Shown: positions 1 to 28,823 of the stretch, piece by piece
Layout: each line of letters starts with the position of its first letter
Numbering within the stretch: the stretch's first letter is position 1
DNA from: Candidatus Eiseniibacteriota bacterium
Lineage (GTDB): Bacteria > ARS69
NCBI GenBank assembly: GCA_052390515.1
Contig: JBQTGV010000094.1
Location: 1-28,823, forward strand
Direction of reading: 5' to 3'
Length of the DNA: 28,823 nucleotides
Notes under the pieces: model-generated
Seen by the model: the letters and a program-made list of their open reading frames with translations, nothing else
Told to the model about the DNA's origin: nothing
The model's database searches: none
Position numbers and translations under genes: made by a program

Positions 1-726
1 GGCACGAGGAGCCACGCCGATCGGATCGGAGCCGGGTGCAGACTGCGCCGATGTCCGCGCCGATCTCGTCCCGAGGAAACGCGCGACGAAGTACGCGCCA
101 TAGACCAGCCCGGAGTAGTACGCGATCTGCACGTGTCCGGCGAGCACCTGCAGCGCCATCACCCCGCCGAGCCACACGAGTGATCGTCGCGCGGCGGGGC
201 CGTCACCCGCGTCCGCACACCGCCGGCACCGCTCGATGCACCACAGTCCGAGCGGCAGCCAGCACGCGACGTTCACCATGCTCAGATGCTTGAGGTGCGA
301 GATCAGGAAGCCCGAATAGGCGATGGCCACGGCGGCGAGCATCGCGGCGGGAGTCGAGGCGACGATCCGACGCGCGAAGAGGTACATGCCCACGGCGGCG
401 ACCACGAGCGTGAGCAGCATCGTCACGTTCAGGGCCGCGTACGGAGGGAGCAGCCCGAAGAGCAGGAGATTCGGCGGATAGCAGACGCCCGCCTCGGGGC
501 GCGCCAGCAGAGGGAAGCCTCCGTAGACCGGCGGGTACCACAGGGGCAGCTCGCCGCCCTTCAGCGCTTCGCCCAGGAAGAAGCGGGAGGGGAACGCGTC
601 GTTCATGAGATCGCTGGTGAAGATGTCGTCGGTGATGACGACGCCCTGCATGGTCGTCAGGGGCCAGAACGGAACGAGCACGAGCAGCACGAGGGCGACG
701 ACCGGAGCGGTGTGGGCATGCTGCAT
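1..726 (-). CDS. YfhO-like / GT-C-type polytopic membrane protein, N-terminal part (runs off left edge)
   Basis: Not in the ORF track because it has no stop in the window. Manual translation: MQHAHTAPVVALVLLVLVPFWPL...SDLMNDAFPSRFFLGEALKGGELPLWYPPVYGGFPLLARPEAGVCYPPNLL...LQVLAGHVQIAYY. The 'GELPLW-P---G-PLLA' and 'AGH-Q' patterns are typical of YfhO-like proteins. Alternative GTG start at 735. Confidence 0.75.
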   Translation of the reverse strand, partial: MQHAHTAPVVALVLLVLVPFWPLTTMQGVVITDDIFTSDLMNDAFPSRFFLGEALKGGELPLWYPPVYGGFPLLARPEAGVCYPPNLLLFGLLPPYAALNVTMLLTLVVAAVGMYLFARRIVASTPAAMLAAVAIAYSGFLISHLKHLSMVNVACWLPLGLWCIERCRRCADAGDGPAARRSLVWLGGVMALQVLAGHVQIAYYSGLVYGAYFVARFLGTRSARTSAQSAPGSDPIGVAPRA

Positions 727-748
727 CGCACTCACGCGGCAGCCCGGC

Positions 749-1639
749 TCAGGCCTGCGCCCCTTCGCGGCGAAGGCGCTCCAGACGCTGCGGCTCGTCC
801 TGCGGAAGCCACGGATCCTGCGAGAGCAGCTCGAACGCCTTGGCGAAGTGGGGCCGGGCTTCGTCGCGTCGGCGGAGTGCCAGCAGACACTCGGCGATCT
901 CCTCGTGCACGAACCCGTCGCTCGAGCCGGCCGCGTCGTGCTCGGTGAGCAGCGCTTGCTGCGCGGCGAGCGCCTTCTCCACCCGACCGAGCGAACGCAG
1001 CGCGCGAGCCACGCACCACCGCGCGATGCGAACCGGTCCCGCGTCCCCCTGCTCGAGGCGGAACGCGAGTGCCTCCTCGAAGAGCGCGTGTGCCCTCTCG
1101 AAGCGGCCGAGGCCGTGGTACGTCCAGCCCAGGTTGTTCAAGAGCGAGCCACGCCAGCGCCGCGCGCGCTCCTGCGTGGACGCCCGCGCGAGATCCAGCG
1201 CCCGCTCGTTCCAGACGACGGCCTCGTCCGGCGGCGAGACGATGGCGACCATGTGCGCGGCGTCGACGGCGAAGGCGTCCGCGGAGGTCTCGCGGCCGAG
1301 ACGCCAGGCCTCCTCGAAGAGCGGACGCGCGTCGTCCTTCCGCCCGGACGTGTTCGCCACGCGGCCGCGCTCCAGGAGCCAGCGCACGCGCACGATCGGG
1401 TCGGCGGTATCGAGCTCGCGCTCGACCGCTTCGAGCACCGCGCCGGCCTCGTCGTACTTCTTCTGCAGACCGAGCGCCCGCGCGATCTGCGTGCGCACCT
1501 GCAGCAGCGCCGACCGATCCGCGCCGGCACCACCGGCCTCGTCCAGAAGCCGCCGGAACTTCGCCTCCGTTCCTGCCGGATCGCCGAAGTCCCACTGCTC
1601 GTCGAGGCGGGCGAGCACGTCCGGTTCGGTGGCGCTCAT
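749..1639 (-). CDS. Tetratricopeptide-repeat protein
   Basis: 296-aa helical-repeat ORF with TPR-like segments (LLNNLGWTYHGLGRFERAHALFEEAL; EEIAECLLALRRRDEARPHFAKA). Confidence 0.8.
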   Translation of the reverse strand: MSATEPDVLARLDEQWDFGDPAGTEAKFRRLLDEAGGAGADRSALLQVRTQIARALGLQKKYDEAGAVLEAVERELDTADPIVRVRWLLERGRVANTSGRKDDARPLFEEAWRLGRETSADAFAVDAAHMVAIVSPPDEAVVWNERALDLARASTQERARRWRGSLLNNLGWTYHGLGRFERAHALFEEALAFRLEQGDAGPVRIARWCVARALRSLGRVEKALAAQQALLTEHDAAGSSDGFVHEEIAECLLALRRRDEARPHFAKAFELLSQDPWLPQDEPQRLERLRREGAQA

Positions 1640-1685
1640 GTCCGGAGGCTAACTTCCTGACGCCACGCGAGCGCGCCGTGCGGGA

Positions 1686-1726
1686 AAACCCCCGCGGCGG
1701 TACGGGCTACTCCCGATACCGCCGCA
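1686..1726 (-). terminator. Probable intrinsic terminator hairpin downstream of the response regulator
   Basis: Minus strand GCGGCGGTA-TCGGG-AGTAG-CCCG-TACCGCCGC followed by GGGGGTTTT. Confidence 0.4.
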
Positions 1727-1878
1727 GGACCGCGGCACCGGATACTCTGTGGGAGTGAGATGACCTGAGGGGGCGAGGGGCCTCCGACCATCATCTTGGA
1801 AGGGTCGCACGGGACGTCGACCTCGCTTCGGATGTCCCGGGCCGCACACCCGGCGTCGCTGGCCCCTCGTAGTCATCG

Positions 1879-2505
1879 TCATCCGCCCTTCCCCTTGAGC
1901 CCCCCCGACACCGCCAGGCGCACGAGTTCGGCCGCGTTCTTCGCGCGCATCTTGCTCATCGTGCTGGTGCGGTGCGCCTCGACCGTCTTCACGCTGATGC
2001 CCAGCTCCGAGGCGATCATCTTGCTGCTCATCCCGTCGATGATCAGCTCCAGCACCTTCACCTCGCGTGCGGTCAGCAGCGCAAGCCGCGACCCGATGTC
2101 CTCCTGATCGGCGCGCTGCGCTTCGCGGCGAGCCTCCCGGGCCAGCGCCTCCTGCACGCGGTCGAGCAGCTCCTGGTGGCTGAACGGCTTTTCCAGGAAG
2201 TCCAGCGCGCCGGCCTTCATCGCGCGGACAGCGGTGGAGACTTCGCCGTGACCGGTGATGAACACGATGGGAACGTCGGGGAAGCGGGCGCGCAGCCGCT
2301 CGAAGACGTCGAGCCCGCCCATGCCCGGCATGCGCAGGTCCAGGACGACGCAGCCGGGGCGGTCGAGCGGAGACTGCAGCAAGTCGATCGGCCGGGCGAA
2401 GGAGCGCACCGTGAGCCCGACCGACTCGAGCAGCGCGGTCAGGGATTGGCGGACACTCTCCTCGTCGTCCACCACGACGACGGTGCCTTTGCGCAGGTCC
2501 TTCAT
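1879..2505 (-). CDS. FixJ/LuxR-family two-component response regulator
   Basis: Receiver domain (VVVVDD...LDLRMPGMGG...ITGHG...DFLEKP) plus LuxR HTH (LTAREVKVLELIIDGMSSKMIASELGISVKTVEAHR). Confidence 0.92.
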   Translation of the reverse strand: MKDLRKGTVVVVDDEESVRQSLTALLESVGLTVRSFARPIDLLQSPLDRPGCVVLDLRMPGMGGLDVFERLRARFPDVPIVFITGHGEVSTAVRAMKAGALDFLEKPFSHQELLDRVQEALAREARREAQRADQEDIGSRLALLTAREVKVLELIIDGMSSKMIASELGISVKTVEAHRTSTMSKMRAKNAAELVRLAVSGGLKGKGG

Positions 2506-2553
2506 CCCTTCGGGCCCCCAATAACGTACCGCGATTGTAGGCCCGGCCCGACC

Positions 2554-3282
2554 TCACCGGAACAGCGTTTTCACGCCTCCCCAGGACGAGGGGGCGACGG
2601 ACACCGGATCCGGCAGGTAGAGCACGGTGAGCACCGGCGCGTTCGAGGAGCTGCCGTTCTCCCGAGTGTCGTAGCGTTTCGTGGACGCAATGCCGCTCTC
2701 GTCCCCCAGCAGGATCCAGCCGTGGTTCTGGGCGGGGTCGTCCAGCCAGACCTGAACGTCCGCGATCATCGCCGCGGTCGACCCCCAGGTGTAGGCGCCG
2801 GTCAGGGCAGCCGTGACGGACGCACTGGCAACGGCGGCGAAGTCCCCGCCGGGCGTCCCCCACGACGTCGTGTTCCAGAAGCGGTGGATCCAGGTGGCGT
2901 CGCCGGACGTGGCTGCTCCGCCCTGCCCTTCCTCGCCGCCCGCCAGCGACGTCCCTTCGCCCCAACCGGCCGTGACGCGGTGCAACGAAACGTCGTGCGC
3001 GACCGTGCTGCCGACCTTCGAGCAGTTCAGCCGCAGCATGGCGCTCACGATCTGCGAGCCGGCGGGAACGGCGCCCGCGACGTCGAAGCGCAACAGAGCC
3101 CGGCGCACCTGGGAGCCGGCGGTAGCGCCGACGAACATGTGCTTGCCCTTGGCGTTGCTCAGGCTGCCGCTCGGATCGTAGTAGAGCGTGTTGTCCCGAT
3201 CGGCGGGGATGTCCACCGAGTCCGCGGAGGCGGAGGCGGCAGCGGCGAAGAAGGCGGCGAAGACGAGAAGCGAACGGATCAT
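2554..3282 (-). CDS. Secreted DNRLRE-like domain protein with C-terminal SWGxVK tail
   Basis: Signal peptide (MIRSLLVFAAFFAAAASASA), DNTLY...RRALLRFD...W-EG...ATW...NHGWIL...P-L-V pattern, ends VAPSSWGGVKTLFR. Confidence 0.75.
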   Translation of the reverse strand: MIRSLLVFAAFFAAAASASADSVDIPADRDNTLYYDPSGSLSNAKGKHMFVGATAGSQVRRALLRFDVAGAVPAGSQIVSAMLRLNCSKVGSTVAHDVSLHRVTAGWGEGTSLAGGEEGQGGAATSGDATWIHRFWNTTSWGTPGGDFAAVASASVTAALTGAYTWGSTAAMIADVQVWLDDPAQNHGWILLGDESGIASTKRYDTRENGSSSNAPVLTVLYLPDPVSVAPSSWGGVKTLFR

Positions 3283-3312
3283 GGGTGTGCCTCCAGTGGC
3301 AGGGCGGAGAGT

Positions 3313-4161
3313 TCAGCGCGAGGGATCGCGGCGAGCCGATTCCACCGCGGCGGCGGACGCGGGTGGCGGCACGTACGTCACGGTCAAGCTCGGACGGTTC
3401 GCGGCAGAGGGGTTGGTGCGGCTGTCGAAGCGCCTCCCCGATCCGAGCGGCTCCGTCTCGTCGCCGATCAGGATCCACCCGTGGTTCGCGGTCGGATCGT
3501 CCACCCACATCTGCGCGTCGGCGACGAGCCCCGCGGTGGACGCCCACGTCACCGGTCCCGCCGCAGCGATGTCGGCGCCGGCGCTCGACGCGGCCGCGTA
3601 GTCGCCGCCGAGGGCCGCCCAGAGCAGGGTGTCGTACTCGCGGTGCCTCCAGGTCGCGTCGCCGGCGGTCGGGAGGCTGCCGCCGCCCTCGCCGCTGCCG
3701 GTGCCGCTGCCCGATCCGCAGCAACCCGACGTGCCTTCGCCCCAGCGGTCAGTGAGCCGGTGCAACGACGCCGTTCGTGCCACCGTGTCTCCCGTGCGGA
3801 CGACGGAGCAGTACATGTCCAGCCGGCACGACTCGACCGTCGAGCCCGCGGGAATCAGGGAGAGATCGAACCGGATCAGCGCACGCCGGACCATTCCCGC
3901 TGCACCGCCCGGAGTCACCCCGACGTGGAGGAAGTTTCCCCCGCCGTTGCTGAGGTCCACGGTCGGGTGGTTGTAGATCGTGTTGTCGGCCGCGGCCGGG
4001 ATCACGACCGTCTCCGGAGACGGCGGCCCTCCACCGTCGTCGGGCGGGTCCGGATCGGGTGCTTCACCGAGATCGGCGCACGCCCCAGAAAGGGCGGCGC
4101 CGACCAGGGCGAAGACTGCGGCGAAGCGTCCACCGATGAGCCGCCTCCGGACGGGGTGCAC
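3313..4161 (-). CDS. DNRLRE-like domain lipoprotein, paralogue of the neighbour (start uncertain)
   Basis: Lipobox-like AALSGAC, Pro-rich linker, then DNTIY...RRALIRFD...WGEG...DATW...NHGWILIG. GTG at 4161 chosen because the longer ORF overlaps the upstream gene. Confidence 0.7.
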   Translation of the reverse strand: MHPVRRRLIGGRFAAVFALVGAALSGACADLGEAPDPDPPDDGGGPPSPETVVIPAAADNTIYNHPTVDLSNGGGNFLHVGVTPGGAAGMVRRALIRFDLSLIPAGSTVESCRLDMYCSVVRTGDTVARTASLHRLTDRWGEGTSGCCGSGSGTGSGEGGGSLPTAGDATWRHREYDTLLWAALGGDYAAASSAGADIAAAGPVTWASTAGLVADAQMWVDDPTANHGWILIGDETEPLGSGRRFDSRTNPSAANRPSLTVTYVPPPASAAAVESARRDPSR

Positions 4162-4172
4162 CCGGTGCGCGG

Positions 4173-5267
4173 CTAGCGGAGAACGACGATCTGGCGGGAT
4201 CGGCTGCCCGACGCGGATTCGACCCGCGCGAAGTACACGCCCGCGGGAACGAGCGCTCCGCCCGCGTCCCGCGTGTCCCACGCCACGATGCCGGTGCCGT
4301 CGGACTCGCCGTCGTACAGGGCCCGAACGGTGCGTCCGGCCACGTCGTGGATCGTCACGACGAACCGGCCCGCTTCGGGCAGGCGGTACAGCAGCGCGAC
4401 GTTCCCGTGCGGCGCCGGGTTCGGCGCGGCCACGAGGGAGAGCCCCGCCGCTCCCGCGGGCAGCGGACCCACGCCGGTAGGCGGACTGATGGGCAGGATC
4501 TGCCCGCGGATCTCACCGTTGCCGTCGAACGTCGAGTGGATGTTCACGTAGGTGAGACCGGCGAGGATGCTCGCCTCGTCCGCCGCGAGGTAGTTCCAGA
4601 CGCCGATCTTGGGATTGCCGAGCACCAGAGCGTGCTTGACGCCTGCGTTGACGCCGATGGCGCCGAAGCCGTGGATGTGCGCGGCGTTCTCCGCGCCCGT
4701 GAGCGCGCCGAAGCGGATCTCGTAGCTCAGCGTGTTCGCGGCGGTGTCGATGTCGAACACCCCGATGCCCTGGCCGCCCGGCGAGGGATTCGGCGGGACC
4801 TCCTGCAGCGGGTCGATGATGGCCACCATGTCCGTGGCGGGCTCGACCACGATCTGGCCGCGGATCTCGCCACCGCCGTGCACGGTCGAGTGGATGTTGA
4901 AGTACGTGAGGCCGGCCATGATGTCGGCTTCCTGGGCCTCGAGGTAATTCCACGCGCCGATCTTCGGACTCCCCGCAGGAAGCCCGTGCAGCACGCCAGC
5001 GCCGCCCACACCGGACGGCGCGAAGCCGTGGATGTGCGCGGCCGTCTCCGGTCCGAGCAGCCCGGTGAAAACCACGTGGTAGAAGAGCGTGGTTGTGCCC
5101 GTGTCGAGCAGGGCGTGGCCCAGCCCGGTCGCGGGGGTCGCGACGACCGGGACCTCCTGGAGGCCGTCGATCGACGCTGCCTGCATGTGAGCGAGTCCGA
5201 ATGCCGGCCCGGACATCGCCAGCGGGACCAGGGCGGCCAGCGGCGCCGCGAAGCTTCTCCTCAGCAT
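4173..5267 (-). CDS. Secreted protein with two CHRD domains and a C-terminal FlgD-Ig-like domain
   Basis: GGAGG RBS before ATG 5267 and a signal peptide. Two repeats of QEVP...AAHIHG...Y-NIHST---GEIRGQI. C-terminus APNP...IHDVAGRTVRAL...WDTRDAGG-LVPAGVYF. Confidence 0.88.
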   Translation of the reverse strand: MLRRSFAAPLAALVPLAMSGPAFGLAHMQAASIDGLQEVPVVATPATGLGHALLDTGTTTLFYHVVFTGLLGPETAAHIHGFAPSGVGGAGVLHGLPAGSPKIGAWNYLEAQEADIMAGLTYFNIHSTVHGGGEIRGQIVVEPATDMVAIIDPLQEVPPNPSPGGQGIGVFDIDTAANTLSYEIRFGALTGAENAAHIHGFGAIGVNAGVKHALVLGNPKIGVWNYLAADEASILAGLTYVNIHSTFDGNGEIRGQILPISPPTGVGPLPAGAAGLSLVAAPNPAPHGNVALLYRLPEAGRFVVTIHDVAGRTVRALYDGESDGTGIVAWDTRDAGGALVPAGVYFARVESASGSRSRQIVVLR

Positions 5268-5387
5268 GGTTCCTCCGTTCCTGGAGCCCGGGAGGCGCGT
5301 CCCGGAGCGCGTGCGGTGACCCACAGAGACGCTCGCCCGCGCCCTGATACCGCTCGACAGGCCGGCAGGGCTCTTCGAAACTCGCGG

Positions 5388-6854
5388 GTGTCGCTGCCTC
5401 GGCTGATTGTACCGCTTGCCATTGCCGCGTACGCCGCGGCCCTTCTCGCCGCGGGCGGACGGATCGCCGTGTTCGAGGACGAGGCGATCATCGTGGCGAA
5501 CGCCGGAGAGCGGGATCCAAGCGAGGTCCTGGCCGGCTACTTCCAGGCGAAAGCCGTCCTGGAGCACCCCCCGCTCTACGACCTGTTCCTCGGGGCCTGG
5601 ATCCGCGCCGCCGACCCCTCGCCGGCCATGCTCCGCGCGCCCTCGATCCTCGCCTGGGGGGTGGGGGTCTGGCTGCTCGGGCTCTGCGCCCGGCGGGTCC
5701 TGGGGCGCGCGTGGCCGACAGTGCTCATCGCGCTGGCGTGGCCGCCCGGGCCCTTCTTCGCCGTTCCGGCCCACTGGGCCTGCTTCGCCTTCCTGACGGA
5801 GGCCGGGCTGCTGTGGGCCTGGTTCACTTGGCGCGCGACCGGCCGTCCGCGGGACCTGACGGCCGCCGTGGCGTTCGGGGTGGCGATGCTCTGGACCTCC
5901 TGGTTCGGCTGGGCCGTCGTCGCCGCGCTGGCGGCCTTCGCCCTGGCGGGACGCCCCCGGCCGCCTCTCGCGCCGCTCGGGCTGGCGCTCGGCGTGCTGG
6001 TGGCCGCGTTCCTGCCGCTCGCGCCGGAGTTCGTGCGGGAGCTCGGCGCGGGGACGGACCTGGCGCGCGGGCCCGGCGCCGTCCTGGCCGACGCCGCGTA
6101 TCACGGCTGGGCGCTTCTCGCCGGCGAAGCGGTAGCGCCCTGGACCGTCCCGGCGATTCTCGTGGCCGCCGGGATGGCCGGGCTTGCCGCCGCCGCCTGG
6201 CGGGCGCGGGCCGTGCGAAGGCCGCTGGCGCTCCTCGGTGTGCTTTTCGCCGCCGGCGTCGTCTCCGGCATCCTCAACGCGAAGCGCCTCGTCATCTTCG
6301 CCCCGTTCCTGCTGCTCTCGCTCGGCGCCATCGTCGAGGGCACCACCCGGCGGCGGCTCGCCCTCGGATCCCTCGCCGTCGTGTTCGGCACCGCCTGGAT
6401 CGGTGCGCTCACCGGATCGTGGTGGGGGACGTGGCGATACGTCGAGCCCTGGGGCGAAGTCGTCGCGGACGCGTTCGCCCGCGCCCGGCCCGGTGACGTC
6501 GTGCTCTGCAACCACCCCTCGTTCTGGTTCCGCGCGCGCTTCGAGCGGGGCTGGACCGACTGGGGGCGCGTGCTTCCCGAGGCGGCCTTCGACGACGGCG
6601 GCATCGTCTGCTCCCCGCTGGTCGGCTGGCGCGACGTCGTCGAGCGGCGGAACCACGTCATCCACGTCCGGACCGTCGTGAACCCGGATCGAAGCGAGGA
6701 GCAGCGCTTGCTCGAAGAGCACCTGGCAGGGGAGTTCACGCTCTCGACGCCGCGGCGCTGGATCGAGGACCGCGCGTCCGGCCTGAAGAACCGGTTCGTG
6801 GGAAACCAGCCGCGGTGGCGGATCGAGATCACCGAGTGGACGCGCGGCGGGTAG
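5388..6854 (+). CDS. Polytopic membrane glycosyltransferase (GT-C / ArnT-PMT-like)
   Basis: FEDEA and EHPPLYDL..LRAPS motifs after the first TM helix, and many TM segments. Start GTG 5388 inferred. Confidence 0.7.
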   Translation: MSLPRLIVPLAIAAYAAALLAAGGRIAVFEDEAIIVANAGERDPSEVLAGYFQAKAVLEHPPLYDLFLGAWIRAADPSPAMLRAPSILAWGVGVWLLGLCARRVLGRAWPTVLIALAWPPGPFFAVPAHWACFAFLTEAGLLWAWFTWRATGRPRDLTAAVAFGVAMLWTSWFGWAVVAALAAFALAGRPRPPLAPLGLALGVLVAAFLPLAPEFVRELGAGTDLARGPGAVLADAAYHGWALLAGEAVAPWTVPAILVAAGMAGLAAAAWRARAVRRPLALLGVLFAAGVVSGILNAKRLVIFAPFLLLSLGAIVEGTTRRRLALGSLAVVFGTAWIGALTGSWWGTWRYVEPWGEVVADAFARARPGDVVLCNHPSFWFRARFERGWTDWGRVLPEAAFDDGGIVCSPLVGWRDVVERRNHVIHVRTVVNPDRSEEQRLLEEHLAGEFTLSTPRRWIEDRASGLKNRFVGNQPRWRIEITEWTRGG

Positions 6855-6925
6855 CGTGCTCGGAGCGCGGAACGCCGGCCGCGCCGAGTCGGGCCCACGC
6901 GCCGAGGCAACGGCCACAACGCGAA

Positions 6926-6955
6926 GCGCCCCGGGCTCCTTCGAGTCCGGGGCGC
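6926..6955 (-). terminator. Hairpin terminator after peptide 1, also convergent with the GT-C gene
   Basis: GCGCCCCGGACTC-GAAG-GAGCCCGGGGCGC-TT; conserved after peptides 2 and 3. Confidence 0.65.
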
Positions 6956-6981
6956 CGCCGCCTCTTCCTGCCGCCTCGTTC

Positions 6982-7152
6982 TTAGCGGTTCCGGACGCTG
7001 ATCGACTGAACCGCCAGGTCGCCGAAGTGGTCGCCGCTCTCGCCCGGGTCGCCGATCGGCTGCGCGGGAGTTCCCGTCCCACCGACCACCTTCACCAGTT
7101 CCTCGTTCGCCAGGGCCTTCACCGTCGTCTCGTTCAGGTTCTTGCGCGTCAT
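6982..7152 (-). CDS. Double-glycine-leader precursor peptide 1 (56 aa)
   Basis: MTRKNLNETTVKALANEELVKVVGG|TGTPAQPIGDPGESGDHFGDLAVQSISVRNR. GAGGAG RBS and an L-x2-EEL-x2-V-x-GG leader. Confidence 0.85.
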   Translation of the reverse strand: MTRKNLNETTVKALANEELVKVVGGTGTPAQPIGDPGESGDHFGDLAVQSISVRNR

Positions 7153-7216
7153 TTTCGGATCTCCTCTGGTTTGGTTTCTCGTTCGCCTTTGCAACCCTGT
7201 TCGATGCACGCCTCCG

Positions 7217-7245
7217 TACGCGGGGCGGCTCGGGGTTCTCGGGGG
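7217..7245 (-). promoter_or_regulatory. Putative ECF promoter motif A, copy 1
   Basis: CCCCCGAGAAC-N14-CGTA; five copies with identical spacing in the window. Confidence 0.75.
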
Positions 7246-7339
7246 GGTGTGCCCGGGGGCGCCGCATCCGCAGGACGGCCGAAGGGGAGGCGACCGGCGC
7301 CGGGACGGGCGACAGCTCCTTGTAGCTGGTGGTCTCGTC

Positions 7340-7831
7340 CTAGCTGGCCGTCTCGTCCAGGGCAGTCTCGATCGCCCGGCGCAGCTTGGCGTCCTTGGGG
7401 TCGAGGCGGGGGTCGAAGCGGGAGATGACCCGGCCGTCGCGGGCGACGAGGTACTTCGTGAAGTTCCAGCTGGGGTCGGGGTGATCCCGGGTGAGGAAAC
7501 GGTAGATCTCGTCCTTCCCGCGGCCCTTCACTTTGCGCTTCGCGAAGAGTGGGAAGCTCACGGCGTAGCGGGAGGAGCAGAAGGCGCGGATCTCTTCCGG
7601 ACTACCGGGCTCCTGGCCACCGAAGTCGTTGCTGGGGAAGCCGAGCACCGTGAAACCCCTCGGCGCAAGTTCTCCGTGCAGTGCCTCGAGGGCGGTGTAC
7701 TGCGGTGTCAGACCGCAGCGGCTGGCCAGGTTGACGACGAGGCAGACCCGCCCGGCGAATGTCGAGAGGGGCGCCGGGGAGCCTTCCAGGGTGTCGGTCG
7801 TGAAATCGAAGAACGACGGCGGCGCGGGCAA
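7340..7831 (-). CDS. gpx: Glutathione peroxidase family protein (Cys type)
   Basis: VVNLASRCGLTPQY, LGFPSNDFGGQEPG and WNFTKYLV motifs. TTG start 7831 after GGAGG. Catalytic codon is TGC, not Sec. Confidence 0.93.
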   Translation of the reverse strand: MPAPPSFFDFTTDTLEGSPAPLSTFAGRVCLVVNLASRCGLTPQYTALEALHGELAPRGFTVLGFPSNDFGGQEPGSPEEIRAFCSSRYAVSFPLFAKRKVKGRGKDEIYRFLTRDHPDPSWNFTKYLVARDGRVISRFDPRLDPKDAKLRRAIETALDETAS

Positions 7832-7908
7832 GGGCGAACCTCCGGACGGCGCAGAATAACCCGAACGCGTCGGCGCCGCGAAGCCGGGGGAACCCCCCGG
7901 ACGGCAAA

Positions 7909-7938
7909 GCGCCCCGGACCCTTTCGAGCCCAGGGCGC
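7909..7938 (-). terminator. Hairpin terminator after peptide 2
   Basis: GCGCCCTGGGCTC-GAAA-GGGTCCGGGGCGC-TTT. Confidence 0.65.
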
Positions 7939-7962
7939 CGGCGCCAGCCCGCTCGGTCTGCC

Positions 7963-8130
7963 TTAGCGGCCCGGCTTGGAGAACGCCTGCCACGCCATCT
8001 CGCCGAAGGCCTCGCCGGTCTCGGCCGGGTCGCCGATCGGCTGCTCGGGGGTGCCCGTCCCGCCGACCACCTTCGCCAGTTCCTCGTTCGCCAGGGCCTT
8101 TACCGTCTCGTTCAGGTTCTTGCGCGTCAT
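7963..8130 (-). CDS. Double-glycine-leader precursor peptide 2 (55 aa)
   Basis: MTRKNLNETVKALANEELAKVVGG|TGTPEQPIGDPAETGEAFGEMAWQAFSKPGR; GAGGAG RBS. Confidence 0.85.
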   Translation of the reverse strand: MTRKNLNETVKALANEELAKVVGGTGTPEQPIGDPAETGEAFGEMAWQAFSKPGR

Positions 8131-8194
8131 TTGAGTCTCTCCTCTGGTTTGGTTTCTCGTTCGCCTTTGCAACCCTGTTCGATGCACGCCTCCG

Positions 8195-8223
8195 TACGGT
8201 GGCCGGGCGGGGGTTCTCGGGGG
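8195..8223 (-). promoter_or_regulatory. Putative ECF promoter motif A, copy 2
   Basis: CCCCCGAGAAC-CCCCGCCCGGCCAC-CGTA. Confidence 0.75.
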
Positions 8224-8273
8224 GGTCGGGGCGAGGGAAGTTCGACGTCCTGGGAGGCCGGCCCCAACGCGAA

Positions 8274-8304
8274 GCGCCCCGGGCTCCTTCGAGTCCCGGG
8301 GCGC
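8274..8304 (-). terminator. Hairpin terminator after peptide 3
   Basis: GCGCCCCGGGACTC-GAAG-GAGCCCGGGGCGC-TT. Confidence 0.65.
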
Positions 8305-8330
8305 CTCCGCCTCTTCCTGCCCCCTCGTTC

Positions 8331-8495
8331 CTAGCGGTTCCGGACGCTGATCGACTGGACCGCCAGGTCGCCGAAGTGGTCGCCGCTCTCGCCCGGGTCG
8401 CCGATCGGCTGCGCGGGGGTTCCCGTCCCGCCGACCACCTTCGCCAGTTCCTCGCTCGCCAGGGCCTTCACCGTCTCGAACCGATTGCGCGTCAT
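8331..8495 (-). CDS. Double-glycine-leader precursor peptide 3 (54 aa)
   Basis: MTRNRFETVKALASEELAKVVGG|TGTPAQPIGDPGESGDHFGDLAVQSISVRNR. Core identical to peptide 1 with only synonymous DNA changes. Confidence 0.85.
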   Translation of the reverse strand: MTRNRFETVKALASEELAKVVGGTGTPAQPIGDPGESGDHFGDLAVQSISVRNR

Positions 8496-8559
8496 TTTCG
8501 GATCTCCTCTGGTTTGGTTTCTCGTTCGCCCTTGCATCCCTGTTCGATGCACGCCTCCG

Positions 8560-8588
8560 TACGGGGGGGAGCTCGGGGTTCTCGGGGG
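8560..8588 (-). promoter_or_regulatory. Putative ECF promoter motif A, copy 3
   Basis: CCCCCGAGAAC-CCCGAGCTCCCCCC-CGTA. Confidence 0.75.
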
Positions 8589-8663
8589 AGATGCAGCGCT
8601 GGCAGACAACGGCGTCGCCTCTGGGGCCGCGCGATGGAGGACATCCTTCGGCTACACTGGTCG

Positions 8664-9983
8664 TGGACAATCGTCCTAGGAGGTCGCGTCGACGCCGCCA
8701 GCTATCCCCCCGGAAACTCGACTCTGGGCGCGGCTGCGCTGGCGGCGGGCCCTCTGGGCTGCCGTGCTTCTCGCTGCGGCTGGTCTCTTTGTGAGTTGGA
8801 TGTTGATGCCGATTCCGGCGAGCTTACGGGCACAGGGGAGTGTCACGTGGTTTCGGGCGAGCACATCGCGCGCAGTCGCGCCAGCCAACGTCGCGGGCGC
8901 GCCGGCCATCCGTGCGGACAGTGTTTGCATGACGGTGTTTGGTCCCATAGAAGCGTTGGTGTTTGCGGACTCAGGGTGGAGCACTCAGGCGGCTGACATT
9001 TCATTCCTAGGCACGAGCCTAGGGGCAGCCAATGACTCGACGTTCCCAGCTGACATCGAGTTTGACGGGGCGAGGGTGGACGAGCACCCGTGTCGCTACG
9101 CGGCGGCGTTGCGCGCGACGCTCTCTTCGCGGGAGATATGGCGTTCTGGCTCCACCGCACTGACACGCTGCATCTAATCGGGCCACAGGTGACACCGACG
9201 GTGGATGTGGTTGATCCGACGCTCCTCTGGGCATTGCCGTACGAAGCCGAACTGATTGTCGCATGGACTGAGCGAGGCGTCCCCGCTGCCGTGTCCGCGC
9301 GGTTACCCGACGAGTTCTTACTGCTTTCACCTGAGGCCGTACTGGCGAAGCCAGGTCACAGCCTGGCTATTGCGGGTGCAGGAACGGCGTGCTTCCGGTT
9401 CACACCCCAAGCAGACTCTACGGACGAACAGCGCACTACGCTCGTGTTGAACATCCCAGAGCTGGAGTTCAACACGTTCGGTGGACAGGTACGCGTGGGC
9501 GCTGTGCTCGCCGAGGGTGTATTCGGGGGGAACGCGGTCCTGACCCAGAAGCTGTATGTCGTTCCTTATGCGGGAACAGAGCCATTCTCCTTCGCGGTGT
9601 CGCAGGTCTCGGGCGATAGTCTCGCGGTTCAGTGGCTAGCCCGCACTGGTGGAGCCAGGGAAGTGTGCGCCTATGGATCGGGACTTGTCGCGCTTGTGGG
9701 GACAGAGCAACACACCCTCGGCGCCCTGGACGACATCGAGTTCATTGGCGATCTCGTCTTCTCCGTCGTATGGGAGGCGCCGCAGCTCGCGCAGTTGAGC
9801 GTGGTTGGTCGCGTTAGCTCATGTAAGCGGCATGGTCAGCAGATACTCTCGTCCAGGTGGGGGGCGTTGTCTGACGAGGTGCGTGGTGGGATTGCGGGTG
9901 GAGTGGCCGCTGTTTTGCTCACCGTGGTGATAGGGTCGCTCCGCGGCCGCACTCTGCTCGACTGGTTTGTACGACGCGTGTGA
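8664..9983 (+). pseudogene. Lower-GC hypothetical membrane-anchored protein, apparently frameshifted (ORF pieces 8764-9177 and 9090-9983)
   Basis: Visibly more A/T-rich than the flanks. An N-terminal TM (LWAAVLLAAAGLFVSWML) and a C-terminal TM (GIAGGVAAVLLTVVIG) lie in different frames, and the first TM frame has no start codon upstream of it. Confidence 0.45.
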
Positions 9984-10122
9984 CGGTTGCAGAGTGCCAA
10001 TCTGGAGCAACGTTGCACGTCTGTGAGCCCCGTAAGGTGAGCGCCAGGAATGCCCCGGTCTACAGGTCCGACTCACGCCGAGTTCGACCCGCGGCTCCCT
10101 CAATGTCTGGGGTGCGATGCGC

Positions 10123-10845
10123 TCACTCCGGCACGCGCAACCTCAAGGAGAACCACCCCGCGGTGACGTCCTCGAACTCGGCAAGGAAGTGAGAGGCTCC
10201 CTCGACCGCTTCGAGACGCGCGGTCCGCTCCGGCGCGTCCTTCCCGGTGATGAGCACGACCTCGCCGCCGGGCTTGCCCTCGTCGACGATCACCGAGATC
10301 GAGCGCCGCCGCGCGTCGACCACCACTTCGCCGACCTTGCGCCCGCCGATCCGCAGGTCCAGCCGCGCCACGGCGCTCGTCCGCGCATCGAGCCGACCGG
10401 CTTCCTCCAGCGCGGCCAGCGCCGCGCGCTCGTCGCCCGAGGCGCAGTGGGCCGACGCGCGCTCCGCGAGACGAGCCGCTTCGCCCTCGTCCCCGGGCGC
10501 GCCGACGCCGCCGTACGCCGGCCGGAACGCCGCCTCGAACCCGCCGAGTCCGTGCGCGGTCTCCGCCACGCGGTCGAGAGCCGCCGTCGCCAGGCGCTTC
10601 GCGCCGTCGAGCATCCCGCGGACGACCACGTCCATCGCCCCCGGCACTGGCGCCATCCGCGCGGTCATCTCGTCGACGAACCCGGACCAGGAACCCTCGA
10701 AGTCGCTGCGGATCCGCCGCACCGCCGCGTACCGCTGCGCGCAGGCGCCGCAGCCGTCGAGGTGCGAGAACAGCCCCTCCGCCTCGGCCGGGCTCGTTCG
10801 CCCGGCGGCGAACGTGATCAGATCTTCCTGGGTGGGGTGCCGCAT
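10123..10845 (-). CDS. Zinc-finger (zf-HC2/ZAS) anti-sigma factor, predicted soluble
   Basis: MRHPTQEDL...HLDGCGAC (H-x3-C-x2-C), no clear TM helix, GGAGAGG RBS, directly downstream of the sigma gene. Confidence 0.82.
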   Translation of the reverse strand: MRHPTQEDLITFAAGRTSPAEAEGLFSHLDGCGACAQRYAAVRRIRSDFEGSWSGFVDEMTARMAPVPGAMDVVVRGMLDGAKRLATAALDRVAETAHGLGGFEAAFRPAYGGVGAPGDEGEAARLAERASAHCASGDERAALAALEEAGRLDARTSAVARLDLRIGGRKVGEVVVDARRRSISVIVDEGKPGGEVVLITGKDAPERTARLEAVEGASHFLAEFEDVTAGWFSLRLRVPE

Positions 10846-10904
10846 GGTTCCTCTCCGCGTGTGGGGCGCCCCGGCCGTGCCGGGCGGCGCCCTCGTCTGC
10901 CCCC

Positions 10905-11870
10905 TTACGCGCCGCCCTCCCGGGTTCTCGGGGGGTCCGGAAGCGGCAGCCAGCGGGTGGAGGCCGGATCCTCGAATACCTTCCGGATCCGGTTCTTCAC
11001 CGAGTGGGTCCAGTCGGAGACCGATCGCCGCGGATCCTCACCGAAGTACTCCTGGAGCTGTGCCGATCCCACGCTCCTCTCCGCCACCATCCGCCAGCGC
11101 TCGGCCGAGGCCGGGTCCCGGGCGAAGAGTTCCCGTCCGGTCATGGCCAGCCGCCCGTCCAGCGGCTGCCTCACCCTCGCCAGGTACTCGGGATCCAGCC
11201 GCCCGGAGACGGCCAGGTCCTCCAGCATCCCGTTCGCCGCCGGCTCGAGATCCTGCGGCCCGACCTCCCGCACGACCCGGTCCGGATCCCCGGTGATCGG
11301 GACCTTCACCGTCACGGCATCGCCCTTCCGCTGGTCCTTGCCCCAGACGAGGATGCTGTACCCGAAGGTGACCTGCTGGTGAGGATAGCCGCCCCAGCGC
11401 AGGAACGTCTCCAGCAGCTCGAGGAAGACCCGCGAGGGGCCCTCCGCCCCGGGGTCGGCGAAGCGGCCTTCGCCCATGGCCCGGCGAAAGGCCAGCGGCA
11501 GGTCCTTCATCTCGAGGGCCGACAGCTCCGTCGTCTCCGCGTCGTCTCCCTCGTCGTCCAGGGAGCCCACGAGATCACGCCGGCCGTAGAGGAAGCGCTT
11601 CACGACGCTTCGCGCCAGACCCTTGGCGAACGTGACGAACGCGTACGACGGGTCGTACTTCTCAAGGCGCCGGAACAGGTAGATGCGGACTTCCTGCAGC
11701 ACCTCGTCGACTTCGACGTGAGGCGCGCTGCGCAGCGCTCCGCGCAGCAGGTTCGTCAGGTCCCGCTCGACCGCCGCCCAGAGCCGGTCGAACGCGCGGG
11801 AATCCCCGGCCACGACCTTGCGCACGAGCTCGGCTTCCGCTGGCGAGGCCTGCGTCGTCTCGCTCGTCAC
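10905..11870 (-). CDS. Atypical ECF-type sigma-70 factor (321 aa)
   Basis: Region 2-like: ELVRKVVAGDSRAFDRL...VDEVLQEV...LEKYDPSYAFVTF. C-terminal HTH-like SAQLQEYFGEDPRRSVSDWTHSVKNRIRKVF. GGAGG RBS before GTG. Confidence 0.75.
   Translation of the reverse strand: MTSETTQASPAEAELVRKVVAGDSRAFDRLWAAVERDLTNLLRGALRSAPHVEVDEVLQEVRIYLFRRLEKYDPSYAFVTFAKGLARSVVKRFLYGRRDLVGSLDDEGDDAETTELSALEMKDLPLAFRRAMGEGRFADPGAEGPSRVFLELLETFLRWGGYPHQQVTFGYSILVWGKDQRKGDAVTVKVPITGDPDRVVREVGPQDLEPAANGMLEDLAVSGRLDPEYLARVRQPLDGRLAMTGRELFARDPASAERWRMVAERSVGSAQLQEYFGEDPRRSVSDWTHSVKNRIRKVFEDPASTRWLPLPDPPRTREGGA
10906..10934 (-). promoter_or_regulatory. Putative ECF promoter motif A, copy 4, inside the sigma 3' end and upstream of the anti-sigma
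   Basis: CCCCCGAGAAC-CCGGGAGGGCGGCG-CGTA; the CGTA overlaps the sigma TAA stop. Confidence 0.72.
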
Positions 11871-11900
11871 GTCGGCCGCCCCTCCGTGCGGGCTTCCACG

Positions 11901-13379
11901 TCAGCCCCTCTCCGCGGGCGCGTCGATGCGCCGCGACATCGTCACGTCCCGCGGGCGGTTCCACTCACGGTCCAGCCGCGCGACGAGCGCCGATGCGTCG
12001 CAGCCGGAGGCCTCCAGCACCTTGCGCACGTTGCGGCTCGGGCTGTCCAGCACGGCCCAGAGCACGTCGCCTTCCTCGACGACCGCCGAGCCGCGGTTGC
12101 GCGCGTTGGACCGAGCCGTCTCCCGCGTGACGCGGTGGCTCGCTGTCTCTTCGCCCGGACCCTGGTGGTGCTCCTGCGGCAGGCTCTTCTCGATGATGTT
12201 GCAGACCGCCTGCGTCCGGCTCCCGCAGGACTCCAGCATGCGATGGATGAGCGGCCCCTCCGCCGCGCACAGACCGTACAGGATGTGCAGCGTCTCGCGG
12301 GAGCGTGCGCCGCAGCGCTCCCGGAGCGCCTCGGCGGCCCAGTACGCCGCCTGCACCGTGGCTTCGTTGGCCGGCGAGAGCGGGCGAACGCCGCCGCGCG
12401 GCGGACGGGACGCGCGCACGTCCACGGCGTGCACGGGGCCGGCGCGCCACATCCGGGCGCGCGCCGCGGCCACGGCCTCGTCGAACGTGAAGCGATGATC
12501 GCCCGCGCAGACGCTCGTGCTCTCGAGGGTCAGGATCTCGCCGGCGGCCGCGCGGGCGGCAAGGTCGAGGCCGTCGGCCAGCAGCGGGCGATGTCGTTCG
12601 CCCGCGTCCGCCCAGGCGCCGATCCACGCGTGCGTCGGAGCGCCGGACGTCTCTCCCTCGAAGAGGATCAGCGGACCGAGCCCCACGGACTCGAGACACG
12701 CGGCGAAGAGCAGCGTCAGGTCGAGGCAGTTGCCGCGGCCGCGGCGTGCGCCCGGCTCGCCGGCGATCTCTTGCGGCGAACGCACCGTCTGGTGCGACGT
12801 GCCGCACTCCGGGTCGAGGGTGACGCGAGGGGTCTCGTAGGCGATCTCGTGCGCCGACGCGAGGAGCTCGTGCAGCGCGCGCATCACCGCGGCGACGGCC
12901 TCGCGGGAGCCGCCGCGGGCGATCTCCGGGAGCGAACCGGGGCCCGCGTCCGCCACGGTGCGGAAGACCACGTCGTCGCCGGACGAGGCATGGGCGGCAA
13001 CCAGGCGCCGCGCCTCGGGGTGGTGCGGCCACTCGCGCGCGGGAAGCAGCGCCACCGGAACCCGCGCGACCGGCGTCCCCTCGAGGCGCACCTCGAGACC
13101 GGCGGCCATGCGGCGCGGGAGCGCTTCGAGGCGGTCGGTCGTCGTGGGAGAGAGCGGCGAAGGCACGACCGGGTTTCCGGCGCGCACCGCGAGCGTCCAG
13201 TCGAGCTCGGGGATCCGCAGCTCGGCGAGCGCAGGAGGCCGCTGCCCACCGGACGGCGCATGCAGCGCCGTCACGGGCGACATTCCCGCCAGCGCCTCGG
13301 CGTACCCGTACGCAGGCAGGTACTCGACCACGAGCCCGGCGGCTCCGCTGGGATGGACGACGGTCGTTTTCACCCGCAC
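11901..13379 (-). CDS. Transglutaminase/papain-like Cys-His domain fused to a C-terminal ClpN-like repeat domain
   Basis: RGNCLDLTLLFAACLESVGL-PL...THAWIGAW...LESTS catalytic-type motif. C-terminal AYWAAEALR...ETLHILYGL...ARSNARNRGSAVVEEGDVLWAVL resembles Clp N-terminal repeats. Confidence 0.7.
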   Translation of the reverse strand: MRVKTTVVHPSGAAGLVVEYLPAYGYAEALAGMSPVTALHAPSGGQRPPALAELRIPELDWTLAVRAGNPVVPSPLSPTTTDRLEALPRRMAAGLEVRLEGTPVARVPVALLPAREWPHHPEARRLVAAHASSGDDVVFRTVADAGPGSLPEIARGGSREAVAAVMRALHELLASAHEIAYETPRVTLDPECGTSHQTVRSPQEIAGEPGARRGRGNCLDLTLLFAACLESVGLGPLILFEGETSGAPTHAWIGAWADAGERHRPLLADGLDLAARAAAGEILTLESTSVCAGDHRFTFDEAVAAARARMWRAGPVHAVDVRASRPPRGGVRPLSPANEATVQAAYWAAEALRERCGARSRETLHILYGLCAAEGPLIHRMLESCGSRTQAVCNIIEKSLPQEHHQGPGEETASHRVTRETARSNARNRGSAVVEEGDVLWAVLDSPSRNVRKVLEASGCDASALVARLDREWNRPRDVTMSRRIDAPAERG

Positions 13380-13522
13380 CTCGCTGCGGGGGGAATCCCG
13401 GATCGGACCGCGAGAGTGTATCGCGTTCCGCGCCGCCCTTCTCGACCTTGTTTGGATTCTCGCCTCCGGCTAGTCTCGGCCCGATCCGCCTCCTCGCCTC
13501 GTTCCAGGAGTCACGTCCGCCG

Positions 13523-14110
13523 ATGACCGTGCTCTCGGCCGCGCTGCTTCTCTTCCTGGTGCTGGATCCCTTCGGGAACATCCCGTTCTACCTGTCCGCG
13601 TTGCAGCAGGTACCGCCGGCGCGGCAGAGGCGGGTCGTCGTCCGCGAGCTGATCTTCGCCCTCGTGGCGCTGGTGGTGTTCCTGTTCGGCGGGCGCTTCG
13701 TTCTGGGGCTGCTCTCGATCTCCGAGCCGGCGCTCACGACGGCGGGCGGCATCATCCTCTTCCTGATCGCCATCCGCATGATCTTCCCGCCGGCTCACTC
13801 CGGGAGCGAGACCGTCGAGGGCGAGCCGTTCATCTTCCCGCTGGCCGTGCCATACGTGGCCGGGCCGTCGGCGCTCGCGGCGGTGATGTTCCTCACCAGT
13901 CGTGAACCGGAGCGATGGCCGGAGTGGCTGGCGGCGGTCTTCGCCGCGTGGCTGGCCACGGGGGTCATCCTGTTCCTGGCCAGCGCGCTCCGTCGCCGGC
14001 TCGGCCAGCGGGGTCTCATCGCCGCGGAGCGGCTGATGGGCATGGTCCTCGTCACGATGGCCGTGCAGATGCTGATGGGGGGGCTCCACGACTTCTGGGT
14101 CGATTCCTGA
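13523..14110 (+). CDS. MarC-family integral membrane protein
   Basis: LLFLVLDPFGNIP...AGGIILFLIAIRM...PLAVPYVAGP...ERLMGMVL; AGGAG RBS. Confidence 0.92.
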   Translation: MTVLSAALLLFLVLDPFGNIPFYLSALQQVPPARQRRVVVRELIFALVALVVFLFGGRFVLGLLSISEPALTTAGGIILFLIAIRMIFPPAHSGSETVEGEPFIFPLAVPYVAGPSALAAVMFLTSREPERWPEWLAAVFAAWLATGVILFLASALRRRLGQRGLIAAERLMGMVLVTMAVQMLMGGLHDFWVDS

Positions 14111-14132
14111 GCCGGGCTCTGAGGCCCGGCTC
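14109..14132. terminator. Hairpin between the convergent MarC-family gene and peptide 4
   Basis: GAGCCGGGC-TCTGAG-GCCCGGCTC, perfect 9-bp stem. Confidence 0.5.
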
Positions 14133-14194
14133 GTCTCCTCTTCGATTCCGCTTCGCCTGCCCGCTTCCTGCTCTGCTCTCTCTTCGCCGGTTGC

Positions 14195-14362
14195 TTACTC
14201 GCTGACGGCAACGCTGCTGCGCAGCGGGATGATGTCGCCGGCTTGGTCGTCCAGCAGACGGCTCTCGCGCAGCGGGACCATGTCGGCGGATCCGCCGGTG
14301 ACGTGGGTCAGCTCGGCTTCGGTCAGGTTCCTCATGCTCGCCTTCATCGCCTGGGAGTTCAT
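14195..14362 (-). CDS. Double-glycine-leader precursor peptide 4 (55 aa)
   Basis: MNSQAMKASMRNLTEAELTHVTGG|SADMVPLRESRLLDDQAGDIIPLRSSVAVSE. AAGGAG RBS and the same upstream motif. Confidence 0.8.
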   Translation of the reverse strand: MNSQAMKASMRNLTEAELTHVTGGSADMVPLRESRLLDDQAGDIIPLRSSVAVSE

Positions 14363-14421
14363 CGTCGTGCTCCTTCCGGTTCGGGGTTCGGGTTGTGACT
14401 CGCTTTCGAGCCTCGACCCGG

Positions 14422-14450
14422 TACGCGGGTGGGGGCCGGGTTCTCGGGGG
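14422..14450 (-). promoter_or_regulatory. Putative ECF promoter motif A, copy 5
   Basis: CCCCCGAGAAC-CCGGCCCCCACCCG-CGTA. Confidence 0.75.
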
Positions 14451-14465
14451 GGCCGCTCCACGCGG

Positions 14466-14527
14466 GGTCGGACGGCGGGACCTGCGGCCACCCGAGGTCG
14501 GACGGCCGGAACTGCGCCTCCACCCGG
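14466..14527. repeat. Imperfect ~30-bp tandem repeat in the divergent intergenic region
   Basis: GGTCGGACGGCGGGACCTGCGGCCACCCG / GGTCGGACGGCCGGAACTGCGCCTCCACCCG. Confidence 0.55.
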
Positions 14528-14586
14528 GGGTGCCTTGCCGGAGCCGCGGAGCCGCTCTAAGCTCGCGGCCCCGAGGGAGGAAGACG

Positions 14587-16233
14587 ATGATCCGAACGAC
14601 CTGGACCCGAGGTTTCTGGCTCGCGCTCGTCCTGGCGGGCGCCGCTGCGGGCCGCGCCGACGAGGCCCCTCCGCCGCGCTTCGAGGGGCTGGGGCCGTCG
14701 GGGCGAACGATCACGACCAAGTCCCCCGAGGCTCAACGCTGGTTCGACCAGGGGCTCGGCTTCTACTGGGGCTTCCATCACGAGGAGGCCATCCGTTCGT
14801 TCGACGCCGCCCTGCGCTACGACCCGACCTGCGCGATGGCCTATTGGGGAAAGGCGCTCTCGCTCGGCCCCAACATCAACAACACGGCGATGGATGCTGC
14901 CGCCTCGGAAGCCGCGTGGGACAACGTGCGGGGCGCGGTCGAGCAGTCCGGCAAGTGCTCCCCGACGGAGCGGGACCTGATCCGCGCGCTCGCGACGCGC
15001 TACGCGGACCCGGCCCCGGAGGACCGCAGCACGCTCGACCGGGCCTACGCGGATGCCATGCGCGCGGTGTACGAGGCGCACTCGGACGACGCGGACGTGG
15101 CCGCGCTCTTCGCCGAGTCCTTGATGGACCTTCGACCCTGGGATCTGTGGTCCTCGAACGGTGAGCCGCGGCCGGAAACTCCGGAGATCCTGAGCACGCT
15201 CGAGGCGGGCCTCCGCCTCCGCCCGGACCACCCTGGCCTGAATCACTTCTACGTCCACTCGTGCGAAGCGTCGCCCGAGCCGGGGCGGGCCCTCGCCGCC
15301 GCGGACCGGCTGAGGAACCTGTGTCCGGGGGCGGGTCACCTCGTGCACATGCCATCGCACATCGACATCCGCCTCGGTCACTACGACGACGCGATCGTCG
15401 CGAACCAGCGTGCGGTCGCCGCCGACCTGGATTACCTGGCGAAGGGTGGGGTCAGCGGCTTCTACACGCTGTACCGCGCGCACAACTATCACTACATCGC
15501 GTACGCCTCGATGTTCGCGGGGCGCAAGGCGACGGCGATGCAGGCCGCCCGCGACCTGACGCAGCAGCTGCACCCCGACGTCGTCCGCCGCTACCGCGAC
15601 GTCCTCGACGGCTTCCTGGCCACGCCCGTGCACGTGATGATCCGCTTCGGACAGTGGGAGGAGCTGCTGGCCGAGCCGGCGCCGCCCGACGACGTGCCGG
15701 TCACGGCCGCGTTCTGGAGGTACGGCCGGACCGTCGCGCTCGCGGCACTCGGGCGCGTCGAGGAGGGCGCGGCCGAGCTGGCCAAGCTCCGGGAAGCGGC
15801 GGAGCGGGTCCCGGAGACCGCGTACATCGGCAACAACCCGGCGCGGGTCGTGCTCGACGTCGGGCTGCCCTTCGCCGAGGGTGAGCTCACCTACCGCCGC
15901 GGCAACGTGGAGCGCGCCTTCGAGCTGCTGCGCATCGCCGTGGAGCGGGACGACGCGCTCAAGTACGACGAGCCGTGGGGGTGGATGGAGCCCGTCCGGC
16001 ACGCGCTCGGCGCCCTGCTCCTCGAGCAGGGACGTCTGGAGGAGGCCGAGGCGGTCTACCGCGAGGACTTGCGCATCCACCCCAACAACGGGTGGGCGCT
16101 GCACGGGCTCGCCGAGTGCCTGCGGCGGAGCGGCCGCGCCGAGGAAGCGGCGAGGACGGAGGGACTCTTCCGCGTGGCCTGGAAGGACGCCGACGTCGTC
16201 ATCGCCGCGTCATGCTACTGCCGGAAGTCGTGA
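14587..16233 (+). CDS. Secreted tetratricopeptide-repeat protein
   Basis: GGAGG RBS and signal peptide. AQRWFDQGL...FHHEEAIRSF...AMAYWG, HPGLNHFYVH, GHLVHMPSHI, C-terminal SCYC. Confidence 0.85.
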   Translation: MIRTTWTRGFWLALVLAGAAAGRADEAPPPRFEGLGPSGRTITTKSPEAQRWFDQGLGFYWGFHHEEAIRSFDAALRYDPTCAMAYWGKALSLGPNINNTAMDAAASEAAWDNVRGAVEQSGKCSPTERDLIRALATRYADPAPEDRSTLDRAYADAMRAVYEAHSDDADVAALFAESLMDLRPWDLWSSNGEPRPETPEILSTLEAGLRLRPDHPGLNHFYVHSCEASPEPGRALAAADRLRNLCPGAGHLVHMPSHIDIRLGHYDDAIVANQRAVAADLDYLAKGGVSGFYTLYRAHNYHYIAYASMFAGRKATAMQAARDLTQQLHPDVVRRYRDVLDGFLATPVHVMIRFGQWEELLAEPAPPDDVPVTAAFWRYGRTVALAALGRVEEGAAELAKLREAAERVPETAYIGNNPARVVLDVGLPFAEGELTYRRGNVERAFELLRIAVERDDALKYDEPWGWMEPVRHALGALLLEQGRLEEAEAVYREDLRIHPNNGWALHGLAECLRRSGRAEEAARTEGLFRVAWKDADVVIAASCYCRKS

Positions 16234-16283
16234 GGACGGCGACATCCTCATCGCCGCGTCGTGCTGCTGCCGGGAACCGTGAG
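16186..16283 (+). repeat. 49-bp imperfect tandem duplication of the gene 3' end including the stop codon
   Basis: 16186-16234 vs 16235-16283, 41/49 identical. Confidence 0.85.
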
Positions 16284-16397
16284 GTTTGGCCGCAAGCTAG
16301 CGCGACGGACGGCGGAGGCTGGCGGCCACGAAGCGAGCGAGCCAGGATGGCGAGCGAGCGTTAGCGAGGGAGAGGCTCGAGTTTCTCTCGGAGCTCC

Positions 16398-17732
16398 CTA
16401 ACCGAACATCCGGCCCACGTCCATCACCGTGACGGACAGCATCAGCAGCACGAGGATGGCGAAGCCGATCTGCTGCAGGATGACGCGTACGCGGATGGAC
16501 GGCGGCCGGCGGGTGACGATCTCCACGAGGTAGAGCGCAAGGTGCCCGCCGTCGAGGACGGGAATGGGCAGCAGGTTGAAGACGGCGAGCTGCGTGGAGA
16601 TGAACGCCAGCAGCGAGAGGAACGAGAGGACGCCCCAGCGGGCCGCTTCGCCGAAGAGCTGGGCCATGCGCACCGGTCCGCCGAGCCCGCCGTCGTCCTC
16701 GCCGCGGAACAGTGCGTTGAATATCATGACGGGAAGCCGCGGGATCAGCTCGAGGACGCCGCGAGTCAGCGTCCACGTCTCGCGGAAGCCACCGGCGAGC
16801 GCCGCGAGCGGCCCGATCGACTTCCGCTCCACGGGCTGCACGATGCCGATTCGCCCGACGACTTTGTTGCCGCCGTCGGCCTCGGCAATCTCCTCGCCCT
16901 CCGGCGTGACGCTGGCGGACTCGGTCACCCCGTCGCGCTCGTAGACGAGAGAGACTTCGCGGTCGGGCCGCTCGGAGACGAGCTCCTGTAGCTCGGACCA
17001 GCGGTCCACGGCTTGGCCGTCCACCGACACGATGCGGTCGCCTTCACGGAGGCCGGCGACCCAGGCGGGGCTGCCCCGCTTCACGCCGCCCACGACCGGC
17101 TCGACGAAGAACGAGATGCCGAAGCCCTCGGGGGCGTTCGCCTCTTCGGCCAGCGCTCCCGCCAGAACGACAGGGCCGCCGTCCCGCATCACCTCGATCT
17201 GCACGCGTCCTCCCGGACCGACCTCGGAGAACCGCGCGTCCGTGTCGAGCCAGTTCTCCACCGGCTTGCCGTTCACCGAGCGGATCACGTCGTCGGCCGC
17301 CAGACCGATCTTGGCTGCGACCGAGCCTTCCTCGACCCCGCCGATGCGCGGCTCGGGGAAGACGCGCTCGCCGTCCGCCCAGATGACCGCGGCGTAGAGC
17401 AAGACCGCGAGCGCGTAGTTCATCGCCGGGCCGGCCAGCACGATGGCGGAACGGACGCCGACGCGCTGGGACAGGAACTCGTCCGGTGCGGCGTCGCGGG
17501 GCTCCTCGGGGTTGTCCCCGGCGAACTTCACGTAGCCGCCGAACGGGATGGCGCAGATCGACCAGCGGGTGTCCCCGCTGGTGCGCCCGAGCAGCTCCGG
17601 CCCGAACCCGATGGAAAAGCGCAGCACGCGCACGCCCGCCCGCCGCGCGACCCAGTAGTGCCCCCACTCGTGCACCAGCACGAGCAGGGACAGCGCGAGG
17701 ACGAAGAAGAGCAGCGGTTCGACGAACGTCAC
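16398..17732 (-). CDS. rseP: RIP metalloprotease RseP
   Basis: HEWGH motif, two PDZ domains, NLLPIPVLDGGH. GTG start overlaps the dxr stop. Confidence 0.95.
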   Translation of the reverse strand: MTFVEPLLFFVLALSLLVLVHEWGHYWVARRAGVRVLRFSIGFGPELLGRTSGDTRWSICAIPFGGYVKFAGDNPEEPRDAAPDEFLSQRVGVRSAIVLAGPAMNYALAVLLYAAVIWADGERVFPEPRIGGVEEGSVAAKIGLAADDVIRSVNGKPVENWLDTDARFSEVGPGGRVQIEVMRDGGPVVLAGALAEEANAPEGFGISFFVEPVVGGVKRGSPAWVAGLREGDRIVSVDGQAVDRWSELQELVSERPDREVSLVYERDGVTESASVTPEGEEIAEADGGNKVVGRIGIVQPVERKSIGPLAALAGGFRETWTLTRGVLELIPRLPVMIFNALFRGEDDGGLGGPVRMAQLFGEAARWGVLSFLSLLAFISTQLAVFNLLPIPVLDGGHLALYLVEIVTRRPPSIRVRVILQQIGFAILVLLMLSVTVMDVGRMFG

Positions 17733-18922
17733 CTGGCACGCCCCGTGGCTCGGGTGGCTCCGATGCGGGCGAGAACGGCCGATCTGGCCCGCTCCCGCGT
17801 GAACCCGTCGACCCGGCCGAGGTTCTCGAGCGTCGCCCGGTCGTTCGCTTCCGCCGTCTCGAGGCACTCCTCGATGACCCCCGGAATCTCGGGGAACAGG
17901 ATCTCGCCGTCCAGGAAGGCCTCCACCGCGACCTCGTTCGCCGCGTTGAGGACCGCAGGGGCCGTCCCCCCGGCCAGCCCGGCCTCGCGCGCGAGCCGCA
18001 GGCAGGGGAAGCGCTGCTCGTCGGGCTCCTCGAACGTGAGCTGCCCGGCGGCCACCGGATCGAACGGGGGCAATCCGCTCGCGAGGCGCTCCGGGAAGGT
18101 CAGCGCGTACTGGATCGGCAGCCGCATGTCCGGCGTCGAGATCTGCGCCATGACGGAGTGATCGACGAACTCGACCATCGAGTGGATCAGCGACTGCGGA
18201 TGCACGACGACCTCGATGCGCTCGTAGGGAACCCCGAAGTACCAGTGCGTCTCCAGCACCTCGAGCCCCTTGTTCATCAGCGTCGCCGAGTCCACGGAGA
18301 TCTTGCGGCCCATGCGCCACGTAGGGTGGTCCAGCGCGTCCTCCGGACGAATGGAGTCGAAGTCGCGGGCGGGCAGGTCACGGAACGGTCCGCCGGAAGC
18401 GGTCAGCAGGATTCGCCGGACCTCGCGGCCGTCGTTCCCCAGGAGGCACTGGTGGATGGCGCTGAGCTCGCTGTCCAGCGGGAACAGACGTGCGCCGGTT
18501 TCCGCGGCGGCAGCCATGACCAGCTCGCCCGCGACGACCAGCGCCTCCTTGTTGGCGATCGCCACCGCCGTGCCGCGCTCGAGCGCGGCGAGCGTGGGGG
18601 CCAGACCCCGGCTTCCCACGAGAGCGTTCACGACGAGATCGACACCGTCCGCTCCGGCGATCTCCCGCGCGGCTTCCCTGCCTGCGACGATGTGCACGCC
18701 GCCGCCCAGGACTTCGCGCAGCCGTGATCCGAACCGTTCGTCGGCCACTCCCACGAGGCGCGGCCGGAACTCCCGCACCTGCTCGACGAGCTCCTGCCAC
18801 CGCGTCCCCGCCACCAGAGCCTCGACCCGGAACCGCTCCGGCCAGCGCCGCACCACGTCGAGCGTGCTGCACCCGATCGACCCGGTGGAGCCGAGGATGG
18901 CCAAGGTCTTGGTGCAGCTCAC
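17729..18922 (-). CDS. dxr: 1-deoxy-D-xylulose-5-phosphate reductoisomerase
   Basis: ILGSTGSIG, ANKE, LTASGGPFR, HPTWRMGRKISVDSATLMNKGLE. Confidence 0.97.
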   Translation of the reverse strand: MSCTKTLAILGSTGSIGCSTLDVVRRWPERFRVEALVAGTRWQELVEQVREFRPRLVGVADERFGSRLREVLGGGVHIVAGREAAREIAGADGVDLVVNALVGSRGLAPTLAALERGTAVAIANKEALVVAGELVMAAAAETGARLFPLDSELSAIHQCLLGNDGREVRRILLTASGGPFRDLPARDFDSIRPEDALDHPTWRMGRKISVDSATLMNKGLEVLETHWYFGVPYERIEVVVHPQSLIHSMVEFVDHSVMAQISTPDMRLPIQYALTFPERLASGLPPFDPVAAGQLTFEEPDEQRFPCLRLAREAGLAGGTAPAVLNAANEVAVEAFLDGEILFPEIPGVIEECLETAEANDRATLENLGRVDGFTRERARSAVLARIGATRATGRAR

Positions 18923-18933
18923 CCGCTCCCCCC

Positions 18934-19776
18934 TCACCGGAACACCACGAAGGTGAGGAAATAGTACGTGACCGGAGCGGAGAATAGCAGACCGTCGAAG
19001 ATGTCCATGACTCCTCCGTGGCCGGGCACGAGCTGCGAGGCGTCCTTCACCGCGGCGTCCCGCTTGAGCAGGGATTCGGCAAGATCCCCGAGCTGCGTGA
19101 AAACGCCCACCAGGGCGCCCAGCACGCCCGTCTCGACGGCGCCGAGGAGCGGCGCCCCGGTGGCGTCGTGAACGAACCACGCCCGGCCGGCGTAGGCCAG
19201 GGCCACCGCGCTGACGAAGCCCGCGGCCGCCCCCTGGACCGACTTCATCGGGCTGACCCGGGGGAACAGCTTGTGCTTCCCGAAGGCCCTGCCGACGAAG
19301 TAGGCCCCGGAGTCGCAGCCCCAGGACATGAGGAAGACGTAGAGCAGGAGGGCCGAGCCGATCGAGTACGGAGCGCCGATCTCGCGGGGCAGCTCCCGCA
19401 GCAGCACGAAGTACGACGTGAGCCAGCCCACGTAGAGCACGCCGAAGAGCGTCGTGGCGATGTCGTGGATCGGGAACGCCACCTTCGCCCGGAACAGCTC
19501 GCGCAGCATGGTCCAGACGACGAACCCGGCGAGCAGGAACCCCACCGGCTCCGTTCCGCGCCAGTAGGTGAGCACGCACAGGATGGAGGCCGCGGCGATG
19601 CCCGTCTTCTTCGAGGGATTCACTCCCTTCGCCTCCATGAGGCGGTAGAACTCCGCGCTCGCCGCGATCAGGATGGCGAGCACGAGGAAGAGGAAGGGAA
19701 GACCGCCGATCCGCGAAAGAATGATCAAGAACGGAATGAAGACGACCGCGGTCGCCACGCGGGGAGCGGTGGCCAC
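18934..19776 (-). CDS. cdsA: Phosphatidate cytidylyltransferase
   Basis: DSGAYFVGRAFGKHKL-PRVSP-KS, GDLAESLLKR...KD...PGHGG. Confidence 0.95.
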   Translation of the reverse strand: MATAPRVATAVVFIPFLIILSRIGGLPFLFLVLAILIAASAEFYRLMEAKGVNPSKKTGIAAASILCVLTYWRGTEPVGFLLAGFVVWTMLRELFRAKVAFPIHDIATTLFGVLYVGWLTSYFVLLRELPREIGAPYSIGSALLLYVFLMSWGCDSGAYFVGRAFGKHKLFPRVSPMKSVQGAAAGFVSAVALAYAGRAWFVHDATGAPLLGAVETGVLGALVGVFTQLGDLAESLLKRDAAVKDASQLVPGHGGVMDIFDGLLFSAPVTYYFLTFVVFR

Positions 19777-19778
19777 GC

Positions 19779-20573
19779 CTACTTGCCGCCGCCGGAGGGC
19801 GCGGGTAGCCCGGCAGGGTCCTTGGGGCTCTCGACGCGACCGAAGCGGCGGTCGCGCTTCTGGTATTCGCGGATGCCGGCGTACAGGTGGCGGCGGCGGA
19901 ACTCCGGCCACGGCACGTCGGTGATCCAGATCTCCGCGTACGCGATCTGCCACAGCAGGAAGTTCGACACGCGGAGTTCGCCGCTCGTGCGGATGAGGAG
20001 ATCCGGATCGGGCAGGTCCCCGGTGTAGAGCCGCCGGGCGAACGCCTCCTCGTCCACGTCGGCGGCCGAGAGCCGCCCCTCGGTCACGTCGTGGACCAGG
20101 CGGCGGGCGGCGTCGACGATCTCCGGCCGACCGCCGTAGGACAGCGCCAGGTTCAGCAGCAGGCCGTCGTTGTGCGCGAGAGCGTTACGGGTCAGGTCGA
20201 TCTGGCGCCGGACGTCGGCGGGAAGGTCGCCCTCCCGGCCGATGGTGCGCAGGCGCACGCGGTTCGCGTCCAGCTCGGCGAGCTCGCGGCGCAGCGTATC
20301 CTTGAGCACCTGCATGAGCCCGTTGACCTCGGCCCGCGGGCGGTTCCAGTTCTCGACCGAGAAGGCGTAGAGGGTGAGGACCTCGATTCCGAGCTCCGCG
20401 CAGCCTCGCACGACCTCTCGGACCGTCTCCACCGCCGCGCGATGTCCGGCGAGACGCGGCAGATGCCGGCGCTTCGCCCACCGGCCGTTGCCGTCCATGA
20501 TGATCGCGACGTGTCGGGGAAGGTCACCGGCGCGCTCGATCTCCGTCTTGAGCTCGAGCTCCTCTTCGGTCAA
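19779..20573 (-). CDS. uppS: Isoprenyl transferase (undecaprenyl diphosphate synthase)
   Basis: HVAIIMDGNGRWA, YAFSVENWNRP, DLLIRTSGELRVSNFLLWQ. Confidence 0.97.
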   Translation of the reverse strand: MTEEELELKTEIERAGDLPRHVAIIMDGNGRWAKRRHLPRLAGHRAAVETVREVVRGCAELGIEVLTLYAFSVENWNRPRAEVNGLMQVLKDTLRRELAELDANRVRLRTIGREGDLPADVRRQIDLTRNALAHNDGLLLNLALSYGGRPEIVDAARRLVHDVTEGRLSAADVDEEAFARRLYTGDLPDPDLLIRTSGELRVSNFLLWQIAYAEIWITDVPWPEFRRRHLYAGIREYQKRDRRFGRVESPKDPAGLPAPSGGGK

Positions 20574-20576
20574 TCG

Positions 20577-22562
<1,986 letters not shown>

Positions 22563-22643
22563 TCCTCTCTCTCCTCGGGCGCACGCTCAGGCGGCGGCCC
22601 GGTCCTGTTCGATGGGGGATCGAGCGTGGAACGGGCCGGCCGC

Positions 22644-23426
22644 TCAGTCCTTCGCCGCCGCCGATGCGGGCTCCGGCCTCATCATCGACTCGGCGCTCTT
22701 GGCAGCTTCCGGCTTCCCGGCCACTTCCTTGCGATCCCGCGCTTTCGCCTGCCCTTCCTTCACCGCCATCCCGATGGCCCCGGTCAGGAGCTGGATGGCG
22801 CGAATGGCGTCGTCGTTCCCGGGAACCGGGTGCGAGATCACTTCCGGGTCGCAGTTCGTGTCGACGATTCCCACGACAGGTAGGCCGAGCTTCTTGGCCT
22901 CGGACACCGCGATCTTCTCCTTCACGGTGTCGACGATGAAGACGACCGCGGGCAGCGTGTCCATCGTCTTGATGCCGTGGAACACCTTCTCGAGCTTGAC
23001 GCGCTCCTTCTCGAGACCGAGGCGCTCCTTCTTGGACACGGAGGCATAAGTGCCGTCTTCCAGCATGCGTTCCAGGTCGCGGAAGCGCTCCAGCGACCGC
23101 TTGATCGTCTGGAAGTTGGTCAGCATGCCACCGAGCCAGCGCTCGTCGACGTAGTGCTGGCCGCAGTCCACCGCCACTTCGCGGACGATGTCCCGGGCCT
23201 GCTTCTTCGTCCCGATGAAGAGGACGCGGCCGCCCCGCGCGACCGTCTCGCGGACCAGCTTGCGGGCCTGCTCGAGGAGAGAAAGGGTCTTCTGGAGGTC
23301 CAGGATGTAGATCCCGTTCCTCTCCATGAAGATGTACTTGCGCATCTTCGGGTTCCAGCGCCGGGTCTGGTGCCCGAAGTGAACGCCCGCTTCCAGCAGG
23401 CTTCGCAGCGTGATCTCGTCGGACAA
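22644..23426 (-). CDS. rpsB: 30S ribosomal protein S2
   Basis: LLEAGVHFGHQTRRWNPKM, PGNDDAIRA; TTG start after GAGGAG. Confidence 0.97.
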   Translation of the reverse strand: MSDEITLRSLLEAGVHFGHQTRRWNPKMRKYIFMERNGIYILDLQKTLSLLEQARKLVRETVARGGRVLFIGTKKQARDIVREVAVDCGQHYVDERWLGGMLTNFQTIKRSLERFRDLERMLEDGTYASVSKKERLGLEKERVKLEKVFHGIKTMDTLPAVVFIVDTVKEKIAVSEAKKLGLPVVGIVDTNCDPEVISHPVPGNDDAIRAIQLLTGAIGMAVKEGQAKARDRKEVAGKPEAAKSAESMMRPEPASAAAKD

Positions 23427-23439
23427 GAATCGGTCTCCT

Positions 23440-23535
23440 CTCGGTTGGGCTTCCGCCACCGTCATCCCGTCGGGAACCGCCCGGCGCCGATCTCGCCCTG
23501 GCGGACCGCCCCTCCGGTCGGGTGGCGTGCAGGTT
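23440..23535 (-). promoter_or_regulatory. Putative rpsB (S2) leader structure
   Basis: Long-range stem CGCCACC...GGTGGCG followed by GAAGCCCAACC just before the RBS. Position and layout match rpsB leaders; not tested against a covariance model. Confidence 0.5.
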
Positions 23536-23543
23536 GTGCGCTT

Positions 23544-23936
23544 CTAGCGCTTGCTGAACTGGAACCGGCGACGAGCGCCGGCCTGTCCGTACTTCTTCCG
23601 TTCCACCATGCGGGAATCGCGGGTGAGGAACCCCGCTCCGCGCAGCGCCCGCTTCGAGCCGCCGTCGGCCATCAGCAGGGCCCGCGCGATTCCGAGCCGG
23701 ATCGCGCCGGCCTGTCCGGTGAGCCCGCCGCCGCGCACGCGAGCGGTCACGTCGTACGTGACGCTCGAGTTGGTGAGCGAGAGGGGCGCCTCGGTCAGGT
23801 CGACGAGGACGTCCCGCCGGAAGTATTCGCGGAATTCGCGCCCGTTCACGGAGCGCTTGCCGGAGCCCGGCGTCAAACGGACCTGCGCCACGGAGGTCTT
23901 GCGGCGCCCCGTAGCGAGAAATTCGGTTCGGGCCAT
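23544..23936 (-). CDS. rpsI: 30S ribosomal protein S9
   Basis: TGRRKTSVA...GGGLTGQAGAIRLGIARAL...ERKKYG...QFSKR. Confidence 0.98.
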   Translation of the reverse strand: MARTEFLATGRRKTSVAQVRLTPGSGKRSVNGREFREYFRRDVLVDLTEAPLSLTNSSVTYDVTARVRGGGLTGQAGAIRLGIARALLMADGGSKRALRGAGFLTRDSRMVERKKYGQAGARRRFQFSKR

Positions 23937-23954
23937 CCTTCTTCTCCTCGGATC

Positions 23955-24410
23955 CTAGACCGCGCGCGGCGGCTGCGAACTCTTCACGACGTAGGGTGCC
24001 GGACTCTGCGCGACGTGCGGATGCTCCGGCCCCGCATAGATCTTCACCTTGGTGATCATCTGGCGCCCTAGCCGACCCTTGGGCAACATCCCCTGGATCG
24101 CGTGGCGAATCACCTCGGTCGGGCGGGCCGCCAGGAAATCTCGGTAGGGCGTCAGTTTCATTCCGCCGGGATACCCCGAGTACCGCCAGCGCATCTTCTG
24201 ATCCAGCTTGCGGCCCGACAGGACGATGCCTTCGGCATTCACCACGATCACGTGGTCGCCACCGTCGAGGTTCGTGCAGTAATTGGGCTTGTGCTTGCCG
24301 CGGAGCAGCCCGGCGACTTCCGCCGCCAGCCGCCCGAGAACCACGCCCTGCCCGTCCACGACGTGCCAGGTGCGGTGGATCTCCGAAATCTTCGTGACGT
24401 GCGTCCTCAC
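23955..24410 (-). CDS. rplM: 50S ribosomal protein L13
   Basis: WHVVDGQGVVLGRLA...LRGKHKP...GMLPKGRLG. Confidence 0.98.
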   Translation of the reverse strand: MRTHVTKISEIHRTWHVVDGQGVVLGRLAAEVAGLLRGKHKPNYCTNLDGGDHVIVVNAEGIVLSGRKLDQKMRWRYSGYPGGMKLTPYRDFLAARPTEVIRHAIQGMLPKGRLGRQMITKVKIYAGPEHPHVAQSPAPYVVKSSQPPRAV

Positions 24411-24516
24411 TTCGCGAACCTCTTCCGGGTGGGAGGTCTCGGTCGGGCTTGGGTCGTTCGACGGCGGAAAGTGTCCCGCAAAGGCGGTGTAGCCTACCAG
24501 CGGGGCCGAGGCTCCG

Positions 24517-25593
24517 TCAAGGATGGGGCCGGGGGAATCCGCCGTCCCCCGCAGTTCCGGCCAGGAGGGCCGCCAGGGAAGCCCGGAAGGGCTGCCGGGC
24601 GATGCCCCGCTCCGTGATGATGGCGGCCACGAGGGCGGCGGGGGTCACGTCGAACGCCGGATTCAGGGCACCGACCCCGGGCGGGGCCACGCGCATCCCC
24701 CGCGGCTCGGTGACCTCCTCTGGGGCCCTCTGCTCGATGGGGATCTCCCGGCCCGAGGCGAGGGAGAGATCCAAGGTGGAGGTGGGGGCCGCAACATAAA
24801 ATGGCACGCCGTGCTCCCGGGCCATCACCGCCAGGGGGTAGGTCCCGATCTTGTTGGCCACGTCGCCGTTCGCGGCGATCCGGTCCGCCCCGACGACGAT
24901 GCAATCCACCCCCCCGCGGGACAGGACCCAGCCGGCGGCGTTGTCGCAGAGGATGGTGACCGGGACGCCCATCCGCTGGCACTCCCAGGCGGTGAGTCGG
25001 GAGCCCTGCAGGAGCGGGCGGGTCTCGTCGGAGAGCACCCGGATGTCCTTCCCCGCCTCGCGGGCGGCGTAGATGACGGCGAGGGCCGTGCCCTTGCCGG
25101 CCGTGGCCAGTGCCCCGGCGTTGCAGTGCGTCAGCACGGTGCCGCTCGCCGGGAGAAGCTCCGCCCCGAACCGGCCGAGTGCCGCGCAGGCTTCCACGTC
25201 CTCGCGGTCGATTCGCCGGGCCTCCTCGAGCAAGGCGGCTCGCTGCTCGGCGACCGGCCGGCCTCGGACCCGGTCCAGAGCCTGCCGCATCCGCTCGACG
25301 CCCCATCCGAGGTTCACCGCCGTCGGCCGCGCGTGGGCGATGCGGTCGAGGTCTGGCAAGAGCTTGGCCCGGAAGGCGTCCGGCGCGGTCTCGGGAAGAA
25401 CGTGCGCGGCGAGCGCCGCAGCGTACGCTCCGGCCACTCCGATCGCCGGGGCTCCGCGGACGGAAAGGCGCTGGATGGCGGCGATCACCTCGTCCGGCGT
25501 CCGGCAGAACAGGTACTCCTCCCGCTCGGGGAGCCGGGTCTGGTCCAGGAGGACGACCGCACCGTCGTCCCATTTGACCGTGAAGAAGCTCAT
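24517..25593 (-). CDS. mtnA: S-methyl-5-thioribose-1-phosphate isomerase
   Basis: LLDQTRLP, VRGAPAIG, RPTAVNL, LTHCNAGALAT, ETRPLLQGSRLTAWE, NKIGTY. Confidence 0.97.
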   Translation of the reverse strand: MSFFTVKWDDGAVVLLDQTRLPEREEYLFCRTPDEVIAAIQRLSVRGAPAIGVAGAYAAALAAHVLPETAPDAFRAKLLPDLDRIAHARPTAVNLGWGVERMRQALDRVRGRPVAEQRAALLEEARRIDREDVEACAALGRFGAELLPASGTVLTHCNAGALATAGKGTALAVIYAAREAGKDIRVLSDETRPLLQGSRLTAWECQRMGVPVTILCDNAAGWVLSRGGVDCIVVGADRIAANGDVANKIGTYPLAVMAREHGVPFYVAAPTSTLDLSLASGREIPIEQRAPEEVTEPRGMRVAPPGVGALNPAFDVTPAALVAAIITERGIARQPFRASLAALLAGTAGDGGFPRPHP

Positions 25594-25670
25594 GGGGCGA
25601 ATCCTACCGGCGATGCGCCGGGCGGACCACGGCCATCCGTTGATCCGCCCGCCCTCCCGTGCGACGCTCC

Positions 25671-25696
25671 GGCACAGTCGCGGTGCCTCCCGCATA
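25671..25696 (+). promoter_or_regulatory. Putative ECF promoter motif B, autoregulatory copy
   Basis: GGCACA-N14-CGCATA; matches 27866-27891. Confidence 0.55.
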
Positions 25697-25711
25697 CCTA
25701 GGAGAGGGCGA

Positions 25712-26296
25712 TTGACCTCGGTGGGGTCCGGGCGGGAGACGCTGTCGGCGGAGGATCTCGCGCGGGTCGCGGCACGGGATCCGGAGGCGCTGGGTCGCTT
25801 CTTCGACGCCTGGGTGGATCGCGTCTTCGCGCTCGCCTACCGGCTGCTGGGCAACCGGACCGCCGCGGAGGACGTGTCGCAGGAGGTGTTCCTCAAGATC
25901 CACCGCGCGATCGACCGCCTGGACCCCCAGCGCGATCCCGGTCCCTGGGTCACGACGATCACCTGCAACGCCTGCCGGGAGTACTGGCGCAGTTCGGCAC
26001 AGCGCGCCGCGAGGAGCTCGGTATCCGTCGACGACCTGGAGGACTGGCAGGATGCGCATCCCCGGAGCGGGGATTCGCCCGAGGAACAGGTGCTCCGCGC
26101 GGAGCGCGAGGCGCGCGTGCAGCGAGCGCTCCTCGAGCTTCCCCCCGAGCTGCGTGAGGTCGTCGTGCTTCACGACTGGCGCGGCATGAAGCACCGGGAG
26201 ATCGCCGAGACCGTCGGCGCGACGCACGACGCCGTTCGCAAGAGGTACTCGCGCGCGCTGGCCGAGCTCGCCCGGCTGCTGAAGGACGACGCATGA
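25712..26296 (+). CDS. ECF sigma-70 factor
   Basis: AAEDVSQEVFLKI...W---I--N-CR; LPPELREVVVLHDWRGMKHREIAETVG. TTG start after AGGAG. Confidence 0.92.
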   Translation: MTSVGSGRETLSAEDLARVAARDPEALGRFFDAWVDRVFALAYRLLGNRTAAEDVSQEVFLKIHRAIDRLDPQRDPGPWVTTITCNACREYWRSSAQRAARSSVSVDDLEDWQDAHPRSGDSPEEQVLRAEREARVQRALLELPPELREVVVLHDWRGMKHREIAETVGATHDAVRKRYSRALAELARLLKDDA

Positions 26297-27102
26297 GCCA
26301 CGATCCGGATCCGACGGCGGCGTACTCGAGCCCCGAGGAGCGGCGCGCCGCGGAGGCGGTGCACGCGCTCGGCGAGGCGCGGATCGATGCCGCGTTCCGG
26401 GCGCGGTTGCGCGGGCACTTCGTCGCCGGATCGTTCGCCGCGGCCACCGAAGAGCCGGTGCGCCGCTCCGCGCCGATCGTCCCCCTCTTCGCCTTCGCCG
26501 CGGCGGCGTCGGCCGCGCTCCTGGTCTGGCTCGGCAGCGCTCCGCCCCGCTGGACCTTCGCCGGGGCTGCGGGCGCGGGCGAGCTGCGCATCGACGGTCG
26601 GGTCGTGGACGCCGCGGATCCCGGCGCGGTGGGCGCGGCGCTCGCGCCGGGCGCCCTGCTCGTCACGTCAGGCAGCCTCGAACTCGACCTCGTCCTGGCC
26701 AATCGACTGACCCTCGAGGTCACCCCCGGAACCGAGCTCACGCTCCCCGACACGCCGCGCCGCTGGTTCGGGGGCCACGCTTCCTGCGAGATCGTCCGCG
26801 GCGACGCACGCTTCGCCACGGGCCGGGAGATGCCCGGGCGCCGGTTCGTCGTGCAGTCACCTCTGGCCGCGATCGAGGTGACCGGAACGAGGTTCGCGGT
26901 GATCGCCGAGCCGGACGGTGCGTGCGTCTGCGTCTGCGTCCTCGACGGCTCGGTGTCGGTGACCGATCCTGACGGAACGACCCACTCCGTGACCGGCGGA
27001 CTCCGGCGTACCCTGTTCCGCGAGGCGGACCCGGACGTGGGCGAGATGCGTGCCGACGAGCGGGTGAAGCTCGCGGAACTGGCGGATCCGGACCTGAACT
27101 GA
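26293..27102 (+). CDS. FecR-domain membrane anti-sigma factor
   Basis: Single TM (LFAFAAAASAALLVWL), then G-ARF...F-VQSP-A-IEVTGTRFAV...VLDGSVSV. ATGA overlap with the sigma gene. Confidence 0.88.
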   Translation: MSHDPDPTAAYSSPEERRAAEAVHALGEARIDAAFRARLRGHFVAGSFAAATEEPVRRSAPIVPLFAFAAAASAALLVWLGSAPPRWTFAGAAGAGELRIDGRVVDAADPGAVGAALAPGALLVTSGSLELDLVLANRLTLEVTPGTELTLPDTPRRWFGGHASCEIVRGDARFATGREMPGRRFVVQSPLAAIEVTGTRFAVIAEPDGACVCVCVLDGSVSVTDPDGTTHSVTGGLRRTLFREADPDVGEMRADERVKLAELADPDLN

Positions 27103-27114
27103 GAGGAGGGCGCG

Positions 27115-27807
27115 GTCTTCTTCCCCATCGGCGACGACAACTCCACCCGGCGCTCTCTGCCCTTCGTCACCTGGACGCTGATCGCGGCGAACGCGGCGGT
27201 CTACGCCTGGCAGGTCGGGCATCCGGAGTTCACGTACGGATACAGCGTCGTCCCGCGGGAGATCACGTCGGGCGAAGACCTGGCCGGCATCGTGCGGCTC
27301 GGCGACGCGGGCTTGCAGCTCTTCCCCGGACCGACGCCGGTCTACTGGACCATCCTCTGGGCGATGTTCATGCACGGCGGCTGGTCGCACATCGGCGGCA
27401 ACATGCTCTACCTGTGGATCTTCGGCGACAACGTCGAGGACCGCATGGGACACGGGAGGTTCCTGGCCTTCTATCTGCTCTGCGGCGTGCTGGCCAGCGC
27501 CGCCCACATCTTCTTCGGCCCGACCTCGGTGATTCCCTCGCTCGGCGCTTCCGGCGCGATCGCCGGCGTGCTGGGCGCATACCTCGTGCTCTTCCCGCGC
27601 CAAGGCGTCCGCGTGCTCACCTACGGCCGGATCACCGAGATGCCCGCGCTGATCGTGATCGGCCTCTGGGGCGTCCTGCAGTTCCTCAACGGGTTCGGCT
27701 CGCTGGCGAACGTCGGGGAGACCGGCGGCGTCGCCTACATGGCGCACGTCGGTGGGTTCGTCGCCGGGCTCGTGCTGGTCTCGCTGTTCCGGAAGCGCGC
27801 CCGCTGA
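27115..27807 (+). CDS. Rhomboid-family intramembrane serine protease (start codon anomalous)
   Basis: FPIGDDN N-terminus, MFMHGGWSHIGGNMLYLWIFGDNVED, GASGA, AHVGG. No ATG/GTG/TTG at the expected start. Confidence 0.9.
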   Translation, partial: VFFPIGDDNSTRRSLPFVTWTLIAANAAVYAWQVGHPEFTYGYSVVPREITSGEDLAGIVRLGDAGLQLFPGPTPVYWTILWAMFMHGGWSHIGGNMLYLWIFGDNVEDRMGHGRFLAFYLLCGVLASAAHIFFGPTSVIPSLGASGAIAGVLGAYLVLFPRQGVRVLTYGRITEMPALIVIGLWGVLQFLNGFGSLANVGETGGVAYMAHVGGFVAGLVLVSLFRKRAR

Positions 27808-27865
27808 GCTGCGGGAGGCGCCCGCTCAACGCGGCGAAGCGTGCCCCGCGTCCGGACCGCGGCGA

Positions 27866-27891
27866 GTCACAGATCTCGGTGTCGGCGCATA
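27866..27891 (+). promoter_or_regulatory. Putative ECF promoter motif B, target copy
   Basis: GTCACA-N14-CGCATA upstream of the spondin-domain gene. Confidence 0.55.
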
Positions 27892-27953
27892 ACCGGTTGC
27901 GACGCGACGGAAGGGATCCGCTCGCGCCCTTCCTCGTGCCGGAGAGATCCATC

Positions 27954-28688
27954 GTGAAGCAGCTTCTGCTGGCCGCGATCGTGACCGTGTCCTTCGTTTC
28001 GATGCTCGCCGGGTGCTCCGACGAAGCCTCCGCGCCGAGCGAGCCCGACGCCTCCGCCGCGCTGTCGCCCGGCGTCACCGAGGCGGGGCCAATCCTCGCC
28101 TACGAGGTGACGATCGAGAACCTGACGCCGGCGACCGGCATGGGCGCGAGCCAGGTGCTCTCGCCGCCGGTCCTGGCGACGCATCGCCCCGCCGTGCGCA
28201 TGTTCCGCGTGGGCCGGGTCGCTTCGTCCGAGCTCGCACAGATCGCGGAGGACGCCGTCAACCAGCCGATGCTGGACCTGCTCGGGGCGTCCGAGCACGT
28301 GCACGCGGTGGCGCAGGGCGGCGGGGTCATCCTGCCAGGGCACAGCGCCAGCTACCGGATCGAGACCGCACCGGGATTCCCGTTCCTGTCGCTCGCCACC
28401 ATGCTCGTCAACACGAACGACGCCTTCACCGGACTGGACTCGTTCCGCCTCCCCCGCCGAGGCGAGGAACACGTTCTGGCCGGGGCCTGGGACGCCGGCT
28501 CCGAGACCAACACCGAGCTCGTCGCGCACATTCCCGGGCCGTGCTGCGGGAACCCGCTCGTTCGTGTCCCGACCGACGACCCGATCCAGCCGCATCGCGG
28601 CATCCAGGGCGTGGGCGACCTGAACCCCGCCGTGTGGGGATGGGACGGACCGGTGGCGAGGATCACGGTGCGCCGCGTGGAGGACTGA
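27954..28688 (+). CDS. Spondin-domain lipoprotein
   Basis: Lipobox LAGC; YEVTIENLT...Q-LSP...IAED...LSLATMLVNTNDAFTG...WDAGSETN. Confidence 0.85.
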   Translation: MKQLLLAAIVTVSFVSMLAGCSDEASAPSEPDASAALSPGVTEAGPILAYEVTIENLTPATGMGASQVLSPPVLATHRPAVRMFRVGRVASSELAQIAEDAVNQPMLDLLGASEHVHAVAQGGGVILPGHSASYRIETAPGFPFLSLATMLVNTNDAFTGLDSFRLPRRGEEHVLAGAWDAGSETNTELVAHIPGPCCGNPLVRVPTDDPIQPHRGIQGVGDLNPAVWGWDGPVARITVRRVED

Positions 28689-28823
28689 CTGAGCACCCGC
28701 GCGGGCATCACCGGGGCGAGGCGTACCCGGTGCGCCCCGCGGCGCACCGTGATCCTCGCCACCGGTCCGTCCCATCCCCACACGGCGGGGTTCAGGTCGC
28801 CCACGCCCTGGATGCCGCGATGC
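28592..28823. repeat. Perfect inverted repeat, 28592-28677 vs 28738-28823, reaching the window end
   Basis: The final 86 bp are the exact reverse complement of the spondin gene 3' region. Confidence 0.9.

Follow-up and report, generated by a model that had tools for sequence, protein, structure and literature searches.

A Conserved Sigma, Zinc Anti-Sigma and Transglutaminase-ClpN Trio That Appears to Control Four GG-Leader Peptide Genes in a Candidatus Eiseniibacteriota Bacterium

Introduction

A three-gene operon in a Candidatus Eiseniibacteriota bacterium is flanked by four small genes for double-glycine (GG)-leader peptides, which raises the question of whether the operon serves the peptides themselves or regulates genes more generally. 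The original prediction had treated the GG peptides as a defining part of the system and had assigned to its Cys-His enzyme either release of the sigma by cutting the anti-sigma or maturation and cross-linking of the peptides. Here we analysed the window, i.e., the whole stretch of 28,823 nucleotides, together with related loci. The sigma, the zinc anti-sigma and the transglutaminase-ClpN protein (TG-ClpN) appear to constitute a conserved three-protein gene switch that has four small secreted-peptide genes under it in this bacterium, and related bacteria appear to carry the same switch with other target genes. A description of this trio was not found in literature searches, and it would represent a previously undescribed variant of ECF sigma/anti-sigma signalling. 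The host draft genome is 4.27 Mb with 70% G+C.

Results

The open reading frames agreed with the original prediction in placing on the minus strand both a three-gene operon (13379-11901, 11870-10905 and 10845-10123, with intergenic gaps of 30 and 59 bases) and the four peptide genes that flank it:

11901-13379, minus strand: TG-ClpN, 492 aa; beta-sandwich, transglutaminase-like domain and Clp N-domain
10905-11870, minus strand: atypical ECF-type sigma, 321 aa
10123-10845, minus strand: soluble zinc anti-sigma, 240 aa
6982-7152, minus strand: pepA, GG-leader peptide gene, 56 aa (leader 25, core 31)
7963-8130, minus strand: pepB, GG-leader peptide gene, 55 aa; divergent core
8331-8495, minus strand: pepC, GG-leader peptide gene, 54 aa; core identical to that of pepA
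14195-14362, minus strand: pepD, GG-leader peptide gene, 55 aa; core unrelated to those of pepA-C (24% identity)
6924-6955, minus strand: G+C-rich hairpin plus TT after pepA, read from the sequence and the paralogue alignment

The four peptides have leaders of 23-25 residues ending in GG and cores of exactly 31 residues, which lack Cys and carry a net charge of -2 to -3. Their coding signature (GC3 0.89-0.95, GC2 0.44-0.49) is like that of real genes of the host genome, and a generic GG-leader regular expression run over the window matched these four genes and nothing else. The paralogues pepA-C differ by in-frame indels of 3 and 6 bases and have a GAGGAG ribosome-binding site in common. According to the paralogue alignment, the same G+C-rich hairpin also lies 3' of the pepB and pepC stops; a terminator scan requiring five T did not call the one at 6924-6955. 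The peptide family comprised 11 clusters, including the window's own, in a collection of 5.8 billion proteins.

The operon products were also as proposed, namely a transglutaminase/papain-like-ClpN fusion, an unusual sigma with an ECF-type sigma-2 and an enlarged C-terminal domain, and a soluble ChrR-type zinc anti-sigma. The structure model of TG-ClpN (pLDDT 92.2) confirmed both folds of the fusion and consists of a beta-sandwich (residues 1-111), a transglutaminase-like Cys/His domain (about 111-336) and a Clp N-domain (336-479). The transglutaminase-like fold matched 3kd4_B (Z 10.0, rmsd 3.2, 141 residues aligned), TglA (9crn_A, Z 8.4) and LapG (Z 7.1). At E <= 0.001, the TG-ClpN family contained 682 representative clusters. 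In one 768-aa protein (P0066), the TG domain and a Sigma70_r2 domain were found together, although this fusion could stem from an error of gene calling on its contig of 2433 bases.

In the sigma, a sigma-2 domain (about residues 10-95) is joined through a disordered linker (97-145) to a conserved C-terminal domain of 160 residues, which has conserved motifs; 50 full-length homologues were found. Its ECF-type sigma-2 domain was confirmed by Pfam Sigma70_r2 (E 3.6e-05; 23.9 bits, cut-off 24) and by structural alignment of the model with SigW sigma-2 (Z 12.9, rmsd 2.3, 92 residues aligned); TIGR02937 gave 29.7 bits, under its cut-off of 42.9. Since the Pfam search of the sigma returned no sigma-4 match, the C-terminal domain may be read as a sigma-4 split by a ~95-residue insertion on the basis of the model and loose structural alignments; 155 residues aligned with AlgU over model positions 10-303 (Z 11.9).

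In an alignment of 10 sequences, the anti-sigma showed a ChrR-type N-terminal domain with H3, H28, C32 and C35, a conserved mid motif at ~P109-V114 and an invariant motif, V214-E223, in its C-terminal domain, for which there was no Pfam match. Pfam zf-HC2 scored 21.2 bits (cut-off 22.2), with 6 of the 10 family members matching at E <= 0.01, and the profile of residues 3-45 matched DdvA (8rlz_A, E 0.0031) and residues 6-48 of ChrR (2q1z_B, E 0.0048). The H-x3-C-x2-C zinc motif, together with a maximum Kyte-Doolittle 19-residue mean of 0.83 (no hydrophobic segment), indicates a soluble zinc anti-sigma.

Co-folding of the Cys-His protein with the anti-sigma, as had been suggested, yielded a predicted complex with a score of 0.66 versus 0.00 for the best of three controls. 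Of 80 solved complexes, 58 attain the mark for this score, as do 2 of 110 mismatched pairs, rates that are rough here because our own alignments were used. The runs shared at least 41% of contacts, with a partner pLDDT of at least 73. In the predicted interface, anti-sigma residues 155-188 and 214-223, the latter being the invariant motif, meet the conserved TG-ClpN loops 258-268 and 323-330; C218 and H250 are not part of it, and no anti-sigma segment was placed in the active site. The predicted complex and conserved synteny both link the Cys-His protein to the sigma/anti-sigma pair, and the best reading makes TG-ClpN the partner through which the anti-sigma receives its input rather than a leader peptidase. 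On balance, we consider it probable that the locus is a conserved three-protein regulatory module plus a local regulon, in which TG-ClpN passes a signal to the anti-sigma.

TG-ClpN might instead control the anti-sigma by means other than cleavage, either as a sequestrator that switches partners or in the role of an adaptor or decoy. In the latter case, its ClpC-like N-domain would deliver the anti-sigma (or the sigma) to a Clp unfoldase-protease or compete with one. The Cys-His site would be used otherwise, e.g., for deamidation or sensing. Consistent with this, the predicted contacts are adjacent to the catalytic residues rather than on them, and the protein ends in a complete N-domain of the ClpC/ClpB type (structural matches up to Z 17.6; profile E 1.9e-08 to 5hbn, the ClpC NTD with bound phospho-arginine). 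Links to phospho-signalling and to unfoldases are suggested by relatives that bear FHA domains, Ser/Thr kinases or AAA ATPases. However, Q197, C218, D220, H250 and T288 were invariant in 33 of 33 sequences and were kept in ProA-like ORFs of 1,943-2,167 aa at all five loci that aligned. Invariance of the catalytic residues even in such distant proteins argues for chemistry at the TG-ClpN site, and we regard a non-cutting role as unlikely.

The regulatory module is connected with its candidate targets by a motif, CCCCGAGAACCC-N13-CGTA, found by pattern searches (for pepA-C, also by the paralogue alignment) upstream of pepA-D and the anti-sigma gene:

7217-7244, minus strand: promoter-like motif of pepA
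8195-8222, minus strand: promoter-like motif of pepB
8560-8587, minus strand: promoter-like motif of pepC
14422-14449, minus strand: promoter-like motif of pepD
10906-10933, minus strand: ECF-type promoter-like motif of the anti-sigma gene, overlapping the last codons and stop of the sigma gene

That one upstream motif is common to these five genes, as claimed earlier, was borne out in the window, where CCGAGAACC-N-CGTA matched five times, on the minus strand only (0.00 expected), and CCCCGAGAACCC with up to one mismatch found the same five sites (0.52 expected). Genome-wide, GAGAACC-N12-14-CGTA had nine matches, and the C-rich extension was present in only the window's five; all five copies of the extended motif lie within 7.3 kb around the operon, with none elsewhere in the draft genome. 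The TG-sigma operon itself lacks a copy. In the pepA-C upstream alignment, similarity starts at the -35 element; the -35 and -10 elements and the 5' leader show no differences, whereas the 13-base spacer varies. Judged by its sequence, the motif resembles a promoter of the ECF type.

Counting the window, 10 distinct loci had the motif ahead of the anti-sigma gene; the sigma proteins of the nine others (L002, L003, L004, L005, L007, L008, L012, L040 and L042) are 32-59% identical. Across these loci it fell in phase 0, 1 or 2 relative to the sigma frame, and past the stop codon in L040; occurrence in all three reading phases marks it as a DNA signal and ties it to this sigma family. The copy at the sigma 3' end would thus most likely be the sigma's own promoter for the anti-sigma gene, giving negative feedback. 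A tightened pattern occurred 13 times in eight related loci (0.3 expected; at most 2 across 200 simulations), the extra sites being those found with the pattern itself. L041 and L043, which have the most distant sigma homologues, gave no match.

It could be argued that the motif is read by another ECF sigma or is a functionless duplication remnant, the peptide genes being unrelated neighbours of the operon. The host genome may indeed encode other ECF sigma factors able to read the motif, and pepA-C are recent paralogues, so that their common upstream sequence could be inherited. However, the pepD and anti-sigma sites have the motif as the sole sequence in common with pepA-C, and both its company with the sigma/anti-sigma pair across 10 loci and the confinement of the five genome copies to the operon's surroundings make this explanation highly improbable.

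Regarding conservation of the module, the trio recurred in about 15 distinct loci of other uncultured bacteria, at identities down to about 30%, and was present in a distant genome (G534) as well. An anti-sigma homologue followed the sigma in 14 of 15 loci, that of L043 being without the zinc motif, and TG-ClpN was present in 11 of the 15 stretches retrieved, the remaining four being truncated by the end of the contig on one side or both. GG peptides were found near the module in none of the 15 loci by tblastn and the generic regular expression, in a set that does not contain the contigs encoding P0001 and P0002, the nearest sigma relatives, or the peptide relatives P0202-P0211. Extra motif copies in these loci stand before unrelated genes, and the peptides therefore appear to be lineage-specific cargo. 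Thus, the co-occurrence proposed originally was found for the motif, which is kept with homologous operons, but not for the GG peptides. The ECF-like character of the motif, its tie to the sigma family and the link of the Cys-His protein to the pair are supported; the peptides as the defining feature are not.

The absence of GG peptides from homologous operons also makes leader removal or cross-linking by TG-ClpN unlikely. Papain- and transglutaminase-fold enzymes do remove GG leaders in other systems (C39 peptidases), the operon is flanked by peptide genes, and pepD weakly matched a model of ATP-grasp RiPP targets (E 0.015, below cut-off), but TG-ClpN has neither a signal peptide nor an ABC domain, the complex prediction puts it on the anti-sigma, the window holds no recognised modifying enzyme, and a canonical C39 peptidase ABC exporter is encoded on contig C11 (120.7 bits; a 735-aa ORF adjoining an HlyD-like ORF), so that an ECF-controlled RiPP- or bacteriocin-like cluster, with TG-ClpN as a C39-replacing leader peptidase or cross-linking transglutaminase, is the least probable explanation, with very little chance of being correct.

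Discussion

With TG-ClpN as the signal input, the switch could operate as follows. Judging from homology, the sigma would be kept inactive by the soluble ChrR-type zinc anti-sigma, whose C-terminal domain is predicted to dock on the transglutaminase-like domain of TG-ClpN. Some cue would lead TG-ClpN to inactivate the anti-sigma, and the invariant Cys-His pair favours cleavage as the putative means. The freed sigma would recognise promoters composed of CGAGAAC(C/T)C, 12-13 bases and CGTA, as their conservation suggests; the one in the sigma 3' end would drive the anti-sigma gene for negative feedback, and the remaining copies would serve genome-specific cargo genes, here the four GG-leader peptide genes. 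The anionic cores would probably be cut and exported by the contig C11 exporter and its HlyD-like partner, and would act as extracellular signals or competition peptides.

In Rhodobacter sphaeroides, the ECF sigma SigmaE is paired with ChrR, a soluble zinc anti-sigma (PDB 2q1z, 2z2s). The present pair resembles SigmaE-ChrR in the ECF-type sigma-2 domain, in the H...H-x3-C-x2-C zinc domain of matching spacing, alignable by profile, at the N-terminus of a soluble anti-sigma, and in the separate anti-sigma C-terminal domain, a presumed signal receiver. Unlike in SigmaE-ChrR, that C-terminal domain lacks a Pfam match and has a third protein as its predicted docking partner, the sigma C-terminal domain is enlarged, and the putative sigma-dependent promoter drives the anti-sigma gene only, not the sigma gene.

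Alternative sigma factors switch on leader-bearing secreted-peptide genes in MibX-MibW (microbisporicin), streptococcal ComX/ComC/ComAB and Blp, and the ComC and Blp peptides have GG leaders cut by C39 ABC exporters. The locus described here would be similar in that respect, whereas its peptide genes appear to be lineage-specific cargo of a module that would control other genes elsewhere, its window is without modification, immunity or exporter genes, and its cores are anionic and Cys-free.

In work on Myxococcus xanthus DdvS-DdvA, an ECF sigma and an anti-sigma with a CHAT-protease domain control a CBASS-CRISPR island (PMC11506125; PDB 8rlz, 8rot). As described there, that system likewise joins a zinc-type anti-sigma N-domain with a cysteine-protease-fold module and controls a local cargo island; our anti-sigma profile matched the DdvA CHAT-domain chain 8rot_B at E 0.063. 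By the same account, DdvA is transmembrane with a fused protease domain, whereas the present anti-sigma is soluble and a different protein carries the protease-like domain, which has a transglutaminase fold and is fused to a Clp N-domain.

The beta-sandwich and transglutaminase-like region of TG-ClpN matched positions 83-322 of the NCBIfam ProA model (E 3.6e-26). Prometheus ProA is a single-protein anti-phage system that acts alone, with helicase/nuclease domains and DUF3320 following this region (NCBIfam NF058533; PMC13700489). TG-ClpN, by contrast, is a 492-aa protein with a Clp N-domain at its C-terminus and a link to a sigma/anti-sigma pair; with 91 bits versus the ProA cut-off of 1500, it is not a ProA.

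Finally, TG-ClpN residues 336-479 resemble the phospho-arginine-bound ClpC NTD (5hbn), mycobacterial ClpC2 (8b9o) and plant ClpT1 (4y0b) at Z 15.9-17.6, with the double four-helix fold of stand-alone or fused Clp N-domain proteins. TG-ClpN differs in having its N-domain fused to a transglutaminase-like domain, without an AAA+ module.

Double-glycine peptide genes of the locus

The locus lies in a chromosomal stretch, with the core genes rpsB-tsf-pyrH-frr-uppS-cdsA within a few kb of it, and the draft genome amounts to 4.27 Mb with 70% G+C in 223 contigs. The four small double-glycine (GG)-leader genes of the original prediction were all present on the minus strand. Specifically, the peptide genes and the conserved 5′ leaders of three of them are as follows.

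6982-7152, minus strand: pepA, GG-leader peptide gene
7153-7215, minus strand: 5′ leader of pepA
7963-8130, minus strand: pepB, GG-leader peptide gene
8131-8193, minus strand: 5′ leader of pepB
8331-8495, minus strand: pepC, GG-leader peptide gene
8496-8558, minus strand: 5′ leader of pepC
14195-14362, minus strand: pepD, GG-leader peptide gene

The peptide leaders are 23-25 residues long with GG at the end (...EEL(V/A)KVVGG in pepA-C and ...AELTHVTGG in pepD, as read from the sequences), and all four fit the GG-leader pattern of ~15-30 residues with hydrophobic positions -4/-7 and an acidic residue upstream. The cores are exactly 31 residues long, have a net charge of -2 to -3 and contain no Cys. 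pepA, pepB and pepC are paralogues (73-93% identity) whose differences are in-frame indels; each has the same GAGGAG ribosome-binding site and, 3′ of the stop codon, the same G+C-rich hairpin; the cores of pepA and pepC are identical, and pepD is only 24% identical to pepA. All four genes match the coding signature of the genome (GC3 of 0.89-0.95 and GC2 of 0.44-0.49). A large protein collection contained 11 clusters of the family, the window's own among them, in which conservation is strong over the leader and the N-terminal half of the core; judged from its sequences, the peptide family is real. Curated models remained below their cut-offs (TIGR01847, 13.4-13.5 bits vs 15.7; ComC, 16 vs 20.4), so that the class assignment of the peptides rests on the leader pattern. 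In addition, the leads from the protein atlas for the peptides all stayed below 0.9; they included ComC and type-A lantibiotic clusters. The sole locus returned by a scan of genome contigs with the peptide alignment (L045) was discarded, being part of a longer frame and not a peptide gene.

Conservation of the 5′ leaders of pepA-C exceeds that of the promoter spacer and of the coding region. Four metagenomic homologues (P0205, P0208, P0210 and P0211) have annotated N-terminal extensions resembling translations of this leader, suggesting that it is conserved as DNA. The leader showed no unusual structure (z +0.97), there were no Rfam matches within the window, and a consensus scan at the peptide genes detected neither sigma-70 promoters nor T-rich terminators. 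Note that a glutathione peroxidase gene (7340-7993, minus strand; Pfam GSHPx, E 2.2e-34) lies inside the peptide array, co-oriented with pepB and pepA, which flank it, and without a motif copy of its own. Read-through from pepB would put this redox enzyme under the zinc anti-sigma system.

A shared promoter-like motif

The upstream motif said to be common to the four peptide genes and the anti-sigma gene was borne out, as CCCCGAGAACCC-N13-CGTA precedes all of them (5 matches vs 0.00 expected in the window). A looser pattern had 9 matches genome-wide, and the C-rich extension was found only in the five window copies. ECF promoters typically have an AAC-type -35 and a CGT-type -10 element, and the motif CGAGAAC ... 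CGTA has both. Furthermore, the similarity among pepA-C begins exactly at the -35 element; the three copies have diverged in the spacer but share identical -35 and -10 elements and an identical 60-base leader, the hallmark of a promoter. The 3′ end of the sigma gene (its final codons and stop) overlaps the copy that precedes the anti-sigma gene, and no motif copy was found upstream of the operon that begins with the TG-ClpN and sigma genes.

The sigma and anti-sigma factors

The three-gene operon is arranged as follows.

13379-11901, minus strand: TG-ClpN gene
11870-10905, minus strand: sigma gene
10845-10123, minus strand: anti-sigma gene

The sigma factor contains a sigma-2 domain, as indicated by structural matches to SigW (Z 12.9, rmsd 2.3, 92 aligned) and SigK (Z 12.1), and region 2 of E. 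coli sigmaE (4lup_A) superposed on the model with an rmsd of 2.1 over 89 columns. Sequence models came close to or stayed below their cut-offs, namely 23.9 bits for Pfam Sigma70_r2 (cut-off 24) and 29.7 bits for TIGR02937 (cut-off 42.9), the latter covering residues 26-111 only, and no Pfam region-4 model matched at E <= 0.1. A disordered linker connects the sigma-2 domain to a C-terminal domain of 160 residues with high conservation across the family; the last long helix of this domain is patterned like a sigma-4 recognition helix. AlgU aligned over 155 residues spanning model positions 10-303 (Z 11.9), with an rmsd of 18.6 owing to domain placement, and sigma-H (3mzy_A) matched positions 141-303 with Z 5.3. 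From these features we infer that the C-terminal domain would be a sigma-4 split by an insertion. A Foldseek search with the sigma model gave no matches at E <= 0.001.

The anti-sigma profile matches the anti-sigma factors DdvA and ChrR, and all 10 aligned sequences have the ChrR-type zinc ligands H3, H28, C32 and C35. Pfam zf-HC2 scored 21.2 bits on the window protein (cut-off 22.2) and matched six of the 10 family members at E <= 0.01 (best, 3.3e-08). No hydrophobic segments were found in the anti-sigma factor. The sigma-adjacent homologue of the related locus L043, which was left out of the 10-sequence alignment, is without the H-x3-C-x2-C motif and makes this a zinc-free variant of the module. 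Within L043 (G113:C8, 6216-11622), two TG-like matches and two anti-sigma-like genes are located on opposite strands.

Domains and wider family of TG-ClpN

The TG-ClpN model (pLDDT 92) consists of a beta-sandwich (residues 1-111), a transglutaminase-like domain (~111-336) and a Clp N-domain (336-479). The best match of the transglutaminase-like core was a putative protease (3kd4_B; Z 10.0, rmsd 3.2, 141 aligned), followed by TglA (Z 8.4) and by PeiW, factor XIII, PNGase and LapG (Z 7.1-7.9), and no Pfam Transglut_core match was obtained at E <= 0.1. All 33 sequences compared have Q197, C218, D220, H250 and T288, and E286 is nearly invariant; either D220 or E286 could be the third putative catalytic residue beside C218 and H250. 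The C-terminal domain has the double four-helix Clp N fold, matching 17 Clp/Hsp104/ClpV N-domains with Z 12.8-17.6, and the profile matched the Clp N-domain 5hbn_A with E 1.9e-08. Pfam Clp_N was above its cut-off in the relative P0052 (24.7 vs 20.7 bits) and gave no match in the window protein.

The family is large, comprising 682 representative clusters at E <= 0.001. Many relatives have an N-terminal FHA domain, and some are fused to a Ser/Thr kinase or an AAA ATPase. A single-protein query with TG-ClpN found no relatives in the genome contigs, likewise one with P0121, and the TG-ClpN query gave no matches in 60 other genomes. When 400 other genomes were sampled with the family profile, nine matched; one of them has full-length TG-ClpN in two copies that neighbour sigma and anti-sigma genes, and six have the N-terminal part only, in ORFs of 1,149-2,167 aa. 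Among the seven N-terminal-only loci (L047-L053), five were aligned by tblastn, and the Q-C-D-H-T set was kept in all five. In the window's phylum (11 other genomes, one family), the profile matched through the Clp N-domain part only, in ORFs of 683-929 aa that are taken to be ClpB/ClpC-type chaperones.

Prometheus is described in the text of PMC13700489 as an anti-phage system with the protein ProA. The first two domains of TG-ClpN match the N-terminal part of ProA with E 3.6e-26. However, TG-ClpN is only 492 aa long and scored 91 bits against a cut-off of 1500, covering model positions 83-322 of 1903. TG-ClpN was thus rejected as a ProA, since a full-length match including the helicase and nuclease domains was absent. 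PADLOC gave no matches for the three operon proteins or for a 297-aa ORF between pepC and the anti-sigma gene.

A conserved trio with variable cargo

We collected 50 full-length sigma homologues and ~15 distinct related loci, from species genomes (L002-L004), from metagenomes (L005-L012) and under L040-L044 and L056-L057 (L008, L009 and L010 are identical, as are L044 and L012). Among 201 genomes sampled from the L002 phylum, eight had the sigma family. An anti-sigma homologue follows sigma in 14 of the 15 loci, and TG-ClpN is within the fetched stretch in 11, the other four stretches being truncated by the end of a contig on one or both sides. The position of TG-ClpN varies: it is 2.6-6 kb from the sigma/anti-sigma pair in L003, L004 and L040, and after the anti-sigma gene in L041 and L056. 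In P0066, a TG domain is fused to Sigma70_r2; its gene takes up the whole of a 2.4 kb contig, and the fusion may be artefactual.

The motif recurs as CGAGAAC(C/T/G)-N12-13-(C/G)GTA upstream of the anti-sigma gene in nine further loci. Its position relative to the sigma frame is in phase 0, 1 or 2, and it lies beyond the stop codon in L040, indicating conservation at the DNA level. A tightened pattern occurred 13 times in eight loci vs 0.3 expected, and no match was found in L041 and L043, the most distant loci. Extra motif copies precede diverse genes in the related loci.

L008: upstream of a 46-residue ORF without GG
L003: upstream of a 147-residue membrane protein
L004: upstream of a 356-residue lipoprotein-like ORF, and upstream of a secreted protein
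L040: upstream of a 1,296-residue secreted protein
L042: upstream of a 270-residue ORF

The 46-residue ORF (L008 9112-9252, minus strand; the same in L009 and L010) lies 92 bases 3′ of the second motif copy and runs convergently to the anti-sigma gene; it is another kind of small-peptide cargo, in a different lineage. Co-occurrence of the operon, the motif and the GG peptides had been proposed as a check; the trio and the motif recur in the related loci, but GG peptides accompany them in none of the 15. Specifically, no pepA-D homologues were found there, and a generic GG-leader expression recovered exactly the four window genes and nothing in the 15 loci. By these comparisons, the conserved part is the regulatory trio with its putative promoter, and the GG peptides are cargo of the window lineage.

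No description of the trio was found in the literature, nor one of double-glycine peptides with an ECF sigma/anti-sigma pair matching it. The main text of the ECF re-classification (PMC7826278) contains neither "transglutaminase" nor "cysteine protease", and its supplements may list a matching ECF group. The module represents a previously undescribed form of ECF sigma/anti-sigma signalling in which a third component is conserved. The original observation is confirmed, and its interpretation is supported in part.

TG-ClpN as probable input partner of the anti-sigma factor

Co-folding of the protease with the anti-sigma factor, as originally suggested, gave a predicted complex of TG-ClpN and the anti-sigma factor with a score of 0.66, vs 0.00 for the best of three controls. 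Of 80 solved complexes, 58 attained the score mark used, as did 2 of 110 mismatched pairs; these counts are approximate, since the alignments were our own. The runs had at least 41% contact agreement and a partner pLDDT of at least 73. Confident contacts join the invariant V214-E223 segment and residues 155-188 of the anti-sigma factor to TG-ClpN loops 258-268 and 323-330, and both sides, the loops of the transglutaminase-like domain and the anti-sigma motif, are conserved. Taken with the synteny, the predicted docking suggests that TG-ClpN is likely the input partner of the anti-sigma factor. The proposal that the enzyme frees sigma by cutting the anti-sigma factor fares unevenly, since binding is supported by the prediction but cleavage is not, the catalytic residues being outside the predicted contacts.

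TG-ClpN had alternatively been proposed to mature the peptides. No C39 peptidase ABC exporter is encoded within the window; a full, canonical copy (120.7 bits; an ORF of 735 aa) is on contig C11 of the same genome, C129 has a partial copy, and the C11 exporter is more likely than TG-ClpN to be the leader peptidase. Note that the C11 exporter gene and its HlyD-like partner (25240-28385, minus strand) have no obvious GG-peptide genes adjoining, resembling an orphan exporter with substrates encoded elsewhere.

Beyond sequence conservation, fold and predicted docking, we infer the steps of the mechanism. In one speculative scenario, which we consider rather unlikely, TG-ClpN would be a new cytoplasmic anti-sigma protease/sensor whose DUF4011-type domain, the same module that heads the Prometheus protein, detects an intracellular cue (infection, proteotoxic stress or a phospho-signal), cuts the docked soluble zinc anti-sigma factor and frees the split-sigma-4 sigma, which would switch on a small exchangeable cargo island, here a burst of secreted GG peptides. 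A phospho-signal is listed because FHA- and kinase-fused relatives suggest it. If true, the module would be a switch for competition or alarm that danger triggers.

ECF sigma/anti-sigma pairs are among the commonest bacterial signalling devices, and to our knowledge the input step of soluble anti-sigma factors is known in only a few cases. The locus provides a conserved, compact and testable three-protein module, with a third component from a widespread uncharacterised family, a predicted docking surface of residues invariant in each partner, a defined promoter motif and a short target list. The transglutaminase-like N-terminal module, which the Prometheus defence protein also has, is here placed in a functional context for the first time. 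In addition, the sigma factor has an enlarged C-terminal domain and a well-defined promoter, and could find use as an orthogonal expression part.

Other features of the window

The region 8600-10100 has a lower G+C content (62-67%) and is without the GC3 signature of the genome. It contains the 297-aa ORF (9090-9983, plus strand), which has a C-terminal hydrophobic helix and no family matches, and an upstream ORF overlapping it (8764-9177) with a signal-peptide-like start; the region, which separates pepC from the anti-sigma gene, may represent a gene that is foreign or frameshifted. The gene at 4173-5300 (minus strand) encodes a secreted protein that carries two CHRD domains and, at its C-terminus, a FlgD-Ig / type IX secretion sorting tail, and a 518-aa membrane ORF without family matches (5298-6854) is on the opposite strand. 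Finally, a FecR-domain protein gene is followed by a rhomboid protease gene (26293-27807, plus strand), and the two may belong to a further signalling pair of the anti-sigma type.

What the first reader, a model, noticed from the sequence alone, without database searches (positions are those of the whole stretch)
6982..8495. Family of GG-leader precursors with conserved core TGTPxQPIGDPxExGxxFGxxAxQxxSxxxR
Peptides 1 and 3 have identical 31-aa cores. Their DNA differences there are synonymous (ACT/ACC, GTT/GTC), as are GGT/GGC in the GG motif and the TAA/TAG stop, which argues for real coding under selection. Peptide 2 is a same-length variant. The cores lack Cys, are mostly acidic and are Gly/Pro-rich. 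They do not look like cationic class II bacteriocins, lanthipeptides or sactipeptides, so they could be signalling peptides or a new RiPP class (inference).
Basis: partly seen in the sequence, partly recalled or inferred. Interest (0 to 1): 0.8.

Follow-up and report, generated by a model that had tools for sequence, protein, structure and literature searches.

The report
Sigma-controlled exported peptide gene family
Four small genes of an uncultured bacterium encode short acidic peptides that carry a standard cut-and-export tag and share one promoter motif with a neighbouring sigma/anti-sigma gene pair; this is a new sequence family of an ordinary kind of secreted peptide, and it is unknown whether the peptides are weapons or signals.

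Summary
Three minus-strand genes (6982-7152, 7963-8130, 8331-8495) encode 54-56-aa precursors with a canonical double-glycine leader and 31-aa acidic, Cys-free cores. They are real genes. The evidence is in-frame GC3 of 0.91-0.96, metagenomic homologues with the same leader, GG site and core, and paralogues sharing contigs in relatives.

I add four things.
- A fourth GG-leader gene with an unrelated core lies at 14195-14362.
- All four genes, plus the zinc-finger anti-sigma gene beside an ECF-like sigma gene, sit behind a bipartite motif, CCCGAGAACCC-N12-CGTA. It occurs 5 times in the 4.27-Mb genome, all in this window, and 0 times in 11 related genomes.
- The genome has one complete peptidase-ABC exporter (PCAT) with a HlyD partner, on another contig. 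A complex model places the GG site at its catalytic Cys/His.
- The C-terminal half of the core has diversified (pN 0.46 vs pS 0.08).

No modifying enzyme was found, so "new RiPP class" is unsupported. Bacteriocin versus signal stays open.

The family is rare: 5 hits among 1.84 billion representative proteins, and 1 of 12 phylum genomes. Earlier notes of this scan describe sigma-wired GG peptides in other phyla. Verdict: a new member of a known kind, of moderate interest.

The parts
6982..7152 (-). pep1: 56-aa precursor with a 25-aa double-glycine leader and a 31-aa acidic core
   Evidence: ORF and translation. GC3 0.91. Homologues.
7963..8130 (-). pep2: 55-aa precursor with the same leader and first half of the core, and a diverged C-terminal half
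   Evidence: GC3 0.96. pN 0.46 against pS 0.08 in core residues 16-31 versus pep1.
8331..8495 (-). pep3: 54-aa precursor with a core identical to pep1
   Evidence: GC3 0.94.
14195..14362 (-). pep4 (P0017): 55-aa precursor with a GG leader and an unrelated 31-aa acidic core. It lies outside the finding's span.
   Evidence: Homologues P0026 (95% identity) and P0027 (78%). GC3 0.91.
7217..7243 (-). Bipartite promoter-like motif CCCGAGAACCC-N12-CGTA, 65 nt upstream of the pep1 ATG
8195..8221 (-). The same motif upstream of pep2
8560..8586 (-). The same motif upstream of pep3
14422..14448 (-). The same motif upstream of pep4. The flanks are not homologous to those of pep1-3.
10906..10932 (-). The same motif upstream of the anti-sigma gene. 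Its CGTA overlaps the stop codon of the sigma gene.
7153..7216 (-). Presumed 5' leader of pep1 with a Shine-Dalgarno sequence (GGAG) 8 nt before the ATG. Near-identical copies lie at 8131-8194 and 8496-8559. No significant RNA structure was found.
   Evidence: Alignment A1. Fold z -1.36. No Rfam family.
6926..6955 (-). G+C-rich terminator-like hairpin after pep1. Equivalent hairpins lie at about 7909-7938 after pep2 and 8274-8305 after pep3.
   Evidence: Folds with z -3.68, -3.62 and -4.83. The simple terminator scan did not call them because the U-tract is weak.
10905..11870 (-). P0015: 321-aa ECF-like sigma protein with a sigma-2 domain and a conserved C-terminal region of about 200 aa. It is the candidate reader of the motif.
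   Evidence: Sigma70_r2 E 3.6e-5. TIGR02937 29.7 bits, below its cut-off. Model pLDDT 84, with Z 12.9 to SigW sigma-2.
10123..10845 (-). 240-aa anti-sigma candidate with an N-terminal zf-HC2 domain and an H-x3-C-x2-C motif. I saw no membrane segment.
   Evidence: zf-HC2 E 3e-4, 21.2 bits against a cut-off of 22.2. Sequence.
7340..7833 (-). Glutathione peroxidase gene between pep2 and pep1. The probable start is a TTG near 7833 behind GGAGG. A relative keeps it next to a pep1-like gene.
   Evidence: GSHPx E 2.2e-34. A 1214-nt contig of run X2 bridges both genes. The start codon was read from the sequence.

Best explanation
The locus is a small regulon of four single-gene units. Each has a promoter motif, a 5' leader of about 60 nt with a Shine-Dalgarno site, a 54-56-codon ORF and a hairpin terminator. 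Each ORF encodes a precursor of a secreted peptide.

Inferred mechanism:
1. The AAC/CGTA-type promoter is read by the neighbouring ECF-like sigma P0015.
2. P0015 is held in check by the adjacent cytoplasmic zinc-finger (H-x3-C-x2-C) anti-sigma.
3. The anti-sigma gene carries the same promoter, which would give negative feedback.
4. [quoted passage not shown]
5. The PCAT cuts after GG and, with its HlyD-type partner and a TolC-type channel, exports 31-residue, unmodified, acidic, linear peptides of about 3.2-3.3 kDa.
6. In the three paralogues the first half of the mature peptide (TGTPxQPIGDPGESG) is a conserved module. The C-terminal half, predicted with low confidence to be helical, is the fast-evolving specificity part.

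What the peptides do outside the cell is the least certain step. I put about 35% on a narrow-spectrum microcin-like antagonist, about 35% on a signal and about 30% on something else.

Shown here: the genes, the leader features, the motif and its distribution, the presence of the exporter, and the pattern of substitutions. Inferred: every functional step.
For: **Genes and family.**
- Three paralogues plus pep4.
- 11 homologous clusters, all 55-69 aa, with invariant M1, the VKAL..EL..V.GG leader and P-x-Q-P-I-x-D-P.
- Paralogues share contigs in relatives (contigs of 7973, 7114 and 17747 nt).
- One member is named 'bacteriocin-like protein' by its source.

**Leader.**
- Hydrophobic residues at -4, -7, -12 and -15 and Glu at -8 (read; the consensus is recalled).
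- Sub-threshold hits to bacteriocin_sig TIGR01847 (13.5 bits against 15.7) and ComC.

**Exporter.**
- The contig C11 ORF has Peptidase_C39 (E 1e-33), ABC_membrane and ABC_tran domains, with an overlapping HlyD gene.
- The catalytic Cys41 and His114 are present.
- 13 OEP-domain matches show TolC-type genes in the genome.
- A relaxed genome-wide pattern search gave 14 hits. Only the four window genes look like true GG-leader peptides.

**Complex model of the C39 domain with pep1.**
- Score 0.73; best of 3 controls 0.01.
- The pass mark was reached by 58 of 80 solved complexes and 2 of 110 mismatched pairs.
- The runs agree in at least 74% of contacts, and the partner's pLDDT is at least 56.
- The interface includes C39 residues 38-42 and 113-115 and peptide residues 18-29, which places GG at the active site.
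- Like complexes have been solved, so this shows likeness, not binding.

**Promoter motif.**
- The 13-mer occurs 5 times in the window against 0.12 expected.
- The full pattern occurs 5 times in the genome, all on the window's minus strand and all upstream of a start codon. It occurs 0 times in 11 related genomes. The reversed control gave 0 in this genome and 2 in the others.
- The spacer sequence varies while the spacing is fixed.
- AAC at -35 and CGT at -10 are the ECF hallmark (PMC8103513, passage read).

**Sigma P0015.**
- The sigma-2 fold scores Z 12.9, rmsd 2.5 A over 93 residues against SigW.
- The 89%-identical sigma homologue and the 78%-identical pep4 homologue both sit on a contig of 35023 nt.

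**Diversification (pep1 versus pep2).**
- Core residues 16-31: pN 0.46 against pS 0.08.
- Leader: pN 0.03. Core residues 1-15: pN 0.09.
- Fisher p 0.026 for non-synonymous against synonymous changes in the tail, and 3e-6 for the tail against the rest.
Against: - There is no evidence of transcription or of the peptides themselves.
- The exporter is on another contig, so the pairing rests only on its being the sole complete PCAT in a 95%-complete, 223-contig assembly.
- The link between sigma and promoter is by proximity only. The motif precedes the anti-sigma gene, not the sigma gene, so classic autoregulation is not seen.
- P0015 is not a standard ECF sigma: it has 321 aa, and sigma-4 is only weakly suggested (Z 5.2-5.3).
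- The AAC-to-CGT spacing of 14 nt is shorter than the 16-17 nt I recall for ECF promoters.
- Three of the five motif copies are duplicates of one another, so there are only three independent occurrences.
- Against a microcin role: no adjacent immunity-type ORF; cores of 31 aa and hydrophilic (GRAVY -0.64 and -0.84 for pep1-3, -0.05 for pep4), against 60-90 aa and about 61% hydrophobic residues in known class II microcins (PMC10233263).
- Against a signal role: no histidine kinase or other receptor was recognised nearby, and the anti-sigma appears cytoplasmic.
- The strongly conserved 15 residues after GG are unusual for plain cargo and could mark a modification or a second processing site.
Confidence: 0.55

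Rival explanations
1. The peptides are secreted signals, either a quorum or alarm pheromone. They would be exported by the PCAT and sensed by an unidentified receptor, with the variable C-terminal half defining 'pherotypes' as in ComC/CSP.
For: - The cores are short, hydrophilic and unmodified.
- No immunity gene lies beside any of the four genes.
- They are wired to a dedicated regulator pair.
- Pfam ComC gives weak hits of 16 and 12.7 bits.
- In pneumococci many GG peptides are signals or have no adjacent receptor, and are exported by transporters encoded elsewhere (PMC7595303, passages read).
- Earlier notes of this scan read similar sigma-linked GG peptides in other phyla as candidate signals (unchecked).
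Against: - No histidine kinase or other receptor was recognised in the window.
- The only response regulator (1879-2505) is an orphan 4.5 kb away.
- I saw no membrane segment in the anti-sigma, so it cannot sense an external peptide directly.
- Four different products from one promoter type fit a cocktail better than one signal.
Confidence: 0.3
2. The peptides are RiPP precursors. The conserved Thr-x-Thr...Asp...Glu...Asp stretch after GG would be modified, for example by ester cross-links as in graspetides or by O-glycosylation, by an enzyme encoded elsewhere or by the unclassified membrane protein at about 5400-6854.
For: - The first 15 core residues are far more conserved than cargo usually is.
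- Distant members keep the GG-T-x-x-P-x-x-P-x-x-D-P-G junction with quite different tails. P0014 has a Cys-rich tail.
- pep4 gives a weak hit to a putative ATP-grasp target family, TIGR04497, at 15.3 bits against a cut-off of 32.
Against: - TIGR04187 and TIGR04185 maturase models gave 0 matches at E <= 0.01 in the 95%-complete genome.
- No modifying enzyme was recognised in the window.
- The membrane protein has no Pfam, NCBIfam or PDB match, and its gene converges on pep1 rather than being co-transcribed with it.
- Its likeness to GT-C glycosyltransferases is only my recollection of sequence motifs.
Confidence: 0.1
3. The genes encode small proteins that stay inside the cell, for example stress-response factors of the sigma regulon. 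The GG motif would be a chance likeness to export leaders.
For: - The exporter is not linked to the genes.
- A glutathione peroxidase gene sits among them and stays adjacent in a relative.
- The anti-sigma has the zinc motif of redox-sensing relatives (read; the family's behaviour is recalled).
Against: - The whole leader, not just GG, fits the export consensus at five positions, and it is the most conserved part of the family.
- The C39 docking model passes with the scissile bond at Cys41/His114.
- Four such leaders and one PCAT occur in the same genome.
Confidence: 0.05

Closest known systems
Class II microcins of Gram-negative bacteria (MccV/CvaC with CvaAB-TolC) (PMC10233263 and PMC12219008, passages read)
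   Same: [quoted passage not shown] The genome has a C39-ABC exporter, a HlyD-type fusion protein and TolC-type channels. The charge is anionic. No modification enzymes are present.
   Different: The cores are 31 aa and hydrophilic, against 60-90 aa and hydrophobic. No immunity gene is adjacent. The exporter is not beside the peptide genes. The leader is 24-25 aa against 15-18 aa. Activity is untested.
Pneumococcal double-glycine peptides (CSP, BIP, BriC, CibAB, VP1) (PMC7595303, passages read)
   Same: Several GG-leader genes are scattered away from the transporter that exports them, switched on together by one regulatory pathway, and have varied roles (signal, bacteriocin, biofilm). Many have no known receptor.
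   Different: Those are from a Gram-positive host and are controlled by two-component or Rgg systems. Here the control is probably an ECF-like sigma with a zinc-finger anti-sigma, in a bacterium with an outer membrane. There is no sequence similarity beyond the leader.
Class IIa (pediocin-like) bacteriocins and bacteroidetocins (PMC6671954 abstract; mention in PMC10233263)
   Same: A GG leader is followed by a mature peptide whose N-terminal part is conserved across the family. Bacteroidetocins also lack an immunity gene and come from the same broad bacterial group. The conserved-N, variable-C layout of class IIa peptides is recalled, not taken from a paper read here.
   Different: There is no YGNGV-type box, no Cys or disulfide, and the charge is acidic instead of cationic. 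No profile hit to those families appeared.
ECF sigma / ZAS anti-sigma modules such as SigR-RsrA and RpoE-ChrR (hallmarks from PMC8103513, passage read; the examples are recalled)
   Same: A sigma-2 domain protein lies next to a zf-HC2 protein with H-x3-C-x2-C. The target motif has AAC and CGT boxes at a fixed spacing.
   Different: The sigma has 321 aa with a large conserved C-terminal region instead of a plain sigma-4 domain. The motif precedes the anti-sigma gene, not the sigma gene. The apparent regulon consists of secreted-peptide genes.

Membership tests
Double-glycine-leader cargo of peptidase-ABC transporters (PCAT) | N-terminal leader of about 15-30 residues ending in GG/GA, with the hydrophobic and acidic pattern at -4, -7, -8, -12 and -15 | tested here: met
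   All four precursors and all 13 aligned family members have it. The positional consensus itself is recalled.
Double-glycine-leader cargo of peptidase-ABC transporters (PCAT) | Curated leader model (TIGR01847 bacteriocin_sig) scores above its cut-off | tested here: not met
   13.5 bits (pep2) and 13.4 bits (pep4) against a cut-off of 15.7. No hit was listed for pep1 or pep3.
Double-glycine-leader cargo of peptidase-ABC transporters (PCAT) | A PCAT with an intact catalytic Cys and His in the same genome | tested here: met
   Contig C11 25240-27447: Peptidase_C39 + ABC_membrane + ABC_tran, with Cys41 and His114 present. It lies on another contig.
Double-glycine-leader cargo of peptidase-ABC transporters (PCAT) | The leader is bound and cut by the C39 domain | not testable with these tools
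   Only a model: score 0.73 against a best control of 0.01. This is a textbook pair, so the pass may come from memory of solved complexes.
Class II microcins (five-part cluster, PMC10233263) | An immunity gene immediately adjacent to or overlapping the peptide gene | tested here: not met
   Each of pep1-3 ends in a hairpin with no co-oriented small ORF behind it. Downstream of pep4 I read only the sequence and the fold and ran no ORF list there. Immunity proteins have no sequence signature, so a distant one is not excluded.
Class II microcins (five-part cluster, PMC10233263) | PCAT and fusion-protein genes close to the peptide gene | tested here: not met
   No C39 or ABC gene was found in the 28.8-kb window. 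The PCAT is on contig C11.
Class II microcins (five-part cluster, PMC10233263) | Core of about 60-90 aa (5-10 kDa), hydrophobic | tested here: not met
   Cores are 31 aa, 3.2-3.3 kDa, with GRAVY -0.05 to -0.84.
Class II microcins (five-part cluster, PMC10233263) | Antibacterial activity | not testable with these tools
   This needs a secretion or synthetic-peptide assay.
Graspetides / ATP-grasp RiPPs | An ATP-grasp maturase is present | tested here: not met
   TIGR04187 and TIGR04185 each gave 0 matches at E <= 0.01 in the genome, which is 95% complete.
Lanthipeptides / sactipeptides | Cys in the core for thioether bridges | tested here: not met
   None of the four cores has a Cys.
ComC-type competence pheromones | ComC family match, with a histidine kinase and response regulator adjacent | tested here: not met
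   PF03047 scores 16 and 12.7 bits against a cut-off of 20.4. No kinase domain was found in the ORFs scanned.
ECF sigma factors (hallmarks in PMC8103513), for P0015 | [quoted passage not shown] | tested here: inconclusive
   Sigma-2 is clear (Z 12.9). The C-terminal region of about 200 aa gives only Z 5.2-5.3 to sigma-4 structures. TIGR02937 scores 29.7 bits against a cut-off of 42.9.
ECF sigma factors (hallmarks in PMC8103513), for P0015 | Target promoters with AAC (-35) and CGT (-10), and an adjacent anti-sigma gene | tested here: inconclusive
   The motif has both boxes and lies beside the pair. The zf-HC2 protein is adjacent. That this sigma reads the motif is inferred.

The most novel reading that the evidence does not exclude
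The sigma/zinc-finger anti-sigma pair forms a stress-gated switch whose main or only outputs are secreted peptides. Under a cytoplasmic (possibly redox) stress the cell would broadcast a cocktail of diversifying peptides. This would be a Gram-negative 'alarm peptide' system without a two-component receptor. It could be a recurring design, since earlier unchecked notes of this scan describe sigma-wired GG-leader peptides in Bacteroidota and Acidobacteriota.
Probability: 0.2. Interest if true: 0.7.

Novelty: new member of a known kind. Interest (0 to 1): 0.42.

Why it matters
Double-glycine peptides and their exporters are widespread in Gram-negative bacteria, but almost all tested examples come from enterobacteria and Firmicutes.

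- This locus gives a clean, minimal case in an uncultured phylum. Earlier notes of this scan call it Candidatus Eiseniibacteriota, and one distant sigma homologue is named Candidatus Eisenbacteria by NCBI.
- It comprises four short peptides that could be made synthetically, one exporter, and a five-site promoter motif that points to one regulator pair.
- That makes the regulon testable in a heterologous host.
- The conserved-head, variable-tail core also offers a simple way to ask what sets the specificity of such peptides.

Tried and rejected
**Known families and structures**
- Rfam on 6500-10200 gave only a chance-level isrL hit. The conserved 5' leader folds no better than shuffles (z -1.36). 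Its divergence (6 of 70 nt, pep1 against pep2) is close to the synonymous rate, so no RNA element is needed to explain it.
- The sigma-70 promoter scan found 0 sites. The simple terminator scan missed the hairpins.
- I checked a sigma-54 reading of the TTGCA stretch by eye and dropped it because the spacing and the GG element do not fit.
- AlphaFold of pep1 with 13 sequences gave pLDDT 54.6, too low to use beyond a hint of two helices.
- The protein atlas gave nothing at 0.9 or above for pep1 or for the 297-aa ORF.
- PDB sequence searches for the 5361-6854 protein and for P0016 gave 0 hits. Foldseek gave no match at E <= 0.001 for P0015.

**Searches in public collections**
- Genome contigs: 91 pattern matches, of which 2 passed tblastn. 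Both are internal stretches of roughly 150-aa ORFs in Gaiellaceae genomes that share a PAQPIGDPG string. They are not GG-leader peptides and are false positives.
- Metagenome contigs: 208 pattern matches, of which 1 passed. It is an AT-rich 44-aa ORF without GG and is a false positive.
Linkage in relatives therefore rests on shared contig lengths and on one bridging contig.
- No RNA holder was listed among the public runs.

**Relatives and literature**
- I searched about 10 kb either side of the PCAT genes of five related genomes for GG-leader ORFs with a crude pattern. None of the 5 loci had a convincing one.
- Literature searches found no paper on this family or on ECF-driven GG-leader peptides. 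These searches cover only the held library, and supplements were closed.
- A lasso-peptide reading was considered and dropped. The Thr is not at position -2, and no cyclase or protease pair was seen.
Full report
**1. What is there**

On the minus strand of 6982-8495 lie three small ORFs: pep1 at 6982-7152 (56 aa), pep2 at 7963-8130 (55 aa) and pep3 at 8331-8495 (54 aa).

Each begins with M-T-R, carries a leader ending in ...EEL-x-K-V-V-G-G, and continues with a 31-residue core. The cores of pep1 and pep3 are identical. The core of pep2 has the same length and the same first half.

An alignment of the three loci shows that the repeated unit is larger than the ORF. It includes:
- about 95 nt upstream, almost identical in all three copies, with a GGAG Shine-Dalgarno sequence 8 nt before the ATG;
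- a G+C-rich hairpin after the stop codon (fold z -3.68, -3.62 and -4.83).

A glutathione peroxidase gene lies between pep2 and pep1 (GSHPx, E 2.2e-34).

The cores have no Cys. They have pI 4.3-4.7, net charge -2.5 to -3.6, 5 Gly and 3-4 Pro.

**2. Are they genes?**

That is true but thin:
- From VKALA to the stop there are 3 synonymous and 2 non-synonymous changes.
- The chance that both core changes are synonymous is about 0.065.
- The non-coding flanks are just as similar, with 3 differences in 70 nt. The identity mainly reflects recent duplication or gene conversion.

Stronger evidence:
- In-frame GC3 is 0.91-0.96, as in the clear genes of this 70% G+C genome.
- A word-indexed search of 5.8 billion proteins returned 11 clusters of 55-69 aa, with 11 of 11 candidates at E <= 0.01. 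All are from metagenomes and all are 'hypothetical' in that listing.
- In the 13-sequence alignment the leader, the GG site and P-x-Q-P-I-x-D-P are invariant. Length differences are whole residues. The longer N-termini called by some pipelines are not conserved, whereas M-T-R is, so the M-T-R ATG is the start.
- Paralogues share contigs in relatives (contigs of 7973, 7114 and 17747 nt). One member is labelled 'bacteriocin-like protein' by its source.

**3. How rare is the family?**

- A profile search that read all 1.84 billion representative proteins found 5 hits at E <= 0.001. Two are the family itself.
- P0012 is a distant member with the same layout.
- P0014 keeps the GG-TGTPxxPxxDPG junction but has a Cys-rich tail.
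- P0013 is a 188-aa protein with three repeats of a leader-like unit.
- Among the 12 genomes held for the phylum, only this one has the family (1 of 12).
- Scans of genome and metagenome contig collections gave only false positives.
- Pfam and NCBIfam give only sub-threshold hits to the leader: BLP_Lacticasei, bacteriocin_sig at 13.5 against 15.7 bits, and ComC at 16 against 20.4 bits.
- No solved structure matches.

**4.

A BLAST of the upstream region against the whole genome showed that a 13-15-nt piece recurs twice more in the window.

One copy lies upstream of a fourth GG-leader gene, pep4 (14195-14362, minus strand; 55 aa). Its leader ends ...AELTHVTGG and its 31-aa acidic core is unrelated to the others. 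Homologues of 95% and 78% identity exist in metagenomes.

The other copy lies just upstream of a zf-HC2 anti-sigma candidate (10123-10845) and overlaps the stop codon of an ECF-like sigma gene (10905-11870).

The five sites share CCCGAGAACCC, a 12-nt spacer of varying sequence, then CGTA.

| Test | Result |
|---|---|
| 13-mer in the window | 5 found, 0.12 expected |
| 12-mer CCCCGAGAACCC in the genome | 9 copies; only the 5 in the window have CGTA at the fixed distance |
| Full pattern in this genome | 5 matches, all on the window's minus strand |
| Full pattern in 11 other genomes of the phylum | 0 matches |
| Reversed control pattern | 0 in this genome, 2 in the others |

Three of the five sites belong to the duplicated pep1-3 units, so there are three independent occurrences.

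AAC at -35 and CGT at -10 are the hallmark of ECF promoters (PMC8103513, passage read).

**5. The regulator pair**

P0015, the sigma candidate:
- It has 321 aa. The N-terminal 100 residues are a sigma-2 domain: Sigma70_r2 at E 3.6e-5 and a phmmer hit to E. coli sigma-E at E 3.7e-4.
- In an AlphaFold model (27 sequences, pLDDT 84) this domain scores Z 12.9, rmsd 2.5 A over 93 residues against SigW.
- The rest is a conserved region of about 200 aa that gives only Z 5.2-5.3 to sigma-4 structures.
- The protein belongs to a family of about 320 aa. The search listed 50 hits, most of them full-length, at 35-94% identity. One is named Candidatus Eisenbacteria by NCBI.
- None of the other 11 phylum genomes has an orthologue; only the sigma-2 part matches, in 2 of 11.

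The anti-sigma candidate has H-x3-C-x2-C in its zinc-finger region, and I saw no membrane segment.

The 89%-identical sigma homologue and the 78%-identical pep4 homologue both lie on a contig of 35023 nt. This suggests they are neighbours in a relative too.

That P0015 reads the motif is inferred from proximity and motif type. If it does, the motif in front of the anti-sigma gene would give negative feedback.

**6. The exporter**

- The window has no C39 or ABC gene.
- The genome (4.27 Mb, 223 contigs, 95% complete) has one complete PCAT, on contig C11. It has Peptidase_C39 (E 1e-33), ABC_membrane and ABC_tran domains, and its start overlaps a HlyD-family gene.
- The catalytic Cys41 and His114 are present.
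- A second C39-like domain on a 1.7-kb contig belongs to a protein that starts with a membrane segment, not to a transporter as far as can be seen.
- TolC-type OEP domains are plentiful, with 13 matches.
- A relaxed search of the whole genome for ATG-started, SD-preceded small ORFs with a leader-like motif gave 14 hits. Only the four window genes look like true GG-leader precursors.
- High-scoring C39 domains (104 bits or more) lying in long open frames of 741-1100 aa, the size expected for a transporter, occur in 6 of 12 phylum genomes; I confirmed the ABC domains only for this genome's copy. Any C39 match occurs in 10 of 12.
- A crude pattern search about 10 kb either side of five of those transporter-sized C39 genes in relatives found no convincing GG-leader ORF in any of the 5 loci. 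Unlinked cargo may therefore be usual in this group.

A complex prediction of the C39 domain (residues 1-175) with pep1 passed:
- The score was 0.73, against 0.01 for the best of 3 controls.
- The pass mark was reached by 58 of 80 solved complexes and 2 of 110 mismatched pairs.
- The runs agree in at least 74% of contacts, and the partner's pLDDT is at least 56.
- The interface joins C39 residues 38-42 and 113-115 to peptide residues 18-29, which places GG next to Cys41 and His114.
- Complexes of this kind have been solved, so the pass shows that the leader looks like a substrate, not that it binds.

**7. Evolution of the core**

Between pep1 and pep2:

| Region | pN | pS |
|---|---|---|
| Leader (VKALA to GG) | 0.03 | 0.16 |
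| Core residues 1-15 | 0.09 | 0.17 |
| Core residues 16-31 | 0.46 | 0.08 |

- Fisher p is 0.026 for non-synonymous against synonymous changes in the tail, and 3e-6 for the tail against the rest.
- Across homologues the tail keeps only a loose pattern: an aromatic or Gly, then G-D/E, a hydrophobic residue, A/G, x-Q, and a terminal Arg.
- A contig of a related organism in run X2 shows the same concentration of changes in the last codons. It also keeps a pep1-like gene next to the glutathione peroxidase gene.
- The mature peptide therefore has a conserved head and a fast-changing tail. I recall a comparable layout in class IIa bacteriocins, where the variable half sets target specificity, and in pherotype-forming signals.

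**8. What it most likely is and does**

The best-supported reading is a small regulon of PCAT-exported, unmodified, linear peptides under a dedicated sigma/anti-sigma switch.

My confidence by step:
- About 0.8 that they are cleaved and exported GG-leader peptides.
- About 0.6 that P0015 drives them.

The extracellular role is open.

| Reading | For | Against |
|---|---|---|
| Microcin-like weapon | The export route; several diversifying paralogues; an anionic charge, which is normal for microcins (PMC10233263) | Short, hydrophilic cores; no adjacent immunity gene; exporter not linked |
| Signal | Short, hydrophilic peptides; no immunity gene; regulatory wiring; precedents among pneumococcal GG peptides (PMC7595303) | No receptor recognised nearby |
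| RiPP | The strongly conserved Thr/Asp/Glu-rich head | No maturase found |

**9. Comparison and novelty**

The kind of system, GG-leader cargo of a C39-ABC exporter, is well known. PMC12219008 notes that PCATs are widespread in Gram-negative bacteria and that no role other than exporting such peptides has been reported (passage read).

New here:
- the sequence family itself;
- its phylum;
- its layout as stand-alone units without immunity or transport genes;
- a five-site promoter motif tying the peptide genes to an atypical sigma and a zinc-finger anti-sigma.

My literature searches found no description of this family or of ECF-driven GG-leader peptides. They cover only the held library, and supplements were closed.

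Earlier notes of this scan, which are unchecked, report sigma-linked GG-leader peptides in Bacteroidota and Acidobacteriota, and ECF-type promoters before other micropeptide genes in this same genome. The design may recur.

I class the finding as a new member of a known kind, of moderate interest.

Noticed in passing
window 8650-10100: This stretch has lower G+C (0.62 against about 0.70) and weak codon bias. It lies divergent from pep3 and holds overlapping plus-strand ORFs at 8764-9177 and 9090-9983, each with a hydrophobic segment at one end. There is no Pfam or NCBIfam match, no atlas hit at 0.9 or above, and no homologue in 11 related genomes. It could be a lineage-specific membrane protein, possibly frameshifted, or non-coding DNA.
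   Followed up: partly
window 11901-13379 (-): P0016 is a 492-aa protein encoded directly upstream of the sigma gene on the same strand. It has no Pfam family. Residues 126-374 match the N-terminal region of NCBIfam 'anti-phage protein ProA' (E 4e-26, 90.8 bits, far below the 1500-bit cut-off), with a weak ClpB N-domain hit behind. It may be a sensor or partner of the sigma/anti-sigma pair.
   Followed up: partly
window 10905-11870 (-) and proteins P0028-P0077: P0015 defines a family of about 320-aa sigma-2 proteins with a highly conserved C-terminal region of unknown fold. The invariant G-G-Y-P-H-Q stretch lies there. The search listed 50 metagenomic homologues.
   Followed up: partly
protein P0013 (metagenome, 188 aa): This single ORF has three tandem repeats of a unit made of a GG-leader-like segment and a short core. 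It looks like a multi-core precursor that repeats the leader as well.
   Followed up: no
protein P0014 (metagenome, 54 aa): This distant relative keeps the GG-TGTPxxPxxDPG junction but has a Cys-rich tail (C-G-C-C-x-W-C). The conserved junction therefore travels with quite different tails.
   Followed up: no
L008 10001-10093 and L009 9959-10414 (Gaiellaceae genomes): ORFs of about 150 aa contain the string PAQPIGDPG, identical to the head of the peptide core. They look like universal stress proteins by eye (not tested). I treated this as a chance match.
   Followed up: partly
window 25703-27807 (+): A second, canonical ECF sigma (Sigma70_r2 plus r4_2) is followed by a FecR-type anti-sigma gene and a rhomboid protease gene in a row.
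   Followed up: no
G000 contig C129 1-684 (-): A C39-like peptidase domain lies behind an N-terminal membrane segment at the end of a 1.7-kb contig. It is separate from the transporter on contig C11.
   Followed up: partly
window 5361-6854 (+) and 1-735 (-): These are large multi-pass membrane proteins without a family. The first has D-E and H-P-P-L strings that remind me of GT-C glycosyltransferases (recalled, not tested). The second gives weak YfhO and DUF6044 hits.
   Followed up: partly

Follow-up and report, generated by a model that had tools for sequence, protein, structure and literature searches.

Five copies of a CGAGAAC/CGTA motif as probable cognate promoters of a 321-aa ECF-like sigma factor in a Candidatus Eiseniibacteriota bacterium

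In a 28,823-nt contig of a Candidatus Eiseniibacteriota bacterium (hereafter the window, meaning the whole stretch of DNA analysed), five copies of a two-box motif are very probably promoters read by RNA polymerase together with the adjacent 321-aa ECF-like sigma factor P0001 (10905-11870, minus strand), since identical copies stand before four peptide genes and one anti-sigma gene and since the same motif is found beside the same sigma factor elsewhere.

Copies of the motif and their placement

The earlier note had described five exactly spaced copies on the minus strand, and a scan of the window allowing up to two mismatches recovered precisely these. The pattern CCCCCGAGAACCC-N12-CGTA was matched at exactly five places, each time with 0 mismatches and on the minus strand, against a shuffle expectation of 0.02, and 0 of 100 shuffles reached five. 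Copies 1 (7217-7245), 2 (8195-8223) and 3 (8560-8588) are found at the 5′ edges of peptide cassettes 1, 2 and 3, copy 4 (10906-10934) precedes the anti-sigma gene, and copy 5 (14422-14450) precedes peptide 4, within the 224 nt that separate this gene from a divergent TPR gene. Copy 4 coincides with the 3′ end of the sigma gene, where it overlaps the final nine codons and the TAA stop, from which the TA of CGTA comes. When the whole assembly was scanned (4,266,055 bases, 223 contigs, 70% GC), as had been proposed, the full motif was present at these five window sites only, and it is not common away from gene starts. A fuzzy genome scan with CCCGAGAACCC-N12-CGTA returned 5 sites at 0 mismatches, 0 at 1 and 15 at 2, and none of the 15 two-mismatch sites had a ribosome-binding site and an open reading frame 59-64 nt downstream. 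Sites with three mismatches formed a background cloud.

Across all 10 copy pairs, the 13-nt box was identical at 13/13 positions and CGTA at 4/4, and the GAGAAC-to-CGTA distance was 14 nt in all five copies, whereas the 12-nt spacer agreed at 2-9/12 positions and the 30 nt upstream at 7-15/30, so that the description of invariant boxes around a varying spacer was borne out. Within the C-run, 5 C are invariant, and the run is longer in four of the copies. An alternative explanation is that the repeats have no role in transcription and arose as a side effect of cassette duplication or of the activity of a mobile or recombination element, for instance as an insertion boundary. Three of the five copies do lie exactly at the 5′ edge of the duplicated peptide cassette, and a low-GC segment interrupts the locus, but the two copies before the anti-sigma and peptide 4 genes stand outside any duplication and have unrelated flanks. 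Their downstream identity to the three peptide cassettes is 6-11/20 and 10-17/39, and the spacer, as well as the flanks outside the cassette, are near random while the boxes are invariant. Since these two copies share nothing but the boxes with the three cassettes, duplication alone does not explain the conservation, as had already been argued. Additionally, within the cassettes the spacer has diverged and the boxes have not, and the motif is kept beside sigma homologues of 22-59% identity and in three reading frames, as described below. This explanation is therefore very improbable, and the comparative sequence data already contradict it.

All copies (5/5) are on the coding strand and are followed, after 59-64 nt, by a start codon that has a Shine-Dalgarno sequence: 64 nt separate copies 1, 2 and 3 from the ATG codons at 7152, 8130 and 8495, respectively, 60 nt separate copy 4 from the ATG at 10845, and from the end of CGTA in copy 5 it is 59 nt to the ATG at 14362. 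The genes behind them code for four peptides of about 55 aa with double-glycine leaders, read from the sequence as …NEELxKVVGG and …EAELTHVTGG, and for the zf-HC2 anti-sigma factor. Peptide 1 (56 aa; 6985-7152, minus strand) has the leader …NEELVKVVGG, followed by the core TGTPAQPIGDPGESG…, and its family comprises 11 close clusters. Peptide 2 (55 aa; 7965-8130, minus strand) and peptide 3 (54 aa; 8331-8495, minus strand) matched Pfam ComC below threshold (E 0.01 and 16 bits, with a cut-off of 20.4, for peptide 2; E 0.12 for peptide 3). Peptide 4 (55 aa; 14195-14362, minus strand) has the leader ...EAELTHVTGG and a core unrelated to those of peptides 1-3, and no Pfam family was found for it. 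GC-rich hairpins follow peptide 1 (6918-6964, fold z-score -3.62), peptide 2 (7902-7946, -3.18) and peptide 3 (8271-8307, -3.92, with 0 of 200 shuffles folding as well), all on the minus strand, and the last of these is likely a terminator with a weak U-tract. The only candidate for a C39-peptidase exporter is encoded on another contig (C11), where a 741-aa open reading frame contains Peptidase_C39 (120.7 bits).

All five copies (GAGAAC-N14-CGTA) have a -35 element with AAC and a -10 element with CGT, triplets that PMC5758882 describes as common to ECF promoters, in agreement with their earlier designation as ECF hallmarks; CGTA is given there as the SigW-selective -10. The remark that the spacer is shorter than usual holds insofar as 14 nt stands at the low end, but this value lies within the 14-17 bp that ECF promoter spacers span according to PMC5758882. 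It was also considered that the motif could be the binding site of a regulator (operator or activator), or an RNA-processing or protein-binding site, and not a core promoter. The three cassettes have nearly identical 5′ leaders (20/20 and 35-37/39), which indicates that other cis elements exist, and copy 4 lies inside a coding region. On the other hand, sigma factors typically recognise what is present here, two short boxes kept at a constant distance by a spacer of free sequence and lacking dyad symmetry; the boxes fit the AAC/CGT hallmarks (PMC5758882), and their orientation always agrees with that of the downstream gene, at a promoter-like distance. The five transcription units show no other promoter candidate, as no sigma-70-like promoter was found in 6800-14700, and neither an Rfam family nor a significant structure was found in the leaders. 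A regulator or RNA site is thus improbable, and the placement of the copies argues for promoters, as the earlier note had proposed.

The sigma factor and its neighbours

P0001 is predicted to consist of a sigma-2 domain, a long linker and a split sigma-4 domain. Its designation as an ECF sigma factor stands by fold but not by the ECF HMM cut-offs: it scored 23.9 bits against Pfam Sigma70_r2, just under the cut-off of 24, and 29.7 bits against TIGR02937 (sigma70-ECF, cut-off 42.9), which matched residues 26-111 only, and no match to Sigma70_r4 or r4_2 was obtained even at E up to 1. The predicted sigma-2 fold was matched by Foldseek to region 2 of sigmaE (4lup_A; TM 0.80, rmsd 2.3 A, 89 columns, 30% identity), and in VIA the N-terminal domain matched SigW best (Z 12.9), with AlgU at Z 12.2 and SigI6 at Z 8.4. 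Moreover, the P0001 profile was aligned to 12 canonical ECFs with an hhalign probability of 98.7%. Both fold and profile thus point to an ECF-type sigma-2 domain. Residues 99-145 are modelled as short helices, mostly with low confidence, and no sigma-3 match was reported. When predicted alone, the C-terminal domain reached a pLDDT of 90.2, and sigma-4 domains occupied 22 of the 24 top VIA rows (Z 3.8-5.3), with alignments of 57-75 residues that span model residues 1-168, on both sides of an insertion of about 95 aa; Foldseek returned nothing significant for this domain. The Z-scores are low (about 5) and come from predicted models; the domain is predicted to be sigma-4-like but is not canonical. 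The insertion has conserved motifs of its own, GGYPHQQ and KVPVTGDPDRVV. P0001 belongs to an unannotated family of 554 cluster representatives.

Directly downstream of the sigma gene, P0002 (10123-10845, minus strand) codes for a predicted 240-aa anti-sigma factor with an N-terminal H-x3-C-x2-C motif, whose H, C and C are nearly invariant in the homologue alignment. It scored 21.2 bits against Pfam zf-HC2 (cut-off 22.2), and no membrane segment was seen on reading the sequence. Anti-sigma homologues were found downstream of sigma homologues in 21 loci (tblastn), and P0100 is a fused sigma-anti-sigma protein. A cognate anti-sigma factor is thus predicted to be co-encoded with P0001, with P0002 as its putative partner. 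Immediately upstream of the sigma gene, P0003 (11901-13379, minus strand) codes for a conserved 492-aa partner protein with a transglutaminase-like Cys/His core and C-terminal Clp-N-like repeats. Its NCBIfam matches were the ProA N-terminal region (E 3.6e-26, far below cut-off) and the ClpB N-terminal region (E 0.0086), and C218 and H250 are invariant in its alignment. P0003 homologues adjoin sigma homologues in many loci, and P0070 is a fused P3-sigma protein.

Recurrence of the motif beside homologous sigma genes

Homologous loci from several phyla carry a related motif, CGAGAA[C/G/A]-N13/14-[C/T/G]GTA, at the junction between the sigma and anti-sigma genes, which gives further weight to the earlier proposal of a cognate promoter. 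In 11 of 18 loci, an exact CGAGAA was present on the sense strand between the 3′ end of the sigma gene and the anti-sigma start, and it was absent from the junction in the other 7; the junctions gave 12 hits against 1.15 expected. In the best-matching loci, CGAGAA is followed by [C/T/G]GTA 13-14 nt later. The motif derived from the window only, CGAGAAC-N13/14-CGTA (maximum score 11), was then scored in 30 related loci, non-independent samples, in the region around the stop codon of the sigma gene; two more, L036 and L041, offered too little sequence to be scored. Scores of 10-11 were reached in 9 of the 30, corresponding to 7 non-redundant loci (L013, L015, L017, L024, L026, L030 and L032), a range attained by no more than 4.9% of control windows drawn from those loci. 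The remaining 21 loci scored 9 or less, and 12 of them were equalled by over 5% of the control windows from their own locus. In L013, L015, L026, L030, L032 and L035, the anti-sigma start follows the motif at a distance of 30-75 nt.

The loci with a junction motif range from 35 to 73% GC, and their sigma homologues share 22-59% protein identity. The CGAGAA hexamer encodes PRT in the window, HEN or HEK in L013, L015 and L030, and PREP or PREV in L026 and L024; as it is read in three frames across lineages, the constraint acts on the DNA and not on the protein. Lineages differ by 1 nt in the spacing (13 versus 14). Of the C-tract, the single C adjoining GAGAA on its 5′ side is all that is conserved family-wide; the long tract was seen only in the window and in L024, the fetched locus most closely related to it, which makes the extended -35 contact suggested earlier from this tract tentative. 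Extra copies were observed before a 46-aa peptide followed by a terminator (L026) and, twice, before signal-peptide proteins (L015). In four other genomes the loose motif was no commoner than a reversed control, and consequently it cannot define regulons in those four.

These observations also bear on the possibility that the motif is the promoter of a different alternative sigma factor of this genome and that its proximity to P0001 is coincidental. The genome codes for further ECF-like sigmas, one candidate, at about 25.7-27.1 kb of the window, being a canonical ECF that has a FecR-type partner; AAC/CGT-type promoters are common to many ECF sigmas, with documented overlapping recognition (PMC5758882), and P0001 falls under the ECF HMM cut-offs. 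Against this, the junction motif follows homologues of this very sigma factor across several phyla and a wide GC range, all five copies lie within 7.3 kb around its gene with none elsewhere in 4.27 Mb, and no copy was found near the second ECF gene of the window. There is accordingly little chance that another sigma factor is the one concerned.

Known systems and the proposed regulatory circuit

The closest comparison is SigW-RsiW of Bacillus subtilis, a group IV ECF with a class I zf-HC2 anti-sigma factor, in which the -35 likewise ends in AAC and the -10 is CGTA (PMC5758882). SigW, in which sigma-2 reads the -10 and sigma-4 the -35, as proposed here, is also the best structural match of the P0001 N-terminal domain, and in both systems an anti-sigma gene with H-x3-C-x2-C lies directly downstream. 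Unlike SigW, P0001 has 321 aa, is missed by the ECF HMM cut-offs and has a predicted sigma-4 split by the insertion of about 95 aa. SigW promoters have an AAC-to-CGTA spacing of 16 nt, whereas this spacing is 14 nt here. Further differences are that the promoter lies between sigma and anti-sigma and not upstream of sigma, that no membrane segment was seen in the anti-sigma sequence, and that a transglutaminase-like protein is a conserved third partner.

SigI/RsgI of Bacilli and Clostridia resembles P0001 in combining a recognisable sigma-2 with a C-terminal -35-reading domain without a Pfam sigma-4 match, which, according to PMC7826278, is why SigI-type proteins were left out of ECF classification 2.0. 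SigI6 was also among the sigma-2 structural matches. In contrast, the modelled C-terminal domain of P0001 superposes on canonical sigma-4 domains with an insertion, and its predicted anti-sigma factor appears to be of the zf-HC2 and not the RsgI type. The SigI-C chain was absent among the C-terminal-domain rows and the RsgI family among the Pfam hits of P0002, an absence from lists that does not amount to exclusion. SigI promoters have an A-tract plus CCCCC, whereas the -35 here is CGAGAAC. Some ECF sigma factors control small-peptide gene clusters, for instance MibX/MibW of the microbisporicin cluster, which is likewise a local sigma/anti-sigma pair whose motif-defined regulon consists of nearby peptide genes. 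Differently from that cluster, neither modification enzymes nor cysteine-rich cores are present here, the peptides carry double-glycine leaders, and a candidate C39-peptidase exporter is encoded only on another contig.

We infer that P0001 binds the motif as follows. CGAGAAC, here with a C-run 5′ of the box, would be the -35 recognised by the sigma-4 domain with its insertion of about 95 residues, and CGTA, 14 nt downstream, would be the -10 recognised by the ECF-type sigma-2 domain. Transcription would probably start a few nt after CGTA, giving leaders of about 50-58 nt. The regulon would be local, comprising four monocistronic double-glycine peptide genes, whose products are predicted to be exported and three of which end in a hairpin, and the zf-HC2 anti-sigma gene, whose putative promoter lies within the final codons of the sigma gene. 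No motif copy was found 5′ of the P0003-sigma operon, only a degenerate CGAGAAG-N14-CGAT at 13419-13444 on sequence reading. As no copy precedes the sigma gene, the circuit would exert negative feedback, with sigma driving its anti-sigma, without positive autoregulation; ECFs usually autoregulate, according to PMC7826278.

A joint reading of these data, which we regard as speculative and rather unlikely in its entirety, is that the locus represents a previously undescribed, sporadically distributed cytoplasmic three-protein switch. The transglutaminase-like/Clp-N-like protein would sense an intracellular signal and remove or cleave the soluble zf-HC2 anti-sigma factor, freeing the sigma factor, whose split sigma-4 architecture might dictate both the use of CGAGAA as an unusual -35 and a spacing as short as 13-14 nt. 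The sigma factor would then fire a short pulse of exported double-glycine peptides, acting as toxins or signals, and this pulse would be self-limited, since the only regulatory gene induced is its own anti-sigma. Phage infection could be the trigger, given the resemblance of the partner protein to the N-terminal region of ProA, an anti-phage protein.

Five probable promoter copies and their conservation

The earlier note had described the motif CCCCCGAGAACCC-N12-CGTA as a likely cognate promoter of an ECF-type sigma factor, present in five exactly spaced copies. This was confirmed by a search allowing up to two mismatches, in which exactly five matches were found in the window, all of them perfect and all on the minus strand (7217-7245, 8195-8223, 8560-8588, 10906-10934 and 14422-14450), against 0.02 expected by chance from dinucleotide-preserving shuffles. 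The full pattern was found nowhere else in the assembly holding the window (4.27 Mb in 223 contigs, 70% GC, the window being contig C94), so that the five sites are its sole occurrences in 4.27 Mb and the motif is not common at places unrelated to gene starts. A fuzzy scan of the same assembly returned five sites at zero mismatches, none at one, 15 at two and a background cloud at three, and none of the 15 two-mismatch sites showed the architecture of the five true sites. Two further sites were considered as additional regulon members and rejected, namely C26:87552, a relaxed match inside an 841-aa open frame (GC3 0.90, opposite strand), and C176:28323, a lone additional C-run box lacking CGTA at the proper distance.

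The order of the locus was established from sequence reading together with Pfam and NCBIfam scans. Following the minus strand, copy 5 lies beside a divergent TPR gene of the plus strand and is followed by peptide 4 (14195-14362), and a convergent plus-strand MarC-family gene separates this peptide from the gene of P0003, a 492-aa partner protein (11901-13379). The 321-aa sigma-like protein P0001 comes next (10905-11870), with copy 4 overlapping its last nine codons, in such a way that the sigma TAA stop gives the TA of CGTA; the gene of the 240-aa zf-HC2 anti-sigma P0002 (10123-10845) follows. Beyond a low-GC segment (8700-9990), copy 3 precedes peptide 3 and copy 2 precedes peptide 2, and after a glutathione peroxidase gene copy 1 precedes peptide 1. 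Directly after peptide 1 and its hairpin, a large minus-strand protein (4173 to about 6900) carries two CHRD domains, an FlgD-Ig-like domain and a T9SS sorting tail. The distance from the end of CGTA to the start codon is 59 nt for peptide 4, 60 nt for the anti-sigma and 64 nt for each of peptides 3, 2 and 1, with a Shine-Dalgarno sequence before each start. No sigma-70-type promoter was detected by consensus scan between 6800 and 14700, and an Rfam scan of 6800-14700 returned only one chance-level snoRNA row (E 0.92).

The low-GC segment has 62-67% GC, compared with about 70-74% around it, and bears two plus-strand ORFs. The one at 8764-9177 has a hydrophobic segment at its N-terminus, the one at 9090-9983 at its C-terminus, and no Pfam, NCBIfam or PADLOC family was found for either. 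Since they overlap in different frames, they may represent one frameshifted gene or an assembly error.

The conservation among the five copies is restricted to the two boxes. All ten possible pairs of copies are identical in the 13-nt box and in CGTA, whereas the spacer agrees at 2-9 of 12 positions and the 30 nt upstream at 7-15 of 30, chance identity from base composition being about 29% by our own arithmetic. Thus, boxes held at a fixed distance stay constant while the spacer between them drifts, even inside near-identical paralogues. The three peptide cassettes share 20/20 and 35-37/39 positions of the 59 nt downstream, and they align from the C-run onward but not upstream of it, indicating that the duplicated unit starts at the motif. 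Duplication could be thought to account for the identity of the boxes as well; in the same 59 nt, however, pairs that include the anti-sigma or the peptide-4 copy are identical at only 6-11/20 and 10-17/39 positions. These two copies, with their unrelated downstream flanks, owe nothing to duplication, which rules it out as the sole cause of the conservation, as the note had argued.

The presence of AAC at -35 and CGT at -10, taken as ECF hallmarks, agrees with PMC5758882. The spacer had additionally been regarded as shorter than usual, which holds only in part. Optimal ECF spacers are given in the same paper as 14-17 bp, by a counting convention that may differ. The spacer of the window (14 nt) and that of several relatives (13 nt) are at or just under the low end of this range and not anomalous.

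The motif at the sigma stop codon of related loci

The term cognate implies that the motif should accompany the sigma factor, and this was addressed in 30 loci encoding relatives of P0001, 11 from species-representative genomes and 19 from metagenome contigs, with genome record titles including Candidatus Eisenbacteria/Eiseniibacteriota, Poribacteria, Victivallales, Eubacteriales, Bacillota and Clostridiaceae and GC contents of 31 to 73%. On reading the DNA, a related motif was found around the sigma stop codon of other loci, at the same place as copy 4. It reads TCACGAGAAC-N13-CGTAG in L015 and L030, CACGAGAAG-N13-CGTAG in L013, CCCCGAGAAG-N13-CGTAG in L024, CGCGAGAAC-N14-GGTA in L026 and CACGAGAAC-N13-TGTA in L017, a locus of 35% GC. 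To guard against circularity, the scored pattern was taken from the window alone (CGAGAAC, 13 or 14 nt, CGTA) and sought from -80 to +220 of the sigma stop, all other 300-nt windows of the same locus serving as controls on both strands. Scores of 10 or 11 of 11 were obtained in 9 of the 30 loci, seven of them non-redundant (L026, L027 and L028 are the same sequence), with 0-4.9% of control windows scoring as well. Scores in the remaining 21 loci were 9 or less, and for 12 of these they were equalled by over 5% of the control windows from the same locus; a further two, L036 and L041, had too little sequence for scoring. Additionally, the stretch from 80 nt ahead of the sigma stop to the start of the anti-sigma gene contains an exact sense-strand CGAGAA in 11 of 18 loci. 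The 12 matches compare with 1.15 expected, a figure derived from the remainder of these loci (125 matches in 341 kb of strand). The argument rests on the pattern scores and this hexamer count, from related loci that are not independent, with some motif assignments in the most distant ones made by eye. It supports, at the level of sequence, a promoter cognate to this sigma family at the sigma/anti-sigma junction.

In six loci (L013, L015, L026, L030, L032 and L035) the motif stands 30-75 nt ahead of the anti-sigma start codon. Its position inside a coding tail raises the alternative that the sigma C-terminus itself is what has been conserved. The hexamer, though, is read in three frames, as CCG AGA ACC (PRT) in the window, CAC GAG AAC/G (HEN/HEK) in L013, L015 and L030, and CGA GAA (RE) in L026 and L024, and the stop codon gives the TA of the -10 box in four lineages, which places the constraint on the DNA. 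Since four of the five copies in the window are, moreover, non-coding, protein coding is ruled out as the cause.

Family-wide, only a single C before GAGAA is kept (CAC-, CGC-, CCC- and CTC-GAGAA) and the last base of the hexamer varies in distant members (C, G, A or T), so that the -35 core of the family is CGAGAA. The long C-run is confined to the window and L024, its closest relative among the loci fetched. Extra copies in other loci likewise precede genes. In L026 a 46-aa peptide gene, with a T-rich terminator after it, starts 68 nt downstream of CTCGAGAAC-N14-CGTA, and in L015 two copies of CGAGAACTC…[C/G]GTA lie ahead of signal-peptide proteins. By manual reading of a loose scan of the L015 genome, only four sites start with CGAGAACTC, three of them within 11 kb of the sigma gene. 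A loose search for CGAGAAS-N12-14-BGTA over four other genomes gave counts like those of a reversed control and is thus uninformative, this background level defining no regulon.

A sigma factor with a predicted interrupted region 4

P0001 falls just short of recognition by standard models, scoring 23.9 against Pfam Sigma70_r2 (cut-off 24) and 29.7 against TIGR02937 (cut-off 42.9), with no region-4 Pfam match even at E up to 1. In a collection of 5.8 billion proteins it has about 50 full-length relatives of 35-94% identity, nearly all metagenomic and mostly recorded at source as 'hypothetical protein', and their alignment has strongly conserved blocks, GGYPHQQ, KVPVTGDPDRVV and DPRxSVxDWT, that belong to none of the known sigma regions. 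The C-terminal tails of P0004 and P0005, sigmas 94% and 89% identical to P0001 (the latter encoded on a 35-kb contig), read …DPPRTLGRRA, which would be compatible with boxes kept and spacers altered. An AlphaFold model built from this alignment (pLDDT 85) places the N-terminal domain on sigmaE region 2 with a TM of 0.80 and an rmsd of 2.3 A over 89 columns at 30% identity, and the modelled domain also resembles the ECF sigma-2 domains of SigW (Z 12.9) and AlgU (Z 12.2). A profile-profile comparison with 12 canonical ECFs gave a probability of 98.7%, the aligned part comprising sigma-2 and the first helix of the region-4 helix-turn-helix. The whole model found nothing in the PDB with Foldseek at E up to 0.001, the best match (8.1e-03) covering sigma-2 only.

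The C-terminal 182 residues, folded alone, reached a pLDDT of 90.2. In a VIA search with this domain, sigma-4 domains made up 22 of the 24 top rows (Z 3.8-5.3), including SigB, CnrH, SigH, SigL, SigD region 4 and BldN as well as sigmaE region 4 on -35 DNA, SigR region 4 and the SigC -35 domain, each alignment comprising 57-75 residues scattered across model residues 1-168. The models thus give good support to a reading in which about 95 residues (about 176-270 of P0001) are inserted into a C-terminal sigma-4 fold. It stops short of a demonstration, since the absolute Z values are low and a Foldseek search of the PDB with the domain gave no match at E up to 0.001. A profile of the C-terminal domain was run against 1.84 billion representatives of clusters formed at 50% identity. 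It retrieved 554 of them at E up to 0.001, a number that falls to 307 at 1e-10 and to 98 at 1e-30; most are 290-360 aa long.

According to PMC7826278, ECF classification 2.0 left out ECF-like sigmas whose sigma-4 fails the Pfam model; by the criteria stated there the P0001 family would have fallen outside it, and its promoters would consequently not be among those predicted. The distribution of the family is sporadic. In 41 related genomes only sigma-2-region matches of generic ECFs were found (best E 3.2e-8), and within the GTDB phylum of the window the family was found in 1 of 12 genomes, namely that of the window. Distant members (L017, L018, L031-L034, L038 and L039) end in C-x2-C-[KRN]-L-[RK]-x2-[PAS]-P-C, a motif that is reminiscent of the Cys-rich extensions which some ECF groups have at the C-terminus and is missing from the clade of the window. 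A second, canonical ECF sigma is encoded at about 25700-27100 on the plus strand (Sigma70_r2 59.7 bits, r4_2 51.3 bits), followed by a FecR-domain protein, and no copy of the motif was found near it.

Partner proteins, peptides and proposed working

Homologues of the anti-sigma were found by tblastn in 21 loci, downstream of the sigma homologue, and those of P0003 in 17, with none found in L013, L015 and L030 when P0003 of the window was the query. In the anti-sigma family H-x3-C-x2-C is retained and a VEGAxYLLAEF block is conserved at the C-terminus, and no membrane segment was seen on reading the sequence. A minus-strand housekeeping cluster at 16398-21871 includes an RseP-like M50 site-2 protease with PDZ domains, followed by dxr, cdsA, uppS, frr and pyrH; a link of this protease to the anti-sigma is not expected, because the latter seems to have no membrane segment.

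The alignment of P0003 shows invariant Cys218 and His250 in a transglutaminase-like context, a pair like that of transglutaminase-fold proteases. The protein matches the NCBIfam model 'anti-phage protein ProA' over positions 83-322 of 1903 (E 3.6e-26), its 91 bits being far below the cut-off of 1500, and it has a faint ClpB N-domain match. Among solved structures no relative was found by sequence, an atlas search yielding only a weak lead (0.75); the titles and abstracts listed in literature searches for ProA offered nothing relevant, and PADLOC assigned no family to sigma, anti-sigma, P0003 or three neighbours. Two cluster representatives appear to join these proteins, namely P0070 (768 aa), with a P0003-like part (42% identity, E 1e-78) followed by sigma, and P0100 (781 aa), with sigma followed by anti-sigma (E 6e-8). 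They may be true fusions or merged gene calls, and in both cases their sequences link the genes of sigma, anti-sigma and P0003 to one another. Cluster representatives also include longer forms, of 750 and 1513 aa, and the representative P0163 has no similarity to P0003. A complex prediction for P0003 and the anti-sigma scored 0.55, against 0.00 for the best of three controls, with runs agreeing in at least 66% of contacts and a partner pLDDT of at least 70. Of 157 solved complexes 116 attain the prediction mark, as do 2 of 215 mismatched pairs, and scores of 0.60 or less occur in only 18 of the 157 and in both mismatches that passed, so the model offers a weak lead that the two proteins might be in contact.

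The four peptides are each about 55 aa long and carry a double-glycine leader (…NEELxKVVGG and …EAELTHVTGG), with Pfam ComC matches below threshold only. They belong to a narrow family of 11 closely related clusters that share the conserved core TGTPEQPIGDPGESG. A strong GC-rich hairpin follows each of peptides 1-3 (z -3.2 to -3.9, none of 200 shuffles folding as well), and these peptides look like separate promoter-leader-ORF-terminator units. Their leaders of about 64 nt (7150-7216, 8131-8194 and 8496-8559, minus strand) are almost invariant and show no structure beyond that of shuffles (z +1.16, -0.72 and -0.46); an upstream ATG lies in frame in the leader of peptide 3, as does a TTG in those of peptides 1 and 2, and in some relatives gene callers used such starts, giving the N-terminally extended peptides P0062-P0064. 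For export, the peptides probably need the candidate C39-peptidase exporter encoded on contig C11 of the same assembly (about 26977-27360, minus strand), a 741-aa open frame with a Peptidase_C39 match of 120.7 bits and no motif copy nearby in the fuzzy genome scan. A second, partial Peptidase_C39 match lies on contig C129.

In the proposed working, a holoenzyme containing P0001 would most likely place its split sigma-4 on CGAGAAC and its sigma-2 on CGTA, with transcription expected to start a few nucleotides downstream of CGTA. The output would be the four peptide genes and the anti-sigma gene and, since the latter is the only regulatory gene under the motif, activation should be self-limiting through the anti-sigma. 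For signal input, the conserved and apparently cytoplasmic P0003 would be the obvious candidate. A degenerate CGAGAAG-N14-CGAT at 13419-13444 (minus strand), some 40-45 nt ahead of where P0003 starts (13379 or 13373), matches 8 of 11 core positions by manual count, which is not above background, and could be a weak autoregulatory promoter of the P0003-sigma operon or a product of chance.

A sigma/anti-sigma system with a cognate promoter is of a kind already known. A limited literature search, which covered parts of PMC7826278, PMC6372665 and PMC5758882, found no description of this sigma family or motif. The features that appear new are the putative split sigma-4, the conserved transglutaminase-like partner, the apparently soluble anti-sigma, the promoter that runs through the last sigma codons and the stop, the absence of any copy ahead of sigma and the peptide-only regulon. 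What emerges is a connection between a sharply defined promoter motif and a sigma family so far without annotation, which has a large predicted insertion in the domain that reads the -35 element. The design of the system is unusual, with a promoter embedded in a coding 3' end, a stop codon forming part of the -10 and feedback that would act solely through the anti-sigma. Since one sigma, one anti-sigma and five identical promoters make up a compact system that its sequence defines completely, it is directly testable in a heterologous host and represents a candidate orthogonal switch.
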